64,000 bases of DNA, taken from the UHGV virus genome UHGV-0010228; one strand, written 5' to 3'. Shown here in pieces: positions 1 through 64,000 of the stretch. The notes below the pieces were generated by a model, which had not been told where the DNA came from, did not search any database, and saw only the letters and a list, made by a program, of their open reading frames with translations. A program made the position numbers and the translations under genes. This stretch comes from a virus. Positions within the stretch are counted from its first letter, which is position 1, and every line of letters begins with the position of its first letter.

Positions 1-663
1 CCCATTAGGATGTAGATTGTATTCAAAACAAATTCTTTTTATTTGATCTATTAATGGAATAGGAACTAATTTAAAATCTGAATAAGATCTATTCTGAGTA
101 GGTGGGGATAATAGAATATTATTATATCCACCCTGATTTAACACATATGTCAATGCATCTACGGGGGTACAACTAGAAAATATGGCATTAATAGTTTTAT
201 TTAAATTGAGATAATAAGTTTCATTTAATAGTAAAAGATCAATCATAGCATATTCGTTATACATATATCCTTTACCATATGTCTTATCAGCTTTTTCTAC
301 ATTGATCTGAATATCTTCATTGCCACTAATACTTGAATTTGGCATTAATACATAGTATTTACCGGTAATATCAGTATTCCATACAACTGTACTTGCAGAT
401 ACCTGCTCATCGAATAATCCATATTTCAATGTTAATGACATTCGGATATTTGTTGGATTTCGTTGCATATTCCGATACAACCAATTTGGTACGTTTAATG
501 TCACTTGGAAATATGGTAATACTGTATTATCATAATCCTTTTCAACATAAATATTACTTACCATTGGAGAAGCAACTTCAAACGGTGTTTCATTTCCTAC
601 ATATATAAATACGTTTTCAAGAAGATATCTAACTTTCTTAAAATAAGCATTCTTAAGATCCAT
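1..663 (-). CDS. hypothetical protein, 3'-truncated by the window edge (start codon at 661-663; about 220 aa visible)
   Basis: Open minus-strand frame from 663 to the window edge. RBS is the complement of tacctcct at 671-678. Not in the supplied ORF track because it is partial. Confidence 0.5.
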   Translation of the reverse strand, partial: MDLKNAYFKKVRYLLENVFIYVGNETPFEVASPMVSNIYVEKDYDNTVLPYFQVTLNVPNWLYRNMQRNPTNIRMSLTLKYGLFDEQVSASTVVWNTDITGKYYVLMPNSSISGNEDIQINVEKADKTYGKGYMYNEYAMIDLLLLNETYYLNLNKTINAIFSSCTPVDALTYVLNQGGYNNILLSPPTQNRSYSDFKLVPIPLIDQIKRICFEYNLHPNG

Positions 664-768
664 TATAATATACCTCCTATTATAATAAGATTATCGTAAA
701 GTTCTAATATCTATACAAAACAACGAGTTAAATCATTATTATACTACTATAAAAAGGAGGTTTTAATA

Positions 769-1968
769 ATGAATATAAACACTGATCAAATGAATTCACA
801 TTTGATAAATGAATTGGATCGATATCATGTATTTGATGATCCAAGATCAAGAGCAGTTCCATCTGGTTTCATTTATAAATATGCCCCTTATATGATAATG
901 AGTGATAACTTTAAATCAGTTAAAGATGTATTATCGAGATTTTATCAACCAGCTAATATCTTTTTAATAAATTCTAAGTTTTTTAAAACTAAAGGAACTT
1001 GTAAAGATGTGAAAGATTCTATTCGTAATATTGTAAAAGAATCATGCGATATTAAAGATCCATCTTTTAAAGATATTATATCTGAAAAAGCAAAAACACT
1101 AATAGATTATCTTAGAACTTATCAGAAAGATAACAATCTTATGGAAAGTGCTATGGTTAATATGTCTCCAATAGTACCTTATGATAGTGCAACTATAAAG
1201 AAAGCGCCATTTGATGAAGGTGCATCATTTAGAGAAACATCAGTTCCATCTCTATCATACATAAATAAGCTCAAGTCTGAATTGAAGGCTAATCCTAACA
1301 TTGAAGATAATATTCGTAGACATATGCATGGAGGCTTATATAGTATACTCCAAAATGCACCAATATTTACTTCAATCTTTAATAATAATTTAGAATTATT
1401 GAAAGATAGAGGAGAAGATATGTATGATGCAATTGCATATTATTTTATGGCAAATCTTCTTCATTTCAATATTCCAACTGAAAAAGCTTTATCATTTTTA
1501 GATTATGCAGCAAAATTATCAAGTGGTAATATCACTGCACAAGAAATGACTGAGCTAACTACTCTGATGGATCCAGATTCATATTATGATATTGATATGG
1601 CAACAGAATATTGGCAAAATATGACCACAACGGAATTAGATGGCGAAAAAATTGATGAGCTTATAAGTACATCATTATATAGTGAATCTAAACCATCATA
1701 TGATATTCAGATATTACTGTCATATATATATAATCATACATATATGATATGTGATGAATATACGAATAATACATTTATGGATATGATCGCTAATAAAGCA
1801 ACCGTAACAAATGTATCTTATTATGATAAAGATATAATGAGTTGTGAAATAAATGGAAAATATACCGTTATTCCTTATTTAGATCTATCTAAAGATTATA
1901 AGATGGGAATGCTATGTATGAATAAAGATGGTGAAGTTGAACTGAAAAATGATTTTAATTTTGAGTAG
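769..1968 (+). CDS. hypothetical protein (399 aa)
   Basis: Long ORF with aaaggagg RBS 8 nt upstream. No motif recognised. Confidence 0.6.
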   Translation: MNINTDQMNSHLINELDRYHVFDDPRSRAVPSGFIYKYAPYMIMSDNFKSVKDVLSRFYQPANIFLINSKFFKTKGTCKDVKDSIRNIVKESCDIKDPSFKDIISEKAKTLIDYLRTYQKDNNLMESAMVNMSPIVPYDSATIKKAPFDEGASFRETSVPSLSYINKLKSELKANPNIEDNIRRHMHGGLYSILQNAPIFTSIFNNNLELLKDRGEDMYDAIAYYFMANLLHFNIPTEKALSFLDYAAKLSSGNITAQEMTELTTLMDPDSYYDIDMATEYWQNMTTTELDGEKIDELISTSLYSESKPSYDIQILLSYIYNHTYMICDEYTNNTFMDMIANKATVTNVSYYDKDIMSCEINGKYTVIPYLDLSKDYKMGMLCMNKDGEVELKNDFNFE

Positions 1969-1994
1969 TAATGACCTATATTACAATATAGAAA

Positions 1995-2040
1995 TTTAAA
2001 TACCTGATAGCTTTTATTATAGCTATCAGGTATTTAAATA
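1995..2040 (+). terminator. rho-independent terminator hairpin
   Basis: Inverted repeat aaatacctgatagc / gctatcaggtattt directly after the stop of the 769-1968 gene. Confidence 0.5.
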
Positions 2041-2325
2041 TTATACTTTATGTGTAGAAATGAGAAGCAATAATGGGGTAATGATAGACCAAAAAAAAAA
2101 ACAAAGGATAACATGAAAGTAGGTTTGTCATACATAGCATACAGCAATGGAGTAGTTGAAACGTAGCTATTTTTAACACCGGATTAGTAAACCTTTAACG
2201 GGGAGTAAAAGGTTTTATTGTGAGACTTTTTTGTACTTTCTCTATTAGAATGATCTATCATTCCTTCCCATTATATTATGTGTTATATCTGGAATATAAA
2301 AACACACAGATAAATTTTTACTAGT

Positions 2326-4394
2326 TTGAAAGGAGGAGCTGAAATGATTGATATTAGTATGGAAGCGGTTATTAATCCTGAACCAGAAGATGGATCAGAA
2401 CCAATTCCTATGCAAATTGAATTAATAACTGATGCTATGATCACTAAAGCTAAATTAAAACCGGTTACTAATCCGATCTCATTTGTTCGTGGATCAGAAC
2501 CAACTCCTGATGGAATATTTTCAGAAGAAATATTTGGTAGTGATACCGCTAGTAGATCTAGACAGTTTGCATATATAGATCTACATCAGAAATTTTTCCA
2601 ACCATATGTATATGAAGTAATAAAAACCCTTGATCGTAAAATCGATAAGGTTGCATCTGGTAAAGGATATTGGCACATCAATGGTAGAGGTGAATTGATT
2701 GAGATTAAAGATCCGAAAGATTCACGATATGATGAGATGGCTACTGGATTAAATTGGGTTATTGAAAATTTTGATAAGATTAAATTTAAGACATCAGATG
2801 CAATAACTCGACAGGATAAACTTAGGTTCCTTAAGAATATTTCGGATGAAGAAAAGTTTGTATCTAAATGGATCGTTATACCAGTTACTTATAGAAATTT
2901 TATTGAAAAGAATGGTAGAATGGCAGTAACTGATATAGATGATATTTATACAAAATTAATATCCTATACCAATGGTATAGGTAATGATCCATTTGATTAC
3001 ATGAATAATCAATTATTATATAATATCCAGATGGAATTAGTAAAACTCCGTAAGTTAGGCGGAGATCTTATTAGAGGTAAGCATGGTTTTATGCATAAAG
3101 CTATGCTAGGTAAATCTACAGATTTAGGAGTCAGAGATGTTATATCTCAGATGTCTCTAAATCATTGTGAACGTCCGGAGGATAATCCTGTGGATATATT
3201 TCATAGTGGAGTACCATTAAGTAAATGCCTAGTATTAGGATATAACTTTATACTGAAATGGTGCTTAGATTTCTTCGAAAATAATTTCAAAGATAAAAAA
3301 GAACTTATAGTTTTTAAAGAAAAAGATGGTGTAAGAACTGAAAAACAAAAAATACCTATAAAGGATCAAACTATAATTTATACTAAATCGTTTTTAGATA
3401 AAAAGATTAAGCAATATCAGAACACACCAGCTATAAGATTCGATCCTATCGTGTTATATACAATAGATGGGAATGAACTCCCATTAACATTTGTAGGGTC
3501 ATTCGGTTCTATTAATAGTAGGGATATTGATGCAGCATCAATATCTAGAAGAAATATGACATGGACAGATTTGTTTTATATGGCTGCAATGGATACAATT
3601 TCGGATAAATATATATATTCAACTAGATTCCCAATAACGAGTTATAGTTCAATATTTCCGTCACTTTGTACTCCATTAACAACTATAAAAACGATACCTG
3701 CAATAATAAATAATCGAGTATATCCGAATTATCCATATGTAGAATTAGATATTGATAAAGGTGATATAGTTACTAGATTTATAGATACATTATGCATCAG
3801 TGATTTATTCCTTGATGCAATAGGCGGCGACTGGACTGCCATCATGGTCGCCTACAGTAGTAATACTGTACAAGAAAAGTCAGGTGAACTCCTAACCAGA
3901 GGTGTCTATCAGATGATAGGCTAACGGTCGAAGTTAGATAAGTATGTATACATATCCTAGCCAGATATGGTCCTGTTATATTATAACAGTATATAACGAA
4001 TACGCTTCTTAAGAGAGTCTAAGGTCCAGTTTATATTGGATAGCTTTGAGAATACCGTGCCAAGACTTGATATTATTCAAGTAAGGTGTAGAGACTAATA
4101 GTAGAATATGAGATGGAAAAGCTCATATACGAAGTGCCAGACCACCCCCACTATTTTATATAATAGAGGGTGAATGAGATAGTCCACATAGAGTTTTCTC
4201 TCGAGAATCCTCGAAAGTAATGACGGCGATACGATGAGTAGTAAGTTAGTTTTTTCATTAGAAGCTAATGAAGAAGCTAGGGCACTTGCTGAATCATTAT
4301 CTAATTTTGTATCAGCAGACGGATCGTTAATTAGGAATGTAAAAAATGAAGCTTTCTTATGTTTCTATAATATGACCAGAACTGATAGAGCATA
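2326..4394 (+). CDS. multisubunit RNA polymerase beta-prime-like subunit, N-terminal fragment, interrupted by a group I intron (exon 1 about 2326-3823, exon 2 about 4222-4394)
   Basis: Exon 1 contains GKHGFMHKAMLGKSTDLGVRDVIS, which matches the beta-prime signature [22 protein letters not shown]. It ends FLDAIGGD. After a stop-filled region of about 400 nt, an in-frame stretch with no start codon or RBS encodes DGDTMSSKLVFSLEANEEARALAESLSNFVSADGSLIRNVKNEAFLCFYNMTRTD. That aligns with E. coli beta-prime [59 protein letters not shown]. Confidence 0.7.
3824..4221 (+). other. group I self-splicing intron (about 400 nt, no internal ORF or homing endonuclease) in the beta-prime-like gene
   Basis: The region has higher GC and no ORF. 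It contains agAGACUAAUAG (4091-4102; R-like element with the P7 5' strand GACUA) and GAGAUAGUCC (4175-4185; S-like element with the P7 3' strand UAGUC, as in Tetrahymena AAGAUAUAGUCGG). A P9-like hairpin tctcgag-aatc-ctcgaaa lies near the 3' end, and a G at 4221/4222 precedes exon 2. Exon junctions are uncertain by a few nt because ggcggcgac and gacggcgat flank the two ends. Confidence 0.6.
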
Positions 4395-4404
4395 GGAGGT
4401 TAAT

Positions 4405-4824
4405 ATGCATAATGATATTGAAGCTATGGAAGGGCTTATTAAAAAATTTAAAGAAAATAAGCAAATCCTTAAAGAGGCAAGAAAATATTATCGCAATAAA
4501 AATGATAAAACGATAATAAAAATGTTTATAGATGCCAATGGTGGACCAGATAATTATAATAAAACTCCACAGAAAATAATAAAAGCCTCAATTAGAAATC
4601 AATATATTATTGGTGGGGCAATGATTGCTGTTGCTGGAGCTGGAACGATGTTTATTTCTGATGTTGACTTTATTGACGTGTCCGGAATACCTGTGGGTGT
4701 TTTTATCTATGCATCACAAAAATTCTATTATCTAGTTCCTATTCGTGAGGGTAAGCGCGATAAAGCTAGATCATATACTCGAGATTCTATGATTACTTTT
4801 TTATATAATCATATGAATAATTAA
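4405..4824 (+). CDS. hypothetical protein with N-terminal MHNDIEAMEG|LIKKF leader and a Gly/Ala-rich transmembrane-like segment
   Basis: aggagg RBS. Shares the IEAMEGLI motif with ORFs 12864-13454 and 34708-35415. Confidence 0.55.
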   Translation: MHNDIEAMEGLIKKFKENKQILKEARKYYRNKNDKTIIKMFIDANGGPDNYNKTPQKIIKASIRNQYIIGGAMIAVAGAGTMFISDVDFIDVSGIPVGVFIYASQKFYYLVPIREGKRDKARSYTRDSMITFLYNHMNN

Positions 4825-4876
4825 AATCATATTTATTTCTGAACTATATATTATTGATATGGAAAGGAAAAATAAA

Positions 4877-5242
4877 ATGGATCAGCCTAAATACAATAAA
4901 CAGCAGTTTGATGCATTTATTAGAAGTATGGGAGAATCATTATATAAAGAAGGATTAAGTTATAATGATATCCAGGGAAATTCTGATGCACAAAACTTTA
5001 TAAAGAATTATGTTGAAGATATATTATCTGCAGATAATATAGCTAAAGATGCTATATTAGGATATGTAAGAAAATTATCTATAATGAAAGTTGATGTTTC
5101 TAAGATAGATATAAGAGAATATCCTGTAATAAATAAGTATAAAGGTCATTATTTAGAAGACAGTACATATTTTAAGAAGACTGAAACTGGATATGAAGCT
5201 GTTGTACTTCCTGTTACAACATCAACTATAATATTACCTTAA
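4877..5242 (+). CDS. hypothetical protein (about 121 aa; the track ORF starts at 4859, but the likely start is the Met at 4877)
   Basis: ORF with aaaggaaaaa upstream of the internal ATG. Confidence 0.45.
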   Translation: MDQPKYNKQQFDAFIRSMGESLYKEGLSYNDIQGNSDAQNFIKNYVEDILSADNIAKDAILGYVRKLSIMKVDVSKIDIREYPVINKYKGHYLEDSTYFKKTETGYEAVVLPVTTSTIILP

Positions 5243-5255
5243 TACGAGTATATAA

Positions 5256-5296
5256 ACTCATTGTAGGAAATCACATCCTACAATGAGTTTATTTTA
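5256..5296 (+). terminator. rho-independent terminator
   Basis: Perfect hairpin taaactcattgtagga-aatcaca-tcctacaatgagttta followed by ttttaaa. Confidence 0.55.
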
Positions 5297-5409
5297 AATA
5301 GATTTTAATTTTATCAATCTGATATATGATTGTATTGTAGCCCATTATTCATATATCGGTTCACATAGATATTCGTTATTTCTACACTTACTAAAAGAGA
5401 GGTGCAAGA

Positions 5410-6237
5410 ATGAAAGAAATTATTACATTACTTAAATCAGCACGACGAACTGTGGTTTCTGCCATCGTAGTTAGTTGCATCATATTATCATCAGTTGGTA
5501 TCAGTTACAGTGCAGATACGGTTGATAATAATGAACAGACTAATCCTGAGATTAACACTATAGAGTGCAGCGGTATGGTGAATATTGCTAAGGCAATACA
5601 TTCAGCATCATCCTGTTATAGGGACATCTTAGTTTCAGCTAAGAATGACCTTAAAAAGCAGGCTATAGCTACTGATGAGCAGAAACAGGCAGAAAGGGGA
5701 CTGCCAGAGAGGACTGTAGTTATTCATGAGCTGGAAGCTGATGAATGTGATCTGGAACCTGCAGTTGAAGAAGAGCCAGCACCAGTTGTAGTTATTAATA
5801 CAACAGATATCACTAAACCTTCAGGTTTAACAGCTGACCAGTTAAATACTCTAATAAATAACGTTTTAACTAAGATGGGGAAGAAGAGTTCTCAGTTATA
5901 TAATCAGGGGCAAGCATTATATAATATGGAACAAAATCATGGCACTAATGCATTATTAGCATTAGCAGTTGCATCGTGGGAGTCAGGTTGGGGAACTTCC
6001 AAAGTTGCTTGGAATAAGAATAATCTATTCGGGATTTATGGCAAAGGAACCAGTAGATCGTTTAGTACAGTAGGGGAATGTATAGATTATTTTGGAAAAC
6101 TTATGGCAACTAAATACTTCCCAAAAGGACGTACATCAATTTCTTCTATAGGAAAGATATATTGTACTACTCCTACATGGGCAAGTAAAATACAATATAC
6201 TTATTCAGTATATAAAGATGCTGTTAATTATATATAA
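5410..6237 (+). CDS. secreted peptidoglycan hydrolase, N-acetylglucosaminidase family (FlgJ/LytD-like), with N-terminal signal peptide
   Basis: N-terminus has a positively charged start followed by a hydrophobic core and an ISYSA|DT cleavage-like site. The C-terminal domain has glucosaminidase motifs ALLALAVASWESGWGTS and NNLFGIYG. Confidence 0.65.
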   Translation: MKEIITLLKSARRTVVSAIVVSCIILSSVGISYSADTVDNNEQTNPEINTIECSGMVNIAKAIHSASSCYRDILVSAKNDLKKQAIATDEQKQAERGLPERTVVIHELEADECDLEPAVEEEPAPVVVINTTDITKPSGLTADQLNTLINNVLTKMGKKSSQLYNQGQALYNMEQNHGTNALLALAVASWESGWGTSKVAWNKNNLFGIYGKGTSRSFSTVGECIDYFGKLMATKYFPKGRTSISSIGKIYCTTPTWASKIQYTYSVYKDAVNYI

Positions 6238-6326
6238 ATCTAATATTTCGTAAAAAATAATATAATCAATATATTATTTTCGTGAAGTTATTACTCTAAT
6301 ATAAATCAAGAAAAAGGAGAATTAAA

Positions 6327-6971
6327 ATGTCAAACGAAAAGGATAACGGCGATATCTTAAAGGATATGGTAACACCAGTTACATTTAATATCTTAGGAAA
6401 ATCACCATCAATGGCGGTTTGGGAAGTGCCAACCGACATGTTAGAAAAGAAAATTCTGGAACTTTGTAAAGAAGAACTCCCAGAAGCACAGTTTGTATCT
6501 TTCTACATAGATAGAAAGGGTTATGTAACTTGTGCTGTTTGGATGTCTGGCTCATGCAGACATTTCATTAACAAGTCAACAGTTAATACAGTTCTTGGTC
6601 AGCCATTACGTGAGTATTCTAATGAATTAAAACAGTTTGTATCAAAATTTGGTGATAATAACGGTAATGGTAATAAGGCCACTATTGGTAATTGTATTGT
6701 ATATCCACGAGATGATAATAGAGATCTTGTAGGTATAAGAATCAGATCAATAAAGTTTATTGATTTATTATTTGATAGAAGCGGAGAGGGATATAATAAC
6801 GCTTTTAATGAAACTAGAAAGATCACTAAGATTATTGAAGCAATTCCTCATGCAAGATCATATAAGGATAATCCATATGACTCAATTGAATTCTTCGAAA
6901 TTCGAGTTCGTGAAAAGAGTCCAGGACGTGTAGGTAAAGCACCTAGAGCGATCAGAAATGGAAAGTTTTAA
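6327..6971 (+). CDS. hypothetical protein (214 aa)
   Basis: ORF with aaaaggag RBS. Confidence 0.5.
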   Translation: MSNEKDNGDILKDMVTPVTFNILGKSPSMAVWEVPTDMLEKKILELCKEELPEAQFVSFYIDRKGYVTCAVWMSGSCRHFINKSTVNTVLGQPLREYSNELKQFVSKFGDNNGNGNKATIGNCIVYPRDDNRDLVGIRIRSIKFIDLLFDRSGEGYNNAFNETRKITKIIEAIPHARSYKDNPYDSIEFFEIRVREKSPGRVGKAPRAIRNGKF

Positions 6972-7049
6972 GTTTAATTAATGTATTGAATGAGGAAATA
7001 GTACATCATTTCCTCATTCATCTTTTATTTTTATAGGAGGATCTATAAT

Positions 7050-7589
7050 ATGGACTTTACAAAAGGAAAATCAACAATAGTTGATGTTAAGGATATAAAA
7101 CATGCTAATTTGTGTGATGGATTTCCAAGAGTTATTAATTTACCAATGGATGAATTCTTGATATATAATAAAGATGCTAAAATAATCGGTGATCTATCAG
7201 ATGGTGATCATAGCTTCAGCGAATTATATCACCATAGAGCATTACTATTTTCAATAATATGTAAACTTATATCAATGATAGATGATAATATATGCTGGAA
7301 ATCTAAAAACCACTATGATGGGTCAATGTATGATGGATATTTCATTGTTGGTATTGGTGGGTTAGGAGATCCGATATTTGGAGATAAATATTTTTCATAT
7401 CATTATTCAATAGATGATTGGGATTCATTCCGAGTTAAAGAACTTAGAAATGCTCCGAAATATACTAAAGAAAATGATATAGATATTGATCATTTATCTG
7501 AATATATTAGTAAAGTTATATCTAATAATAATGGTATTGATAATGTAAAACGCCTCAAAGATTTTCCACTATCACCATTATTGAAATAG
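7050..7589 (+). CDS. hypothetical protein (179 aa)
   Basis: ORF with taggagg RBS. Confidence 0.5.
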   Translation: MDFTKGKSTIVDVKDIKHANLCDGFPRVINLPMDEFLIYNKDAKIIGDLSDGDHSFSELYHHRALLFSIICKLISMIDDNICWKSKNHYDGSMYDGYFIVGIGGLGDPIFGDKYFSYHYSIDDWDSFRVKELRNAPKYTKENDIDIDHLSEYISKVISNNNGIDNVKRLKDFPLSPLLK

Positions 7590-7605
7590 ATTGGAGAATT
7601 AAACT

Positions 7606-7878
7606 GTGATAAAATATTTTTCTCATTGGAGTACAATATTCAGTACATTTGTAATAATATGCATAGCACTATTAGCTTTCTGGGTATTATTTAAGATAAT
7701 AAGGGAGAGTTATAATAGATATGTATTATATAAGAAAGAATTTCCTTTAAAATTTGCACGAAAGCAATTATTTACATTAATACATGACATATTAATGTCT
7801 CTAGTAGCAATTATATGTTTATCATTCTTTACTGGAATGACTATTTATAATTGCTTAGTTGAGATATTTGGAGGATAA
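7606..7878 (+). CDS. small membrane protein with two predicted TM helices (holin-like candidate)
   Basis: Hydrophobic segments FSTFVIICIALLAFWVLF and LVAIICLSFFTGMTIY. It lies 1.4 kb downstream of the glucosaminidase gene. Confidence 0.4.
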   Translation: MIKYFSHWSTIFSTFVIICIALLAFWVLFKIIRESYNRYVLYKKEFPLKFARKQLFTLIHDILMSLVAIICLSFFTGMTIYNCLVEIFGG

Positions 7879-7883
7879 CATAT

Positions 7884-8087
7884 ATGATTTTTACATTCAT
7901 TTCAAAATTATTAATTTTCGCAATGATGTGTATATTGACGATGATTAGTGTCTATTATATGTTTATAATATATGCTGATTGGGATGAATATGAAGATTCA
8001 ATGATATTGATGTATATTAAAATTGTGGGAGTATTTTTAATAACGATTGCTATACAAGTCTTCCTAGGAAGATATCTATTATCATAA
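7884..8087 (+). CDS. small membrane protein with two TM helices (holin/antiholin-like candidate)
   Basis: LLIFAMMCILTMISVYYMFII and IVGVFLITIAIQVFLG. Adjacent to the previous small membrane-protein gene. Confidence 0.4.
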   Translation: MIFTFISKLLIFAMMCILTMISVYYMFIIYADWDEYEDSMILMYIKIVGVFLITIAIQVFLGRYLLS

Positions 8088-8097
8088 GAGGGAAAAT

Positions 8098-9171
8098 ATG
8101 GACATACATTTCAATGGATATAAAGTTAAATATCCTTTCTTAAATTATGGTATGCAGAGTATTCGGCAATCACAAAATATAAGGTCAATAAATATATTTA
8201 TTGACCTTGATGATTTATTCCACACTTTGCACAGACCATTAATTAATAACGAATTTCAAGTTGCTGGTAAGAATGCTAGTAAGCAGTTTGTATCTAATAT
8301 ATTTAATATTGCTGGTCACTATAGAAATTGGGCAATTAAAGAACATCTAATCCCAACAGTATGGCTATTTTATACATCATCTAAAAAGACATTTAAAAAT
8401 TCTCTATATGTACCATCATATAGAGAAAGATTTTTAGATATCAATTCGGATCTTAATACAAATACGTATTATATTAATGCTGCAATAAAAGAATCGTATA
8501 GTATAATGCATGTTATATCAAAATATATACCAGGAGTATATATTATAGACTCTAAATACTTAGAACCAAGTATAATCCCTAATGTAATAGTTAATTTAGG
8601 ACATAATAAAGATTGGAATCTTGTAGTATCCAGAGATATCTATATGCTACAATATTCATATATGGATAAAACAACTATGGTATCACCTAAGGGTGATAAT
8701 TCTATATTTATAAATAAAGGAAATTTATGGGATTATATAATTGGTAGAGAAAGAGTTTATAAAGATGATATTCCACATATATATTACAATCCAGAATTAT
8801 TTATATATGCAAAAGCTCTTATTGGAGATAAATATAGATCAATCCCAAGATTAAAGAAAATAGGATGGAAAACCTTATTTAATTATCTAAATAAAGCTAT
8901 AGAAGATTCTGAAATCCCTTTAGATCTACAAATAGAGAAACTTGTAGATTTATTAAACTCTAAGAAAGTAAATATAGAAGAATATAATTCAAATTTATAT
9001 TGCAGCAATGTTGAATTACAAACTGATAGTTTATTAGAATCAGATAAGAATATTATATTAGATCAGATTGAAGATATGGAGGATTATATCGCACTGAATA
9101 ATGTGAATAATTCTATATTTACAAGATTTCCAATTAATCTAAATTTCTTGTGTAATAAGGTGGTGATATAA
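8098..9171 (+). CDS. putative 5'-3' exonuclease / flap endonuclease (FEN, T4 RNase H / T5 D15 family)
   Basis: N-terminal INIFIDLDDLFH resembles the FEN LLLVDGSNLLYR block. The C-terminal ALIGDKYRSIPRLKKIGWKTLFNYL resembles the H3TH motif [25 protein letters not shown]. Confidence 0.45.
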   Translation: MDIHFNGYKVKYPFLNYGMQSIRQSQNIRSINIFIDLDDLFHTLHRPLINNEFQVAGKNASKQFVSNIFNIAGHYRNWAIKEHLIPTVWLFYTSSKKTFKNSLYVPSYRERFLDINSDLNTNTYYINAAIKESYSIMHVISKYIPGVYIIDSKYLEPSIIPNVIVNLGHNKDWNLVVSRDIYMLQYSYMDKTTMVSPKGDNSIFINKGNLWDYIIGRERVYKDDIPHIYYNPELFIYAKALIGDKYRSIPRLKKIGWKTLFNYLNKAIEDSEIPLDLQIEKLVDLLNSKKVNIEEYNSNLYCSNVELQTDSLLESDKNIILDQIEDMEDYIALNNVNNSIFTRFPINLNFLCNKVVI

Positions 9172-9173
9172 TT

Positions 9174-9248
9174 ATGGAAATAATATTTATTGGGATCGGA
9201 GTTTTATTTTGTATAGGTGTTATTATGCACGATTGGTTTAAGAAGTGA
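9174..9248 (+). CDS. possible 24-aa hydrophobic micropeptide (MEIIFIGIGVLFCIGVIMHDWFKK)
   Basis: Short ORF immediately after the exonuclease stop. Speculative. Confidence 0.2.
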   Translation: MEIIFIGIGVLFCIGVIMHDWFKK

Positions 9249-9690
9249 TGGGGGATGTAAAAGCGTGTTTGAAATTTTATTTACATTGGTCGCATTCATT
9301 ATATTATTCATGATTTATGTTATCATCTTTAACATATGTGATGATTATAAAAGCTATATAAAATTGCGAAATAATAAGATAAATCCAAAATCAACATCAT
9401 ATGATATACGTATCATTGATGAGAATATTGTAATAATGCAATATAAGTCTATTAAGTCAATTATTAATCAACATAAGAATATGATATATATTGATGATAA
9501 TTTTATAAGGGTTATAGATGAAAATAAACCACTTAAAGCATCATTTATTCTAATTCCTAAAAATTATCTGGGGTGGATACGGTATAATTGCTTTATACAT
9601 AAAAATAAACATGCATTAAATATAATTAATATACACAATATGCGAGATCTTAATAATATGCTTAATAAAATAAATAACGAAGAGCTTTAA
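9217..9690 (+). CDS. hypothetical membrane-anchored protein (the real start is possibly GTG near 9275, giving an FEILFTLVAFIILFMIYVIIF N-terminus)
   Basis: ORF with an N-terminal TM helix. Start codon uncertain. Confidence 0.4.
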   Translation: MLLCTIGLRSDGGCKSVFEILFTLVAFIILFMIYVIIFNICDDYKSYIKLRNNKINPKSTSYDIRIIDENIVIMQYKSIKSIINQHKNMIYIDDNFIRVIDENKPLKASFILIPKNYLGWIRYNCFIHKNKHALNIINIHNMRDLNNMLNKINNEEL

Positions 9691-10115
9691 AGCTCTTCGT
9701 TATTTTCAGTTTCTTTTTTAGATAATTCTTCCGCTTCTAATTCCGCATAGAATTCTCTTTCCTCATCAGTTAATCCATCATCTTCCTGAAGATTATTATA
9801 GATATCACTAGGGGTAGAATTTTCCACTGTTATTTCTACTCCGGGATCTTCTTCTGGAATTACAGGATTTTCAACCATATTTGCAATAATATCGTCATCA
9901 TCACCCCATCTATTCTTATCTGCTAAGGTATGAATATCAATAGGCATCGATCTTCCAGTGTATGGATCATATTCAACTAAATTTAATCCACGCATAAGCA
10001 TACTCATTGCCGTTTTATGGTGAACTTTTATAGGCTGATATACTGGGCCATCCATCACCAATTCAGGTATGTATGTTTTAGTATCAGTAGTTATCAATAC
10101 AAACTCGTGTTTCAT
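9687..10115 (-). CDS. hypothetical protein with strongly acidic C-terminal tail
   Basis: ORF with RBS (complement of cctcctt near 10128). The C-terminus is DDGLTDEEREFYAELEAEELSKKETENNEEL. Confidence 0.5.
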   Translation of the reverse strand: MKHEFVLITTDTKTYIPELVMDGPVYQPIKVHHKTAMSMLMRGLNLVEYDPYTGRSMPIDIHTLADKNRWGDDDDIIANMVENPVIPEEDPGVEITVENSTPSDIYNNLQEDDGLTDEEREFYAELEAEELSKKETENNEEL

Positions 10116-10159
10116 TTTTAATATACCTCCTTGAGGGAATAATTACACTGATGTTTTAT

Positions 10160-10242
10160 CGTAATTTCTTTTTTTTTTATTAGTATATTATTAAAGTGAA
10201 TAAATACAACTCATATAGTATATAATATAAGGAGGTAATACT
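10160..10242 (+). promoter_or_regulatory. repeated promoter/leader cassette, copy 1 (T-run, ttattagtatattattaaagtgaataaatacaactcatatagtata, RBS)
   Basis: About 75 nt nearly identical to 11565-11645. Contains TATAAT-like boxes and runs into the MRNIE start codon. Confidence 0.5.
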
Positions 10243-10533
10243 ATGAGAAACATCGAAGAGATAAATTATGATACTAAACGTTTATACAGAACAGGAAAAA
10301 ATGACGCTTCTGTTGATTTAACAGCTTTAAAAGCTGCTGCAAAAGATCCAGCTTTTGTATCAGTGCGCCATCAGATTAGGCGCACACTCTTAAAACTAAA
10401 GGATCCGAGAAAAAACGGATCCCGACCAGAAATGCTTCGAGATACAAAACTCATTAACGAATTTTGTGTAACTAGAGGATATGAACCTCTAGTTACAGAT
10501 ATAATGCTTTCTAGCATTATATATGCATATTAA
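10243..10533 (+). CDS. hypothetical small basic protein (96 aa, MRNIE N-terminus)
   Basis: ORF behind the repeated cassette. Confidence 0.5.
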   Translation: MRNIEEINYDTKRLYRTGKNDASVDLTALKAAAKDPAFVSVRHQIRRTLLKLKDPRKNGSRPEMLRDTKLINEFCVTRGYEPLVTDIMLSSIIYAY

Positions 10534-10634
10534 AAAATAAGAGATTTTAAATCTCTTATTTTTTTAATATTTTTTATAAAAATATATTATTATAGTGATA
10601 ATTTACTATAATCAATTCAAGGAGGAAAATACTA

Positions 10635-11125
10635 TGAAAAAAAATTTGGTATCATTCATTGAAATGATGCTAGAGTCTATAATTATGCATTATAGACACA
10701 GTCATCCAAATCCAGAATTAGAAATGGATCAGATAACGTATGATGAGTTGTCGGATATGTTAAAAGACATTCGTGATATGGTTGATGAGAAATATCCACA
10801 TATGTCTGAAAAGATCAGAATATATGCTGATTCGCCAGTTATTAAAGACTCAATAACCAAATGGATTCTTCATGAGATTGAAGAATCTGGAGTTGACATT
10901 GAGCCATCCATTAAGAATATTGCTTTCTTAATGGATATATTTGAATTCGGATTGCACAATGGTGCAGTTCCGATAATAGGATTTAATACATATCTTAATA
11001 TGACTGATGAAGATATCGAAGATATGATTGATGAGTTTAATAATAATATGAATTCATCATACAATTGTAAAGAATGCAAAGAGAATAAAGGTAAAGTAAT
11101 ACCTTTATTCCCAGATAAAGAATAG
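10635..11125 (+). CDS. hypothetical acidic protein (about 163 aa; the track ORF starts at 10595, but the likely start is the Met of MKKNLVSF preceded by aaggagg)
   Basis: ORF plus RBS spacing. Confidence 0.5.
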
Positions 11126-11138
11126 GAGGATAATTAAA

Positions 11139-11516
11139 ATGGAACTTAAGATGAATAAAGAAGAATTTAACTCGTTAGCTGGAATAATTAACGCAATTGG
11201 TGATAATGAAATTACTGATTGCTTCAATTCAATATTTGGTTCAGATCATATTCCAGAATGTGATCCACAGATAATAAAAGATGCTTCTGGAGAAAATATT
11301 GGTATGAACCTTGTTATTAAACCTGAAAATACGGTTAAATTATTTAAAACTATAGGTAGTCATGGTGATGATTTATCATCAATTGTTTCAATTATAAATA
11401 AACCAGAGGCTAAATCATCAATTAAATACCTAGGAGGTCTTGTGAGCCATGGACCTCAATTACTATCATCGTTTTCTAATATAGGTAAAGATATAAAAAA
11501 TCTTTTTAGAAAATAA
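11139..11516 (+). CDS. hypothetical protein (125 aa)
   Basis: ORF with aggagg RBS. Confidence 0.5.
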   Translation: MELKMNKEEFNSLAGIINAIGDNEITDCFNSIFGSDHIPECDPQIIKDASGENIGMNLVIKPENTVKLFKTIGSHGDDLSSIVSIINKPEAKSSIKYLGGLVSHGPQLLSSFSNIGKDIKNLFRK

Positions 11517-11532
11517 TAATTTCATTATATTA

Positions 11533-11585
11533 ATTACGGTATATTCTATATATAGAATATACCGTAATTTCTTTTTTTTTTTTTA
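11533..11585 (+). terminator. rho-independent terminator (hairpin plus T14 run)
   Basis: Hairpin attacggtatattctatatatagaatataccgtaat followed by a run of 14 T. Confidence 0.65.
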
Positions 11586-11645
11586 TTAGTATATTATTAA
11601 AGTGAATAAATACAACTCATATAGTATAATAAGGAGGAAAATACT
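11565..11645 (+). promoter_or_regulatory. repeated promoter/leader cassette, copy 2
   Basis: Near-identical to 10160-10242. Confidence 0.5.
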
Positions 11646-11843
11646 ATGAGAAATATTGAAGTCCCTAATAAAGAAAGAGCAACAATCTTAGTCAATATGA
11701 TAGATGCCATTGAATTTCAGGCATCAAATGGTTGGACAAAAGAAATGCTGACTGTTTATCTCGGATTGTGTGGAGAACTCCGTGTAATAATGGATGAATG
11801 GGAGCAAATCGAAAAAGATGAAGACTTAATTTTAATAAATTAA
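11646..11843 (+). CDS. hypothetical small protein (65 aa, MRNIE N-terminus)
   Basis: ORF behind cassette copy 2. Confidence 0.45.
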   Translation: MRNIEVPNKERATILVNMIDAIEFQASNGWTKEMLTVYLGLCGELRVIMDEWEQIEKDEDLILIN

Positions 11844-11852
11844 GTCTTCAAA

Positions 11853-11888
11853 AATAAACAGGATAATGTCCTGTTTATTTTTTTTTTC
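11853..11888 (+). terminator. rho-independent terminator
   Basis: Hairpin aataaacaggataatgtcctgtttatt followed by a T-run. Confidence 0.6.
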
Positions 11889-11935
11889 TAAACTCTTTTA
11901 TAAATAAAATACAATAGAAAGGAACATAATGTGAT

Positions 11936-12817
11936 ATGGGAATATTATCTGATTTTGAATATGAAGTATATGAAGCTGAGGAATCTTCAGTGGTAATATC
12001 TGGAATGAATGCTAAATTTGCTAATAAAATAGCTCATAGAATGCCAGAATTAACTAATGGGGATAAGCTTAAGAAAGAAGCTAAAAAGCTTTATAAAGAT
12101 GATCCAGAAGGTGCAATTGCTAAAATGGAAGAAGCACTTGGCTTGTATAGTAAATTATTAGCTAGAATTAATAAACACGATCAGGATCATCCTAATGCTG
12201 CTAAATCGTCATCAAAAGCATATATTGAATACTGTGTTGATTCATGTAGAGCATATTTAATTAAATGGAAAAATCATGATGAAAGAAAAATAAAAGCGAT
12301 CATTAATGATTTAAGAAATGAAAGAGAATCAATTGGTAAATCAACTGAAAGTTGGTACTCTGATTATGGCTATTTAGATACAGAAGCAACAGAAGGACTA
12401 AAAAATAAGATTCTTACAACGACAGATGATTTTAAGAATAAATTTGCGAAACGCCCATCAGGATTCCGTAGTGATGAAGATGCAGTATGGGCATTCTTAC
12501 TTAGTTCTATAGATCAGCATTCTGTTGATAGTAAAGATCTTCAAACAACATTAGATAGTCTTGATAGAGACATTAATTATTTTTGCTATAAAAAGCAGTT
12601 AACCTGTGCTATGAAAAGATATTCAAATTTAATCGACTCTTCAAATAAACCAACCGGTAAAGTTGTACCATATGCAATACTAAATAAGCATGAAAAACCA
12701 TATATGGTAGTATGTATGTGTAATGGTAAATCTGGCGGATTTGCAATATCATATGTATATTCAGTAATTAATGAGGAGCCTCGTAAATCTCAGCTGTTAA
12801 AATTTTTATATGAATAA
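11936..12817 (+). CDS. hypothetical protein, MGILSDFE-leader family (293 aa)
   Basis: N-terminus MGILSDFEYEVYEAEE is shared with the convergent gene 12864-13454. Confidence 0.5.
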   Translation: MGILSDFEYEVYEAEESSVVISGMNAKFANKIAHRMPELTNGDKLKKEAKKLYKDDPEGAIAKMEEALGLYSKLLARINKHDQDHPNAAKSSSKAYIEYCVDSCRAYLIKWKNHDERKIKAIINDLRNERESIGKSTESWYSDYGYLDTEATEGLKNKILTTTDDFKNKFAKRPSGFRSDEDAVWAFLLSSIDQHSVDSKDLQTTLDSLDRDINYFCYKKQLTCAMKRYSNLIDSSNKPTGKVVPYAILNKHEKPYMVVCMCNGKSGGFAISYVYSVINEEPRKSQLLKFLYE

Positions 12818-12819
12818 TT

Positions 12820-12866
12820 AATAATAAACGTGTAATAGGATTAATCCTATTACACGTTTATTATTA
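12820..12866. terminator. bidirectional terminator between convergent genes
   Basis: Perfect palindrome aataaacgtgtaataggattaatcctattacacgtttatt. Confidence 0.6.
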
Positions 12867-13454
12867 ATTAATTTCTGGTCGTTCATATTCTAATAAATAC
12901 TTAACTAATCCAGATTTATTATACCTGAGAACTCTAGGTTTTCCATATTCTTTCTTTGGTTTCAATACAAATAAATATTTTGTTTCATTCTCATACATAT
13001 CTGATGATGTTATAACCCCAACAAGTACATCATTTACTGTGATATAATTTAATTTAAATGATTTTCTATCAAGATCTCTATTTTTCTTCTTTTCTGGATC
13101 GTAATTTAATTTTTTATTTTCATCATCATATGATAAAGCAGCATTCATATCTGCGATTTTTTCATCTTTAATCAATCCACGAACATAATCTTCCATATAT
13201 TTTTTAGCATTTGGATAGAACCTGTCTACTCCTACACATTTAATGTATCTACTAATTATCTCCTCATTATCTAATTCATAAATTTCATCGAATTTGGCTC
13301 TTTTAGCAGCATTCATTTTACGGTGATTATTGATTTTTTCTTTAAATTTACTAATTAATCCTTCCATAGCATCAATTTCTGAATATTTATTATCATATGA
13401 TTCTTTAGCATCTTTGATCAATTCATTATTTTCAAAATCAGATAATATTCCCAT
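12864..13454 (-). CDS. hypothetical protein, MGILSDFE leader plus internal EIDAMEG|LISKF motif (196 aa)
   Basis: ORF with RBS. Shares motifs with other genes. Confidence 0.5.
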   Translation of the reverse strand: MGILSDFENNELIKDAKESYDNKYSEIDAMEGLISKFKEKINNHRKMNAAKRAKFDEIYELDNEEIISRYIKCVGVDRFYPNAKKYMEDYVRGLIKDEKIADMNAALSYDDENKKLNYDPEKKKNRDLDRKSFKLNYITVNDVLVGVITSSDMYENETKYLFVLKPKKEYGKPRVLRYNKSGLVKYLLEYERPEIN

Positions 13455-13469
13455 AAGTTAATTACCTCC

Positions 13470-14756
13470 TTATTTACGCTTTTCTAATTGGTTCATAATT
13501 CTAGCAACATTTCTGTCACTAATTTTTTTATCATAGTTTTTAAGACTAGAACCTTGATTCACTAAATATACATCTTTCATTTTCGTTAAGTCAACAGGTT
13601 TAGTCATTGCTGCACGATCATTAGTCCTTTGATGATCTGAATTCAATATCATCGCAATAAATTCAGAGCAGAAAAGTTTACCTTTAGATTCAGGATTCAT
13701 TCCCATAGCATATTTCACTAATCCTCTAAGATTATATTTTAATTCTTTATCGTTTTTCATGATATTATATAAATTCTTTTTCATTTTAAGATATTCATCA
13801 TGTGGTACAAAAACTGCATATAATGCGTACTTTATGTCTCGTTCCTTAAAGAAAGCGTCTCGAATATCTTCCCTAGTAAACCCATTTGCAAATGGCTTAT
13901 TAGAATATTTAGTACCAAATGAAAATAGTGAATTTAGTGATGTATCAAATGATAATGATGAGTGTGAATATTCATCTTTAGTATACTTCTGTATAGCATT
14001 ACTAAGAGGTGTACCAGTGTGCATAACCAAAACATATACAGGATATAATTTTTCTTTGTAAATTTCATTTTTCGAAGATTCTATAGAATCTTTCTTATAT
14101 GATTTAAGCTTATTTTCAAATTTATTAAGAGCATTATACATATCCCTATACCATGTTGATCTCCAATTTGATCTTGGCTGACCAACATCTTCGAAGAATC
14201 TTTTTAAGCGATTGCTTCCTTCACGAATATTTGCTCTCTTATTTGATGTATATTTAGAAGTCTCTTTAACTATAATAGGATAGTTCTTTACAATATCAAA
14301 TAGTGCAGGATTCATGAATATATCAATGCTTTCAATAACCATTCGCTGATGATTCGAATTTAAAATAAAATGCATAAATTCACGTATAGCAGCAGATCTT
14401 TTAAATATCACTGTATATCTATTAATATCTTTATTATATTTACAGTATTTTGATCCTGGGCCTTTTATCCATGCAACTAAATATTTCGCAATCGGATTCT
14501 TCTTTGATCCTTCATTATCTGTCTTATTTAAATATCTCATAATATCTTCAGCACTAAACCAATCTAAATTAATATGATCACATTTAAATTTATTAGCAAT
14601 TCTTGAAGCAGTTGTACTTTTACCTGATCCAGATAATCCAGTTATAATAAGAACTTTTGCTTCACCACTAACCCATCTATCGTAATCTACATACATATCA
14701 GTTTCAGAGAATAATTGTCGTACCTCTAACGCAGGATCGTAAATCTTATTTTCCAT
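13470..14756 (-). CDS. P-loop NTPase / nucleotide-kinase-like protein (428 aa)
   Basis: Walker A motif VLIITGLSGSGKSTTASRI near the N-terminus. The remainder is unrecognised. Confidence 0.45.
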   Translation of the reverse strand: MENKIYDPALEVRQLFSETDMYVDYDRWVSGEAKVLIITGLSGSGKSTTASRIANKFKCDHINLDWFSAEDIMRYLNKTDNEGSKKNPIAKYLVAWIKGPGSKYCKYNKDINRYTVIFKRSAAIREFMHFILNSNHQRMVIESIDIFMNPALFDIVKNYPIIVKETSKYTSNKRANIREGSNRLKRFFEDVGQPRSNWRSTWYRDMYNALNKFENKLKSYKKDSIESSKNEIYKEKLYPVYVLVMHTGTPLSNAIQKYTKDEYSHSSLSFDTSLNSLFSFGTKYSNKPFANGFTREDIRDAFFKERDIKYALYAVFVPHDEYLKMKKNLYNIMKNDKELKYNLRGLVKYAMGMNPESKGKLFCSEFIAMILNSDHQRTNDRAAMTKPVDLTKMKDVYLVNQGSSLKNYDKKISDRNVARIMNQLEKRK

Positions 14757-14840
14757 GAATTATACCTCCTCAATTAATAATAAGTTTAAACATTTGAGTA
14801 AAATATCAGATAATATCTCGAAGATAGGAGGTTAAAATAG

Positions 14841-16202
14841 ATGGAAGAAAAAATATTAGAAATGATGGATTCTGCATTTTTTGATTATAGTGTTGGAAAA
14901 TACTCACGTGATACTTTTGAAGAAAGGTTTGCTAAGATTATTTCATCACTACCATTAAAGAAAAAGAAGAATTTCACAGTTTCTATAATAAATGAAAAAA
15001 ATCGTGAACCATTTTTTGGTTTTAGAATATTTCCAATATCATCATCAATGGATGAAATTGCTAATATAATGGCAGATGAAAAGATTTCATTTAAAGAGTT
15101 ATATAAGCGATGGAGTAATATTGATTCATGGTATATGGAAATAGATGCTAACGTATTTAATCGAACTGTGTGTAATTTCACTCCTAAAGAATTAACAGCA
15201 ATGACTTTACACGAAATAGGTCATACTATATATTCAGATAAATTTTTAGTTACATTATATAATGCATTTAAAGAAGCTAGAGTAAGAATGAAGATTGCGG
15301 ATAAATCTTCATTAAAAGTTTTGTATTCATTATATATGGTACCATTATCTATAGGATGTATGCAGAGAGCATTTGTTAACTCTAAAAATGAAGTAGAGAT
15401 CGAATATTACGCGGATAAAGTATTATCAAAATATGGATATACTGATAGTTTATTATCTGCTTTAGATAAAGTAATTAAAGCATATGGATCTCAGAATCAG
15501 AGTAATGCATCAAAAATGAACGATATTATACAGTCAATTCAGTGGTGTGATCTTAATATAACAGATCTTAATAGACGTAAAGAAAAACTTAAGGATGAGT
15601 TATATTATCAATCTTTAAAGAATGAATCTCATTATTTTAAGGCAATATGCTTCCAAATCTTAAATAAGTTTGGAGTAAGATTGAGAGAAAGATACACAGG
15701 AACTGTAGTTGAGTGTACTTTAGATATTATGTATCCGGATTCTAGATATGGTAACGATAAAGTTCCATGTATGGAATATTATAAATTAATATTAGATCCT
15801 GTTGAAAATGGTAAAATACTTAAGGCGTGGGATTTAAATAGATCTCATTATGGAGTAAGCGAAGCTATCGAAGGTATATTTGGTAGTAGAAATAGAAAAA
15901 ATAAAAAGATCAAATTGCCTTCAACTAGACAATTTGATGAAATTGAAGTTCAGATAAATTACAATATAACTAATTATCATGATAAGTTATTCATATTAGA
16001 TCAGATATATGATTTATCTGATCAGATCGATCTTTATGAAGAAATTTATCAGAATGATCCAGTTGTTATGAAACGTGATAGTGGTAAGATATCTGAATAT
16101 CGAAAGAAATTAGCCAAATTAAGAGCTGCGGTATTACAACAGCCATTACCAGATAATGAATTGAAGTTATTTGTAAAATATCCTAAAGGATATGAAGGAT
16201 AG
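14841..16202 (+). CDS. putative zinc metallopeptidase (HExxH)
   Basis: TAMTLHEIGHTIY contains the HEIGH zincin motif. No other family signature recognised. Confidence 0.35.
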   Translation: MEEKILEMMDSAFFDYSVGKYSRDTFEERFAKIISSLPLKKKKNFTVSIINEKNREPFFGFRIFPISSSMDEIANIMADEKISFKELYKRWSNIDSWYMEIDANVFNRTVCNFTPKELTAMTLHEIGHTIYSDKFLVTLYNAFKEARVRMKIADKSSLKVLYSLYMVPLSIGCMQRAFVNSKNEVEIEYYADKVLSKYGYTDSLLSALDKVIKAYGSQNQSNASKMNDIIQSIQWCDLNITDLNRRKEKLKDELYYQSLKNESHYFKAICFQILNKFGVRLRERYTGTVVECTLDIMYPDSRYGNDKVPCMEYYKLILDPVENGKILKAWDLNRSHYGVSEAIEGIFGSRNRKNKKIKLPSTRQFDEIEVQINYNITNYHDKLFILDQIYDLSDQIDLYEEIYQNDPVVMKRDSGKISEYRKKLAKLRAAVLQQPLPDNELKLFVKYPKGYEG

Positions 16203-16227
16203 TCATTCATTTGTTTTTTTTTTGTTA

Positions 16228-16267
16228 TACATTATATTAATATTATATAATATAAGGAGGTATTATA
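16228..16267 (+). promoter_or_regulatory. conserved promoter plus RBS cassette (ttatacattatattaatattatataatataaggaggtattata) preceding MFDLY-family and MNDII-family genes
   Basis: The same cassette, with its T- or A-run, recurs at about 18294-18345 (minus), 22262-22326 (plus, variant) and 24033-24090 (minus). Confidence 0.5.
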
Positions 16268-17386
16268 ATGTTTGATTTATATAATACATTAGAATCATAT
16301 AATATAATAGATAATGATTATGCATATGAAGGTATTATAGATAAAGTAAAAAATGTAGGTAGTACTATATGGGGATGGTTAAAGAAAATATGGGAAACTA
16401 TAACGAATAAATTAGGAGAATTAGGTAAAAAGATAAAGAAAGCGTGGGAATCTGTTAAAAACTTTATTAAAAATAGAGGAAATAAATCAATAGAAGAAGA
16501 AGATGAAGAAGAACCATATCCAGAAGAAAATGATGAAGATAATTTATCTACTTCTACATCTAATAAATTTGCTAAAGGTAGAGGTAAGAATATAAATAGA
16601 AGAAGATTAAAAAGTGATGATAAAGAAGAAGATAAGTCAGTAGTTAAAAGTTTACCAGAGCCTGAAAAGACTAGTAGATATAAAAGTCCTAAATTAAAAG
16701 GCGGCAAAGTCACAGTAAATCCAGATCCAACCTCAGATGGAAATAAACCTAGAACTCGTATAGTGCGAGCTGGAAACGGTACAAATTATAATGCAATATT
16801 TCATCCAGATGGGAGTTTGAATAGAGAGTTAAATATAGCTATGAAGTTACTTTTAGAAGTGGCAACTCAGATTAATGTTAAATCTAAATGGTACAAAGAA
16901 TTATTATCAGTATATAGTGCTGAAGCAAAAATTGGTGATAAAGTTGGCGATGCAGAAGATCTTGAAGAAAAAACCAACAAAATGCTGCAAAATTCACCCA
17001 TAAATAATGAAGATATTGACGATTATTTAAATGATCTTGAAAATAAAATTTCAAATAAAGGTTATATTAGATTAACATCTAAAATTCCAGGAGTTGAAAA
17101 ATATTATCAAATGATATATACATCAATTTCGAAATTACAACAGTCAACTGGAGTTATATTGAATCAAATAAATAAAAAACTTGGTGAATTTAAAAGTAAA
17201 CATAGTAAATATGAATTTACGGCTAAGAATAGTAATGGCATAAATATGGAGTATATTCGCTTTAAAGGTAGTAAAAGTGGTTCTGATATTCATAAGAGTA
17301 TCCTTGATAATACTAAAAAACTTTCATCATTATATAGTCGTATCATAAGCATTACTTCTAAAATGATAATATCACCAAGCAAATAG
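16268..17386 (+). CDS. MFDLYNTLESYNII-leader family protein 1 (372 aa), putative packaged/internal virion protein with AYE|G processing motif
   Basis: The first 60 nt of the CDS are identical to the 17442-18293 gene and the first 41 nt to the 24128-24979 gene. Lys/Glu-rich middle region. Confidence 0.55.
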   Translation: MFDLYNTLESYNIIDNDYAYEGIIDKVKNVGSTIWGWLKKIWETITNKLGELGKKIKKAWESVKNFIKNRGNKSIEEEDEEEPYPEENDEDNLSTSTSNKFAKGRGKNINRRRLKSDDKEEDKSVVKSLPEPEKTSRYKSPKLKGGKVTVNPDPTSDGNKPRTRIVRAGNGTNYNAIFHPDGSLNRELNIAMKLLLEVATQINVKSKWYKELLSVYSAEAKIGDKVGDAEDLEEKTNKMLQNSPINNEDIDDYLNDLENKISNKGYIRLTSKIPGVEKYYQMIYTSISKLQQSTGVILNQINKKLGEFKSKHSKYEFTAKNSNGINMEYIRFKGSKSGSDIHKSILDNTKKLSSLYSRIISITSKMIISPSK

Positions 17387-17394
17387 ATTAATAA

Positions 17395-17440
17395 TATAAT
17401 AAATAGAATTACCTATATAGGTAATTCTATTTATTATATT
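17395..17440. terminator. bidirectional terminator
   Basis: Palindrome aataaatagaattacctatataggtaattctatttatt between convergent genes. Confidence 0.6.
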
Positions 17441-17441
17441 A

Positions 17442-18293
17442 TTAATCTACAACTTCAGCTTTGACATCAATTGGTTCATCACTAGTTACTTCTGCTCCAG
17501 ATAGATATTTTACAATATTAACAATTATCTGATAAGATTTTTTTAAATTATTTGAAATATTATTTATATGCTCAGTAGCATATTTATTGAATGCAGCATT
17601 GTAATCTTTAGAATTCTCAACTGTTTTATTGAAGTTAATTGATTGGACTACTTTCATATGAGCATCGCACACAGTATATTGATTGTGTAATACAGTACCA
17701 ATACTTTTTAAATTGTGTTCAGATAGCATATAATCATGTGGGGCCAATTTCAATTGCTCACTAACAACACTATACGCATGATCACATCTATCCTTATATT
17801 TACGAATATCTAACACAATATTTTTACTAGATGATTCACGAAGAGCATCCGATTCAACTTTATTGATAGGTACTTCCCCACCCGTGGATGGGTCTGATGT
17901 TTTTGTGATATATTTACAAATCCCTGCTAAATATTTATCTCCCCCAACTACAATTTTTAAATATTTAGCACTGAGATTAACCAATTTTATTATTTTCTTA
18001 CCAGCGTGAATCTTGTTCATCTGTGTACTAGCAATCTTTCTACCTATTTTAGTATTACTAAGTTTAGATTTTAGCGTGGTAATTCCAGTTTTTAATACAC
18101 TCATAATCTTTTTTATAATACCAGCAATAAAACCAACTGCTCTATCTATTATTTTAGCAATTTTTGATGATGCGATCTTAGTTAATTTACCACTTGCAGC
18201 TCTAGCATCGTTATCAATTTCTAAATACCTTTCATATGCATAATCATTATCTATTATATTATATGATTCTAATGTATTATATAAATCAAACAT
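17442..18293 (-). CDS. MFDLYNTLESYNII-leader family protein 2 (283 aa)
   Basis: The N-terminal 20 aa are identical at the nucleotide level to family member 1. The motif is AYE|R. Confidence 0.55.
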   Translation of the reverse strand: MFDLYNTLESYNIIDNDYAYERYLEIDNDARAASGKLTKIASSKIAKIIDRAVGFIAGIIKKIMSVLKTGITTLKSKLSNTKIGRKIASTQMNKIHAGKKIIKLVNLSAKYLKIVVGGDKYLAGICKYITKTSDPSTGGEVPINKVESDALRESSSKNIVLDIRKYKDRCDHAYSVVSEQLKLAPHDYMLSEHNLKSIGTVLHNQYTVCDAHMKVVQSINFNKTVENSKDYNAAFNKYATEHINNISNNLKKSYQIIVNIVKYLSGAEVTSDEPIDVKAEVVD

Positions 18294-18349
18294 TATAATA
18301 CCTCCTTATATTATATATAATATTAATATAATGTATAATAAAAAAAAAA

Positions 18350-18385
18350 CAAATGGTCTATTAATAGACCATTTGTTTAAATTTA
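18350..18385 (-). terminator. rho-independent terminator (hairpin caaatggtctattaatagaccatttg plus T10 on the minus strand)
   Basis: Hairpin followed by a T-run when read on the minus strand, downstream of gene 18388-19086. Confidence 0.6.
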
Positions 18386-18387
18386 CT

Positions 18388-19086
18388 CTAAGCTAATAAC
18401 CTAGAAGGATCCTTAGTACCACCAGTTATAATAACCATTGACTTACTAAGGAATGAAATTCCGGCAGTAATTGATTTTTTAATATATCCGATATATGCAG
18501 TTAAGTTATGACTATCATTTGACTCATTGTATGAACGCTTAGCCTGAACAGCTTTTGTTAAAGTACTTTCAATTGTAGAATCTAAGCTACTAAGAGTCTG
18601 GATACCACTTGAAATTGCAGCTGCAAACTTATCTAAACGTGCAGGTGAATATACATTATTAGCAGTTCTCTTACCAACTTTTTCTCCTAATTCATTCATT
18701 GAGGTTATGTAATTAGAAATTTTATCTCCATAATCTTTTGCATTATCCGCAAAATTCTTACCAGACTTTAATCTACCACTAACAGCCTTAATAGAACCAG
18801 AAATTAACTTTACACCTTTAAGTGACATCTCAACATACTTAATTGGTGCTTTATCATTAATCTTTTCCTGAATCTTAGTTCCGATCTTAGTACTCTTAAG
18901 CTTATTGCTTAATTTGCTAAATTTTTCCTTTAATCCGTTAATTCTGTCTCTGAACCATTTCATTACTGCGGCAACAACTTTATTACTTTTAATTGCAGAA
19001 CCTGCATTAGAAAGTTTATCTTTAATTCCTTCTTCTGCAAGATCGATCTTATAAGATTCTAAAGTTTCAATTACATCGAACATCAT
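18388..19086 (-). CDS. MMFDVIETLESY-leader family protein 3 (232 aa), diverged paralogue
   Basis: N-terminus MMFDVIETLESYKIDLAEE|G. The body has the same predicted helical character as the other members. Confidence 0.5.
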   Translation of the reverse strand: MMFDVIETLESYKIDLAEEGIKDKLSNAGSAIKSNKVVAAVMKWFRDRINGLKEKFSKLSNKLKSTKIGTKIQEKINDKAPIKYVEMSLKGVKLISGSIKAVSGRLKSGKNFADNAKDYGDKISNYITSMNELGEKVGKRTANNVYSPARLDKFAAAISSGIQTLSSLDSTIESTLTKAVQAKRSYNESNDSHNLTAYIGYIKKSITAGISFLSKSMVIITGGTKDPSRLLA

Positions 19087-19098
19087 AATACCTCCTTT

Positions 19099-19908
19099 CT
19101 ACCACTCAAAATCGTCATCGAAATCATCATACTCTTCAAATGCAGAATCGAAGTCGTCATCAAAATCAAACCATGACTCTTCAGCATCTTCATCATCGAG
19201 ATCTTCATCGTCGTCATCTTTCTTCTTTTTTCTACCAAAAAGCTTCTTTCTCTTTTTAGACTTCTTATTATCTTCATCATCCGATTCATCAGAATCTACA
19301 TCTTCATCGAGATCTTCATCTTCATCATCGCCCTTTTTCTTTTTCTTGAGCTTTTCCTTAGCCTTACTAATGATACCTTCCATTGCAAGAAGCATAACTT
19401 CTTCATCATCAAGACCTGTAGATTCACCAGCAGCATGAACTAAAGTTCCTGCCTTACCCCAACTGCCATCTCCAGGGAAATCAGTAAGTTCCTGATATCT
19501 TTCTTCAGCAAGAGTTTTACAACCAGCAAGAAGTTCTTTAATAGCAGCTAATTCTTCATACTCAATATCATCACTGTCGCTAACAACTCCAGCAGGCATA
19601 AGCTTAAGAGCTTTACACTGAGCCTTTAACTTAGCTGCACCATTTGATATGATAGCGTGAGCATCTTCCTTACTAATAAGGCCTGAATTACATTCTCCAT
19701 AAGCATTCTGAATTTCGGTGATTAATTCATTAAATTCAACAATCTCGTGAGATATATCATCTAAGAAATTCTTTGCCTGTTCAGGAGTTGTAAGACTAGA
19801 AGCAATATTACTTCTAATGATCTTTAACAGATCGCTAACTCTCGTTTCTGCATGACAGAAGAAACCTTCATCAGCGATATCAAAATCATTGAAATCGTCG
19901 TAATACAT
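19099..19908 (-). CDS. highly acidic protein (269 aa) with N-terminal ADE|G motif and C-terminal EESWFDFDDDFD motif
   Basis: Contains DEDEDLDEDVDSDESDDED, basic KKRKK patches, and an aromatic-acidic C-terminus shared with the 33806-34693 gene. Confidence 0.5.
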   Translation of the reverse strand: MYYDDFNDFDIADEGFFCHAETRVSDLLKIIRSNIASSLTTPEQAKNFLDDISHEIVEFNELITEIQNAYGECNSGLISKEDAHAIISNGAAKLKAQCKALKLMPAGVVSDSDDIEYEELAAIKELLAGCKTLAEERYQELTDFPGDGSWGKAGTLVHAAGESTGLDDEEVMLLAMEGIISKAKEKLKKKKKGDDEDEDLDEDVDSDESDDEDNKKSKKRKKLFGRKKKKDDDDEDLDDEDAEESWFDFDDDFDSAFEEYDDFDDDFEW

Positions 19909-20059
19909 TAATTTATTCCTCCTTTTTAATAGGATATTTAACTTTTAAAATTTATATTCTTTTAAATTTTTATTTATATGTTTTAGCATATAAAACCAAT
20001 TAATATTTAGTTCTAGAGTAATTCTTACATCTATAAATATGAGCAAATTATAAATCGTA

Positions 20060-20095
20060 CTATAAATAAATATATTTATATATTTATTTATAGCA
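20060..20095. promoter_or_regulatory. 34-bp perfect AT palindrome in a divergent promoter region
   Basis: ctataaataaatatatttatatatttatttatag lies between divergent genes 19099-19908 (minus) and 20132-22222 (plus). Confidence 0.35.
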
Positions 20096-20131
20096 ACTTA
20101 TTGTGTTGTCTATAGAAAGGAGATTTATAAT

Positions 20132-22222
20132 ATGGCTTTTTATAGATGTGATAGAGGATTAGGATTTGATACTAGTAATAGTACAGGAAATAGTAGTGAT
20201 GTATTGTATCCAATTAAATATAATGAATATTCAACGGGACAAATTCGCAATATAATCTTAACTACATTACAATCAAATTTCGCTTTTGAATCAACTTTCT
20301 GTTATAACTGTTATAATAAGAATGATTTTAATTTTAAATTAGATTGTAATGAAACCGACATTAGAAAAGATGTGAGCATATATGATATTGTAGGATCACG
20401 CAAATTTGTACCTAGAGTAAATTTTAAAGAATTTAGATCTAGTAAATATTCCGAAATATTTAACGGCATTAATGATACATGTGATATTATTAGTGATATA
20501 TATGAAGATTCTATATTTATATTTATAGCTCTAAATACAACAATAATTTTAGTGATTACTGATATGAATTTAAACATCATTTCAAGAGAAAAGTTTGATA
20601 TCTCAAATCTATTTATAAATTTGATATCTGAGAATTATAAAAATGAAATTGATAACATTTGGTCAGAAATTAAAAAATATATTAAAAATCCGATATCATA
20701 TGCTTTTAATGATTGTGATGATGCTGAAGTTCCAACATTAATCGAGTCTCTATTTAAAATAAAAAAATCGGATTGTTCTTATTTTAAATATCTGCCAATA
20801 ATTGACAAATTTGATATTGATCTTAATGATAAATTTTCTGATAGCTTTATACACTCAGATTTGGTCGATATGCGTATAGGTACAGGTCAAAACGAAATAA
20901 TTGACAATCTCATATTCATTGACGATAAGATTATATTTAAAGGATTTATCTACGTAATACTCCGCACTGAAGATGATATCCCTATAAAATTGGAATATAA
21001 GTTTAAAAATGCTGATCAGACATATTTAAATACATCTATTAAATATTCAAGGAGATCATCTAGTATTATATCATATACATATATCCTCGATGTACTATAT
21101 GAATATGATATAATATCAAAAAAAATAACTATCAAAAAACATAATCGTCTAAACCCAAATACAGATTCTATTAATGATATTTATGCTATGGAACCATATA
21201 TTACACAATATCAAACACTAAGATCATACGACCCTAACAGATTTTCTAAATATGTCAATTCAACGGGTAAATACATACAATCTTCTCAATTGTATTATTT
21301 TTATTCTCCAGACAAGTGTCAATTAATACAATATGACATTGCAAGCTGTTCTATAATTTCTACTACAAAAGATGATAAGGTAAGTAATCCAACATATGAT
21401 AGTTTTTATTATGATACGAAATCTAATATAATATATATCGTTGATACATATTATGATTCTTCGATACAGGTCAGCCGTTTCACGAATAATTTAGATAAGA
21501 TATCATCGTTTTCTGTATCAATGAACGGAATCGAGTTGGATTCTCCTTTTTTAAAAATAAACGACCCTAATTTGACAAACACGGCATATAGAAAAATATA
21601 TTTACGAAATGCCAGTACTAATAATACTGCTAAATCATATGGTATATTCGTAGAGAATGACATAATTAACTTTTTTGTAACTATAGATCGAGTATGTCAG
21701 AATCCTATTAAAATTGTTGGAAATTCATGTCATATTGCCAATCTTAGAATTTCGTGCGATACAGGCAATCTAATCGATATACAATCTCCAAATACTCAAC
21801 AGTTTAACTCGAACTTTAAAAATGTTCAATGTCTCAAGACATTGAACACCGAGATAATGTCAACTAATGACATTATTGATCATATATTTAGAGTATCGGT
21901 ATATCGTATTTCTAATGAATACGTAGGACGTTTACACTATCGATTAGGGAAGATGAGTGACACATATAAATTAAATATTGATTATATATTTACCGGTGTA
22001 TATAACACGATATGTCATATAATTATTCGAAATAATGGATTGTATTTCACATTACTAATAAAAAATCAATATTCGAATCTAACCGATTATGAAAATATCA
22101 ATTCTTATAATGTCATAATTAATCCATCTACTCTTTATCTTCTTAATGATTATGATACTAACTATAATGGTTATAATATAGATTCTTCTAATTCTAATTA
22201 TACAGATTACTATTTTAATTAA
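20132..22222 (+). CDS. large hypothetical protein (696 aa, Asn/Ile/Tyr-rich)
   Basis: Long ORF with aaaggag RBS. No motif recognised. Confidence 0.55.
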   Translation: MAFYRCDRGLGFDTSNSTGNSSDVLYPIKYNEYSTGQIRNIILTTLQSNFAFESTFCYNCYNKNDFNFKLDCNETDIRKDVSIYDIVGSRKFVPRVNFKEFRSSKYSEIFNGINDTCDIISDIYEDSIFIFIALNTTIILVITDMNLNIISREKFDISNLFINLISENYKNEIDNIWSEIKKYIKNPISYAFNDCDDAEVPTLIESLFKIKKSDCSYFKYLPIIDKFDIDLNDKFSDSFIHSDLVDMRIGTGQNEIIDNLIFIDDKIIFKGFIYVILRTEDDIPIKLEYKFKNADQTYLNTSIKYSRRSSSIISYTYILDVLYEYDIISKKITIKKHNRLNPNTDSINDIYAMEPYITQYQTLRSYDPNRFSKYVNSTGKYIQSSQLYYFYSPDKCQLIQYDIASCSIISTTKDDKVSNPTYDSFYYDTKSNIIYIVDTYYDSSIQVSRFTNNLDKISSFSVSMNGIELDSPFLKINDPNLTNTAYRKIYLRNASTNNTAKSYGIFVENDIINFFVTIDRVCQNPIKIVGNSCHIANLRISCDTGNLIDIQSPNTQQFNSNFKNVQCLKTLNTEIMSTNDIIDHIFRVSVYRISNEYVGRLHYRLGKMSDTYKLNIDYIFTGVYNTICHIIIRNNGLYFTLLIKNQYSNLTDYENINSYNVIINPSTLYLLNDYDTNYNGYNIDSSNSNYTDYYFN

Positions 22223-22229
22223 TAAAAAA

Positions 22230-22280
22230 TACATACTATCTATAATAGATAGTATGTATTTAGTTTAGTTTTTTTTTTCA
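22230..22280 (+). terminator. rho-independent terminator
   Basis: Hairpin aatacatactatctataatagatagtatgtatt followed by a T10 run. Confidence 0.6.
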
Positions 22281-22326
22281 TATACATTATATTAATTATA
22301 ATTTATAGAAAGGAGTATATTATATA

Positions 22327-22896
22327 ATGTTTGATCTATATAATACACTTGTTGCATATGAGGGATTATTAAAGAATGCATATAATAGTTATAAAACTAA
22401 TATAAACAATGCAAATCTTATGCGAAAAATCGAGAAAACTATTGAAAAGTCATCTGAGTTTTATTTGAAGTTTATTGGTGAGGGTGATGATAAAACTAAA
22501 GAGGAAGCTGCTAATTTTTTTGAAAAGTGGGCACAATTATGTTACTCCAATACGATTAAATTTAATAAATCAATATTTTTAAAAGGATATGTAAATAAAT
22601 ATGAGTATTTACTAAAGGGTGGATATGCTGAACGATATGGATTAACATCTGAAACCCAATTAAATCCGGATAATCCCATGATGCAAGATATATTAAATGA
22701 TGCTTATCTTGGAATTATTGAAAAGCTATCATATAAAGGTCAACTTGTATATCTCATGGGCACTCCAGATAACTATATTTATTACTTTACTGATGATAAA
22801 GGAAATTTTGTCATGAAATATAATGATGAAATGTTGGATGAAATTATAAAGTACTATCAGAATAATATTGATGAGTATAATGCAAAGTTCAAATAA
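22327..22896 (+). CDS. MFDLYNTL-leader family protein 4 (189 aa; MFDLYNTLVAYE|G)
   Basis: Shared N-terminal motif and a variant of the promoter cassette. Confidence 0.5.
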   Translation: MFDLYNTLVAYEGLLKNAYNSYKTNINNANLMRKIEKTIEKSSEFYLKFIGEGDDKTKEEAANFFEKWAQLCYSNTIKFNKSIFLKGYVNKYEYLLKGGYAERYGLTSETQLNPDNPMMQDILNDAYLGIIEKLSYKGQLVYLMGTPDNYIYYFTDDKGNFVMKYNDEMLDEIIKYYQNNIDEYNAKFK

Positions 22897-22910
22897 AGGA
22901 GGTATTATAT

Positions 22911-23405
22911 ATGAATGATATAATAGTAATGGAAGGATTAATTTCTAAAATGAGAAATCGTTTAAAATTGAAAAAGATTAAAAAGAATTCTGCACCTTAT
23001 AAAGAAATAACTCATGATGAATTTATAAAAAATTATTTAAATAAAATTAAAAAATGCCAAAATTTAATGTGGACAAATATGATGAAATTAAAATCGAAGT
23101 ATCCTATGATAACTAAAATGATTTCTAAGCGTAGTGATAATGAAATGATAGTTCCGGTAAATGATGTTCATATAAACACTTATGTGTATTTAATAGATTA
23201 TGATGGATCAAATGTTGAATCACATGAGAAGCAATATTCAAATTTTGATAGATCTGAATTAGAACCAGCTCTATCAGAAATTGCTAAGGAATGTGTTGAT
23301 AAAATATTTGGTAATGATTCAAATATTGGTTATGATGAAGGTGGAGATTATAAAGAAGTCTGCTATGGAATTGTATTTAGAGATACTTTTATACATGTAA
23401 ATTAA
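22911..23405 (+). CDS. MNDIIVMEG|LI-leader family protein A (164 aa)
   Basis: N-terminus shared with the convergent gene 23457-24032. Confidence 0.5.
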   Translation: MNDIIVMEGLISKMRNRLKLKKIKKNSAPYKEITHDEFIKNYLNKIKKCQNLMWTNMMKLKSKYPMITKMISKRSDNEMIVPVNDVHINTYVYLIDYDGSNVESHEKQYSNFDRSELEPALSEIAKECVDKIFGNDSNIGYDEGGDYKEVCYGIVFRDTFIHVN

Positions 23406-23410
23406 TAATA

Positions 23411-23456
23411 TATAACGTTTAGTGATATTTATCACTAAACGTTATATATTATTAAT
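23411..23456. terminator. bidirectional terminator
   Basis: Palindrome aatatataacgtttagtgatatttatcactaaacgttatatatt. Confidence 0.6.
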
Positions 23457-24032
23457 TTAGTTTCTTTTTCCATATAAGATCTCGGACAATTCATCTGAAC
23501 CCATATTCGGAATTTGAATCACAAGAGGGCCACCATCCCAATCTCCACCATATTCGTATTTCATATTATCGATACCATATTTATCAATTGCCGATTCAAT
23601 AATCATATCAATTGCTTTCCACGTCTGATTATATCTAGGATCATCGCCCCATTCTCGAACATTTATAGATTTATCATATTTTAGTATTTCATAAATGTCA
23701 TAATCTATAATGGTATATTCAATATTATTGTCATATGTTGATAATACATTTTCGTTTTCGACATATCCAACTAATTTAAATATATATTTAGCTTCTGGGT
23801 ATTTCTTTATAAGATTATTATATTCTCTTTTAACTTCATTATATATCTTAATAAATATAGGTTTATATTTAGATCTAAATTCATCTAAAGATATATTTTT
23901 AATATTATTAGATTTAGAATTATTATTAATATATCTAGATTTAGTCTGATTATTAGTAGCGTAAGCCTTATTTTTATTTATTTTATCTCTTAATCTCTTT
24001 ATTAATCCTTCCATTACTATTATATCATTCAT
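23457..24032 (-). CDS. MNDIIVMEG|LI-leader family protein B (191 aa)
   Basis: Preceded on the minus strand by the same promoter cassette as the MFDLY genes. Confidence 0.5.
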   Translation of the reverse strand: MNDIIVMEGLIKRLRDKINKNKAYATNNQTKSRYINNNSKSNNIKNISLDEFRSKYKPIFIKIYNEVKREYNNLIKKYPEAKYIFKLVGYVENENVLSTYDNNIEYTIIDYDIYEILKYDKSINVREWGDDPRYNQTWKAIDMIIESAIDKYGIDNMKYEYGGDWDGGPLVIQIPNMGSDELSEILYGKRN

Positions 24033-24067
24033 ATATAATACCTCCTTATATTATATATAATATTAAT

Positions 24068-24100
24068 ATAATGTATAATAAAAAAACAAGTGAATGACTA
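24068..24100 (-). terminator. rho-independent terminator (gtgaatgactaatattagtcattcac plus T7 on the minus strand)
   Basis: Hairpin followed by a T-run, downstream of gene 24128-24979. Confidence 0.55.
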
Positions 24101-24127
24101 ATATTAGTCATTCACTATTATTAACTA

Positions 24128-24979
24128 TTATATTGCCATCATCTTTGCAATTTCATCTGGGTTAAGAATTTTAATTTTAGTCATAGTCGTAAGTGTCCAT
24201 TTACATAAATTTGAAATTTGTGCGGTTATATTTTTTAGCGCTTTAGTATATTCATCCGTTAATTCATGAATATTCTCAAATTTAGTTACTCGATTTTCAA
24301 TCACTTTAAATTCATATACACATTTCATTATATTTGTATATACAGCTTTATACTCATCGAGTGAATCGACTAAATCCACCTCAAGAGTAAAAGTGTCAAC
24401 TTCATCAAGAGCATTATTAAGTCTGTTAATAATTACTGGAGCTGACTTTGTATCATAATGAATAAGATAGTCTCTTACATCAGCTTCAAACTTTCCAGTT
24501 TTATATAATTCATTGGGATTATCTAAAAATTTTACATAATTTCGGGTATATTGAAGAGTTTCTCTTAGCCATTTATTTGTCTGTTTAAGTTCATACTTTA
24601 TTTTATCAGTCAAAGTTTTAATTTTTTCTTTCTCTTCTTTTCGAGTTCTTTCCACTTCATCAACTATATTACGTCTCTTTCTGTTATTTACTCTTTTTTG
24701 TTCATTCGGTTTATTATCTTCATTACCTCTAGTTTCACTCTCATTCATTTTTTCATTCGTCTTACCTTTCATATTCTTTATCATTAAATATACTTTCTTT
24801 ATCTTTCTACCTAATAATATAAATCCATTCTTTATTCCTTCCCATATCTTCTTTATAACAGACCATATACCTTTACCTACATTCTTTACTTTATCTATGA
24901 TACCTTCATAAGAGGGTTCTAATTCTCCCCCCCCCCCAATTATATTATATGATTCTAATGTATTATATAAATCAAACAT
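24128..24979 (-). CDS. MFDLYNTLESYNII-leader family protein 5 (283 aa) with a GGGG insertion encoded by a G11 tract
   Basis: The first 41 nt are identical to family member 1. DNDYAY is replaced by GGGGELEPSY, followed by the shared EGIIDKVKNVG. The gene is probably co-transcribed with the protease gene upstream. Confidence 0.55.
   Translation of the reverse strand: MFDLYNTLESYNIIGGGGELEPSYEGIIDKVKNVGKGIWSVIKKIWEGIKNGFILLGRKIKKVYLMIKNMKGKTNEKMNESETRGNEDNKPNEQKRVNNRKRRNIVDEVERTRKEEKEKIKTLTDKIKYELKQTNKWLRETLQYTRNYVKFLDNPNELYKTGKFEADVRDYLIHYDTKSAPVIINRLNNALDEVDTFTLEVDLVDSLDEYKAVYTNIMKCVYEFKVIENRVTKFENIHELTDEYTKALKNITAQISNLCKWTLTTMTKIKILNPDEIAKMMAI
24927..24937. repeat. C11/G11 homopolymer inside coding sequence (candidate slipped-strand contingency site)
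   Basis: Eleven consecutive C on the plus strand in a genome that is about 30% GC. They encode GGGG in the leader of gene 24128-24979. Confidence 0.6.
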
Positions 24980-24991
24980 TATAATACCTCC

Positions 24992-25849
24992 TTAGAGATT
25001 CTTCATGAAGTCCATAATTTCACGATTATATTTTAATTCTGGCTTTACAAAGATTCTACCTTCATCAGTTCTCATTGTAATCATATTAGAAGATCTATCA
25101 TATGCAACAGATTCTAGAGCTGGATTCATCTCATCAATAACCCTATTAACTCTTTCAGACTTACTTAATACTATATCAGTAAATGATTCCATGACAGTTT
25201 CGAATTTATTTTTAGATACAATATTCTTAACTGGAATATCCATGTCCATATATGCATTAGAATGTGATGGTAAGTATACTCTATCGTAGCAAACCAATCT
25301 ACCAGGACCCATAACATCTATTGTGCCATCAGGGTTTTTTCTCTGAGGTACTAACGATCTAGCAGAAAATGCTCCTCTAATGCCTTGTAATATATTTCTC
25401 ATAAATTTATATCCAGGAGATCCAACACCTTCATCAAGCGTCTCTACAACACCATGGAGTTCTTTACCTCTCCACTCTAATGATTTAATAATATGAGAGC
25501 AATTATTAGGATCTATATTAGCAATTCTCTCCAATGAAACTTCACCAGTTGTTGGAATTGGATGTCCTGCTTCGCCTGGCCATCCACCTGCTTTAGTTAA
25601 GAATTCCTGTACGAATTCCTGAGCTAACATAGTTCTTACATGATCTGCATTCCAAAGTCTTCTATTTCTATTTCTTCCATAGAAATCCTGTAAGCAAGTT
25701 GAGAATCTTAAGTAATTAAGTCCATTTTCATTTTCAACATGTTTGAGTATTTCTATATTATCATTCTGTGGCATAGCAGCTTCCATTACCACATAATAAT
25801 CTAAATAACGTTCATCATTAGGATTAAATTTCGGCATAATGATAAACAC
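24992..25849 (-). CDS. putative prohead maturation protease (T4 gp21 / phiKZ gp175-like)
   Basis: GEAGHPIP and GIRGAFSARSL blocks are reminiscent of the His and Ser regions of the gp21 family. It sits immediately upstream of, and is co-oriented with, a leader-family gene. Confidence 0.4.
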   Translation of the reverse strand: MFIIMPKFNPNDERYLDYYVVMEAAMPQNDNIEILKHVENENGLNYLRFSTCLQDFYGRNRNRRLWNADHVRTMLAQEFVQEFLTKAGGWPGEAGHPIPTTGEVSLERIANIDPNNCSHIIKSLEWRGKELHGVVETLDEGVGSPGYKFMRNILQGIRGAFSARSLVPQRKNPDGTIDVMGPGRLVCYDRVYLPSHSNAYMDMDIPVKNIVSKNKFETVMESFTDIVLSKSERVNRVIDEMNPALESVAYDRSSNMITMRTDEGRIFVKPELKYNREIMDFMKNL

Positions 25850-25952
25850 CGTCCTTTCTTTTTTGAATTATAGCATTGTTAATCCATAAGAATATAGAGA
25901 TTTAAACCATTAAATAAATCTAAAATAATAAAGAAAGGTGGGATAAAATCGA

Positions 25953-27761
25953 ATGACACCTTATAATAAACAACCAGAATTTTCTCTGGATGATAGTGAT
26001 GTGTTAGATAAATTAATAGATTATTGTACGAAGGATACCTCTAACCTAAATTTAAAAAATGATTTCTTTAATAGGGTTTATGATATTCTTCTTAAAGCAA
26101 CGCCATCATATAATTCATCTATATGCTCTTCCAGAAATATAGATTTTATATTATGGCTATATCGATTTGAAAAGGTTGGTAATCCCAATAGTACTCCGAA
26201 TTTATTAAATTTATATTTTAATAAAATTTACGAATTTCATTTAGACTATGGATTACAAAAATCAGTAGATTTAATAAATTCATTTTGTAGACGTTCAATA
26301 GATGAAACATCTAATCTTAAAAGTGAAGAGATAAGATTTTATGCACTGCTTTTCATACTATATTATATATATTCATTATATGATGAGCAGGAAAATAATT
26401 TATACATAGAAACTTTAATAAAAACTTTTATGGATAATCCACATACGCAAGATGTTATGTTTATATATATTGAGGATATATATATCCCGAATGATCGCAT
26501 TATTAATTATACTAATTTAAATCAGTACTTATTCCATAATGGTATCATATTTAAATCAGTAGAGAATTTAACAATAGAAAATCTTATGAAAAACACATTA
26601 GACGGATCTATTAATAATATAGATCCAGAGTATAATAAAATATATACTTTATTATGTATGAAAATTTGTGATATATTTAATTCTCGAAATCATATTCTTA
26701 AATTCATTGATGATGCAATAGATAATTTTTTAATATATCGATCTAGGATTAAGATTAATAATGCTAAATATGAAAATTTTACAACATCTGATTATGCAAC
26801 TGGATATCTTGCAAGTACTATGGATGCTAGAATTGCCAGTTATTTGAAAACTGCAAATATGTATAATGATGATATCTATAAAAAATCTTCATTAGAAAGT
26901 TTCATATCAGATTTTCATTATAACATAATTCCAGAATTTAAATCATATATAAAAGATGATTATAAAGATAAGGAAAATTATATCATAACATCTTTCATAT
27001 ATGAAAATTTAAAAGCTTTTGATTTGAGAGATAATTCAGAAATTAAAGAATTTTTTGATGAATATCTGCCATCAATGGAGTGTACCATTCCATTACCAGC
27101 ATATGAAGCAACTAATGATGATATAGATCCAGAACCAAGTAGTGAGGCCCCGGTTGATGAAGATGATTTAGAAACTCCAACATCAAATGGTAATTATAGA
27201 AGAAAGAAATTTAAAAAGGATAAATTGAAAAAATCAGTTGCTAGTAAAACAATGGGTGCAGAAAAGAAAATATATAGTGCTTATCGTCAGTATAAAGAGA
27301 AAGAAACTGCTGTAGATAATCAGTTAGTGAAAATGACTAATGTTATGAAAGATAAGTTTAAGGGTAATGTTAGAGAAGAAATCATTGGTGGTAAAGTATG
27401 GACACCAATAACTATACTTAAAAAAGCTCTAGGAACTGCAGCGATATTTTCCTTTTCAAAGATAGGTGGTATATTAGCATTTATAGTTGGGCATTATACT
27501 AAGAGAAAAGTAAAGAATAAAGAACGAAAAAAGATAATTCTTGAATTGGAATTAGAAATTAAAATGTTAGAAGAAAAAATAGAAGATGCTAAAGGCGATG
27601 GAAACCGTCAGGCTAAATATGCAATGATGCGCACTAAAGCTGAATTGGAAAATGCTGTTGAAAAGATTAAATTTGGTCTAGAAGCTGATGATAAAGCTAT
27701 ACAGGCAGGAAAGAATGTAATAAAAGGTGGAGTAAATGCTGCACTTTCAAATTTAAAATAA
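25953..27761 (+). CDS. hypothetical protein (602 aa) with C-terminal hydrophobic segment and coiled-coil
   Basis: Long ORF with aaaggtggg RBS. Confidence 0.5.
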   Translation: MTPYNKQPEFSLDDSDVLDKLIDYCTKDTSNLNLKNDFFNRVYDILLKATPSYNSSICSSRNIDFILWLYRFEKVGNPNSTPNLLNLYFNKIYEFHLDYGLQKSVDLINSFCRRSIDETSNLKSEEIRFYALLFILYYIYSLYDEQENNLYIETLIKTFMDNPHTQDVMFIYIEDIYIPNDRIINYTNLNQYLFHNGIIFKSVENLTIENLMKNTLDGSINNIDPEYNKIYTLLCMKICDIFNSRNHILKFIDDAIDNFLIYRSRIKINNAKYENFTTSDYATGYLASTMDARIASYLKTANMYNDDIYKKSSLESFISDFHYNIIPEFKSYIKDDYKDKENYIITSFIYENLKAFDLRDNSEIKEFFDEYLPSMECTIPLPAYEATNDDIDPEPSSEAPVDEDDLETPTSNGNYRRKKFKKDKLKKSVASKTMGAEKKIYSAYRQYKEKETAVDNQLVKMTNVMKDKFKGNVREEIIGGKVWTPITILKKALGTAAIFSFSKIGGILAFIVGHYTKRKVKNKERKKIILELELEIKMLEEKIEDAKGDGNRQAKYAMMRTKAELENAVEKIKFGLEADDKAIQAGKNVIKGGVNAALSNLK

Positions 27762-27778
27762 GAAAGGAGAAAATATAA

Positions 27779-28495
27779 ATGGGTTTAGTTAATGATTTTC
27801 TCTTTACTTACGCATTAGAAGCTGATGATATTACAGGAGAAGCTCAGGCTGGTGCTAGACAAATTGCCGGTGGACCAAATCCTGCCGGTGGACCAGGTGC
27901 TAATGCAAATGTTGGAGATGAACCAGATGACATATCTAAAACAGATGATATATTTGGTACTGCAGGATCAGATGATGATCCAATAAATGGAAATACTAAT
28001 AATGCTCAGAATTTAAATCAGAATCCACAAAATAATATGAATAATAATGATCCATTTGGTAATGATTCTAATAATATGGGAAATAATGATCCCAATGATG
28101 GTGGATTTGGTGATACAAATAATTCTTCGATGGATGATGGATTTGGAGAAAATAATGAGCAGGATAAATCCGATCCTCCATATTATGATAAGAATAAGTT
28201 AAAAAATAATATGCTGTATTTATACAATTTAACAAATTCATCAAATGATGCTATTGTAGAATTAAGATCAAAATTGAACGATCCTAGTAGTATCAAAGTA
28301 TGTAATATGGTAAATTCTAATTTAACTGCTCTTAGCGATTGTATATATGAAACAATTACTGATAAAATAGCTAATGCTACATATCAAGATATGCTTAGAG
28401 AGTATATATCATTTAAACGTATATATGACCTATGTACGGAAATAATGAATAAACATTTTGATAATGCGATTAAAGATAAGAAAAAGAAAAAATAA
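27779..28495 (+). CDS. hypothetical low-complexity (Gly/Asn/Asp-rich) protein with helical C-terminus; possible scaffold-like protein
   Basis: Composition, and its position directly upstream of an abundant structural-protein gene. Confidence 0.3.
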   Translation: MGLVNDFLFTYALEADDITGEAQAGARQIAGGPNPAGGPGANANVGDEPDDISKTDDIFGTAGSDDDPINGNTNNAQNLNQNPQNNMNNNDPFGNDSNNMGNNDPNDGGFGDTNNSSMDDGFGENNEQDKSDPPYYDKNKLKNNMLYLYNLTNSSNDAIVELRSKLNDPSSIKVCNMVNSNLTALSDCIYETITDKIANATYQDMLREYISFKRIYDLCTEIMNKHFDNAIKDKKKKK

Positions 28496-28600
28496 CGCAT
28501 CGTTAATCCACGTTATTTTAAAACGTGGATTAATACTATTAACAATAAAATAAAATTATTTAGCAAATTAATAGTTAAAAATAAAAGGAGGAAACTCTCA

Positions 28601-30358
28601 ATGTTAGATAAGACAATTTATAATGACGTTGTAGGTAATGCTCAGTATGCAGATTCAGATGCTGGGTTTAAGTCAGAAGTTAGATCAATCTTCGAAGCAT
28701 ATGCTAATGAAGGTGTTAACCTGACTGACAATATCGGATCTGTAATTTCAGATGCACATCTTAGAGAAGACTTCATAGGTTCTATCTGCGAATCACTCGC
28801 AGCTTCACCTCTCTTCACTAATGCTGATGCTGCAAATGCACCTTTCTATAACAACTATGGTGCAAGAGTTGAGCAGTTACTTAGCAACACACTTAAGTCT
28901 GTAGCTGCAGAATCTGTAATGTATGGTTATGCTCCTATCGTTGCATACAACCCATTCTTCCTCAAGAAGCAGTGGATCGATTGTATCTTCAAGGATGTCC
29001 TCATGACAGAAATTCCTAAGACTCCAGTTATCAATCTCGGTTTCGAGAGAAGATATCTTAAGGATCTTGATGGTGAAAGATATCCACTTCCAGAAGCTCT
29101 CTATGATGATGAAATCGTAAAGAAGCTCATGGATGCATCAACTGGTCTTAACCTTACAGAAGAAGCAATTGATATTAATGATTGTAAGCAGCTTTATCTT
29201 ATAGATCAGAAGTATATCCCAGGCGTTAATGTAAATGATAAGTCAGTAGAAATCACTCCAAATATTTGTGTTTGGAAGGTTATGCTTGCTGGTGCAGATG
29301 GCGAAATCGAACTTCCGGTAAACATGACAGTTGATGTTACTACTCATAACTTCATTAATACTTCAATCAAGTTTGATGTAAAGGATGAAACTACTGGTGA
29401 AGTTAAGGAAACAATTGAAGATCAGCTCGTTGGTCATATGAACTTCAGAGATGCTAAGCTCACTCTTATGTCAACAACTGGTAAGGTTACAAAGGTATTC
29501 CTTAGAGGTAAAATTGCAAATAGATGGAACCAGAGATCACTGGATGTAGAAAGAACTGTAGAACACATTCAGAAGACAATGCCAGAATCTGGTCCAAGAC
29601 TGAACTCTTCAATCACTGTTGAAGATGCTGCAGATGCACTTGCTCTTCAGAATATTGACCAGATCTCAGATAACATCAATATCATGGGTGCTACTCTGGC
29701 TAACCTGGAAGATGCTGAAATTAATATGTTCCTTAAGAACTCATTTGAAGCTCAGAAGAAGGTTGCTGAAACAGGCGTTCTTTACAATGAACTTGGTGAT
29801 AATGTAATGATCGCTGAAGGTAACTTCAATACTCTTCCATATGAAACATTCAATGGTAGAATTTCTGAATGGCAGAAGGATGCAAGAGAATACTTCGAAA
29901 GAATGCTCTCTGCTCTTAAGATTAAGCTCCGTTCTCAGAATATGCTCTTCGTTGCAGTTTCACATCCAAATACTGTTAGATATCTCCAGGATGGTATCAA
30001 CTGGGTATTCTCAGATGACACTCAGATCGGCGGTGTAAGACTTAACTATAACTTTGGTATTTACACAACTGCACAGGATAGAGTTCATATCGTAACAACT
30101 CAGAGAATGGCTGAATCTGAAGGTATTAGATTCATTGGTATCCCTCTGACTCAGGAACTCATCACATTCAAGCACTATAAGTACAATGTAATTATTGATA
30201 GAGGATACAGAAACCCTCTGACTCCTCTCACTCCAAATATTATGGCTACTCAGAGAACTCTCACATTTGAAATATTCCCAGTTCAGGGTGTAATGACAAT
30301 TGAGGGTAGAGAACTCTTCTCACCTGATAGCCTTAAGAGAAAGACTGTTACGCCCTAA
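28601..30358 (+). CDS. abundant virion structural protein (585 aa), candidate major capsid protein; ends at the CCC_UAA +1 shift site
   Basis: Codon usage shifts to aag/ttc/atc/ctc codons, typical of highly expressed genes. Strong aaaaggagg RBS. Confidence 0.45.
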   Translation: MLDKTIYNDVVGNAQYADSDAGFKSEVRSIFEAYANEGVNLTDNIGSVISDAHLREDFIGSICESLAASPLFTNADAANAPFYNNYGARVEQLLSNTLKSVAAESVMYGYAPIVAYNPFFLKKQWIDCIFKDVLMTEIPKTPVINLGFERRYLKDLDGERYPLPEALYDDEIVKKLMDASTGLNLTEEAIDINDCKQLYLIDQKYIPGVNVNDKSVEITPNICVWKVMLAGADGEIELPVNMTVDVTTHNFINTSIKFDVKDETTGEVKETIEDQLVGHMNFRDAKLTLMSTTGKVTKVFLRGKIANRWNQRSLDVERTVEHIQKTMPESGPRLNSSITVEDAADALALQNIDQISDNINIMGATLANLEDAEINMFLKNSFEAQKKVAETGVLYNELGDNVMIAEGNFNTLPYETFNGRISEWQKDAREYFERMLSALKIKLRSQNMLFVAVSHPNTVRYLQDGINWVFSDDTQIGGVRLNYNFGIYTTAQDRVHIVTTQRMAESEGIRFIGIPLTQELITFKHYKYNVIIDRGYRNPLTPLTPNIMATQRTLTFEIFPVQGVMTIEGRELFSPDSLKRKTVTP

Positions 30359-30359
30359 C
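30353..30359 (+). promoter_or_regulatory. candidate programmed +1 translational frameshift site CCC_UAA_C
   Basis: The last sense codon CCC (Pro) sits before the UAA stop. The +1 frame continues directly as NPPVDPDPTPSNPDTSA, a Pro-rich linker, with no RBS or ATG. The topology matches the CCC_UGA +1 shifts in the Listeria phage PSA cps and tsh genes. Confidence 0.5.
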
Positions 30360-31448
30360 CCGCCAGTAGACCCAGATCCAACGCCAAGCAACCCAGATAC
30401 TTCTGCAATGGTTGATGGTACAGAATACGGTACTGTACAGGAGGCGTTAGATGCAGTGGAAGCTGGCAAACCAGTAACCGTAAAGCTCTTCAAGGATACT
30501 GAAACTCCAGTTACAGTAAAGAAGGGTACAAATGTAACACTTGATCTCAATGATACTCTTATGACTGGTACTACAGATGCTGCTATTACAGTAGAAGATG
30601 GTGCCGAATTAACAATTAAGGGTACAGGTATAATTGATGCTGGTACAGCACCTAAGAAAGCGGCAATTGTAAACAAGGGTACAATGTCTATTCTCGGTGG
30701 TACAATTACTAGATCAGAAGAAACTGGTACTGCTTCAAACGTATCAGGAAAGAATAGCTACTATGCTATATATAATACAGGTACTATCAAAGAAATTGGT
30801 AAGGATGCCGTAATCACAAATACTTCAGGTTATTCTTCACTCATTTGCTGTATAGGTACAGCAGATAAGCCTGCTAGAATTGATAAGATTACTGGCGGTA
30901 GATTTACTAATAACTTCGTAGTACTTAAGATGGATGATTATTCATCTCTCGGAGAAATTAGTGGCGGTACATTCATTAATAACCAGGATGACTTTAATAA
31001 GGGTCCATCTGCTACAATCTTAGCATATGGTCCAATTGATAAGATCAGTGGTGGTACATTTGAATGTAAGGCTGAAACACCTGTAAAGGTATTTGGTTAC
31101 TATGACACATCTGCAAAGGTTTGTCAGACAGGTGTAATTAAGGAAATAACTGGTGGTACATTCAAGACTGGTCTCATGGAAACATGTGGATCATTATCTG
31201 CATCAGTACATCCGGTTAGCATTAATGATATTGATAAGTTTACAGACTTACCATCTGTTAAATCAATTACTGGTGGTACATTCATTGGTAATGTATTTAC
31301 AGAAAACGGTGGTGTTATTGAAGGTATTGCTGGAGGTTCATTCACTCTTAGAGATGCTGAGTCTGAAAAGGCTATGGAAGCATTCTTAAAGGACGGATGT
31401 AAACTTTCAGGTGGTAACGACAATAAGTGGACTGTTGCTCTCGGATAA
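30357..31448 (+). CDS. C-terminal extension domain (about 364 aa), reached by +1 frameshift from the upstream gene or by internal initiation at 30408; beta-helix-like repeats (I[ST]GGTF)
   Basis: Repeated motifs KITGGRF, EISGGTF, KISGGTF, EITGGTF, SITGGTF and IAGGSF recur at intervals of about 20-25 residues. Confidence 0.5.
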   Translation, partial: NPPVDPDPTPSNPDTSAMVDGTEYGTVQEALDAVEAGKPVTVKLFKDTETPVTVKKGTNVTLDLNDTLMTGTTDAAITVEDGAELTIKGTGIIDAGTAPKKAAIVNKGTMSILGGTITRSEETGTASNVSGKNSYYAIYNTGTIKEIGKDAVITNTSGYSSLICCIGTADKPARIDKITGGRFTNNFVVLKMDDYSSLGEISGGTFINNQDDFNKGPSATILAYGPIDKISGGTFECKAETPVKVFGYYDTSAKVCQTGVIKEITGGTFKTGLMETCGSLSASVHPVSINDIDKFTDLPSVKSITGGTFIGNVFTENGGVIEGIAGGSFTLRDAESEKAMEAFLKDGCKLSGGNDNKWTVALG

Positions 31449-31454
31449 ATAAAA

Positions 31455-31495
31455 AATAAAGATAGAATGAGGAAATCCTCATTCTATCTTTTTAT
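31455..31495. terminator. bidirectional terminator
   Basis: Hairpin aagatagaatgaggaaatcctcattctatctt with flanking A and T runs. Confidence 0.6.
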
Positions 31496-31504
31496 CTTAT
31501 AGAT

Positions 31505-31723
31505 TTACAGCAAATAGCATATTCCTAATAATATACAAAATGCTGTACAGAAAATATACCATCCATTACAATAATACAATTTAGGATTATTAGCTATATT
31601 TTCTTTATCTACAAATTTTATAAGTATAATAGATGTTAACCATCTAAATGACTTATAAAATGATATAAATACGATCACTGCAATTATTAAATAGCAAGTT
31701 AATACTATTAATAGAGATGCCAT
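31505..31723 (-). CDS. small membrane protein (72 aa, 2 TM)
   Basis: Hydrophobic ORF. Confidence 0.4.
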   Translation of the reverse strand: MASLLIVLTCYLIIAVIVFISFYKSFRWLTSIILIKFVDKENIANNPKLYYCNGWYIFCTAFCILLGICYLL

Positions 31724-31989
31724 TACTCTTCCCCTCCATTGATCATTTCAGAAATAGCCTCAGCTAATTTATTTACCTCATGCATATATCTATCAGTTTC
31801 TCTAGGCATATGTATTGATGGTAATGACGAATCCAATGGTATTACAGAATAGTGATCATATTCTGCAACCACAGTAAAGAATTTACCACCAACACTAATG
31901 TTGAAGGTAGATCCTGGTGCGTTGGCAATACCAACCTTTAATGAACTAAGTGCTGCGCCGTACATTCCATCTTTAGATGACTTACTCAT
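31723..31989 (-). CDS. hypothetical protein (88 aa)
   Basis: ORF with ggaggaa RBS. Confidence 0.4.
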   Translation of the reverse strand: MSKSSKDGMYGAALSSLKVGIANAPGSTFNISVGGKFFTVVAEYDHYSVIPLDSSLPSIHMPRETDRYMHEVNKLAEAISEMINGGEE

Positions 31990-32368
31990 AATTTAATTCC
32001 TCCTTATGAGATTCTCTATATAAAGCATTAACTATTTCATGACATATTGCAATTATATCTGGAATTTTAGTACTTCTTCTAATAAAAGCTAATGGACCTT
32101 TGAATTTATATTTTCTTCCAGATCTAACTGCATATATATCGCTATAACTATAATAAATATTGATATGTGATCCAAATATTACAGCTTTTACTTCTTTAAT
32201 ATTTGGATCTAATATTCCTTTATTAGCATAAGGAAATGTTTCCTCATATAATAATCGCTTTTCAATATTACAATCTTCAGGATAGTATCGTAAAGCATTT
32301 TCATAAATAGTTTCTTTTTCAAACATCATAGTTTCTTCTCCTTTACTATTATAACTGTATTTATTCAT
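31982..32368 (-). CDS. hypothetical protein (128 aa)
   Basis: ORF. Confidence 0.4.
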   Translation of the reverse strand: MNKYSYNSKGEETMMFEKETIYENALRYYPEDCNIEKRLLYEETFPYANKGILDPNIKEVKAVIFGSHINIYYSYSDIYAVRSGRKYKFKGPLAFIRRSTKIPDIIAICHEIVNALYRESHKEELNYE

Positions 32369-32447
32369 AATAATAATATATCTACATAACTCATTTAGAT
32401 AATTGAACTTTATAATAAATTATTCCTAAGCAAAGGAGGTGAAATAT

Positions 32448-33779
32448 ATGGGACATATGATGAGTGTTGAAAAATCAAAATTTATCAATGATAATATTTC
32501 AATCTATACTAAAAATAAAATAGGTCAATATAGTAAATTCTTAGAAAAGAATCCTATATTTGTAACATATTATCATCTAAATCAAGCTATGACAAGGTCA
32601 GATGTTGGTACTGGTGGTATTGAGAAGGATATAGGAGATAGATCTCCATTAAGATTTAATAAGATCTTAGATTTTCCTTTATATAATATACCAGAATTAA
32701 AACCTGATTTAGTATATGATGAAACCGGATATGATATAGATTTAGATATGAGTGATATAGTTTTATTACCAAATACAATAAAACCATCACCATCTGATTA
32801 TGTATTAATAAAATTCCCAGGGATTAAAACTTATTTATTTAGAGTTAATTCAGTCGGATATAATACCGTTCAGTCTAATGATTTCTATACTATATCTATG
32901 GATGTTAGATATATTGGTACTGATGTTGATGTTGCTAATATTGATAAACAAGTTGTAGAAACTTATCAGACAATATTCGAGAATATTGGTACTCAGGATA
33001 AATGTTTTATCAAATCAACAGATATTGACATAGTCAATAGTATAGTAGATCTGTTTTATACAATGAGACAGTTTTATATGGATATGTTTTATAAACAGGA
33101 TTGTAATTCGTTTGTATATACATCTACACAAGGTACTCCATGTGGAGAAACTTTAACTATATATGACCCATATTTGGAAGCATTTATTAATAAATCAAAT
33201 ATTTTCTTTGATGAAAATTCTGAATATGCTCTCGTATTAACGCCTAATGATATATTAGATGTATGCTTTAATGATACCTTTAATCGTAGTGTGTATAATG
33301 CAGTATTAAAGCATTCCACATTACAATTATCAAGGTATCAATATTATTATACATCAGCAGTTCAAAAATCTGCGTCTCCATTTAATCTATTAGGATATAA
33401 AACAAATTCAGTAAAGGTATTTACTAGTAAAATTGATTTGCGTAAATATGGAAATGATGGTAATGAACCATTGTGGGTAGACCTAAATCCAATACCAGGA
33501 TGGAAAGATACATGGACAGCTGGTGCTGATAATGCATATTTCTCTCTTGATTTTTTAGGTTGGCTTAAGGATGGGGATTGTATGCCATCAGATTATTTCC
33601 AGAGATTTATATATAATTATATGTATGATATTAAATTCCCAATATCTAAACGTGAATTATATGAAGAATCTGATAAAGATTTACAAAGATCATATAAGTA
33701 TTTACCGATAATATTGTATATACTAACACAGTTATATAATGAATATTTTCATAATGGCAAAGCTCTCGACTTACCATAA
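32448..33779 (+). CDS. hypothetical protein (about 443 aa; the track start at 32439 falls inside the RBS, and ATG 32448 is more likely)
   Basis: ORF with aaaggaggtg RBS. Confidence 0.5.
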   Translation: MGHMMSVEKSKFINDNISIYTKNKIGQYSKFLEKNPIFVTYYHLNQAMTRSDVGTGGIEKDIGDRSPLRFNKILDFPLYNIPELKPDLVYDETGYDIDLDMSDIVLLPNTIKPSPSDYVLIKFPGIKTYLFRVNSVGYNTVQSNDFYTISMDVRYIGTDVDVANIDKQVVETYQTIFENIGTQDKCFIKSTDIDIVNSIVDLFYTMRQFYMDMFYKQDCNSFVYTSTQGTPCGETLTIYDPYLEAFINKSNIFFDENSEYALVLTPNDILDVCFNDTFNRSVYNAVLKHSTLQLSRYQYYYTSAVQKSASPFNLLGYKTNSVKVFTSKIDLRKYGNDGNEPLWVDLNPIPGWKDTWTAGADNAYFSLDFLGWLKDGDCMPSDYFQRFIYNYMYDIKFPISKRELYEESDKDLQRSYKYLPIILYILTQLYNEYFHNGKALDLP

Positions 33780-33805
33780 TACCTTTAAGAAGGGAGAAAT
33801 TAACA

Positions 33806-34693
33806 ATGTTAGAAAATTTAGATGAAGCTTTAAGAAATCCATTATATGAATCTCTGATCGAATTTGATGAACCAGAAGACGAAATGGATTATGCTGAAGA
33901 ATCAAAAAAGGTAGACATTAATTCATTAACACTGGATGATTCAGATATTGATGAGCTTTTAAATGACGATGATGACGATGACGATGAACCAGATTTAGAA
34001 TCTGCAGAAGTTATTGAGGACGAATTCGATGAAGCTTTAGAATCAGTATTATATGATGATTTATCATCAGGTGATGAAAGTACTGATGATATTGTAGACG
34101 CACTCGAATCTATCTATGAAGAAACTGAAGAAGAAATCGAATCGGCATTAGAAAGCCTGGAAGGGGAATTTGATGATGATTTAGATTCAGCATTAGAATT
34201 CCAAGATACTAAATCAGAACTTGCTCGTAAAGCACTGATAGCTGTCAACCCTACTACTATGCCGGGTTATGCTATTAATCGTGGATTCCGTGTTGCTCAT
34301 ATTCGAAAGAGATTGCCTATAATTAATAAAGCGGATGATGTGATGGATGAAGCAAAAAAAATAAGCAAATCAGACCCTCAGGGTGCAATTGAAAAGATGA
34401 AATCTGCACAAAAAATGTACGAAAGAGCTCTCCAACAGGCATTATCTGCAAGATGGTGTAATTCGACAGTTGAATCATATCTTAAAAATAAAATTGATAG
34501 ATGTAGAGCTTACATCTTAAAATTTGATGGCGATGGACGAAGCATCCTTGAAATAATGAAATCTTTTGCTAAAGAACGTAGAAAATCAGTCAAGGATGCT
34601 AGAAAAAGATTGAAGAGCGGTGAGGATTTAGGAGCTGAAGAATCCTGGGTTGATTTTGAAGATGACTTTGATTTTGATATTGACGAAATTTAA
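33806..34693 (+). CDS. highly acidic protein (295 aa) with C-terminal EESWVDFEDDFDFD motif
   Basis: Its aromatic-acidic C-terminus is shared with the 19099-19908 protein. Confidence 0.5.
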   Translation: MLENLDEALRNPLYESLIEFDEPEDEMDYAEESKKVDINSLTLDDSDIDELLNDDDDDDDEPDLESAEVIEDEFDEALESVLYDDLSSGDESTDDIVDALESIYEETEEEIESALESLEGEFDDDLDSALEFQDTKSELARKALIAVNPTTMPGYAINRGFRVAHIRKRLPIINKADDVMDEAKKISKSDPQGAIEKMKSAQKMYERALQQALSARWCNSTVESYLKNKIDRCRAYILKFDGDGRSILEIMKSFAKERRKSVKDARKRLKSGEDLGAEESWVDFEDDFDFDIDEI

Positions 34694-34707
34694 GGAGGAA
34701 TATAATT

Positions 34708-35415
34708 ATGGCTAACATATCATTATATGATGATTATGATTATGCTACTGAAGGTATTTTCAGACCTTCAAAGGCAAATCGTGAAAAAGTTTCTAAGATG
34801 GAACTTAAAGAAATGCTTAGCATTTATATTAGAAAGAAGCAGAAACATGACCCTGGCTTCTTTGACAAGAGTGCCTCAAAGTTAAAAGCTGCAGCTAAAG
34901 AGATGAATGAAAGATATAGTGATGAATCTGATAGTGAAGGTGAGTCAGTACAGTTCATTGCTGTAGATGGAATTCCATTTGCTGTAATACTTAAGGATAA
35001 TAATCCAACAAGCATTATGTTTATGAGAGCTGGTAGTGTATCTAGAGGTAAGCTCGCAAAGCTTTCAGTGAACTCACTCAAGTCTGTTACTAGAGGTGCT
35101 GCTAGACAGTTAGATAGTGAAGATAAAGCTGCAAAGAAAGCTGCTAAGAATGCACCTGCAGAAGGCGGTGAAGCACCTGCTGGTGAATCACTCACTGATT
35201 TTGACTTCGATGAAGAAGACATTGAAGCAATGGAAGGTGTTATTAAGTGGCTGAAGGAAAAGCGTGCTAATCGTAAGGCTAAGAAAGCCGCTAAAAAGGC
35301 TGCGAAGGATACTGAAGATGAAGGTGAAAGTGTTGATGATGTTGATGAGTGTGTAGAATCACTTGAAAATATCCTCCTTGAGTCATATATTGATGGTGAT
35401 ATAGACTTATTTTAA
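34708..35415 (+). CDS. hypothetical protein with ATE|G N-terminal motif and internal DFDFDEEDIEAMEG|VIKWLKEK motif
   Basis: Abundant-type codon usage. Lys/Ala-rich repeats. Confidence 0.5.
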   Translation: MANISLYDDYDYATEGIFRPSKANREKVSKMELKEMLSIYIRKKQKHDPGFFDKSASKLKAAAKEMNERYSDESDSEGESVQFIAVDGIPFAVILKDNNPTSIMFMRAGSVSRGKLAKLSVNSLKSVTRGAARQLDSEDKAAKKAAKNAPAEGGEAPAGESLTDFDFDEEDIEAMEGVIKWLKEKRANRKAKKAAKKAAKDTEDEGESVDDVDECVESLENILLESYIDGDIDLF

Positions 35416-35485
35416 ACTTTTTAATAAGAACTTTACCGTAAATGGTAAAGTTCTTATTATTTTATAATAAGGAGGTTTTTGAATC

Positions 35486-37807
35486 ATGGCAAGGATTACA
35501 AATTTAGATGAACAACCAAGAATATACGATGATTCTAAGGTTGATATTAATAATTTATACATAGATGATTCTACAATGCCTAAAGAATTTGAAGATAATA
35601 TAGTACAACTTCAAAATGCTGCAGCATCTTCATTAAAACAGCGAAAACCAATATACAATTTTAAGACTAAAAATAAATCATTTTTAAATCTTTATAATGA
35701 TTTATATAATATGGGTATTAAAAATAATAAATTCTTTTTAAAATTATATGATAAAGACTTATTAACCATAGACCCATATTCTCCAATATTACCTAAAGAC
35801 TTACAGTTGAAGATAATATTAGAATGCTTTATTAATCCATGGTATTATTTAAGAGAAATCGCAAGGATACCAGTAACAGGTTTGCCGATTGAACCTGGTG
35901 GTGGTGTACCGTTTAAAGCTGATAGAGGAAATATTGCATCATGGTATTTATTTCTGAACGGAATAGATCAGTACAATAGTAAGCCGAGACAGCAAGGTAA
36001 AACTCAGAATGCGCTATGTGAATTCTTATATGCATTTCAATTCGGTACTTTATCAACTCAAATGCTATTCTTTAATAAGGATCAACCACAGGCAGCCGAA
36101 AATTTAGCTAGAGCTAAGGATCAGAGAGATTTATTACCATCATGGATGCAAATGAGAACGTTTATTGATGAAAATGGTAAAGCTGATAATGGTAAAGATA
36201 ATGTTCGATCATGGAAGAGTCCAATTACAAATAACGAAATTAAGGTAATGGGTAAAGCAACTTCAATGATGGCTGCACAAAAGATGGGAAGAGGTGCAAC
36301 TGCCCCATTACAATTTTATGATGAAACTGACTTTACTCCATATCTTGATGAAATTTTAGGTTCAGCATCACTAGCATATTCGAAAGCAGCTGAAGTTGCA
36401 GCTAGTAATAAATCACTATATGGTAGATTATTCTGTTCTACACCTGGTGACTTGGATACTAAAGAAGGTGCTTGGGCATCTGAATGGATAGGTAGAATGT
36501 TTGTTTGGAAAGATGAATACTATGATAGACCAATAAATCAGATAAAGGCAACACTTTCAAGAACCGATAATAATGGTATCGTATTTGTAGAACATAATTG
36601 GAGGCAATTAAAATTAACGAATGCATGGTATGAAAAACAGTGTAAATTACTTGATTATAATGAACTTCGCATCATGCGTGAAATTGATCTTAAGCGCGTA
36701 CATGGATCAAATCAGTCACCATTCAAAAGATCCGATATTATATATCTGACTAAGCATCAAAAGAATCCTATAAAAACATTAGATCTACAAAAGAATTTCT
36801 TATACTTTAATATATATGAGAATTTTAAACCAAATATACCATATATATTAGTAGTTGACCCATCTGAAGGTCTTATGGAAGATAATAATGCAGTTACAAT
36901 CATTAATCCATATTCACAAAAACCAATATGTGAATTTAAATGTAATTATATTTCACAAAAGAAGATGTATGAGTTATTATGTGCATTAATGGATCAGTAT
37001 TGTCCTAGATCTATGATCGTTATAGAAAATAATAAGGGTCGAGAATTAATAAACTACTTCCTAGACTCAAGATATAAATATAATTTATATTATGATGATA
37101 GTAAGTTACTTAGTAATATAACTGAAAAAGTTGATAAATATGGTTCATTAGTACAAGAAGCAAATCAACGAAGAGCATATGGATTATCAACTACTAGATC
37201 TAATAGACCAAAATATTTTGCAATATTAGAAAATGTAGTTGAAGAGAGAAAAGAACTAATCTATACAGAATATTTAGTAGATGATGTTTGTGGATTGATT
37301 AGAAAGCCTAGTGGAAAGGTAGAAGCAGGACCAGGTAAGCATGATGATAATATAATGTCATATCTTATGGGATTATATATCTATTATAATGCCCCAGATG
37401 ATTTATTGGAACGCTATGGTATTATCAGAGGTGCATCTGATCCTAATATATATGATAATGATGGTAAAGAATTGACCGAGGAAGAGTCTGTCAGACAGTT
37501 AAAGATGTTAGCACAGACGCAGGCTTTACCACCTGAATTACAGCAGATTCTTAATGATACATTAACACAAAGAAATGAAGTTGATGATAGCTGGGATTAT
37601 TATAAACAAATAGAAGATGCAAAAAAGAATTATAATCAATTACCATCAGAAATGAATGCATATGATAGATTGGCATCACAGAATATAATTCAATCCGGAA
37701 GTCCATTAGATGACACATATTGGGCAAATTTTGATAATGATATAATTAAATCTAACTTTGAAAGATATGATCATTCGCAATTTGATATTAATGATTATAT
37801 CGATTAA
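35486..37807 (+). CDS. terL: terminase large subunit
   Basis: Walker A KPRQQGKTQ (compare T4 gp17 SRQLGKT). Walker B-like LQFYDETDF. Nuclease-domain start ILVVDPSEG. 773 aa. Confidence 0.7.
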   Translation: MARITNLDEQPRIYDDSKVDINNLYIDDSTMPKEFEDNIVQLQNAAASSLKQRKPIYNFKTKNKSFLNLYNDLYNMGIKNNKFFLKLYDKDLLTIDPYSPILPKDLQLKIILECFINPWYYLREIARIPVTGLPIEPGGGVPFKADRGNIASWYLFLNGIDQYNSKPRQQGKTQNALCEFLYAFQFGTLSTQMLFFNKDQPQAAENLARAKDQRDLLPSWMQMRTFIDENGKADNGKDNVRSWKSPITNNEIKVMGKATSMMAAQKMGRGATAPLQFYDETDFTPYLDEILGSASLAYSKAAEVAASNKSLYGRLFCSTPGDLDTKEGAWASEWIGRMFVWKDEYYDRPINQIKATLSRTDNNGIVFVEHNWRQLKLTNAWYEKQCKLLDYNELRIMREIDLKRVHGSNQSPFKRSDIIYLTKHQKNPIKTLDLQKNFLYFNIYENFKPNIPYILVVDPSEGLMEDNNAVTIINPYSQKPICEFKCNYISQKKMYELLCALMDQYCPRSMIVIENNKGRELINYFLDSRYKYNLYYDDSKLLSNITEKVDKYGSLVQEANQRRAYGLSTTRSNRPKYFAILENVVEERKELIYTEYLVDDVCGLIRKPSGKVEAGPGKHDDNIMSYLMGLYIYYNAPDDLLERYGIIRGASDPNIYDNDGKELTEEESVRQLKMLAQTQALPPELQQILNDTLTQRNEVDDSWDYYKQIEDAKKNYNQLPSEMNAYDRLASQNIIQSGSPLDDTYWANFDNDIIKSNFERYDHSQFDINDYID

Positions 37808-37907
37808 TAAATTTAATATACAGAAATATGCTATAAATGTATATTTCTGTATATTAACCATTACAATTCTTTAATATGAATTTTAATAGAAAGCGAGATT
37901 CATTGTT

Positions 37908-38684
37908 ATGAGCGTATATAAATTAGAAACGGTCGCCGAAATTATGCAGTCATTAGACGTCGGCGAAACAATTCAAATGATTAAATCTCAGATAGAAAAT
38001 CCTGACGATGATTATATCACTCCAGTTATTGATATCTTCCAACCAGTCTATAATAATTATAAAGATTTATTAGATATAACAGAAACTGAAGATCCTGAGG
38101 ATATTTCAATAGCAAAAGATAATTTCTTTATGATCTGTCGCAATATCATAGATGCTATATGTGAAAAGTATGATATGTCGATAGATGATGATTATTTAGA
38201 TGATAATAGAGAAAAGTTAGTTGGTATAACATTAGGGTTATACTCATTTATGATTAAGGATTTTTATGCTGTAACTTATGAAATTATTAAAAATTATTTT
38301 GTGGAAAATATGGTAGCATTATATGATGTATTCAAAGGAATATCCATGGGTAAAGATGCTGTATCATCTTCAAATATGAAAAGATATTCCTTAGCAATGG
38401 CAACTTTAATGACTAACATATATGATATTGCAGATTATATATTTACAATGATCGATCAGGTTAATGTATTTGATTATATAGATCCTGGTTATATACCATT
38501 GGTAATTATAAGGAATTTATATAATAAAGGTGTATTATCTGGTAATTTTGTAAGAGTATTTGCAGATATATTCAAAGATAATATTCCATTAAGATCTAAA
38601 ATTTGTTTCGAAATATTATACCAGATAAAGAATGAAACAATTGAAGATATATTTAAAAGACTTCCAGTTGATAAGGAGAATTAA
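37908..38684 (+). CDS. hypothetical protein (258 aa)
   Basis: ORF. Confidence 0.45.
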   Translation: MSVYKLETVAEIMQSLDVGETIQMIKSQIENPDDDYITPVIDIFQPVYNNYKDLLDITETEDPEDISIAKDNFFMICRNIIDAICEKYDMSIDDDYLDDNREKLVGITLGLYSFMIKDFYAVTYEIIKNYFVENMVALYDVFKGISMGKDAVSSSNMKRYSLAMATLMTNIYDIADYIFTMIDQVNVFDYIDPGYIPLVIIRNLYNKGVLSGNFVRVFADIFKDNIPLRSKICFEILYQIKNETIEDIFKRLPVDKEN

Positions 38685-38687
38685 ATC

Positions 38688-39590
38688 ATGGATGAAAAGA
38701 CTAAATTAAATGAACTCGATACAATTATAGGAGATACAAAAGAAATAAATGTCACTGAAGATTTAGATAAAGATCTTCAGGAATTGTTAGATTCTATTGA
38801 TAGTATGCCATATATTGAAATTGGTGGACTTAAACAGAGAACTGAAAATGATGTAATTCAATTACAGAATGTAAAGCAGTTTGTTGATACTGTAAAAGAA
38901 ATTGACGATCCGACAACAAGAAAGATTGCTGAAGCTAATATTCTTGATAACGTTAAGCTTCAGACAGAAATTAATGATTTCAATACATCGTATGAAGAAG
39001 ATATGAAGAAGTTTGGAATTATCATTGATAAGTGTACTGCTAAATTAAACGAGATTCCTGAAGAAGAAAGAAATAAGACATCATTCTTATCTAATTCAAT
39101 GGTGGAATCATTAAAGTATCGTATTGATAAAATTGATCCTAATAATCTCAATTATGATTATATAGTTAAGAAGTACAATGAAGTTATTCATGCGTTTGAA
39201 TACCGCATGGACCATACATATTTAATAGATAGAGCTAAATCATTTATGAGTAATAAGAAGAATCTCAAAATGATTAAGAAGTATTTATCTGATAACGGAT
39301 ATGCTAAGAAGGTAATGAAACCATTATCTGTAACAATTAGAATTGAAATTGTAAAAGATGCAATGGAAGAGTTATTGGATATAACAGGTAGTGAAAAAAG
39401 TACGATCTTATTCATTATATTCCTTTCTAAAATTATGGAGAAGGAAAAAAGAAGTGGCAAGGATTCATATGTAAAAGTAATGATCTTAAATCTTGCGGAT
39501 TTACATAATAAAGTATTTGATTTATCAGATCCTGATTACTATAGAGAGTACTTAAAGTCAACTCTTCTCCCAATATTTAAAATTGATTAA
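38688..39590 (+). CDS. hypothetical protein (300 aa)
   Basis: ORF with ggagaa RBS. Confidence 0.45.
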   Translation: MDEKTKLNELDTIIGDTKEINVTEDLDKDLQELLDSIDSMPYIEIGGLKQRTENDVIQLQNVKQFVDTVKEIDDPTTRKIAEANILDNVKLQTEINDFNTSYEEDMKKFGIIIDKCTAKLNEIPEEERNKTSFLSNSMVESLKYRIDKIDPNNLNYDYIVKKYNEVIHAFEYRMDHTYLIDRAKSFMSNKKNLKMIKKYLSDNGYAKKVMKPLSVTIRIEIVKDAMEELLDITGSEKSTILFIIFLSKIMEKEKRSGKDSYVKVMILNLADLHNKVFDLSDPDYYREYLKSTLLPIFKID

Positions 39591-39653
39591 AAATATATAT
39601 TATTTATATGAATCAAATATCACAATATATTTATAATAAAGGAGGAGAATAAA

Positions 39654-40133
39654 ATGAAATTTGATTTTGAAAATTACATCGTTATATCTAAGGGATCATC
39701 ACTTGATGATTATAAGACTAAAAATGGATATGAATACACTGTTGAAGGTGCAAAGATATATCCACTTGAAACTGCTCTTCCAATAATCATTCAGGGTTCT
39801 GGTTGTGTTGGTGTTGGTTGGATAACTAGATATATAGTTACAACAACATCTACTACAATTAGCTTTGATAAATTAATCTTCAATAAGCCTGAAGTTTTAG
39901 AAGCATACTATAATTTATATAAAGCAGTAGCATCTAATGATGAAAATTCAGAAGATGTTATAATTCCAGGACTTAAGAAGAAAAAGGAGCGCGCTCCAAA
40001 GAATAAGTTCAGAGTAGATAATGATAGTTATTCTAGATCTTCCAATAAGAAATTTATAGATTCACTTGATGATATTGATGATGATGATAGTGATGATGTT
40101 TCATCTTTCTTTAGAAATCTGAGAGACTTTTAA
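39654..40133 (+). CDS. hypothetical protein with acidic C-terminus (159 aa)
   Basis: ORF with aaggagga RBS. Ends DDIDDDDSDDVSSFF. Confidence 0.45.
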   Translation: MKFDFENYIVISKGSSLDDYKTKNGYEYTVEGAKIYPLETALPIIIQGSGCVGVGWITRYIVTTTSTTISFDKLIFNKPEVLEAYYNLYKAVASNDENSEDVIIPGLKKKKERAPKNKFRVDNDSYSRSSNKKFIDSLDDIDDDDSDDVSSFFRNLRDF

Positions 40134-40213
40134 AGAATTTCTTATTGAATAATAAAACAAATTCCCCTCAAGGCATATTAGCACCTTGAGGGGATTTAAT
40201 AAAGGAGAAAATA

Positions 40214-40654
40214 ATGATAGGTGATAATTATAATATTCAGTGGAATATTAAACAGCAAGAAGTTGAAAATTTCTTTAATTCAAAAATGATTGCTAGACCT
40301 AATACATATTCTTCATATGAAGAATATGAAAATGAATTAAATAAATTCAGGAAGATATTATCTACTTACGATAAGGAATATATAGATATTGGAGTAGATA
40401 AGAAAATTAATGGGTTAATTATATATCCCGATTTATCAAGACCTTCTAAGTGTCATAGAACATATATAGATATTGAGAACCCATTTAAAGTTGGTTCTCG
40501 TATTTCAGATAAGGTTGGAATAATAAGAATAATGACTTTAAATACACGGGACATGATAATCGGAAATGAATATTATGAAGAGAATTTATATTTATCTTAT
40601 AATTTAAATAAGAATGAAATATACACATCAATATATGCTGATATGAAATTATAA
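40214..40654 (+). CDS. hypothetical protein (146 aa)
   Basis: ORF with aaggaga RBS. Confidence 0.45.
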   Translation: MIGDNYNIQWNIKQQEVENFFNSKMIARPNTYSSYEEYENELNKFRKILSTYDKEYIDIGVDKKINGLIIYPDLSRPSKCHRTYIDIENPFKVGSRISDKVGIIRIMTLNTRDMIIGNEYYEENLYLSYNLNKNEIYTSIYADMKL

Positions 40655-40726
40655 ATAACTTTGGGTGATGGAATGATCACCCTTTATTTTTTTATTTTTT
40701 AACAGCTATGTAAAGGAGGTGAGGTC

Positions 40727-41461
40727 ATGAATTTTTTAATATCAGATGATAAGTATGTATATATAAATACAGAGAGAGCTGAAGCTTATATTCCTGAATC
40801 ATTATTTGGTAATATTGAAGAAAAACCATCTTCAATATGCTATGAATATGGTGAAGGATTTATGACTCTTGGTGTATTTTATATTGCATTCTTTGATGAG
40901 AGCGGAAAAAGAACCCTAAAAACTCTAACATATCCAAATGTATTTGAAACTCGACCATCTTCAAATAGATCTGCATCTTTAGAAATTGATGGAATAATAG
41001 ATAAATATAGAATTCTTGAATATGAAAAAGGTGATATGTTAATGCCATTACAGAATAAACGATCAGCTGATAATTGTGAAACTTTTATGAGATTGATAAC
41101 TAGTGGAAAAATACCATCAGCATTAGCATATGATGAAATATTTGAAGTGTGGCTTAGAAATTTCCAAATAAATGACTTAAGTCCTGATGTACCTTCTGTC
41201 ATATTACAGACAATTATATCAACAATGTGTAGATCTAAAAAAGATCCTAATATTGAATATAGACAGATCGCTGGAAGAAATCCAAATTATGATAAGCATG
41301 GATATAGATCGATGAATATGAATGCTATTTCTGCAAATTCATCTATAATGTCAGCATTATCTTTTGAAAGATTTGGTGAAAAATTAGCAACGTCGATCAA
41401 TATGACTAAAGAAGGAACAAAACAGAAAATTTCACCTGTTGAAAAAGTCCTTACTATGTAA
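40727..41461 (+). CDS. hypothetical protein (244 aa)
   Basis: ORF with aaggaggtgagg RBS. Confidence 0.45.
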   Translation: MNFLISDDKYVYINTERAEAYIPESLFGNIEEKPSSICYEYGEGFMTLGVFYIAFFDESGKRTLKTLTYPNVFETRPSSNRSASLEIDGIIDKYRILEYEKGDMLMPLQNKRSADNCETFMRLITSGKIPSALAYDEIFEVWLRNFQINDLSPDVPSVILQTIISTMCRSKKDPNIEYRQIAGRNPNYDKHGYRSMNMNAISANSSIMSALSFERFGEKLATSINMTKEGTKQKISPVEKVLTM

Positions 41462-41548
41462 TGTAAGGACGTTCTTGTGTGGAATAACAAGTAATTAAAT
41501 TAAAATAAAGCTTATATTTAATTTAAAATATAAAAGGAGGTATAAAAT

Positions 41549-43414
41549 ATGCCAGTAAGTTATCAGATAGTGCCGGAGCATATATACCCTCATCAGATGG
41601 TACAGATTAATGATAACTCAGAGGTTGTAGATAATACATATCAGACTAACTTTGATGTTAACTCTATTCTCTGTGTATTCTCATCTCCTAAAGGTAGAGA
41701 TGGAATGTATAGCATTACTTCTGGATCTCAGGGTTTTATCAATGAATATGGTGAAGGTTCCTTTGCGAACTATGGTCAGCCATATATGCAGGCCTTTGCA
41801 GCTGCAAGTTCTGGAGCTGCAACATTACAGTGCCTTAGAGTAACTGCTGATGATGCTACATATGCTGCATCATCACTTATGTGCAAGTACTCAGTAGAAG
41901 GTACTAAACTTAAGCTTGAATTTAGTGTTGGTGTTGATAACACTAATGCACTTACAGATCTTGATAATATTGAAGATGTAAATAAGACAACTACTACAGG
42001 TACAGTAAGACTCTTTACTGTAGCTTCAATTGGTAAGGGTGCTTATGGTAATAATATTAGATGGAGAATAAGAAATAATTCAGGTTCTGATAAGCAGAAT
42101 AATTATAAGAATTATATTTTTGATATTTATGAGCAGGAAAATGGCGGTCTTGTTCTTAGAGAATCATTTTCAGTATCATTCTCAGCAGATGCAATCTGGA
42201 ATGGCGAATCAATATTCTTTGATGAAGTTATTAATGATGTTGTAAGCGGTTCTAATAAGGTTAAGGTTGTTTCATTCCCAGAAGCTTTCCAGGAAATCTA
42301 TGACAAGTATAAGGAAGCTAATCCTGATACTGAATTCACAGTTGATACATTTGACTGTATTCTTGGTATTGATAAGTTTACTAGACAGGCTGAAAAGAAC
42401 GTTGAAATCGTTGCAGAATCAGTAGATGGTGCTGGAACTTCAGTTTCACCGTCTTCAACAGCAGGTCTTGCACTTGGTGCTGGTAGTGACGGTGCATTAG
42501 CACTCACTAACAATGCTGCAACACGTCAGGCTGCTCTTGATGCACTCTACACTAAAGCTTTCAACGGTGAAATTGACGAATATATCAAGTCAAAGAATAG
42601 ATATCCTGCATCACTTATAATTGATGCTAATTATCCAGTAGCTACCAAGCGTGCAATGGTTGCTCTTGCTACTAAGAGAACTGACTGTATGGTAATGCTT
42701 GACTGTGGTACTGGTATCACAACAAAGGCATCAGTACTTTCATACATCAACGAAAATCTGGATGATTTCACTCAGTCTAGAATTGTTACAATTGAAGCAT
42801 ACTGCATGAAGGTTCGTGATCCGATGACTAAGAAGTCAGTTGTTGTTACATCTGGTTATTGGTTATCAAGATACTATCCAGTTCATATTAAGAATTGGAA
42901 TGGTAAGCACAAGCCATTTGCTGGTAATAAGTATGGTATTATTGAAGGTGCAATTAGAAACTCAGTTTATCCAACATTTGATGAAGATCTTGATTCAGAA
43001 GTTATGGATGAACTTGCAGAAAAGCATATAAACTTTGCTAAGTATAATGCTAATAGAGATACTGTAAGAGCTATGCAGGATACTAGAAATCCTAAGCTCA
43101 CAAATCTTAGTGAACAGAATAACATGCTCGTTGTTCTTGATATTAAGAGAGATGCTGAGCAGATTTGTGCACAGTTCGAATTTGAATTTGCTGAAGCAGA
43201 AGATATCTCTAGATATAATACAATTCTTCAGGGACTTGTATCTAAGTATAATGAAGCTCAGGTTCGCTCAATTAGTGCAGTTATGTCTAAGAGTGATTGG
43301 GAATCTAAGCACAACATTATACACCTCGTTATTGCTCTTGTACATAAGGATCTCGTTAGAACTACAATTATTGAAATTGATGTTAATAGAGATTCAGATG
43401 TTACAGTTGGTTAA
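41549..43414 (+). CDS. abundant virion structural protein (621 aa), candidate tail sheath (alternatively capsid)
   Basis: High-expression codon usage. Followed by a 310-aa abundant protein, a sheath-then-tube-like arrangement. Confidence 0.3.
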   Translation: MPVSYQIVPEHIYPHQMVQINDNSEVVDNTYQTNFDVNSILCVFSSPKGRDGMYSITSGSQGFINEYGEGSFANYGQPYMQAFAAASSGAATLQCLRVTADDATYAASSLMCKYSVEGTKLKLEFSVGVDNTNALTDLDNIEDVNKTTTTGTVRLFTVASIGKGAYGNNIRWRIRNNSGSDKQNNYKNYIFDIYEQENGGLVLRESFSVSFSADAIWNGESIFFDEVINDVVSGSNKVKVVSFPEAFQEIYDKYKEANPDTEFTVDTFDCILGIDKFTRQAEKNVEIVAESVDGAGTSVSPSSTAGLALGAGSDGALALTNNAATRQAALDALYTKAFNGEIDEYIKSKNRYPASLIIDANYPVATKRAMVALATKRTDCMVMLDCGTGITTKASVLSYINENLDDFTQSRIVTIEAYCMKVRDPMTKKSVVVTSGYWLSRYYPVHIKNWNGKHKPFAGNKYGIIEGAIRNSVYPTFDEDLDSEVMDELAEKHINFAKYNANRDTVRAMQDTRNPKLTNLSEQNNMLVVLDIKRDAEQICAQFEFEFAEAEDISRYNTILQGLVSKYNEAQVRSISAVMSKSDWESKHNIIHLVIALVHKDLVRTTIIEIDVNRDSDVTVG

Positions 43415-43434
43415 TGGAAAGGAGGAGTTGAAGT

Positions 43435-44367
43435 ATGCCTGCAGAAGATTTAAAAACTATACAGTCTAGTAGTTATAAAGACTTAAACAATAAACCATTC
43501 ATGGCGAAGAATGAAAAGTCATTTGAAAACTTCTCATACTTCTTAGGTGGTATTGATGTAACTCATCAGAATCTTGATCAGTTTAACCCTTATATTCAGG
43601 GTGTATCAAGATTATTCATGCATAAACCACCACTGTATATGAATGTTGCATTCCCATCCGCAACACAGCATTTTAAAACATATCTCGAATCTGGTTACAC
43701 TAGAATCGATGGTATTTCCGATATTTCTGTTTCATTCGTAGACTTTGAAGGTGGCTTCGCTGGTCAGAGATTCTCTAATGTTTCTCTTGCACAGGATGAA
43801 ACCGATACGATCACTGTATCAGTATACGAACTTTCAGGTTCACCAGTAAGAGAATATCTCGACACTTGGATTTCGGGTGTAAGAGATCCAAGATCAGGTA
43901 TTGCACATTATCATGGTCTTATTGGTAGAGCTATTACTGATGGTGGTATGGAATATGCGGAAACTAATCATACTGCTGAATTTATATATGTAACATTAGA
44001 TCCAACAGGCCTTAAGCCAGAATATTGCTGCATGTTTGCACATGCATTCCCAACTAAGGTTCCTAAGTCACACCTTAACTATGAAAAGGGTGAAAGATCA
44101 AACGTTCAGATGGATATTGAATTTAAGGTTACTAAATATGAGTCACCTGCAATAAATGATATTGGTATTTGGTATATCAATAACTCTAAGGTTACTTACA
44201 ATTATCTTGACTTCGATCCACACGTTAATCTTGAAGGTAAGGGTTATAATGATTATTACACTTACTCTTATGATGGAACATCAGGATTAAATAATGGAGA
44301 ATCAACTCCGGCTAAGTTTGGTCCAAATGCAAGTACTAAGGTTCAGAAGGACATTTTAAATTCATAA
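43435..44367 (+). CDS. abundant virion structural protein (310 aa), candidate tail tube
   Basis: High-expression codon usage. Its position after the 621-aa protein. Confidence 0.3.
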   Translation: MPAEDLKTIQSSSYKDLNNKPFMAKNEKSFENFSYFLGGIDVTHQNLDQFNPYIQGVSRLFMHKPPLYMNVAFPSATQHFKTYLESGYTRIDGISDISVSFVDFEGGFAGQRFSNVSLAQDETDTITVSVYELSGSPVREYLDTWISGVRDPRSGIAHYHGLIGRAITDGGMEYAETNHTAEFIYVTLDPTGLKPEYCCMFAHAFPTKVPKSHLNYEKGERSNVQMDIEFKVTKYESPAINDIGIWYINNSKVTYNYLDFDPHVNLEGKGYNDYYTYSYDGTSGLNNGESTPAKFGPNASTKVQKDILNS

Positions 44368-44448
44368 TATTAAGAGAAGAATCCTATTAGGATTCTTCTC
44401 TTTTTTAATATGTAATTTAACACTATCTTAAAAAGGAGGTGTTTATTT

Positions 44449-46863
44449 TTGGCAAGACAGGACTCCAAAAAAACCGACCAGATCAAAGTTGATAAAGATG
44501 TTAGTGCTCTTGATGTAGTCGCTAAAAGGATATTATCAACTATTGATAATACATACGATGAAAAAATAATTCTTAATAATAAAGCATCTAAATTACACAA
44601 GATTATTAATGATGAACTCCAGTTAGCAAAAGGTGTTAGTCAGGGTAATATTGTAGATTTCGTATCTGCAGTTGCAGTAAATAAGGATCCTAATAATAGA
44701 GATCAGAAAGTCGATATAGATGAATTATTTACTCAGGATGTAGGAAATTTATTTGGATATTTCCAGGATACTTATAAGAATAAATATGTTGAATTAGCAG
44801 ATTTAAAGTTTATTACAAAATTTATACCTGCTATAGGGGAAGCAGTTAAGGTTACTCTCGATTCAATTGTTGGTGCGGATGATTTATCATCGATATTAAC
44901 TAGAGTTATCGAATTACCAAAAACATTAACTGAAGAAGAAGTATCTCAGGTAATTGAAGAAATTGAGAGAATTGAGAGAGAAGAAAAACTTCTCAGAAAA
45001 TTAAAAAATGTTGATTATAAAAAAGCCTTAGTATCAGGTGTGCATTATGTATATGCAGTTCCATATTCTGAATTATTTAATGAATATGAAAGACTTAAAG
45101 CTAAAGGTAAAATCAACAAGAATCCATTAGCTGCAAATCCTAATCTTAAACCGGGTGCTGGTAAAACCAGTGGATTTAATATTAAAGCTCAGGAATCTTA
45201 TGAAGATAGTACAGATTCATTTGCATATGAATCTATAAATTTATTTGATGATAGTGTAATCGAAAATCTTAATTCAAGTAATATGTTTAATAAAGAAGAC
45301 ATTGCAGAAATTAAGAAATCATTAAAGACTAATACATTACCTATACAGGTATCAGATTCTGAATATCCTATAGATGCACTTGAAAGTGTAGCTTCATATC
45401 AAGCAATACAGAATCACCTTGGAAGTTATATCAATAAATTTGAAACTGCAGAAGTTCAATATAAAGACTTTGCATCTTCAGGTACTTATGATATAAATAA
45501 AGCTAATGTTAAACCTAAGAAGTTTAATACTAAGGGTACATACATAAAACATATAGATGCAAAGTATATGTTAAAGATAAAGATCTTTGATGAAGTCATA
45601 GGTTATTTCTATGTAAGAGATACCCCTATTAGCAAAAAAGATGTATCTACTCAGTCTATCACAAATAATACATTATTCTCAATAGGCTCTAATCTTTTCA
45701 ATTCTACTAAACTAACTGAGAATAAAAGAAATGCTGCTATTAGATCTATTGTAGATACAATATCTGAAGGAATTATTGATAAATTTTCAAATAAGTTTGT
45801 TAATAAGAATTCTGAATTCAAAAGAATCATTGCGGATTGTATAATTCAGAATGGTTTAGTAAATAACCAATTCCAGATTCAGTTCATTCCGGCTAAACAT
45901 GTTATCCCATTTGTAATAAACGAGAATGAAGATGGTGATGGAGAATCTATACTTGCAGATGCATTATTCCCAGCTAAGCTATTACTTTCATTAGTAGTAA
46001 ATAAGTTATTAACTTATCTTAATAAGGGTGGCAATAAAACTATTGCTCATATTAAGAAAGGTCCTATTAACTTAGATGGTGGTAATCACATTCAGAGAGT
46101 AATTAGAATGCTTCAGGAATCACAGATAACATTTAGTGATTTATTATCAACAAACTTAACATTTGCCAAGTTTGCTAGAGATGGAAATTTATCTATTCCA
46201 TCAGCTAAGAATGGTGATAGACTCGTTGAATTTGAAGTTCAAGAAGGTCAGCAAGTTGATATGAAACCTGAAATGGAAGAGTGGCTAGAAAAAATGGCAA
46301 TAATGGGTACAGGTGTACCATCTGTCATAATGGAATATACTGATGCTGCCGATTATGCTAAATCAATTGTAACAGCAAATATCAAATTTGCAGGTAGAGT
46401 CGCATCACTTCAGGGAGATCTCGAAGATCCAACAACTGATTTATATAAGATATTACTGCTTAATTCTAATTTAGATGAAGAACTAAAGAATAAAGCCATA
46501 CAGGGACTCAAATTCGTATTGCCAAGACCAAAAGTCTTATCAAACCAGAACATATCAGAGTATTTGTCAACTATACAGCAGTCAGCTCAGATGCAAAGTG
46601 ACATCATATTTGGGACAAATGGAACTGATGATAATGATCCGAGTTTACCAAAAGTTAAGGACGAATTCATTAAGATGACTGTGGCTGAAAATTCACCATT
46701 TATTGATTGGGATGCTGCTGAAGAACGAAGAAGAAAAGCAGTATTATCAGTTAAGGAAAAAGAAAAGATCGCTGTACCGACGGGAGATGATAACTCCGAT
46801 AGTGGAGGCCTCTCAGATGACTTTGGAGGTACTGGTGACGAAGATAATGGTGATGAGTTTTAA
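44449..46863 (+). CDS. large virion protein (804 aa, TTG start) with acidic disordered C-terminus; portal protein candidate
   Basis: Size and the C-terminal DDNSDSGGLSDDFGGTGDEDNGDEF tail. The assignment is tentative. Confidence 0.3.
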   Translation: MARQDSKKTDQIKVDKDVSALDVVAKRILSTIDNTYDEKIILNNKASKLHKIINDELQLAKGVSQGNIVDFVSAVAVNKDPNNRDQKVDIDELFTQDVGNLFGYFQDTYKNKYVELADLKFITKFIPAIGEAVKVTLDSIVGADDLSSILTRVIELPKTLTEEEVSQVIEEIERIEREEKLLRKLKNVDYKKALVSGVHYVYAVPYSELFNEYERLKAKGKINKNPLAANPNLKPGAGKTSGFNIKAQESYEDSTDSFAYESINLFDDSVIENLNSSNMFNKEDIAEIKKSLKTNTLPIQVSDSEYPIDALESVASYQAIQNHLGSYINKFETAEVQYKDFASSGTYDINKANVKPKKFNTKGTYIKHIDAKYMLKIKIFDEVIGYFYVRDTPISKKDVSTQSITNNTLFSIGSNLFNSTKLTENKRNAAIRSIVDTISEGIIDKFSNKFVNKNSEFKRIIADCIIQNGLVNNQFQIQFIPAKHVIPFVINENEDGDGESILADALFPAKLLLSLVVNKLLTYLNKGGNKTIAHIKKGPINLDGGNHIQRVIRMLQESQITFSDLLSTNLTFAKFARDGNLSIPSAKNGDRLVEFEVQEGQQVDMKPEMEEWLEKMAIMGTGVPSVIMEYTDAADYAKSIVTANIKFAGRVASLQGDLEDPTTDLYKILLLNSNLDEELKNKAIQGLKFVLPRPKVLSNQNISEYLSTIQQSAQMQSDIIFGTNGTDDNDPSLPKVKDEFIKMTVAENSPFIDWDAAEERRRKAVLSVKEKEKIAVPTGDDNSDSGGLSDDFGGTGDEDNGDEF

Positions 46864-47009
46864 ATCCTAAATGCTTGGCTAATTTATGAGTAATATGTGT
46901 TAACATTTCCCTTATAGTAATAAAAAATGCATTTAGAAATTAAATATTTATTTCTTATAACTCAAGACAAGCAATGTTTTAAACACTCCAGATTAATTCA
47001 CGTTAAAAT

Positions 47010-47045
47010 AACTAGGATAGACATATGTCTATCCTAGTTATTTTT
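47010..47045. terminator. bidirectional terminator
   Basis: Palindrome aactaggatagacatatgtctatcctagtt followed by a T-run. Confidence 0.6.
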
Positions 47046-47665
47046 TAAAAATGAAGACCACTAGCAGATCCATCAAAACCTGTATCAACATATCTATTTG
47101 GATATAGCATTGAATCATAACACTTCATGAATTTTGTACTAATAGTAGATAATAAATTAATTATCTTGCCAATAGGCTGAATTAATTCCTCATCAATCTC
47201 AGCAACATTAAATGTTTCAATATTTTTTATAGTTTCTTTAAATGTTTTATCTAATGTATTAAACATATTTTTTGCATCATTCATGGGAGCGGTTCTCCAC
47301 CAATGATCATCCGCATTATTCATTAATATAAAATTCATCTGACGGGTCATCTCATCCCATAATTCATTTAATCCTTCAAGCTCACTAACCATTACTGGAT
47401 AATCAGATACTAAATCGTACTTTAAGAATGTCTTATCAAATACTTTCTTAGTTTCTCTGAATCCAACTTTAAACTGATCATACATCTTAATATGTACTAA
47501 CTTATCCAACTTATCAGATTTGGTAAGTTTATAGAACCACTGTTTTACTCTTGACCATATTGCTTTAAGCCAATCTACGAATTTGTTAAAAATTTCAGAT
47601 ACCGAAATTCCTTCTAATACATGCTCATAGTTATTGATTTCTTCTAAAGCTACAGTATAATTCAT
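47045..47665 (-). CDS. hypothetical protein (206 aa)
   Basis: ORF with RBS. Confidence 0.45.
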   Translation of the reverse strand: MNYTVALEEINNYEHVLEGISVSEIFNKFVDWLKAIWSRVKQWFYKLTKSDKLDKLVHIKMYDQFKVGFRETKKVFDKTFLKYDLVSDYPVMVSELEGLNELWDEMTRQMNFILMNNADDHWWRTAPMNDAKNMFNTLDKTFKETIKNIETFNVAEIDEELIQPIGKIINLLSTISTKFMKCYDSMLYPNRYVDTGFDGSASGLHF

Positions 47666-47716
47666 TATTACACCAACCTTTCTTAATAATAAAAAATAAG
47701 GAGTAGATTATATAAT

Positions 47717-47953
47717 CTACTCCTTATTATGTTCAATGTCGAATACCATTTCGTCATTTTCAAGTGTACAAGAAACTCTTACAACAGTTGGATCATCTAT
47801 AACCTCATTACAGAGTTTGATGAAATCCTCATAATGATTTCCTAACACAGCTTCGAAAATATCATCATTTATTATATCTGTGACTTTATCAACTGTAATA
47901 TGTCGAAATAATATTAACTGATCACTGAACACTGGAGTTGTATCAGTATTCAA
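47717..47953 (-). CDS. hypothetical protein (78 aa)
   Basis: ORF. Confidence 0.35.
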   Translation of the reverse strand: MNTDTTPVFSDQLILFRHITVDKVTDIINDDIFEAVLGNHYEDFIKLCNEVIDDPTVVRVSCTLENDEMVFDIEHNKE

Positions 47954-47986
47954 AATTAGTCACCATTTATCCTTCCATTGCAAGAT

Positions 47987-49743
47987 TTAATATGCTGCTT
48001 CACTTATTGCATCTACAATAGTAGCATTCTTTGCTTTTTCTCGATAAATTAATTCTCGGTGTTTTCGTAAATATCCAAGTTCTTTAAATGACATATGTAA
48101 TATATCATTATATGAAAGCTGTCCTTTAAATTCGTATAACACAGTATCAACAAAAGCCATTAAGCTTTCAATTAACGAATCTCCGTGATCGAACCGAGGA
48201 CCCGCCAAAAAACCAGTGATTCAATATTAAGATCATGAGTCATTTCTTTACCACAATGTGGGCATTTTGAATGAAGTGTGAACTTAATCTTGAAATCATA
48301 TTCATCATTAATTCTATTCTGAAGCATTCTATGATCTTCTTCAGTAATAGATACTAATGTATCGAGCATAATCTCTGGTTCATTTTCAGTTACCTGAATA
48401 TAGCTGCCAGTCTTTTCATTATATATGTATACTTCCTGTAAGAAACATGCAATTGCTGCTGCTGAGCTTATTACTATATCTTTCTGATCAATTAATCTAT
48501 AGATAGTAGCAGCTCTAGCTACTGATGGATATGAAACTACATAAATATTATTTGTAAATGGAGACTGATACATAGTACCCTTAGCCCAATCATCATGCAT
48601 AGCACGTAATTCTGCAGGCTTAGATTTATTTCCAATTATTTTATCTATACGTTCCTTATATCTATCTGGCATGTCACTTGTATCTAATATAGATCTAATC
48701 TTATACTTAAATGGATAATTAGACTTGCATTCATCACATGTAATTTCTGTTTCAGTTTCTTCCATAGATGAGGCAACTAAAATGCCATATAATGCAAGAT
48801 CAAGATCGTGAAGTGGGAATTTATTTGCAAATTCATCGTATTCTAATACAATTCTACCCTTTTCATCAAACTTCTTTAATATACCACCTGATAATATCTT
48901 ATCATATACTAAAGAAGCCTTCTTATCTATAGCTTCTTCTATAGCATCATCTGGGTATGATATTGATGAATATAACTGGATTAACTGAGATCCCTTAAAT
49001 GTTACGAAATCGCCATAATATGGCAGTGGTACACTATATCTTGAAAGAGCGCCTTCAATTGACTTAACGTAATCTGCTTTATGATCGGAATCGATACGCT
49101 CAACCTTAATATTCTTAAGAGCTTCATCTTCAACTAATACTAAATTAATAGCCTTAGTTGTTCTAAGCTTAGCATGTTCTTCTTCAGTAAGACCAAGATC
49201 TTCAACTGGCTGTTTTGTCTTATCAAGATATATCATACCTACAGTTGTATCTGGTGTTTCATCTTCTAAAAGTTCTTCTTTTAAATCATTTAATGATACA
49301 CCATCACCAGTTGTAGGTTCACCAATACCATAATCCTTCTTAATCTTATTAGCAACTGCAATGGATGCTTCTTTAGGAGAGAATCCATCCATGATTAATT
49401 TCTTTTTATATTCTTCATACTTGATTCTATCTTCTGGTGGAATTGAATCAAGTGGGTTTTCCATATCTGCTGGTGCGGTAGAATCTTCAAATATTGAAGG
49501 ATCTAACTTAACTGGAGCATCTGGAATATTTATAGGTTCTGATTTTTCTAATGGAACATGGTTGCCAATAATGACAGTATCATCTTCTTCAAGTTCAACA
49601 TCTGGTTCAGGTTCAATAGTTTTCTCAACATCTGAATGATCTCCGAAGCTTACAATTTCAGTTGTATCTGAATCAAGTGAGCCATTTAAAACGTTATTAG
49701 AAGCTGCCTGTGCAAGTTCTTTTAAATTGATTTCATTTCCCAT
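47987..49743 (-). CDS. zinc-ribbon-containing protein (523 aa ORF 48172-49743 plus 73-aa ORF 47987-48208, which overlap at a T6 run and may be one gene joined by a frameshift); possible baseplate/tail component
   Basis: Cys pairs CDECKSNY...CPHCGKEM. The downstream ORF has only a TTG start inside a T6 run (ctggttttttggcggg). Confidence 0.35.
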
Positions 49744-49770
49744 ATGATATCTTCCTTTCCATATATTGAT

Positions 49771-50187
49771 TTAACCCCATGATATTTCAAAATCTAAAAA
49801 CTTTTTACCAACTTCAGAAGCGACTGCAGAAGCATCGACCACTCCATTATCGGTAAATTCAAATACCAAAATCATCCATGTTTGACCATTATCACTTACT
49901 ATCTTATTAGCACTAACATTTGTCAATGGAACATCTGGTAAATATATTTCAACCTGATTCTGTATTATTGATGGTAAATCATTAATAACATCATCCATGT
50001 ATTCATAATCGTAAGATTTGATTCCAATACCCATTTCAGGCATTGATGGATAAGTACCAGGCTCTAGAAATAAAAGATTTAATATTAATTGAGACCATGC
50101 ATTTTTACCAATCAATTCTGCTGGTTTATTGAATACATCGATCCCTAATAATAATTCTTTTTTACTAGCTTCGGTGTATGTAGTCAT
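49771..50187 (-). CDS. baseplate wedge protein, gp25/GPW-like
   Basis: 138 aa. LEPGTYPSMPEMGIGI resembles the gp25 T.PGER...P.FG block. The size is typical. Confidence 0.35.
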   Translation of the reverse strand: MTTYTEASKKELLLGIDVFNKPAELIGKNAWSQLILNLLFLEPGTYPSMPEMGIGIKSYDYEYMDDVINDLPSIIQNQVEIYLPDVPLTNVSANKIVSDNGQTWMILVFEFTDNGVVDASAVASEVGKKFLDFEISWG

Positions 50188-50267
50188 CTATCGTCACCTC
50201 TTAGTAAATTTTATTAAATATTTGTGCTCGCATATAAAAAAATATAAGTAAAAAGAAATAGCTGATA

Positions 50268-51884
50268 TCAGCTATTTCTTTTTAATGATTCATATAATTC
50301 AATCATCTCACATTTTGCATTTGGTTCACTAATTTCCATTACAGTTTCCAAACGCTTATCGAGATTTCGAATTAATAGATCAGTAGACCCTATATAAATA
50401 GAGCAATGATCATTAGGACCAAACATGTATATTCGTTCATGCTCTAAATAAGGACCATTAATAGTTATAACTTTTATTCCTATAGGATTTAATCCTATAG
50501 AAGTTCTACAGATAACTTCAACATCAACCCCACAATTAGCAGCTCGTTGAAGATCTTTGATTATAGATCTATCCATTAGGTGATTTACCTTAATACGGAT
50601 TTTACCTTCAGAACCTTTCCTCATCTGCTCTCTAATTCTTAGTCGTATTAAAGCTCTGGCATTATTTTTGACATTACCATATCCACTATTAGTGAATCTT
50701 TGAGCTATAATATCAGATATAATGCCATATGCAGTTCTTATAACTGCACTATCTGAAGATATATAATGCAGATCTATATATTGACCAGATGTATCTGCAT
50801 TATAATTACCAGTACTTACATGTGCAAATGCTTTTTTATCGGTACATGCTAAGAATATCTTACCATGTATTTTATAATTAAAGAATTTAGATCTAATAAC
50901 TATATTAGGATATTCTTTTCGAAGTTCTAGTAATTGTCTGATATATTCTTCATTAGGTTCTTCATTACCTCTAGCCATAACTTCTATATAGATAAATACT
51001 CGTTTACCTAATTTTGCAGCCTTGTAAACGGATTCGATAATTTTAGAATTATCTTCAAATCTATACAAAGTTAAGAAGATATATTTTATTTTTTGATGGA
51101 TACACATCTGGTCTATAAAGTTTTGAACATTATCAAAACTATCCAATGGTGTTCTATAAATATATCCTTTACCAGTAGATAACTCTTTAAAATAATCAAT
51201 ATTGTTAAATGAAGTTTCTAGATCATTCTCAAATAATTCAGGATGTTTTTCCTTAGTTAATTTGAATTTATTACATGCCTGAAGGACTCTAATATCAAAT
51301 ACGAACGGTACATCGATTTTATAGTTTTTAATGACGTTCATTATTTGTCTAGAATCATTCTCGATATCAGCATAAATTATAGCAATACGATAATCCTCAA
51401 GTGTTTTAGTTTTTGGATGTAAGTATTGTCTATCCGAAAGTATCCTAATTATCATAGAATGTCTTAGATGAGCATAATCTTTTTCTTTATCAACTTCTAT
51501 GAAAAAATTACGATAGATCCTAGGAACCAAATATAATTTATCAGGTTCAAGTTTACGAACCGTTTTATGATTACCCCATTCCGCTTTGAGGTCTATTATA
51601 TCTGGTTTTTCTTCCTTGAATCTATCGCTCATCATTATCATTCCAATATTGATCTTTCTAACTAACTTATATAGAGTCAATATTTGTTCTGATAATAGAT
51701 ATGCATTGTAAGTTCTCATTCTAATATCAATATGCTCTAAGATATTAGATCTTACAATATTAAAATATTTAAGAGAGGATAATATCGGAGTATTTGGATT
51801 TATACCCTTCATTAATATCCTCTCTTGAAATTCTAATGATATCCATTCAGGCACATGATCCATTGGAGGAACATATTTTAGCAT
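50268..51884 (-). CDS. ppk: polyphosphate kinase 1 (PPK1)-like protein, truncated relative to bacterial PPK1 (538 aa)
   Basis: NYKIHGKIFLACTDKKAFAHVSTGNYNADTSGQYIDLHYISSDSAVIRTAYGI matches E. coli PPK [52 protein letters not shown]. This block includes the autophosphorylated His. YLEHERIYMFGPNDHCSIYIGSTDLLIRNLDKRLET matches [36 protein letters not shown]. Confidence 0.65.
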   Translation of the reverse strand: MLKYVPPMDHVPEWISLEFQERILMKGINPNTPILSSLKYFNIVRSNILEHIDIRMRTYNAYLLSEQILTLYKLVRKINIGMIMMSDRFKEEKPDIIDLKAEWGNHKTVRKLEPDKLYLVPRIYRNFFIEVDKEKDYAHLRHSMIIRILSDRQYLHPKTKTLEDYRIAIIYADIENDSRQIMNVIKNYKIDVPFVFDIRVLQACNKFKLTKEKHPELFENDLETSFNNIDYFKELSTGKGYIYRTPLDSFDNVQNFIDQMCIHQKIKYIFLTLYRFEDNSKIIESVYKAAKLGKRVFIYIEVMARGNEEPNEEYIRQLLELRKEYPNIVIRSKFFNYKIHGKIFLACTDKKAFAHVSTGNYNADTSGQYIDLHYISSDSAVIRTAYGIISDIIAQRFTNSGYGNVKNNARALIRLRIREQMRKGSEGKIRIKVNHLMDRSIIKDLQRAANCGVDVEVICRTSIGLNPIGIKVITINGPYLEHERIYMFGPNDHCSIYIGSTDLLIRNLDKRLETVMEISEPNAKCEMIELYESLKRNS

Positions 51885-52048
51885 ACTGCGAAGGCTGCTA
51901 ATTTATCTCCGAATTTGAATATCTTACTAACAAGCTTGGTATTACCAAGAGCACTAGCCAATTTACCTACATGTGCTGTGGCAAAAGCTGCTACTGCAGC
52001 TCCAAACTTTGCAATTACCCTTACGGTTGATTTTATATTTTTAAACAT
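51878..52048 (-). CDS. small hydrophobic/amphipathic protein (56 aa; MFKNIKSTVRVIAKFGAAVAAFATAHVGKLASALG...)
   Basis: aaggagaaaaaag RBS before the internal Met. First gene of the small-membrane-protein cluster. Confidence 0.4.
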   Translation of the reverse strand: MFKNIKSTVRVIAKFGAAVAAFATAHVGKLASALGNTKLVSKIFKFGDKLAAFAVC

Positions 52049-52244
52049 CTTTTTTCTCCTTCTTTTTAGTTTTGTTAGAATCCATAGATTCTGCCTCATT
52101 AGCATTCTTTCCATATTTATTGTCCATAGCGTCAGTAAATCCTTTTGTTGTAGTAGGATCATAACTTTGATATAATCCCAACGCACCACCGATAATCACG
52201 AAAAGTTCAGCCCAATTAAGCGTTGTTATTTTATTGCGATGCAT
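52041..52244 (-). CDS. small membrane protein (about 67 aa; MHRNKITTLNWAELFVIIGGALGLY...)
   Basis: One TM helix plus a Lys-rich tail. Start uncertain. Confidence 0.35.
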   Translation of the reverse strand: MHRNKITTLNWAELFVIIGGALGLYQSYDPTTTKGFTDAMDNKYGKNANEAESMDSNKTKKKEKKDV

Positions 52245-52411
52245 AAGAAACTTATAAGAGCAAATCCAATAATCGCAAGGCAAACAATTGCTCCTGGAAA
52301 TGACGGTGATCGAACTGCACATTTAGCCAGTTCGCCTGCAACTTCGCCTGTATTGCTAGCAACATTTACTGCGGTATCTCCCGCGTTTTTAACTATTTTA
52401 GATACACTCAT
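52226..52411 (-). CDS. small membrane protein (61 aa; amphipathic N-terminus AVNVASNTGEVAGELAK plus C-terminal TM)
   Basis: aaggaag RBS. Resembles the 52663-53079 N-terminus. Confidence 0.4.
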   Translation of the reverse strand: MSVSKIVKNAGDTAVNVASNTGEVAGELAKCAVRSPSFPGAIVCLAIIGFALISFLCIAIK

Positions 52412-52413
52412 AT

Positions 52414-52644
52414 TTATAACTTCCTTACACTTTCTATCTGAGCCATAACTTCAGGCCCAAATAATATATCTATAGATATATTGATTAACTGAAGAATGAT
52501 ATTTCCTAATGCGCACGACACCTTATAGATACATATACCGAATCCGGTAATGATACCCATTCTTGGTAAATATGTTATCAAATATGCAAAGATAAATAAT
52601 ATTCGCTTACCAATATTGGTAAAGAAATTTTTACACATTTCCAT
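52414..52644 (-). CDS. small membrane protein (76 aa, 2-3 TM)
   Basis: aaaggagaaaa RBS. Hydrophobic. Confidence 0.4.
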   Translation of the reverse strand: MEMCKNFFTNIGKRILFIFAYLITYLPRMGIITGFGICIYKVSCALGNIILQLINISIDILFGPEVMAQIESVRKL

Positions 52645-52662
52645 GTATTTTCTCCTTTCTGA

Positions 52663-53079
52663 TTAGAGACAGAATGCAGCACCTGTTGTGGTATTTTCTT
52701 CTTCCTCATCATCTATATTTATACAGATATCTTCCTCAAATATCTCAATCGTTTCATCTTCATCGTTCTTTTTCTTATTTGTCTTTATAGAATCAGATAT
52801 ATATGAATAGCAAGTGCCAAATACAGATCCTATAATTCTGAGCAAGAATGAAATTGATAATAATGGTAATGAAACTATCTTCGTTGCAACCGTAGCAGCT
52901 TTCTGACCAACAGACTGTTTAGATTTAGGTGTTGATGCGGCTTTCTGCATAACCTTAGTTTTCTTAATAATATTTACAGGAGCCTCTACAATATTAGCTA
53001 CAGTATTTACAACTGCTTCTGCAATAGCACATATTGATGATACTATCGCTTTACCTATATTCAGAATAGACTTTAACAT
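52663..53079 (-). CDS. membrane protein (138 aa): amphipathic N-terminus, TM helix, acidic C-terminus
   Basis: aaaggaggtg RBS. AIAEAVVNTVANIVEAPVN repeats. SLPLLSISFLLRIIGSVFG TM helix. Confidence 0.45.
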   Translation of the reverse strand: MLKSILNIGKAIVSSICAIAEAVVNTVANIVEAPVNIIKKTKVMQKAASTPKSKQSVGQKAATVATKIVSLPLLSISFLLRIIGSVFGTCYSYISDSIKTNKKKNDEDETIEIFEEDICINIDDEEEENTTTGAAFCL

Positions 53080-53154
53080 AATTCACCTCCTTTCCGGTTG
53101 AGGGGATATAACGATTGATTTATTGATTTAGAAGGGAATCATAACCCTTCTCTC

Positions 53155-53183
53155 GTGTTACATTGCATTATAATAATATATTT
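53155..53183 (-). promoter_or_regulatory. conserved 29-nt upstream element, copy 1 (cgtgttacattgcattataataatatatt)
   Basis: Near-identical to 53771-53798. Each copy lies about 70-90 nt upstream of a minus-strand small-membrane-protein gene. Confidence 0.45.
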
Positions 53184-53247
53184 TCATAAAATTTATAAAA
53201 AATAAAGATATTGCTAAAATTAAGCAATATCTTTATTATATGTACAA

Positions 53248-53499
53248 TTATTTAGAATCATCTTTAGACGCATCTTCTTCAACTTCAGTCTCTTTGGCGA
53301 AATCGTCGAATACATTTTTTGAATCATCCCAGTCGTCGTAGAAAAGATACATTAGAGGTATCATTGCACCAGTAATACAGAGCTTATTTGTCGAAGGCTT
53401 TTTATTCTGGAATATTAGTGTTAGGACGACAAATAGAACGGCCAATACAAGACATCCAATTTTCTGTCCAGTTGGATTATCTATTACAGATTTTTGCAA
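53248..53499 (-). CDS. small membrane protein (83 aa) with acidic C-terminus
   Basis: TM helix IGCLVLAVLFVVLTLIF. C-terminus DDWDDSKNVFDDFAKETEVEEDASKDDSK. Confidence 0.4.
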   Translation of the reverse strand: MQKSVIDNPTGQKIGCLVLAVLFVVLTLIFQNKKPSTNKLCITGAMIPLMYLFYDDWDDSKNVFDDFAKETEVEEDASKDDSK

Positions 53500-53524
53500 T
53501 TTTAGTGTCTATCATGATTAAATC

Positions 53525-53707
53525 TCACTTTCGTTTAAAACTGCAAATATTTGCTGATTTGGTTATTACTGATTTTATAACACCGATTATAGTACGAACA
53601 GCAAACTTTGCTTCAATAATAATTGTAAATGCAGCACCTATTCCCATGATTGTGTATATTATTATCATTATAAATTCGCCTAAGCTACCCTGAGTATTAT
53701 TTTTCAT
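53525..53707 (-). CDS. small membrane protein (about 60 aa; MKNNTQGSLGEFIMIIIYTIMGIGAAFTIII...)
   Basis: aaaggaggaaaa RBS before the internal Met. The track ORF extends to 53785. Confidence 0.4.
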   Translation of the reverse strand: MKNNTQGSLGEFIMIIIYTIMGIGAAFTIIIEAKFAVRTIIGVIKSVITKSANICSFKRK

Positions 53708-53770
53708 TACAATTTTCCTCCTTTCTTTTTTAACTAAATTAAGATATTTTTTTAACATGAGCATGAGTTT

Positions 53771-53798
53771 CGTGTTGCATTGCACTATAATAATATAT
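53771..53798 (-). promoter_or_regulatory. conserved 29-nt upstream element, copy 2 (cgtgttgcattgcactataataatatat)
   Basis: See copy 1. Confidence 0.45.
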
Positions 53799-53880
53799 CA
53801 TTATTTTTTGTCAATTTTTATAGTCATATAAATAAGGGTATCAACAAAATCTTAATCTTAATAAGGAAGGAAGTGATAAA

Positions 53881-55752
53881 ATGAATGGTGTTATCACAAT
53901 GGCTTCCTCTTCGGCTAGTAGTTTATTTGGTAATGTAGGGTGTGGAATTAGAGAATTAATATTGTCTAAATTTCCACCAAATTATTTCAAATATACTAAT
54001 GTATCTACTGAATTAGCATTTAGAAATTTTAGTAGAGTCTTAGGGAGAAATTCATTAAACGAAATTCGTAAAAGAGTAAAGCCTTATATTGTAATACAAC
54101 CAGTATATCAAGTTCCTGAACAAGATTCTTTTCTACAGGGAATAAATCTTACTAAAAATATCGATGATTTAGAATATGGTATTAGTGGTAAAGAATTATT
54201 TACTGTACTTAAAGATGATAAATATGATTATAATTTAAAATTCAAATTAAATCGTGATAAAATAGAGTATGAAGTAAGAATAGCTGTTGAATCATTGCAT
54301 CAACAGTTAGATCTTTATAAGGCATTGCAGAATCATATTGTATGGGAGCGTAGTTATTTTCATCCTATGGCATTAGAATCCGTGATACCTAAGAATGTAA
54401 TATATTATATAAGTCATTTATGTCGTATGGATGTTGATGAACACCCTGAAATGATACCAGTATTCTTAAAGCATATGAATGCTGTTAGTGCAGGATATCC
54501 TATCACATATAAGATGAGGAATGCTAGTGCTACAGATGAATATTTTATGTATTATATGCATAATGTTGTAGTTACTTTCTATGACTTTAATTTAGATAGT
54601 GTAGAGAAACGTAATATGGTAGATGATCATTACGAATTATCATTTAGGGTATCTGCAGAATTTAATTTACCAGGATTATATATCATAGATGGTAATGTTG
54701 ATCATGCATATCAGATTAAGAGTTGGATTGAAAGTAAACCAGATATAAATAGTATATCAGATGCAGATACTGATTATATACCACTATTTACATATTCTAA
54801 TTTATGGAATAGATATCCTAGAGAGAAGAATGGTATGCAGTTGTATGGTACTACTATATTTACCACTGATAATAAAAATAGTAGATATCATTATGATAAT
54901 ATTGATATTGGTTCCGTATTCGACTTGGACCATACAAGAGTTATCAATTATTATGCATCATATAATAGCCTAGATACTATTATGCAAGTATATGTACTTA
55001 AGAATCAACATGAATTAGAAAGAGGAACGGAATTCTATTTTGATTGGAGTGCTATGGATGTAGTTATTATTAATCCTGATAATAAAGCAACTTATAGACT
55101 TATAATTTACATAGATTCTGCTAGATTTAATGAAATAATAAGAGATAAAATTGAAGAAACTTATATATCTGATAAATCTAAACTTAAAGAAAATAAGATC
55201 GATTGGATGCATATGTTTGATTCATATAAAATTCCAACTTTCTTATTGGATAAGGACTGTTTTGATGATCATGATGAGTTCTACATAAAGATTGATGATG
55301 AAGAACAGTCTGTTGGTATCAGTAATGTACATGATAAAGAATTTACAAATATTGAAGAAGCCAATAATAAACCATTCGGTATGGAATCTATATTTATTCT
55401 TTCAGTATGGGAATATATCTTCGGAGTTGATAGGGCTAAATTATTATTAAAGACTCAGAAGTTTGATGAATATAGTTATGGATACTATATGTACGATGAT
55501 GATAATGAAAAATGTTATATCACTAACTTTATTACATATAATCCAGAAGAAAAATCAGACTATTATGTTCAAATAATGTTTAGTTGGAAAAATATCTTAG
55601 GCGATAATTGCTTCGAATTATATGGATCTGATATATCTGATGATAATAAATCTGAAACGTTTATGATAATAGATGGAAAGAGATATTCTATAACGAACTT
55701 TGTTGATAACTATAAGACATCTCGTCCATCAGATGATATAATTCGCATATGA
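53881..55752 (+). CDS. hypothetical protein (623 aa)
   Basis: Long ORF with aaggaaggaag RBS. Confidence 0.5.
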   Translation: MNGVITMASSSASSLFGNVGCGIRELILSKFPPNYFKYTNVSTELAFRNFSRVLGRNSLNEIRKRVKPYIVIQPVYQVPEQDSFLQGINLTKNIDDLEYGISGKELFTVLKDDKYDYNLKFKLNRDKIEYEVRIAVESLHQQLDLYKALQNHIVWERSYFHPMALESVIPKNVIYYISHLCRMDVDEHPEMIPVFLKHMNAVSAGYPITYKMRNASATDEYFMYYMHNVVVTFYDFNLDSVEKRNMVDDHYELSFRVSAEFNLPGLYIIDGNVDHAYQIKSWIESKPDINSISDADTDYIPLFTYSNLWNRYPREKNGMQLYGTTIFTTDNKNSRYHYDNIDIGSVFDLDHTRVINYYASYNSLDTIMQVYVLKNQHELERGTEFYFDWSAMDVVIINPDNKATYRLIIYIDSARFNEIIRDKIEETYISDKSKLKENKIDWMHMFDSYKIPTFLLDKDCFDDHDEFYIKIDDEEQSVGISNVHDKEFTNIEEANNKPFGMESIFILSVWEYIFGVDRAKLLLKTQKFDEYSYGYYMYDDDNEKCYITNFITYNPEEKSDYYVQIMFSWKNILGDNCFELYGSDISDDNKSETFMIIDGKRYSITNFVDNYKTSRPSDDIIRI

Positions 55753-55837
55753 TAATAATCAAACAAATGCATAAAGCTTAATTAATATATTTTGGTATTA
55801 ATTAATCCTTTGAGATTTTAATAAAGGAGGTTATAAT

Positions 55838-57043
55838 ATGCCACACGATATATTATATGATACAACATATATATCAAAAGATGGTGAACGGAATGGATAT
55901 CCATATCCAAATCCTAACGGATATCCACCTCCACCACCATATCCACCGTACCCGTACCCACCATATCCTGGGCAGCCTGTACCTCCTCCACCAAAGCCAC
56001 CAACAACGAGTGATATTAATAAACCGTACTATGCAACTCATGGTACGCCTACTAAAATCACTCCGATGTTTAGGACTATTAATGGAGTAGAATATCAGGT
56101 ATTACCAGAAACGGTTACAGATGCGGTATATGATCGTGATGGACTTAATCTTACAGCAATTCTTGAATCACTTGCAAGAACTGAAGATCTTAAACCATTT
56201 ACAAATCGTCTTGAGCAGCTCAAGATGGCTGTTACAATTAAAGGCATTCTTGTAAATGATGAGGTAAGTAACGCAATAGATAAGCTTTATGGTATGACAT
56301 CTATGTCCATAGGTGATTTATACTTAGTAGAATCAAGGAATTTTGGTAGTGAAGTAAGTTATGATCAGTATTTATATGTAGGAATTGAACATGGATGGAT
56401 GTATTGTGGTACATCAGTACAAGCACAGAATGTAACTGCATATATACATACACATGTAAATAAAGATGTACTTGATGCTATACCAGAATTAGTTGCTGAT
56501 AAAGAAATAGTTCCACCTGGATCTGTATTAATGACAGCTGGTGATGGAACATCATTAATGTGGGCCGACGGAGTTATAACAGAAGTAACTTTAAAAGAAC
56601 ACAATGATGATCAAAAAGCTCATCCATATTTAAGATTCTTAATAAATGAAAAAGCTGATAAAGCTATTGGATATAATGATGTGCTTAAGGTTGATAATTG
56701 GACAGAATCTGCAGATGGACAGAATTTTGTGTATGAATATATTAGCAAATATATTCCTGATAATGCATATGTTTCAATTCTTCCTATAGAAGATTCAGCG
56801 GGAAAGATTGCTGATGCTATTTCTAAAGCTGAAATTCAGTCAAGTTTTGAAATTAGTAGTCCTATATCAGGAATTACCAGAGCGGTTATTCGTGCAACAT
56901 ATAGACCTACTATAGATATTCCAATCTTTGTAAAGGTCGATCACGATTTAGTAATGCAGGATAATGAAATCCCAGATAAGTGCCAGAATTGTAAGTGCTT
57001 TGATGGGGAACATTGTTGCATGAGCACATGCATTCATTACTAA
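55838..57043 (+). CDS. Pro/Tyr-rich (PPII/collagen-like) N-terminal protein with Cys-rich C-terminus (401 aa); probable fibre/adhesin component
   Basis: YPYPNPNGYPPPPPYPPYPYPPYPGQPVPPPPKPP. C-terminus CQNCKCFDGEHCCMSTC. aaaggagg RBS. Confidence 0.45.
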   Translation: MPHDILYDTTYISKDGERNGYPYPNPNGYPPPPPYPPYPYPPYPGQPVPPPPKPPTTSDINKPYYATHGTPTKITPMFRTINGVEYQVLPETVTDAVYDRDGLNLTAILESLARTEDLKPFTNRLEQLKMAVTIKGILVNDEVSNAIDKLYGMTSMSIGDLYLVESRNFGSEVSYDQYLYVGIEHGWMYCGTSVQAQNVTAYIHTHVNKDVLDAIPELVADKEIVPPGSVLMTAGDGTSLMWADGVITEVTLKEHNDDQKAHPYLRFLINEKADKAIGYNDVLKVDNWTESADGQNFVYEYISKYIPDNAYVSILPIEDSAGKIADAISKAEIQSSFEISSPISGITRAVIRATYRPTIDIPIFVKVDHDLVMQDNEIPDKCQNCKCFDGEHCCMSTCIHY

Positions 57044-57128
57044 ACATTTATATTAATAATATGAATCATTTTTTGATTCGTTTTATTCTCATATTTTATA
57101 AATAATTTATAAAAGGAGGAAATTTCAC

Positions 57129-58307
57129 ATGAGTGGAAAAGTAATTGGTTCATTTAATCTGCCAACACCGAAGCCACATACAACTAACGTAATTTCTAAG
57201 GTTAGAGGCGAAGGTCAGACTGATGCAGCTATAATTGCTGAAGTTATTGCAGATGGATCATATGTTCTTGCTGCTGGCGATATGCTCACTATTCTTGATA
57301 TGAAGGATGAGTCTATCGTTGGTGAGGTTGCATATGCCTATGATGGTACAGAATTTAAGCCATTAAATTATGCATTAGATGCATCTAAGGTATACTTTAC
57401 ATCAGACATTACATGTGCAGGTCAGTATACTGCAGTTGGTAATGTTACTAAGTCTACTACAGGTACAACTACAATTGCATCTTCAGGTAAGACAGTAATG
57501 GATGTATTCCAGACTATCTTTACTAAGAAGCTTCAGCCAACTATCACTAAGCAGCCATCAGTAACGGGTTTTGCTCTTACTGGTGCTGGTAAGGTGGAAG
57601 CTGGTACTAAGGTTGCTTCTGCAGTATTTGGTACTGCTAAGCTTGATCCAGGTGCTTATACTTATGGTCCAGCAACTGGTATTGAAGCTGCTGCATTCTC
57701 TGTAGATAGAGTTGCACTCCCTGCAGACTCTAGTGCAACAGGTGTTGTAGCTGCAGCTAGTGGTACTGATGATAATGGTGGTGCTGGTTTCATAATTGGT
57801 GACCAGGGTGGTGATGGAGTTGTTTCTTCACTCGCTTATAAGTGTACAGTAACTTACCCAGAAGGTGCAGTTGCTAACGATAACCTTGGTGGTGCATCTG
57901 ATCCAGTTGTTAAGATTGCCGCTGGTTCTAAGACTCTTACTACAACAGCTTATACACCATTCAGAAAGTATTTCTATGGTTGCAAGACTTCTCAGGTAGA
58001 TGAAGTTAATTCTGCATTTGTAAGAGGCCTCACTAACTCTACCGGTGCTGCCGCTAAGGGTACTAAGATCACAATCTCAGTTCCTGGTGGTGCAACTAGA
58101 GTTGTAATTGCTTATCCTGCTACACTCGGTGATCTCACTGCAGTTGAGGATAAGAATGCTTTTGGTACAGATATCAAGGGCTCATTCGTTAAATCTGTAG
58201 TAGCAGTTGAAGGTGCGAATGGTTATACTGCAATCGATTACAAAGTATATGTAATGGATTCAGGTATTGCTCTTGCCGCTAATACTCTTACTGCTACAAT
58301 CGGTTAA
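57129..58307 (+). CDS. abundant structural protein (392 aa, Gly/Thr/Ala-rich beta-type), fibre or decoration protein
   Basis: High-expression codon usage. aaaaggagg RBS. Confidence 0.45.
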   Translation: MSGKVIGSFNLPTPKPHTTNVISKVRGEGQTDAAIIAEVIADGSYVLAAGDMLTILDMKDESIVGEVAYAYDGTEFKPLNYALDASKVYFTSDITCAGQYTAVGNVTKSTTGTTTIASSGKTVMDVFQTIFTKKLQPTITKQPSVTGFALTGAGKVEAGTKVASAVFGTAKLDPGAYTYGPATGIEAAAFSVDRVALPADSSATGVVAAASGTDDNGGAGFIIGDQGGDGVVSSLAYKCTVTYPEGAVANDNLGGASDPVVKIAAGSKTLTTTAYTPFRKYFYGCKTSQVDEVNSAFVRGLTNSTGAAAKGTKITISVPGGATRVVIAYPATLGDLTAVEDKNAFGTDIKGSFVKSVVAVEGANGYTAIDYKVYVMDSGIALAANTLTATIG

Positions 58308-58326
58308 TAGAAGGGAGGATAAATAA

Positions 58327-61300
58327 ATGGCTAATTTTGAATTTAATGGAGCAACATTAGACTGGGCGTTAGCGTTTAAGCGTACTGGTGCGTTCCCAGT
58401 TGATCTCTCTTCAATGTTCACTTCTTATGCTGATGCTGTAAAGTATGCAGCAGGAGACGGTTCTGATGCTAGAGGACTTGGAAAGACATCATATATTGGT
58501 CAGCCAATCGTAGTATCAGAAAATGATGAAGTTCATATGTATATCATTAAGAGTGATAGAACTCTTGGTGAAGTTGGTGCAGCATTCAATGGTGATAACG
58601 TTTCTCTGGTAGTTACTGACAATGAGGATGGTTCTAAGACACTTGCAGTCGCTGGTGTTAAGGATGCTACAGTTGGTCAGACTCCAGTTATTTATAATGC
58701 AGGTACTGAAGAATCACCTGTAATGGGTATTAAGTGGATAACTCCAGACACTTCTACTGTAGAAGGACTTACAACAACAGTTGGAAATCTTAAGACTACA
58801 GTTGAAGAGCATACTACTACACTTGGTACACATGGTACAGATATTGAAGATCTCAAGACAGGTAAGGCTGATAAGGCTACTACACTCGCTGGTTATGGTA
58901 TCGAAGATGCTTATACTAAGAGCGAAATTGATGGTAAGCTTACTGGTGCTCTTCATTATAAGGGTACAAAGGAAACATTTGAAGCTCTTACAACAGATAC
59001 TGAATATACGCCTACAATTGGTGATACATGGAACATTACAACAGCTGGTGGTACTGATGCTAGTGGTACTGCTATTAAGGCTGGAGATAATGTTATTTAT
59101 AATGGTACTGGTTGGGATGCTTCGTCAGGTACAACTGATCTTTCTGCATACTATACTAAGAATGAAGTAAATACTACAGTTAGTGGTATTAATGATAAGA
59201 TCACTGCTATAAATGAAAAACTCGATACTGTTTCATCAGATGCAACTAAGGCTGAAAAGTCAGATGTTAATGGTAACATCAAGATTGATGGTGTTGAAAC
59301 TAAGGTTTATACTCTTCCAACTGCAGGTGAAGATCTTGGTGGTATTAAGTCTGCTACTGGCGATAATAAGGTTGTAGTTGATACTGAATCTGGAGAAGCA
59401 AGCGTTGCTTCTATTGCGGCGTCTACAATCAATGGCCAGACTACAGCAGATAAGCTTTACATCAACGAAGCTGCTGTTGCTGTTGCTGATATATTTGAAA
59501 CAACTGGTGCTGCTAAGTCTGCTTCTAAGGTTAATAAGACTCTCAAGATTGGTGAGAAGGAATTTGATGGTTCCGCTGCAGTCGAAATTACATCTGCTGA
59601 TGTTCCATTACCTGCAGACGTTGCTAAAACAGCAGATATTACTAAGCTTCAGGAACAGATTACTGCAAATGGTACAGCTATAGAAGGCCTTAAGACTGAT
59701 AAGGCTGATGTAGCAACTACACTTGCCGGTTATGGTATTGCTGATGCTTATACTAAGTCTGAAGTTGATACTGAACTTGCTAAGAAGCTCGAAGCTGCAG
59801 CTCTCGATAATTATGTAGAATATACTGACTATGCTACTGCTGAAAAGGGTGGTACAGTTAAGTCTTCTGAAGCTAAGGATGAAATCCTTGTTAAGTCAAC
59901 TGGTATTATGAGCCTTAATACAGTATCTGCTGATAAGGTTGATGGTACAGTTGCTTCTGCTGCTGATGTAACTTCTACTATAAATGGTAAGGCAATTAGC
60001 ACTATCTTTGAAGAAGATGGTGTAACAGCTAAGGCTGCTTCTAAGCTCGCTGCTGCTAGAACTATTTCTGTTGCTGGTGCTGCTACTGGTAGTGCAACAT
60101 TTGATGGTTCAGGTGATGCTGAAATTACTGTTGCGCTTAAGGATTCTGGTGTAACTGCAGGTACTTACACAAAGGTAACTGTAGATGCTAAGGGTCTTGT
60201 AACTGAAGGTGCTGCACTTGCTGCTGCTGATATTCCTGATCTTACACTTGCTAAGATTACAGATGCTAAGGCACTTGCTGCTAAAGATAAGGTAGCTAGA
60301 ACTGATATCACTGAAGAATTTGAAGCTGAAATTGCTGCACTTGAAGGTGCTAATCATACACATGATAACAAGTCAGTTCTTGATGGTATTTCATCTGCAA
60401 AGGTAACTGCATGGGATAAGGCTGTTGAAGATGTTGCTAAGAAGGCAGATTCTGCAACAACTCTTGCTGGTTATGGTATTGAAGATGCTTATACTAAGGC
60501 TGAAGTAAATGGTATGGTTGCTGGTGCATTCCACTATAAGGGTACAAAGGAAACTCTTGCTGCTCTTACTGGTGATACTGAATATACGCCTGCAACTGGT
60601 GATACATGGAACATTACAACAGCTGGTGGTACTGATGCTAATGGTACTGCTATTAAGGCTGGAGATAATGTTTGCTATAATGGTGAAGGATGGGATGTAC
60701 TTGCTGGTACAACTGATCTTTCTGCATACTACAACAGAACTGAAGTCAATGACGCATTAGCTAAGAAGGCTGACAAGGATGCATTCGATACAGTATCTGG
60801 TAAGGTAGATACACTTGTAACTGAAGTTGAAGATGCTGAAACTGGTCTCATTAAGAAGGTTACTGATGTTGTAGCTGAGTCTGCTCAGAATAAGAAGGAC
60901 ATCACAACTATTAATGAAACTACAATTCCAGCTCTTGATACTAGAGTTAAGAGTGCAGAAGAATCACTCGCTGCACTTACAGGTGATGGTGAAGATTCTG
61001 TTGCTGCAAAGGTTAAGGCTGTTGACGATAAGGTTACAGAATTAACTACAACAGTTACTGATAATAAGACAGCATTTGATGATCATCTTACAGCTGAAAC
61101 TGCTCATAAGGCTCTCTTTGATAAGAAGGCTGATAAGCCATTCAGTGCTACAGTAACATTTACTAGAGCTGCTAATGCTACAGCTCTTACTGGAACTATG
61201 ACTAATGCTGCATTTGCTGAAGATATTGATTACATTATCAATCTTAATGCTGCTACTGCAGCTGCAGAGAATGTAATTCGTGAACTCGAATGCTCTACAG

Positions 61301-61428
61301 TTCCAACTATTACAATTAGTGCTGGTAAGGCAGAAATTTCTATCGAATGTGCTGCTAAAACTAGCGAAACTGAGTCTACTGCTGAGATTACAGTTCAGGT
61401 ATTTCCAGCAGGTACTACAGTAGCGTAA
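58327..61428 (+). CDS. large fibre protein (1033 aa) with internal repeats of about 100 aa
   Basis: The repeat unit ATTLAGYGIEDAYTK...HYKGTKET..AALTxDTEYTP..GDTWNITTAGGTDAxGTAIKAGDNV.YNG.GWD occurs at about residues 180-280 and 700-800, with a third partial copy near residue 465. aagggagg RBS. Confidence 0.6.
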   Translation: MANFEFNGATLDWALAFKRTGAFPVDLSSMFTSYADAVKYAAGDGSDARGLGKTSYIGQPIVVSENDEVHMYIIKSDRTLGEVGAAFNGDNVSLVVTDNEDGSKTLAVAGVKDATVGQTPVIYNAGTEESPVMGIKWITPDTSTVEGLTTTVGNLKTTVEEHTTTLGTHGTDIEDLKTGKADKATTLAGYGIEDAYTKSEIDGKLTGALHYKGTKETFEALTTDTEYTPTIGDTWNITTAGGTDASGTAIKAGDNVIYNGTGWDASSGTTDLSAYYTKNEVNTTVSGINDKITAINEKLDTVSSDATKAEKSDVNGNIKIDGVETKVYTLPTAGEDLGGIKSATGDNKVVVDTESGEASVASIAASTINGQTTADKLYINEAAVAVADIFETTGAAKSASKVNKTLKIGEKEFDGSAAVEITSADVPLPADVAKTADITKLQEQITANGTAIEGLKTDKADVATTLAGYGIADAYTKSEVDTELAKKLEAAALDNYVEYTDYATAEKGGTVKSSEAKDEILVKSTGIMSLNTVSADKVDGTVASAADVTSTINGKAISTIFEEDGVTAKAASKLAAARTISVAGAATGSATFDGSGDAEITVALKDSGVTAGTYTKVTVDAKGLVTEGAALAAADIPDLTLAKITDAKALAAKDKVARTDITEEFEAEIAALEGANHTHDNKSVLDGISSAKVTAWDKAVEDVAKKADSATTLAGYGIEDAYTKAEVNGMVAGAFHYKGTKETLAALTGDTEYTPATGDTWNITTAGGTDANGTAIKAGDNVCYNGEGWDVLAGTTDLSAYYNRTEVNDALAKKADKDAFDTVSGKVDTLVTEVEDAETGLIKKVTDVVAESAQNKKDITTINETTIPALDTRVKSAEESLAALTGDGEDSVAAKVKAVDDKVTELTTTVTDNKTAFDDHLTAETAHKALFDKKADKPFSATVTFTRAANATALTGTMTNAAFAEDIDYIINLNAATAAAENVIRELECSTVPTITISAGKAEISIECAAKTSETESTAEITVQVFPAGTTVA
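58925..59165 (+). repeat. intragenic direct repeat, copy 1 (about 240 bp, roughly 90% identical to 60500-60745)
   Basis: Near-identical amino-acid blocks, and the artefactual off-frame ORFs 58781-59170 and 60509-60760 share IRVQRK..LNIRLQLVIHGTLQQLVVLML. Confidence 0.55.
60500..60745 (+). repeat. intragenic direct repeat, copy 2
   Basis: See copy 1. Confidence 0.55.
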
Positions 61429-61458
61429 TATAAATAACCTCACTATTTAATAATTAAT

Positions 61459-61500
61459 TTAAATAGGGGGGGGGGTAAAATTACCCCCCCCCTATTTAAT
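61459..61500. terminator. perfect G10-loop-C10 hairpin (ttaaata G10 taaaatta C10 tatttaa); likely terminator and homopolymer hotspot
   Basis: Read directly from the sequence. Lies between the fibre gene and the next gene. Confidence 0.5.
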
Positions 61501-61560
61501 GCATATATTTAGCACTCAACTCACGCATTATTTCATCATACTTTAGGAGGGTTAGAAACC

Positions 61561-61761
61561 ATGGCAAAAACAATTCGCGGAACACTTATTGTTCCACCAA
61601 AAATAAGTGAATCCCTCAAACAAGAAATACAGGATGAAATCAAAAATGCGTCAGTTGACTATAGTCAACTGACTAATATTCCCGTTTTAAAAATTGGAGA
61701 TTACGTTTTTGATGGATCATCCAGTTTAACTATTCCAGTATATAATGGCTCAATAAAATGA
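61561..61761 (+). CDS. hypothetical small protein (66 aa)
   Basis: ORF with taggaggg RBS. Confidence 0.4.
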   Translation: MAKTIRGTLIVPPKISESLKQEIQDEIKNASVDYSQLTNIPVLKIGDYVFDGSSSLTIPVYNGSIK

Positions 61762-61783
61762 TACTATATTCTGGAGGTAAATT

Positions 61784-62242
61784 ATGAATCTAATTGTAAA
61801 TGAAAAAAATAATTGGGAATTGAATGGAGTATTAAGTACGAATGAGTACAATACAACATTAACAACTGCAGGATCATTTGTTGACAGAAATATTGAACTT
61901 CATATTAGAACGCCTGAAGGAAAAGCTACAATATCGAATGTAACATTAACAGTTGATCCTGAAATAAATTACAATTCGGAAAAAGATAATTATAAAATTA
62001 CAGTTTCAAATACAGTTCAATTATCTCCAGACGTAACACCAGGTTGGATCGAACAAGGAACTAGTGGTAATGTTACGATTACTGGAGGTATAGAACTTAA
62101 TAAGAGTGCGATGACTTCTTCTTTGATAACTGATGAATCAACAAATTCTGGATATAGATATTATAGAACATCTGCATCTGCAGGATATAATGATAATAAT
62201 TTAAATTCAGATATTGAAGTATATCAAGGAGAATTTAAATAA
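61784..62242 (+). CDS. hypothetical protein (152 aa), possibly fibre-associated
   Basis: ORF with ctggaggt RBS. Located between two fibre-like genes. Confidence 0.4.
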   Translation: MNLIVNEKNNWELNGVLSTNEYNTTLTTAGSFVDRNIELHIRTPEGKATISNVTLTVDPEINYNSEKDNYKITVSNTVQLSPDVTPGWIEQGTSGNVTITGGIELNKSAMTSSLITDESTNSGYRYYRTSASAGYNDNNLNSDIEVYQGEFK

Positions 62243-62262
62243 ATTGAGGGAGGAATTTGAAT

Positions 62263-64000
62263 ATGGCGGATACAATTAATAGTAAACAATTGGTCCATGA
62301 TGATACTTCGTGGTCGTATAAAACTAAGAATCAAAATGGCACATATACTGCAGCAAATGTACCACTTGAATCACAGACAAAAACATTTACATTCGCTACT
62401 GCTGGAAAATATGTTGATAAAGACATTGCATTTTCAGTCAAAGCTAAAGATGGATCTGGATCAATATCTGGTGGTGGCTTAACGATAGACGATATTAGTA
62501 TAAGTGCAGGTAGTTCATATCTGACTAGCACCAATACAGGTTTAGCAATTACTGTTGGCAATAAAGCAACTAGAGCAGCTGCTAGTTATTCTGTTGGAAC
62601 GGCAGGATGGGTGGATGCAGTGGGCGACGTTACTGGTTTATCATCAACCAGTGCTAGTAAATCATTAACAAAATATATTATAAAAGGTGCTGCTAGTGTT
62701 TCTGCAAGTCAATCAATTGGTGTAAGTGGTTCAATTAAACATGATGGATCCGGAAATCTCTCAATTTCAATGAGTGGTTCAAAATCAATTACTGGTTCAG
62801 TTAGTACAGCTGGTTGGATAACATCTGTATCCGCAGCTAATGTAAGTGCTAGTGGTTCAGCATCTGCAAAGGCTTCTGATCTTGATTCAAACCTTAAAGC
62901 TGAGAATATTCTCACTGGTGTTAAAATCTTTGGTGTAACTGGTAAACTTCCAGAAGCTTCATTCTTAAATGCAGTAAAAACTGGTGAAAGCGCCGATGAT
63001 TATACTGATATTTCTGATGCTGAATCAACTCCCGTGCTTATCTCTGGAGACTATTTATATATAACTAAAGGCTATGTGAATGGAAATAAGAGAATTTCAC
63101 TTGCTAAATTAGTTCCAGATAAAGCATCACTTGTCACTGCAGGTGCTTCAAATATGCGTTCTGGAACTACAGCATATGATAACGATGGTAAGCTTGTGTC
63201 AGGTACAATGCCTAATGCGGTTATTACATCAGGTGCAGCAACATTAAAATCATCATCTGTAGGTGCATTAGCAAATAGTAAGTATCCATTAACGGTTACG
63301 GTTACTGCTGCAGCTCCTACGGTTGGTACAACTGGTTATATTTCATCGTCTGAGGGTACTAAGAACGCTAAAGATTCTTCGGTTACGGTTCAACTTACAC
63401 CTGCAACTTGCACCGTTTCTGGTGGTGGGTTAACTGCTGGATCAGGGTCTTCATCAATTAATGTAAATGGCTATTATGATGGCACTAATGTATCTTCAAC
63501 TGATAAGGTTACGCTTACAACAACTGCAGCTTCAGGTTATTATAAAATAGGCACAACTGGTAAGGGTACAGTTAATAGAGCGGCTATTACTGATACTCAT
63601 ACTGCTGGTTGGTTACCTGCTAAGTCGGCTTCTACTATTAGTGCCGCAACTTCACTTTCTTCTAATAGTGGTACAAGCACATATTATATTAAGAAGTCAA
63701 CACTTACAAAGGCTAGTACTGACCCAACTACTCCTACACAGAGTATTACACCATCAACTTCTAAGCAGACATATATTATTTCTGAGGGTTACTATCCATC
63801 AGACAGAACAGTTACGGTTGCTGCTATGACAAATGGTGCTATCAGTGCAGCAGATTCAACATCAATTACAGTTACACCTAAATTAGGTACTGCTGTAGAA
63901 GATGTTACTAATCTGAAGTACAATGTGCCAATTACTGTATCTGCTTCTGCTACGGCATATGCTAAAGTTACTACTTCTGGTTATGTCACTAATGCTAATA
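62263..64000 (+). CDS. large Ser/Thr/Gly/Ala-rich fibre/adhesin-like protein, 3'-truncated by the window (at least 579 aa)
   Basis: Open frame from ATG 62263 (gagggagg RBS) to the window end. Repetitive beta-rich composition. Not in the ORF track because no stop codon lies inside the window. Confidence 0.55.
   Translation, partial: MADTINSKQLVHDDTSWSYKTKNQNGTYTAANVPLESQTKTFTFATAGKYVDKDIAFSVKAKDGSGSISGGGLTIDDISISAGSSYLTSTNTGLAITVGNKATRAAASYSVGTAGWVDAVGDVTGLSSTSASKSLTKYIIKGAASVSASQSIGVSGSIKHDGSGNLSISMSGSKSITGSVSTAGWITSVSAANVSASGSASAKASDLDSNLKAENILTGVKIFGVTGKLPEASFLNAVKTGESADDYTDISDAESTPVLISGDYLYITKGYVNGNKRISLAKLVPDKASLVTAGASNMRSGTTAYDNDGKLVSGTMPNAVITSGAATLKSSSVGALANSKYPLTVTVTAAAPTVGTTGYISSSEGTKNAKDSSVTVQLTPATCTVSGGGLTAGSGSSSINVNGYYDGTNVSSTDKVTLTTTAASGYYKIGTTGKGTVNRAAITDTHTAGWLPAKSASTISAATSLSSNSGTSTYYIKKSTLTKASTDPTTPTQSITPSTSKQTYIISEGYYPSDRTVTVAAMTNGAISAADSTSITVTPKLGTAVEDVTNLKYNVPITVSASATAYAKVTTSGYVTNAN

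Follow-up and report, generated by a model that had tools for sequence, protein, structure and literature searches.

We analyzed a 64,000-nucleotide stretch of the virus genome UHGV-0010228 (here called the window) and found that the major capsid protein (MCP) gene and the beta-helix open reading frame (ORF) that follows it are likely to be one gene, recoded by a +1 shifty-stop frameshift, which is the explanation that best accounts for the sequence. Most ribosomes would terminate at the TAA codon at position 30356 and release the 585-amino-acid (aa) MCP. A minority would pause with the peptidyl-tRNA-Pro on a rare CCC codon and the TAA in the A site, and the tRNA would slip by +1 from CCC onto the common codon CCT (30354 to 30356). 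The next codon would be AAC (30357 to 30359), and +1 reading would go on through AAC CCG CCA to give a 948-aa, ∼104-kDa product made up of the MCP, a 17-aa flexible proline-rich linker, and a 346-aa beta-helix. The predicted junction peptide of this fusion is TVTPNPPVDPDPTPSNPDTSAMVDGTEYGTVQEALDAVEAGK. The minor extended form would co-assemble into the large capsid and display the beta-helix, a domain that would have been borrowed from host-type cell-surface proteins and most likely binds glycans or cell surfaces. Every sequence-level expectation of a shifty stop that could be tested agreed with the +1 frameshift put forward in the original prediction, and it is from this agreement that we infer the shift. 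The features are collected in Table 1.

Table 1. Features of the MCP-extension region, in window coordinates
Feature	Position	Strand	Description
Shine-Dalgarno AGGAGG of the MCP gene	28586..28591	+	9 nt 5' of the ATG
MCP gene	28601..30358	+	585 aa, 66.0 kDa, zero frame, ends ...KTVTP-stop
Overlap window	30297..30356	+	20 codons at the 3' end of the MCP gene in which the +1 frame is open; includes TTG 30300
Proposed shift site CCC_TAA_C	30353..30359	+	CCC at 30353-30355, TAA at 30356-30358
Linker NPPVDPDPTPSNPDTSA	30357..30407	+	17 codons, +1 frame, 57% GC, five CCA and one CCG
Right-handed parallel beta-helix domain (modeled)	30408..31448	+	346 aa plus stop; seven I-x-GG-x-F rungs
Intrinsic terminator hairpin	31458..31491	+	15-bp stem, bidirectional; ends the MCP-extension unit, 10 nt past the extension

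Sequence comparison identified the 585-aa protein, which the original prediction had taken for an abundant structural protein, as the HK97-fold MCP of an AR9/PBS1/S6-type (AR9/phiKZ-type) jumbo phage. It matched the major head protein family phrog_20655 (E = 4.6e-39), the MCPs of AR9, PBS1, and S6 (∼24% identity over 82 to 97% of its length by tblastn), and, over residues 87 to 569, PDB entry 7x30 (E = 3.9e-23). The adjacent genes encode a terminase, a tail sheath, and a head-tail joining protein and form a structural gene module with it, and the capsid is probably T=27. Between strains, the MCP showed 50 synonymous and 0 nonsynonymous changes. The best 120 of 518 MCP homologs were all 581 to 606 aa long, and none of these 120 was an in-frame fusion of the MCP to the extension. 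The structure predicted for the MCP (pLDDT 54.8) is too poor for judging the exposure of its C terminus. If the two ORFs are read as a fusion, the AGGAGG upstream of the MCP gene would be the sole ribosome-binding site for both. Before any prohead processing, the MCP has a calculated mass of 66.0 kDa and the fusion one of 103.7 kDa, close to the two forms of about 65 and 105 kDa that had been anticipated.

The MCP gene ends (30341 to 30359) in ...aag act gtt acg CCC TAA c. CCC makes up 10 of the 569 proline codons in the window (1.8%), CCT makes up 191 of them, and the single CCC of the MCP gene is its last sense codon. Because CCC is rare in the window and occurs in this gene only as the final codon, the site appears to be more than a chance arrangement. 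A terminal proline is common across the MCP family, and one relative (L001) ends in CCC_TGA and has no extension, so a CCC-stop ending can also be incidental. Both release factors recognize UAA, and the shift may therefore be inefficient. We found no slippery heptamer in the window and no homopolymer runs in the MCP/+1 overlap, and we rejected transcriptional slippage as unlikely because of this lack of runs. Stop codon readthrough was rejected as well, since the zero frame meets a TGA after 18 codons. There is no phage-encoded tRNA-Pro among the genes of the window, which contains no tRNAs.

No RNA element that would stimulate the shift stood out. The sequence upstream of the shift codon, ttaagagaaagactgttacg, has no GGAGG-like element of the prfB type, a Shine-Dalgarno (SD)-like stimulator expected ∼3 nt upstream. 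A predicted 106-nt fold at 30362 to 30467, which begins 3 nt past the stop, had z scores of -2.7 to -3.6 and is not distinctive, as 12% of genome windows of equal size reach a z of -2.68 or lower; the genome-wide fold scan yielded no distinctive stimulatory structure at the shift site. The hairpin downstream of the extension is the sole terminator-like site between 28300 and 32500, and there is no terminator between the MCP and extension ORFs. Relatives that lack the extension have a hairpin terminator directly 3' of the MCP stop. A search of Rfam gave no match except a chance microRNA match on the terminator.

An open +1 frame extends from 30297, just after a +1-frame stop at 30294, to the stop at 31446 to 31448. 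From the shift point it reads NPPVDPDPTPSNPDTSA, followed by MVDGTEYG..., for 363 aa in total, which confirms that the +1 frame continues directly as a proline-rich linker. The GC fraction of the 49 nt from the MCP stop to the first ATG is 0.571, whereas intergenic sequence averages 0.284. A value this high is reached by just 0.14% of all 49-nt windows and by no other intergenic window in the 64 kb. The linker uses the preferred proline codon CCA and is unstructured in the AlphaFold2 (AF2) model. The rest of the extension, described earlier as a domain of I[ST]GGTF repeats, contains seven I-x-GG-x-[FI] repeats and was modeled by AF2 with high confidence (pLDDT 90.8, pTM 0.90) from short strands. 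The modeled fold is a right-handed parallel beta-helix of the pectate lyase-like kind. The top Foldseek matches (PL6 lyases, pectin methylesterases, the CBA120 tailspike, and UpaB) are all beta-helices, matched at TM scores of 0.3 to 0.5 and ∼10% identity, and no Pfam family matched the extension. Its homologs are cell-surface proteins of gut Firmicutes (30 to 38% identity) that have both a signal peptide and a C-terminal anchor; in contrast to these bacterial proteins, the extension lacks a signal peptide and any N-terminal anchoring module. One contiguous beta-helix homolog (P0280) is encoded by a gene that does not adjoin an MCP gene.

We compared strains of the phage for conservation of the junction. 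The four haplotypes, which cover at least 11 loci and differ at up to 10% of nucleotides, all keep CCC_TAA. The base that follows is not fixed, since one strain (L022) reads CCC_TAA_T, with a T at 30359; the hexamer of the originally proposed CCC_UAA_C site thus stands, and its seventh base does not. Three substitutions at the junction were informative. The only one in the overlap (T30346G) is silent for the MCP and changes Leu to Arg in the +1 frame, and the two in the linker, at 30359 and 30392, are both AAC to AAT and synonymous in the +1 frame. Across the extension there were 61 synonymous and 54 nonsynonymous changes when counted in its own frame, compared with 6:109 and 5:110 for the alternative frames, a pattern that points clearly to purifying selection on the extension in its own frame. 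Searches of IMG/VR, JGI metagenomes, and annotated phages found no deeper relatives with the extension, and a search of 5.8 billion proteins returned only two strain variants and the bacterial homologs. The extension is thus confined to one phage species, and conservation of the site was tested within that species only, at no more than 10% nucleotide divergence. In no relative does the extension form a gene of its own, and all strains that have it keep CCC_TAA.

Sister lineages have a different arrangement at the same place. Their MCPs (L032/33, L034, and L037/38) are 62 to 92% identical to each other, and their genes are followed by start-less ORFs of 58 to 64 codons in the -1 frame after C_CCT_TAA, a context in which re-pairing is possible by a -1 slip only. 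The -1 frame of L032 contains no ATG, GTG, or TTG at all, and those of L034 and L037 contain internal ones only. The junction peptide predicted for a -1 shift in L032 is NPLSGTTTSSTEAAGAVTNATDGATLNIAGGNVTDSLTLDK. Among the 17 loci compared, long ORFs past the stop occurred only where the proline codon context permits a slip in that direction. We read the -1 start-less ORFs as likely independent support for frameshifting. A 52-codon +1 open frame after the MCP of another relative (L017) was rejected as chance, as a terminator lies inside that frame.

Genes of this phage usually have strong initiation signals: the median of their anti-SD pairing is -10.8 kcal/mol, against -0.4 kcal/mol at random positions, and 41 of the 50 genes of the window have an SD core. 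The extension ORF has no ordinary gene start, that is, no SD 5 to 10 nt 5' of a conserved start codon. Three in-frame start codons were weighed, together with the idea that the junction is either an indel error of sequencing or a frameshift of recent origin that left an untranslated pseudogene. A single-base frame break beside a run of C is what an indel error usually looks like. However, at least 22 contigs, which come from independent samples and independent assemblers, carry an identical MCP with the same overlapping ORF, and the break is shared by four haplotypes, so it is not an assembly error; the selection on the extension's own frame, despite ∼10% nucleotide divergence, argues against decay in the same way, and we regard this explanation as highly improbable. 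The codon GTG 30456 is the only in-frame start of the ORF preceded by an SD, the strongly pairing AGGAGG at 30439 to 30444 (-10.3 kcal/mol). That spacing, 11 nt, exceeds that of any clear gene start in the window, the hexamer is simply part of Gln-Glu-Ala codons, and a start there would delete the conserved, confidently folded N-terminal cap. The codon is GCG (Ala) in one haplotype (L010/11/12/15), which effectively refutes this start and leaves it almost no credence. An ordinary overlapping gene from TTG 30300 gives the longest ORF (382 aa, overlapping the MCP gene by 59 nt, with the predicted N-terminal peptide MRVENSSHLIALRER(L/R)LRPNPP), is the start used in every public gene call, and is preceded by a weak GGGTG (-4.1 kcal/mol). 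This pairing is nevertheless weaker than that of 44 of the 50 genes and ranks at the 10th percentile among random positions, TTG starts are rare here, and the highly conserved sequence that encodes the MCP C terminus would fix the identity of the 19 N-terminal residues. The sole polymorphism in the overlap is silent for the MCP and not for this frame. We find such a gene very unlikely, and gene callers probably picked the TTG by default, there being no better start.

A separate 346-aa (36-kDa) beta-helix made from ATG 30408, by reinitiation or an SD-independent start, was the other alternative; the linker would then be an untranslated leftover that came in together with the acquired domain, and the predicted N-terminal peptide would be (M)VDGTEYGTVQEALDAVEAGK. 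This ATG is the first of the +1 ORF and stands at the end of the linker, where the folded domain starts and where the bacterial homologs begin past their signal peptides; because it sits exactly at the domain start, termination-reinitiation could yield a free protein. As the gene whose stop lies 50 nt before this ATG is translated at a very high level, some reinitiation is conceivable. The presence of free-standing proteins in the slot after the MCP in other members of the MCP family and the failure to find a frameshift stimulator at the shift site also favor a separate protein. Against this, the anti-SD pairing 5' of ATG 30408 is +0.4 kcal/mol, like that of random sequence, which bears out the earlier remark that the downstream frame has no ribosome-binding site, and part of the ATG is paired in a predicted local hairpin. 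The GC content of the stretch between stop and ATG, its preferred proline codons, and its purely +1-synonymous changes would be unexpected in untranslated sequence, given spacers of 28% GC. A free beta-helix would have no module with which to attach to the virion, and a separate protein leaves both the rare CCC and the start-less -1 ORFs of the sister lineages, including the one without any start codon, unexplained. Overall, we consider a separate product from this ATG unlikely, and a +1 frameshift at the MCP stop remains the better account of the region.

The frameshift proposed here and the -1 frames of the sister lineages may have a common basis. We suggest, tentatively, that the terminal proline-stop of the MCP gene in this family could be a general recoding hub that works in both directions and hangs beta-helix modules on the shell, in some cases through docking of a split domain. 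In this lineage, a +1 shift at G_CCC_UAA would fuse the whole beta-helix. In the sisters, a -1 shift at C_CCU_UAA would add a ∼60-aa tail that corresponds to a beta-helix N-terminal cap, and the next gene, with a product of 306 aa, would make the beta-helix body, which would dock on the capsid by completing the split domain. When we compared the extension of the window with the L032-type segment and protein, only an N-cap-like motif matched, and the L032-type segment and protein had no match in Pfam or PDB.

The closest known system is the gp17.1/gp17.1* pair of phage SPP1, in which a proven +1 shift at CCC_UAA takes the tRNA from rare CCC to frequent CCU and gives products in a ratio of 3:1 (PMC6316719); this frameshift is also described in PMC3082878, which cites phage Q54. 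From the SPP1 genome we read the site as gct CCC TAA t, with a Pro-Asn junction. The two cases share the identical CCC_UAA hexamer at the end of the gene of an abundant virion protein, the slip from a rare to a frequent proline codon, the Pro-Asn junction, a host type (a low-GC Firmicute with strong SD sites), and an added domain that resembles host cell-surface-binding domains. They differ in that SPP1 extends a tail tube protein with an 87-aa FN3 domain, whereas here a capsid protein would gain a 363-aa beta-helix. Both SPP1 products have been shown experimentally, while those proposed here are predicted from the sequence.

Other recoded or decorated proteins resemble parts of the proposal. 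The prfB gene (RF2) uses an autoregulatory +1 shift at CUU_UGA_C that requires an SD-like stimulator 3 nt upstream. It is likewise a shifty stop at which the P-site tRNA re-pairs while the stop codon fills the A site, but it has a stimulator and serves autoregulation, whereas our site has no such element and would make two products. The decorations of T4 (Hoc), T5 (pb10), and N4 (Ig-like) are separate, mostly Ig-like proteins that dock noncovalently. Like the proposed domain, they are nonessential binding domains on the outside of the capsid; here, a covalent fusion to the MCP is proposed, and the domain is a beta-helix, a fold usual in tailspikes and depolymerases. In T7, the capsid protein's C-terminal extension is exposed on the shell, a form of display. 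T7/T3 gene 10A/10B and Lactobacillus phage A2 also make minority capsid subunits with C-terminal extensions (PMC5009743), but by -1 tandem slippage inside the gene and with extensions that are short or Ig-like. Listeria phages PSA, A118, and A500 have C-terminally extended capsid or tail proteins, rare CCC codons, and low-GC hosts, as here, and likewise show both shift directions among relatives (PMC5009743). The original prediction cited CCC_UGA shifts in both the capsid and the tail gene of PSA. That holds for the tail gene, tsh, where the +1 shift is at CCC_UGA, and not for the capsid gene, cps, which shifts by +1 at ACA_CCC_UCC with a pseudoknot; the A118 and A500 cps genes shift by -1 (PMC5009743). 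The PSA cps shift is thus not at a stop codon and needs a pseudoknot, unlike our site, at which no distinctive downstream structure was found; the tsh stop is UGA and ours is UAA, and the Listeria phages are small siphoviruses.

The CCC-stop shift proposed here is a fresh example of a mechanism that is already known. Our searches of the literature on related terms found no frameshift-extended MCP in a jumbo phage, and this would be the first case found, if the proposal is correct. The 363-aa beta-helix would also far exceed in size any other domain gained in this way, such as the FN3-type domains of ∼90 aa. Public gene calls use the spurious TTG start, so annotation pipelines miss the proposed MCP fusion, and they miss the start-less -1 ORFs of the related phages altogether. 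Matched +1 and -1 contexts within one family would offer a natural comparative system for shifty stops at proline codons in Firmicutes. If the recoding hub exists, it would amount to modular capsid display through frameshifting and domain complementation. The phage is widespread in the human gut, in Hadza and other gut metagenomes; if the proposal is true, the head of a widespread gut phage would show a host-type cell-surface domain, with a bearing on gut adherence and host finding.

The MCP gene, which encodes the 585-aa major capsid protein (MCP), ends ...aag act gtt acg CCC TAA c (30341-30359), and the original prediction took this CCC_TAA as a probable +1 frameshift site that fuses the 585-aa protein to a beta-helix-like extension. 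On re-reading the sequence, the frames, and the repeats, we recovered each feature that had been described, in its place. From the proposed shift point, the +1 frame reads NPPVDPDPTPSNPDTSA, then MVDGTEYGTVQEALDAVEAGK..., a total of 363 residues with seven I-x-GG-x-[FI] repeats. CCC is the rarest proline codon in the window (10 of 569) and occurs in the MCP gene once, as its last codon, while CCT, the codon reached by a +1 shift, is common (191 of 569). The 49-nt stretch from the MCP stop to ATG 30408 has 57% GC, compared to an average of 28% for intergenic DNA of the genome, and is matched by no other intergenic 49-nt window. In the +1 frame, this stretch encodes a Pro-rich linker that uses the preferred codon CCA.

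Sequence similarity identifies the 585-aa product as an MCP. It matches phrog_20655 'major head protein' (E=4.6e-39) and the 27-chain capsid entry PDB 7x30 (E=3.9e-23), and across 82-97% of its length it shares ~24% identity with MCPs from jumbo phages AR9, PBS1, S6, and phiR1-37. The window also has genes for a multisubunit-RNAP beta subunit, terminase large subunit, tail sheath, and head-tail joining protein, which together with the MCP matches show that it is the structural module of an AR9/phiKZ-type jumbo myovirus. The MCP belongs to a large family, with 518 homologs at E<=1e-20, on 210-290 kb contigs from human-gut metagenomes. The homolog of the RNA polymerase beta subunit (phrog_2986, E=9e-68) is a typical component of multisubunit RNAPs in these phages; its listed start is a TTG without a Shine-Dalgarno sequence (SD), and the real start is probably elsewhere. 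Directly 5' of the MCP gene is a gene for a 238-aa, low-complexity protein that is extremely N/D/G-rich and has no family match; judged by position, it could be a scaffold or internal head protein. Two other regions hold a paralogous gene family in which ORFs 16268+, 17442-, 18388-, and 24128- share N-terminal regions (34-61% identity). ORFs 16268+, 17442-, and 24128-, three of these four paralogs, begin ATGTTTGAT, as does 22327+, and the SD regions of 16268+ and 17442- are nearly identical. ORFs 22911+ and 23457- form a second related pair.

The extension has no sequence match in Pfam, PHROG, or PDB. An AlphaFold2 model built from a 48-homolog alignment was confident (pLDDT 90.8, pTM 0.90), with the first ~16 residues unstructured and the remainder in short beta-strands. 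Its Foldseek neighbours are PL6 lyases, pectin methylesterases, the CBA120 tailspike, and the UpaB autotransporter, at ~10% identity, and the model places the extension among predicted right-handed parallel beta-helices. At the sequence level, its homologs (30-38% identity) are cell-surface proteins of bacteria, one named from an Oscillospiraceae bacterium, with a signal peptide, the domain from the equivalent of 'VDGTEYGT', and a C-terminal membrane anchor; both the signal peptide and the anchor are missing from the phage extension. Of these homologs, proteins P0009, P0015, P0020, P0029, P0038, P0046, P0074, and P0077 have near-identical signal peptides (MKKILATILALV...) and C-terminal anchors (...SPKTFDAGVGIYAVTAVLSVTGMAWTAKKRH) and variable beta-helix cores. 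The homologs look like a family of variable surface proteins from gut Firmicutes of the Oscillospiraceae type.

At least 22 contigs, drawn from independent samples and assemblers, encode this identical MCP, and in every case the same overlapping ORF comes after it. Four haplotypes are present (window/L008/L009/L016; L013/L014; L010-12/L015; L022/L023), and all four keep CCC_TAA. Between haplotypes, the MCP has 20-54 synonymous and 0-4 nonsynonymous changes, and up to 115 of 1090 nucleotides differ in the extension. In its own frame, the extension differences are 61 synonymous and 54 nonsynonymous; the other two frames give 6:109 and 5:110. This own-frame purifying selection shows that the extension is functional coding sequence and not an error or pseudogene. 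The frame break is real, and the contig count, the four haplotypes, and the own-frame selection make an artefact or a pseudogene an unlikely reading of it. Only three polymorphisms fall at the junction, each as a +1 shift predicts: upstream of CCC, T30346G is synonymous for the MCP and Leu to Arg in the +1 frame, and downstream of CCC, C30359T and C30392T are both AAC to AAT, synonymous in the +1 frame.

SD sites are strong in this genome: a core (GGAG, GAGG, or AGGA) lies at -20 to -4 in 41 of the 50 genes of the window, and anti-SD pairing has a median of -10.8 kcal/mol for genes and -0.4 kcal/mol for random positions. The main rival to a frameshift is reinitiation at ATG 30408, which would yield a free 36-kDa protein and could coexist with the +1 shift. 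However, pairing upstream of this ATG is +0.4 kcal/mol, the same as at random positions, and we regard reinitiation as possible but rather improbable. The gene callers picked TTG 30300, where pairing reaches just -4.1 kcal/mol against the gene median and the overlap polymorphism T30346G replaces a residue, making this start unlikely. Translation from GTG 30456 is also unlikely; this codon lies 11 nt from an AGGAGG, would drop the conserved N-terminal cap, and is GCG in haplotype L010-12/L015. The AGGAGG itself is part of Gln-Glu-Ala codons of the extension; after it come an out-of-frame ATG (30451), which opens an 8-codon ORF, and then the in-frame GTG. We also rejected read-through of TAA, which adds just 18 residues before a TGA, and transcriptional slippage, since the overlap is without any homopolymer run.

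There is no terminator between the MCP and extension ORFs and a strong one 10 nt past the end of the extension, whereas relatives without the extension have a terminator directly after the MCP stop. A 106-nt multibranch RNA fold is predicted from 3 nt past the stop (-35.9 kcal/mol, z=-2.7); in strain L012, an A-to-U change closes an A-A mismatch in this fold (-41.5 kcal/mol, z=-3.6). We gave the fold no weight as a stimulator because 12% of equal-size windows over the 64 kb do as well. The sequence upstream of CCC has no prfB-like SD stimulator, Rfam has no family at the junction, and the window has no tRNA genes.

Several independent lines (start signals, site, linker, polymorphisms, and transcription) point to a probable +1 shift at the stop. 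We consider it likely that a single mRNA and a single ribosome-binding site would serve both ORFs, with the majority of ribosomes terminating to give a 66-kDa MCP and a minority shifting +1 at CCC_UAA to give a 104-kDa MCP-linker-beta-helix protein (masses before any prohead processing), a minor form that would co-assemble into the capsid. How efficient the shift is, that its product enters virions, that the beta-helix faces outward, and what this domain does, whether binding or glycan degradation, are inferred. The MCP structure model (pLDDT 54.8) is too poor to judge exposure of the C terminus, and the sole hint of exposure is the variable low-complexity C-terminal tails in relatives; in several homologs, these are G/T/A/D/P-rich, up to ~22 aa long, and follow a conserved SP.TLKR motif.

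SPP1, PSA/A118/A500, T7/T3, and A2 are established cases in which frameshifting at a rare CCC extends a major virion protein. The original prediction cited phage PSA, and this precedent holds for the tail gene tsh, where CCC_UGA is the +1 site in PSA, A118, and A500, but not for the PSA capsid gene, which uses ACA_CCC_UCC before a pseudoknot (Atkins et al., PMC5009743). The exact precedent is Bacillus phage SPP1. Its gene 17.1 ends in CCCUAA, and ribosomes pause on this CCC, a rare codon, before shifting to CCU, a frequent one; the resulting gp17.1* has 87 aa more, an FN3 domain related to cell-surface-binding proteins, and is made in a 3:1 ratio (PMC6316719; PMC3082878). Phage Q54 is also cited beside SPP1 (PMC3082878). 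Read from its genome, the SPP1 site is gct CCC TAA tgc. A shift in the window would give the Pro-Asn junction of SPP1, and CCC_TAA_T in strain L022 equals the SPP1 site even at the following base.

Three sister lineages (L032/33, L034, and L037/38) have MCPs that are 62-92% identical to each other and ~65% identical to that of the window. Unexpectedly, the 177-200 nt that separate the MCP stop from the next called gene have 48-55% GC, in loci of 37-38% GC, and the post-stop -1 frame is open for 58-64 codons. L032 has no ATG, GTG, or TTG in this frame, and L034 and L037 have only internal ones. The -1-frame peptides are conserved at the protein level, running to their stops as ...LTLDKSVTLNGTNADKAQNFDQEV, ...LTVDKSAKIKGINAGIAQNFKQEV, and ...MTLNKSVTLNGANADVPQNFDQEV. 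L032 and L037 differ at -1-frame codon positions 1/2/3 by 16/9/27, and the synonymous:nonsynonymous ratio is best in the -1 frame (18:34, versus 9:43 and 3:49). This uncalled ORF appears to extend the capsid protein by way of a -1 shifty stop.

Coordinates of features in the window and in loci carrying MCP relatives
Locus	Coordinates	Feature	Context
Window	2326-3924	RNA polymerase beta-subunit homolog	
Window	16268-19086; 22327-24979	Paralogous gene family	Both strands
Window	27779-28495	238-aa protein	
Window	28586-28591	Ribosome-binding site	
Window	28601-30358	MCP gene, 585 aa	
Window	30297 to 31446-31448	+1 open frame, with its stop	
Window	30362-30467	Predicted RNA fold	
Window	30439-30458	AGGAGG, ATG, and GTG inside the extension	
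Window	31505-32368	Three small genes	- strand
L001	2172-2177	MCP end	CCC_TGA
L032	4259-4434	Uncalled -1-frame ORF	After C_CCT_TAA
L033	4259-4434	Uncalled -1-frame ORF	After C_CCT_TAA
L034	4298-4497	Uncalled -1-frame ORF	After C_CCT_TAA
L037/L038	2425-2600	Uncalled -1-frame ORF	After C_CCT_TAA
L032	4259-5355	Cap piece and body gene	
L039	1819-3323	Cap-bearing protein and body gene	
L041	1858-3308	Cap-bearing protein and body gene	

The MCP ends with C_CCT_TAA in all three sister lineages, where tRNA-Pro can re-pair only backwards, onto CCC, and with G_CCC_TAA in the window, where re-pairing is possible only forwards, onto CCT. Over 17 loci, both long post-stop open frames, each in the matching direction, and GC-rich post-stop DNA (0.52-0.73 versus 0.13-0.35) are found only in these two contexts. 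This match of context and direction is the strongest indirect support for the proposed recoding at the terminal Pro codon of the family, with the caveats that L001 has a CCC-stop ending but no extension and that a terminal Pro is frequent among family members regardless.

The -1 segment is the counterpart of an N-terminal cap in another beta-helix protein. The cap segment and downstream domain are contiguous in P0279-P0282 (419-532 aa), whereas L039 and L041 have the segment as the C terminus of an ordinary 248-257-aa protein followed by the body gene. Both loci are split at the same point, 'QNY[DK]QEV', a stop (three codons later in L041), and then ATG; across the beta-helix family, 'QN[FY][DK]QEV' followed by a stop divides the cap piece from the body gene. 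L032-type phages have the cap piece on the MCP frame, with an in-frame TAA between cap and body. The QEV codons also act as the SD of the body gene (cAGGAGGt). In L032-type phages, the MCP seems to replace the N-terminal protein that carries the cap segment, and it is speculation that the split domain is completed by docking of the body onto the MCP tail.

The extension is absent from the closest outgroups (56-73% identity), and the order in L017 is MCP, terminator, head-tail joining gene. Hence both the extension and the small reverse-strand genes that follow it form a lineage-specific insertion. These genes (72, 88, and 128 aa), which separate the extension from the head-tail joining gene, are absent in L017, the closest outgroup, and strain L022 has one 90-aa gene there instead; the region is a variable insertion slot adjoining the capsid gene. 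Locus L001 is a counter-example, in that a CCC-stop ending is possible without an extension: its +1 frame is open for only 5 codons before a terminator. A large share of the MCP homologs P0121-P0240 end in Pro (...KRNP, ...KREP, ...ENP, ...TP, or ...GP). Terminal Pro seems to be ancestral in the MCP family and may predispose its genes to recoding.

In the literature on related terms, we found no earlier description of a jumbo-phage MCP extension or of a direction-matched site pattern. What is new here is the jumbo-phage MCP setting, with a 363-aa beta-helix instead of a ~90-aa Ig/FN3 domain, and the direction-matched +1 and -1 sites across one MCP family. The variable surface-protein family to which the homologs of the extension belong may be a clue to the host of the phage.

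What the first reader, a model, noticed from the sequence alone, without database searches (positions are those of the whole stretch)
51878..53800. Cluster of seven or eight small membrane proteins with paralogous amphipathic N-termini and a conserved 29-nt upstream element
Genes for 56-138-aa proteins are packed tail-to-head on the minus strand, each with its own strong RBS. Several share an amphipathic N-terminal helix (for example AVNVASNTGEVAGELAK, AIAEAVVNTVANIVEAPVN) followed by a single TM helix. Some end in acidic tails. Two transcription units in the cluster are preceded by cgtgtt[ag]cattgca[tc]tataataatatat about 70-90 nt upstream (53155-53183 and 53771-53798). I did not see this element elsewhere in the window. 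The cluster could be a holin/antiholin/spanin-like lysis module, a superinfection-exclusion set, or membrane-remodelling factors. Its size and paralogy are unusual.
Basis: partly seen in the sequence, partly recalled or inferred. Interest (0 to 1): 0.55.

Follow-up and report, generated by a model that had tools for sequence, protein, structure and literature searches.

The report
Early-promoter cassettes of orphan membrane genes
The repeated 29-base element is most likely the early promoter of a human-gut relative of Bacillus jumbo phage AR9, and the small genes behind it are unrelated, fast-turning-over accessory genes in a variable slot, not a lysis module or a paralogous family.

Summary
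The seven small minus-strand ORFs and the two copies of the 28/29-nt element are real. The interpretation needs revising.

**Promoter.** The first 15 nt of the element (TATATTATT-N4-TG) occur 9 times in the window against 0.74 expected. All nine copies are non-coding and point at a gene. They match the mapped early (virion RNA polymerase) promoter of phage AR9, AAATATATATTAT-N6-G(+1). The window also carries AR9-type late motifs and a homologue of the AR9 virion-RNAP beta' subunit. Only positions +2 to +13 are private to the two copies.

**Transcription units.** The cluster forms two predicted early units:
- promoter, A, B, terminator;
- promoter, C, D, E, F, G, a polyphosphate-kinase-like gene, terminator.

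**Variation among relatives.** In gut-metagenome relatives the A-B unit is present or absent. D-E-F is present, replaced by a 39-aa ORF, or absent. B (here) and E (elsewhere) are decaying. C shows an allele swap. More distant relatives place the same promoter directly before the kinase gene.

**The proteins.** They show no detectable paralogy and no homologues outside this lineage. Five have clear transmembrane segments.

**Function.** Probably non-essential early effectors acting at the host membrane. This is inferred, not shown. Lysis is unlikely.

The parts
53770..53798 (-). Repeat copy 1. It holds the predicted early promoter P1: core TATATTATTATAGTG at 53797-53783, with the predicted +1 at G 53783. 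It also holds the first 13 transcribed nt (GCAATGCAACACG).
   Evidence: Exact repeat. The core is one of 9 copies in the window against 0.74 expected. It matches the AR9 early promoter AAATATATATTAT-N6-G+1. It is conserved in L011, L012 and L034. The TTGACA upstream lies 16 nt from TATTAT here but further away in L011, so it is not a conserved -35.
53525..53707 (-). Gene A, 60 aa. One TM segment (residues 13-31) followed by a basic amphipathic C-terminal helix. RBS AAAGGAGG.
   Evidence: Called as a gene in metagenome contigs. Present in L011, L012 and L034. Absent in L013, L014, L015 and L031.
53248..53515 (-). Gene B remnant. ATG 53515 opens a 12-codon ORF. The remaining 83 codons are open only from TTG 53499, which has no RBS. 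The product would have a TM segment (14-32) and an acidic tail.
   Evidence: There is a one-base length difference relative to the intact 83-aa gene (ATG plus RBS) of L011 and L034. The same frameshifted sequence occurs in six further assembled contigs of this phage. B is not called by the gene caller in those contigs. Codon usage is still gene-like.
53201..53237 (-). Intrinsic-terminator-like hairpin (15-bp stem followed by a T run) that closes the A-B unit. It ends 19 nt upstream of repeat copy 2.
   Evidence: In L011 the stem is kept although its sequence differs, as read from the alignment.
53153..53181 (-). Repeat copy 2. It holds the predicted early promoter P2: core TATATTATTATAATG at 53180-53166, with the predicted +1 at G 53166. 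It also holds the first 13 transcribed nt.
   Evidence: P2 and its 87-nt leader, including the hairpin AGAAGGG-N8-CCCTTCT, are conserved in all close relatives, whether or not they carry the A-B unit.
52663..53079 (-). Gene C, 138 aa. N-terminal amphipathic helix, basic linker, one TM segment (68-86), acidic tail, conserved C-terminus GAFCL.
   Evidence: dN/dS 0.11-0.40. Homologues exist only at 71-100% identity, and a family profile found nothing else among 1.84 billion representatives. The coding region is 70-75% identical to L011 while the flanks are 94-100% identical.
52414..52644 (-). Gene D, 76 aa. Two hydrophobic segments (15-33 and 44-62).
   Evidence: Present in L011 and L034, where it has a GTG start. 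Absent in L010, L013, L014, L015 and L031.
52226..52411 (-). Gene E, 61 aa. Polar amphipathic N-terminus and a C-terminal TM anchor (42-60; Kyte-Doolittle 3.02).
   Evidence: It carries an in-frame stop at codon 34 in L011 and L034, so it is decaying there.
52041..52283 (-). Gene F, a putative gene. It is 67 aa from ATG 52244, which has no RBS, or 80 aa from TTG 52283, which follows AGGAG. It has a short hydrophobic segment and a lysine-rich tail. It overlaps the 3' end of E and the start of G.
   Evidence: Gene callers disagree on the start (80 or 67 aa). No divergent homologue was available to test it.
51878..52048 (-). Gene G, 56 aa. Cationic (+8), modelled as an amphipathic helical hairpin, with an invariant C-terminal Cys.
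   Evidence: AlphaFold2 model with pLDDT 67 and two helices. dN/dS 0.17-0.68. Present in every close relative.
50268..51884 (-). Polyphosphate-kinase-1-like gene. 538 aa from the ATG that overlaps the stop of G, or 514 aa from ATG 51812. It is the last gene of the P2 unit.
   Evidence: Pfam PP_kinase_C 2e-30 and PP_kinase_C_1 5e-26. NCBIfam poly_P_kin 5e-58, below the curated cut-off. dN/dS 0.05-0.13. Conserved in all relatives, and directly behind the early-type motif in L016 and L017.
50249..50284 (-). Terminator-like hairpin (16-bp stem followed by a T run) over the stop codon of the kinase gene. It ends the P2 unit.
53843..53854 (+). AR9-type late promoter motif AACAAAATCTTA, for the divergent 623-aa virion-protein gene (53881-55752).
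   Evidence: The same motif is present at the equivalent position in L016, L017 and L019, as read from the sequences. The AR9 late consensus is AACA-N6-TA/G.

Best explanation
The window comes from an uncultivated human-gut jumbo phage of the lineage that encodes its own multisubunit RNA polymerases (AR9/PBS1, Staphylococcus S6, Listeria LPJP1).

**The element.** It is this phage's early promoter, (R)TATATTATT-N4-TG, where the G is the predicted start site. By analogy with AR9 it would be read by the RNA polymerase injected with the DNA. The element also includes the first 13 transcribed bases. The promoter part is shared with at least seven other predicted early units in the window. The 13-nt extension is shared only by the two copies, because one promoter region is a copy of the other.

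**The two units.**
- P1, A, B, terminator. This is a self-contained unit of promoter, orphan genes and terminator. It sits just upstream of the extended P2 region.
- P2, C, D, E, F, G, kinase-like gene, terminator.

**The slot.** The space between the conserved late virion gene (53881-55752) and the conserved early kinase gene is a variable slot. Small, mutually unrelated, lineage-specific genes are inserted, swapped, replaced at ribosome-binding-site boundaries, and left to decay there.

**What is shown.**
- The motif is enriched and lies only in non-coding sequence.
- The motif matches the mapped AR9 promoter.
- The motif is positionally conserved in relatives.
- The genes vary in presence and absence among relatives.
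- B and E are decaying.
- C shows an allele mosaic.
- The proteins lack paralogy and outside homologues.
- The proteins contain hydrophobic segments.

**What is inferred.**
- The element drives transcription immediately after infection.
- The products insert into the host cytoplasmic membrane. C would be N-in with its acidic tail outside. E would be tail-anchored. D would form a hairpin.
- The products act there as dispensable early effectors, for example in exclusion of other phages, interference with division or the envelope, or evasion of defence.

I give the architecture and promoter reading about 0.75, and any specific membrane function about 0.3.
For: 1. **Motif enrichment.** The AR9-derived pattern ATATATTAT-N6-G, fixed before looking at this window, has 9 exact copies against 1.77 +/- 1.43 expected. 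The refined TATATTATT-N4-TG has 9 against 0.74.
2. **Position.** All nine refined copies lie in the 12% of the window that is non-coding. Each points at an RBS plus start codon 15-90 nt downstream.
3. **Match to AR9.** AR9's mapped early promoter is AAATATATATTAT-N6-G(+1). Transcription from it does not require new protein synthesis, and the authors attribute it to the virion RNAP (PMC5312081). The annotated AR9 promoters show the same TATATTAT block at the same distance from the G.
4. **Rest of the AR9 scheme.**
   - The ORF at 2326-3924 is homologous to AR9 g145, the virion-RNAP beta' N-terminal subunit (31.6% identity, E 6e-54).
   - AACA-N6-TA sits upstream of 13 large ORFs, several of them structural genes, including 53881.
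   - The same motif is depleted overall, 40 copies against 77 +/- 9 expected.
5. **Positional conservation.** The early motif occupies the same place upstream of the kinase operon in L016-L019, where the neighbouring protein is 43-54% identical.
6. **Unit boundaries.** Terminator-like hairpins lie after B and after the kinase gene.
7. **Modularity.**
   - A-B is present in W, L011, L012 and L034, and absent in L013, L014, L015 and L031.
   - D-E-F is present, or replaced by a 39-aa ORF, or absent.
   - L016 and L017 have no small genes at all; L018 and L019 have unrelated ones.
8. **Decay.** B is frameshifted here. E has a nonsense codon in L011 and L034.
9. **Mosaic.** W and L011 are 94-100% identical, except the C coding region at 70-75%.
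10. **Orphan status.** No match in Pfam, PHROGs, PADLOC, NCBIfam or PDB. The C profile finds only its own cluster among 1.84 billion representatives.
Against: - No transcription start has been mapped in this phage. The promoter assignment rests on similarity to AR9 and on motif statistics.
- TATATT is also a 5-of-6 match to a sigma-A -10 box, and copy 1 has TTGACA 16 nt upstream. Host-polymerase use is therefore not excluded for that copy.
- The refined motif was derived from the same sites it counts, so its count is partly circular. The a-priori AR9 pattern avoids this.
- Only 64 kb of a genome of about 223-256 kb could be examined.
- The junction of the A-B insertion maps about 16 nt upstream of P2 rather than inside the repeat. 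Recombination through the promoter repeat is therefore not demonstrated.
- Membrane insertion rests on hydropathy alone.
- The function of every one of the seven proteins is unknown.
- C and G always accompany the kinase gene in close relatives, which could mean a functional link that I have not tested.
Confidence: 0.68

Rival explanations
1. The cluster is the phage's lysis module (holin, antiholin, spanin-like proteins).
For: - Several products look superficially like holins: they are small, have one or two TM segments and a charged C-terminal tail.
- G has a very weak match to a PHROG holin family (phrog_2609, E 0.063).
Against: - Both units carry the early-type promoter. No late-type AACA-N6-TA lies on this strand in the intergenic regions of the cluster.
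- The neighbours are a kinase-like gene, baseplate genes and virion genes, not an endolysin.
- The only muralytic domain found is a signal-anchored glucosaminidase at 5410-6237, 46 kb away.
- The holin match appears in only 1 of 4 G variants.
- The genes are absent from relatives that must still lyse their hosts (L016, L017).
- Two of the genes are decaying.
Confidence: 0.06
2. The element is an ordinary host sigma-A promoter (a -10-like TATATT or TATAAT box) used by the host polymerase, not a promoter for a phage polymerase.
For: - TATATT is a 5-of-6 match to TATAAT.
- Copy 1 scores 11 of 12 against the sigma-70 consensus, with TTGACA, a 16-nt spacer and TATTAT.
Against: - The -35 box is not a shared feature of the nine sites.
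- The spacing of the TTGACA changes by 3-4 nt in L011 through a longer A run.
- The conserved positions (ATT after TATATT, and an invariant TG at a fixed distance) are not sigma-A features, but they match the AR9 virion-RNAP promoter.
- The window encodes a virion-RNAP subunit homologue.
- The simple sigma-70 scan finds no excess of promoter-like sites in this region: 16 against 16.2 expected.
Confidence: 0.12
3. The small proteins are one ancient family that has diverged beyond recognition, as the reader proposed with 'paralogous N-termini'.
For: - There is a loose shared theme at several N-termini: a K-N-I-(G)-K-A-I/V-like start in C, D, G and the 39-aa ORF.
- C and G share an (A/G)AF..C C-terminus, as read.
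- The best pairs reach only z = 2.7 (B and F) and z = 2.1 (C and D).
Against: - No pair exceeds z = 3 against shuffles.
- hhalign of the C and G families gives a probability of 0.7%.
- The architectures differ: TM first in A, B and F; TM last in E; two TM segments in D; none in G.
- The units are gained and lost independently.
Confidence: 0.1
4. C and G, and perhaps the other proteins, are functional partners of the co-transcribed kinase-like enzyme, for example membrane tethers or regulators of polyphosphate synthesis early in infection.
For: - C and G are found with the kinase gene in every close relative. G is translationally coupled to it: the stop of G overlaps the upstream ATG of the kinase ORF.
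- From my own knowledge, not tested here: bacterial PPK1 is membrane-associated.
Against: - Relatives L016 and L017 have the kinase gene directly behind the promoter with no small genes. L018 and L019 have unrelated genes there.
- C evolves much faster than the kinase and shows allele replacement.
Confidence: 0.1

Closest known systems
Early (virion RNA polymerase) promoters of Bacillus jumbo phage AR9, AAATATATATTAT-(6N)-G+1 (Lavysh et al. 2017, PMC5312081)
   Same: - The same TATATTAT block lies at the same distance (6 nt) from a conserved G.
- There are multiple copies, confined to intergenic regions upstream of genes.
- It coexists with the late motif AACA-N6-TA.
- The phage encodes a homologue of the AR9 virion-RNAP beta' subunit.
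   Different: - The upstream AAAT of AR9 is not conserved here. It is replaced by R at -1 of the block.
- Here the base after the block is an invariant T, and the G is preceded by T in all window copies.
- No start site or polymerase dependence has been measured.
- The phage is an uncultivated human-gut phage whose proteins are only 23-34% identical to those of AR9.
PeSL cassettes (promoter-early stem-loop) of T4-type phages, which mediate modular shuffling of ORFans in hyperplastic regions (Arbiol et al. 2010, PMC2839356)
   Same: - A composite of stem-loop terminator plus early promoter (53237-53201, then 53181-53153) flanks orphan genes.
- One close relative has the cassette between two promoter copies. 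Others have a single promoter and no cassette.
- The region is a hotspot of insertion, deletion and replacement between near-identical genomes.
   Different: - The promoter is of the phage-polymerase type, not sigma-70-like.
- The repeat is 28 nt, not about 100 nt.
- The insertion junction maps just upstream of the second promoter rather than inside the repeat, so recombination through the repeat is not shown.
- No mini-circles have been looked for.
Host-takeover module of Bacillus phage SPO1 (genes 37-60; Stewart et al. 1998; Mulvenna et al. 2019, PMC6873191)
   Same: - It is a dense run of small early genes in short operons, each with a strong promoter and strong ribosome-binding sites.
- Many are individually dispensable.
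- One product (gp56) inhibits host cell division.
   Different: - There is no sequence similarity.
- The SPO1 module is read by the host polymerase and lies in the terminal redundancy.
- SPO1 products are mostly soluble.
- Toxicity of the present proteins is untested.
Small early membrane proteins for superinfection exclusion (T4 Imm and Sp; lactococcal Sie2009). This comparison rests on my own knowledge.
   Same: Small size, one or two TM segments, predicted early expression, dispensability and rapid turnover between related phages.
   Different: No homology was detected in PHROGs or Pfam. No functional test exists. The host is unknown.
Leaderless class IId bacteriocins (aureocin A53 / lacticin Q family, NF033881)
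   Same: G is about 56 aa, strongly cationic, has no leader, is predicted to be all-helical, and has an IAKFG...GK spacing like the family.
   Different: - The score is 13 bits against a cut-off of 27, at E about 0.05, and only 2 of 4 variants match.
- A profile search of PDB does not retrieve the solved family members.
- From my own knowledge: the Trp residues typical of the family core are absent.

Membership tests
AR9-type early (virion-RNAP) promoter | Conserved AT-rich block ...ATATATTAT followed after 6 nt by a conserved G (+1) | tested here: met
   Both copies read ATATATTAT-TATA(G/A)T-G. The a-priori pattern has 9 exact copies against 1.77 expected.
AR9-type early (virion-RNAP) promoter | Many copies per genome, located in intergenic regions and oriented toward downstream genes | tested here: met
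   All 9 copies of TATATTATT-N4-TG lie in the 12% of the window that is non-coding. Each lies upstream of an RBS plus start codon. Only 64 kb of the genome was available.
AR9-type early (virion-RNAP) promoter | The phage encodes a virion-packaged multisubunit RNA polymerase | tested here: met
   The ORF at 2326-3924 is homologous to AR9 g145, annotated as a virion RNAP beta' subunit (E 6e-54). It matches phrog_2986. Packaging in the virion was not tested.
AR9-type early (virion-RNAP) promoter | Transcripts start at the G, appear immediately after infection, and do not depend on new protein synthesis | not testable with these tools
   This needs infected-cell RNA. The host is not known.
PeSL-like mobile regulatory cassette | Composite of a stem-loop terminator and an early promoter flanking ORFans | tested here: met
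   The terminator at 53237-53201 lies 19 nt upstream of P2. P1 and P2 flank A-B.
PeSL-like mobile regulatory cassette | The cassette is present in one phage and replaced by a single element in a close relative | tested here: met
   W, L011, L012 and L034 have P1-A-B-terminator-P2. L013, L014, L015 and L031 have one promoter only.
PeSL-like mobile regulatory cassette | The crossover lies within the repeated promoter/stem-loop sequence | tested here: inconclusive
   The single promoter of cassette-less relatives carries the immediate upstream flank of P2 (ATAAATTTTATGAAAA). That places the junction about 16 nt upstream of P2, not inside the 28-nt repeat. The upstream flanks are too divergent for an exact junction.
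PeSL-like mobile regulatory cassette | Sigma-70-like promoter | tested here: not met
   The nine sites share no -35 box. The motif is of the AR9 type.
Holin / lysis cassette | Genetic linkage to an endolysin and late expression | tested here: not met
   The neighbours are a kinase-like gene, baseplate genes and virion genes. The glucosaminidase lies 46 kb away. The promoters are early-type only.
Holin / lysis cassette | Match to a known holin family | tested here: not met
   The best match is phrog_2609 at E 0.063, for 1 of 4 G variants. There are no Pfam matches.
   All 21 pairs have z below 3 against 300 shuffles. hhalign of C against G gives a probability of 0.7%.
Aureocin A53-type leaderless bacteriocin (protein G) | Score at or above the NCBIfam cut-off (27 bits) | tested here: not met
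   13.1 bits, E 0.057, and 2 of 4 variants match. There are no PDB family hits.
Superinfection-exclusion / host-takeover effectors | Demonstrated exclusion of a second phage, or inhibition of a host process | not testable with these tools
   Only circumstantial features are available: predicted early promoter, small size, TM segments, dispensability and allele swapping.

The most novel reading that the evidence does not exclude
Jumbo phages that carry their own RNA polymerases may shuffle self-contained units of promoter, orphan genes and terminator through their own polymerase's promoter sequences. This would be a counterpart of T4 PeSL cassettes that does not depend on sigma-70. Within this slot, the conserved pair C and G would be early membrane effectors under inter-phage or host conflict. 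C is replaced by a 70-75% identical allele in an otherwise 94-100% identical genome. A plausible role is a superinfection-exclusion or envelope-takeover function specific to gut Firmicute jumbo phages.
Probability: 0.22. Interest if true: 0.5.

Novelty: new member of a known kind. Interest (0 to 1): 0.3.

Why it matters
- **Reach of the AR9 promoter grammar.** The AR9 early and late promoter motifs have so far been mapped in one cultured Bacillus phage. Here they appear in a family of uncultivated 220-290 kb human-gut phages. This gives a sequence-only way to split those genomes into early and late transcription units.
- **A defined variable slot.** Accessory genes turn over quickly between the conserved virion gene and the conserved kinase gene. 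Such slots are where anti-defence and exclusion functions are usually found. C and G are the best candidates for a functional test.
- **Limits.** The proteins themselves remain orphans. Nothing here overturns current understanding of phage gene organisation.

Tried and rejected
**Searches for the source genome or the full element elsewhere**
- Megablast of 6 kb against 50,697 phage records: no match.
- The 22-nt element in IMG/VR: none.
- Back-translated peptide scan of IMG/VR with the 623-aa protein: none.
- The element in GTDB genomes: none.
- A 19-nt version in JGI metagenomes: ten single hits in unrelated contexts, consistent with chance. Genome-wide frequency beyond the window could therefore not be measured.

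**Family and structure searches for the small proteins**
- Pfam, PHROGs, PADLOC and NCBIfam on all seven proteins and the 39-aa ORF: nothing significant.
- Family-wise scans of the four G variants: the holin match appears in 1 of 4 and the aureocin A53 match in 2 of 4, both at E about 0.05. Both leads were dropped.
- PDB profile searches for the G and C families: only chance hits to TM helices, or nothing.
- Word-indexed homologue search with G: two clusters only.
- HMM search of the C family against 1.84 billion representatives: only its own cluster.
- Cluster look-up for source names: none of the proteins carries a name.
- AlphaFold2: C has pLDDT 46 (two long helices and a disordered tail). 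G has pLDDT 67 (a helical hairpin). Both are too low and too simple for a meaningful fold search, so none was run.

**RNA**
- Rfam on the whole window: no family.
- Folding of the two leaders: not better than shuffles, z = -0.3 and +1.3. A structured RNA element was rejected. The 7-bp hairpin in the C leader is conserved but unexplained.

**Other**
- A late-promoter reading of the AACA inside the private 13 nt was rejected. The base required 6 nt downstream is not T followed by A or G in either copy (reading).
- One simulation script timed out. The tool's own shuffles replaced it.

Full report
**1. What is in the sequence**

Seven small ORFs lie head-to-tail on the minus strand between 51878 and 53707:
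- A, 53525-53707, 60 aa
- B, 53248-53499, 83 aa from a TTG
- C, 52663-53079, 138 aa
- D, 52414-52644, 76 aa
- E, 52226-52411, 61 aa
- F, 52041-52244, 67 aa (80 aa from TTG 52283)
- G, 51878-52048, 56 aa

G's stop codon overlaps an ATG of a 538-aa ORF (50268-51884). That ORF matches the C-terminal domains of polyphosphate kinase 1 (Pfam E 2e-30 and 5e-26; NCBIfam).

Clear Shine-Dalgarno sequences precede A, C, D and G, and a weaker one precedes E. B and the ATG of F have none.

All seven ORFs use codons like the phage's long genes. The log-likelihood ratio is 0.15-0.52 per codon. In-frame control segments average 0.54 and off-frame segments average -0.69.

A 19-residue hydropathy window gives clear transmembrane-like segments in five proteins:

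| Protein | Maximum Kyte-Doolittle mean |
|---|---|
| A | 2.48 |
| B | 2.45 |
| C | 2.03 |
| D | 1.72 and 1.79 (two segments) |
| E | 3.02 |
| F | 1.52 (borderline) |
| G | 1.41 |

G is a cationic (+8) amphipathic peptide. AlphaFold2 models it as a two-helix hairpin at pLDDT 67.

**2. The repeat**

A 29-nt direct repeat lies at 53153-53181 and 53770-53798. The copies are 93% identical and 617 nt apart. A 28-nt pattern that leaves the two differing positions degenerate matches only these two sites, with none expected.

**3. No paralogy**

None of the 21 protein pairs aligns better than its shuffled controls. The best values are z = 2.7 (B and F) and z = 2.1 (C and D). A profile-profile comparison of the C family (5 sequences) with the G family (4 sequences) gives a probability of 0.7%. 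The resemblance among the N-termini is compositional.

**4. What the genome is**

The region has no near-identical DNA in 50,697 phage records. The divergent 623-aa gene (53881-55752) is weakly similar to AR9 g251 and to genes of Staphylococcus S6-like phages and Listeria phage LPJP1.

The window also encodes:
- a major head protein, a large terminase and a tail sheath;
- a 532-aa homologue of AR9 g145, annotated as the N-terminal beta' subunit of the virion RNA polymerase (31.6% identity, E 6e-54).

An exact look-up of protein C finds it on 14 contigs, up to 223-256 kb long. Most of the samples shown are ENA or Logan metagenome assemblies, and one is named as a Hadza gut sample. The window therefore comes from an uncultivated gut jumbo phage of the lineage that carries its own multisubunit RNA polymerases.

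**5. The element is an AR9-type early promoter**

In AR9, 41 mapped early start sites share AAATATATATTAT-(6N)-G(+1). Transcription from them does not need new protein synthesis, and the authors attribute it to the injected virion polymerase. Late promoters are AACA-(6N)-TA/G (PMC5312081). The AR9 record's annotated early promoters confirm this layout.

Both copies of the repeat read ATATATTAT-TATA(G/A)T-G. That is the same block at the same distance from a G.

Evidence that the motif is functional in this phage:
- The AR9-derived pattern ATATATTAT-N6-G, fixed before inspecting the window, has 9 exact copies against 1.77 +/- 1.43 expected. No shuffle reached 9.
- The refined pattern TATATTATT-N4-TG has 9 copies against 0.74 expected. 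They lie at 4847+, 6270+, 10184+, 10583+, 11590+, 32380-, 39596+, 53180- and 53797-.
- All nine lie in the 12% of the window that is non-coding. Each points at a ribosome-binding site and start codon 15-90 nt downstream.
- The late motif AACA-N6-TA precedes 13 large ORFs, several of them structural genes, including the 623-aa gene at 53843-53854. It is depleted overall, 40 copies against 77 +/- 9 expected, as expected for a signal that is purged from places where it would misfire.

The first is the phage's general early promoter. The second is 13 further nt (GCAATGYAACACG, +1 to +13) that only these two copies share.

I found no function for the private part:
- It is not a late promoter, because the base spacing is wrong.
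- The leaders do not fold better than shuffles.
- Rfam finds nothing.

Another promoter pair, at 10184 and 11590, likewise shares a long leader and even its first codons. Copying a promoter together with its leader therefore seems to be common in this genome.

**6. Transcription units**

Terminator-like hairpins follow B (53237-53201) and the kinase gene (50284-50249). The predicted units are P1-A-B-terminator and P2-C-D-E-F-G-kinase-terminator. The baseplate genes downstream lie outside these units.

**7. Comparative evidence**

Close relatives were fetched through C homologues (71-82% identical) and through homologues of the 623-aa protein (94-99%). They differ as follows:

| Lineage | A-B unit | C allele | Between C and G | G | Kinase gene |
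|---|---|---|---|---|---|
| Window (L002-L006, L008) | present, B frameshifted | class I | D, E, F | yes | yes |
| L034, L011, L012 | present, B intact | class II | D (GTG start), E with a stop at codon 34 (F region seen in L034 only) | yes (L034) | yes (L034) |
| L013, L031, L032 | absent | class I-like | 39-aa amphipathic ORF | yes | yes |
| L010 | contig starts at P2 | class I | 39-aa ORF | yes | yes |
| L014, L015 | absent | class II | nothing | yes (59 aa) | yes |

P2 and its whole leader are conserved in all of these.

The replaced segments begin and end at ribosome-binding sites.

The window phage and L011 are 94-100% identical over 6 kb, except in the C coding region, where identity is 70-75%. 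The C allele class does not follow the genomic background. This indicates allele replacement by recombination rather than fast point evolution; dN/dS for C is 0.11-0.40.

The frameshifted B sequence is present in six further assembled contigs of this phage, from different samples, so it is not a sequencing error.

In more distant relatives, whose 623-aa homologue is 43-54% identical, the same early motif sits in the same divergent intergenic region:
- In L016 and L017 it lies directly before the kinase gene.
- In L018 one unrelated soluble protein intervenes.
- In L019 four unrelated proteins intervene.

The kinase gene is therefore a conserved early gene. The space between its promoter and its start codon is a slot that fills with different small genes in different lineages.

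**8. Orphan status and function**

None of the seven proteins, nor the 39-aa ORF, matches Pfam, PHROGs, PADLOC or NCBIfam at a meaningful level. Profiles of the C and G families find nothing in the PDB. The C profile finds only its own cluster among 1.84 billion representatives.

Two weak leads for G were not reproduced across its variants:
- a PHROG holin family at E 0.063;
- the aureocin A53 bacteriocin family at E 0.057, with 13 bits against a cut-off of 27.

The lysis reading is disfavoured for these reasons:
- The promoters are of the early type.
- No endolysin is adjacent.
- The only muralytic domain found is a signal-anchored glucosaminidase at 5410-6237.
- The genes are absent from relatives that must still lyse their hosts.
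- Two of the genes are decaying.

What remains is inference. Small, dispensable, early, membrane-directed proteins in a fast-turning-over slot resemble the SPO1 host-takeover module (PMC6873191). From my own knowledge, they also resemble early exclusion proteins such as T4 Imm and Sp.

C and G are present in every close relative and are under purifying selection. They are the members most likely to have a maintained function. A link to the co-transcribed kinase is possible but is not supported by the distant relatives.

**9. How the cassette arrangement compares with what is known**

The pairing of terminator and early promoter around orphan genes, present in one phage and collapsed to a single promoter in a near-identical relative, is the pattern described for PeSL cassettes of T4-type phages (PMC2839356).

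There are three differences:
- The promoter here is of the phage-polymerase type.
- The repeat is short.
- The insertion junction maps about 16 nt upstream of P2 rather than within the repeat.

I therefore say that this locus works like a PeSL or moron slot. I do not claim that it is a member of the PeSL class.

**10. Verdict**

It is an AR9-type early promoter in two copies, driving two units of unrelated orphan membrane genes in a hyperplastic slot.

The modestly new points are:
- the AR9 promoter grammar extends to a family of uncultivated gut jumbo phages;
- cassette turnover occurs at phage-polymerase promoters;
- C shows an allele swap.

Main caveats:
- No start-site data exist.
- Only a quarter of the genome was examined.
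- Membrane insertion rests on hydropathy alone.
- The host is unknown.

Noticed in passing
window 50268-51884 (-); L016-L019: A polyphosphate-kinase-1-like gene is conserved in all relatives and sits directly behind the early-type promoter motif. It is 514-538 aa here and up to 642 aa in relatives. Its NCBIfam scores are far below the curated cut-off (197 against 466 bits). An early phage PPK1 homologue is unusual. Its catalytic residues were not checked.
   Followed up: partly
window, whole (for example 719, 2301, 14789, 28541, 41486, 44419, 53843, 55762): The AR9-type late motif AACA-N6-TA precedes 13 large ORFs, several of them structural genes. It is about two-fold depleted overall, 40 copies against 77 +/- 9 in shuffles. 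This suggests selection against spurious late promoters.
   Followed up: partly
window 10184-10260 and 11590-11660 (+): A second pair of early-type promoters shares about 60-75 nt of near-identical promoter, leader, ribosome-binding site and first codons (MRNIE...). The two genes behind them are otherwise different (96 aa and 65 aa). This is another sign that promoter-plus-leader modules are copied.
   Followed up: no
window 16268-17386 (+), 17442-18293 (-), 18388-19086 (-), 22327-22896 (+), 24128-24979 (-); also 22911-23405 (+), 23457-24032 (-), 4405-4824 (+): These are real paralogous families. Four genes start with a near-identical MFDLYNTL(E/V)... N-terminus, a fifth (18388) has a related MMFDVIETLESY start, and several share a repeated ~50-nt upstream sequence (TTATACATTATATTAATATTATATA..AAGGAGGTATTATAATG). 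A second set starts MNDIIVMEGLI. They lie beside a prohead-protease-like gene (24992-25849, Peptidase_S77 E 9e-5). They may be head-internal proteins with a shared targeting or cleavage signal.
   Followed up: partly
window 5410-6237 (+), with 4405-4824 (+): A 275-aa protein has an N-terminal signal-anchor-like segment and a C-terminal glucosaminidase domain (PF01832, E 4e-13). It is preceded by a 139-aa protein with a hydrophobic stretch. This is a more conventional candidate for the muralytic or lysis function, although an early-type promoter lies upstream at 4847.
   Followed up: partly
window 53080-53153 (-); same region in L010-L015, L031: The 5' leader of gene C is conserved almost base for base among relatives whose C proteins are only 71-82% identical. 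It includes a 7-bp hairpin, AGAAGGG-N8-CCCTTCT; L013 keeps the hairpin through a G-U pair. Its folding energy is not better than shuffles. Its role is unexplained.
   Followed up: partly
C-termini of C (52663-52680) and G (51878-51898), and of the 39-aa ORF in L010, L013 and L031: C always ends in G(A/G)AFCL. G ends in AA(F/Y)A(V/T)C. The 39-aa ORF ends in (L/F)AF. A shared short C-terminal AF/Cys motif in otherwise unrelated proteins might be a sorting or modification signal, or it might be chance.
   Followed up: no
L007, L009, L010 (contig ends): Several metagenome contigs break within 10-310 nt upstream of gene C, at or near the repeated promoter. This is consistent with assembly-graph branching caused by strain-level variation in cassette presence.
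   Followed up: no
window 7606-7878, 7884-8087 (+); 31505-31723 (-): Other predicted early units also end in small proteins with strong TM segments (90, 67 and 72 aa; Kyte-Doolittle 2.3-3.0). Small membrane proteins are therefore a general feature of this phage's early genes, not a peculiarity of the flagged cluster.
   Followed up: partly
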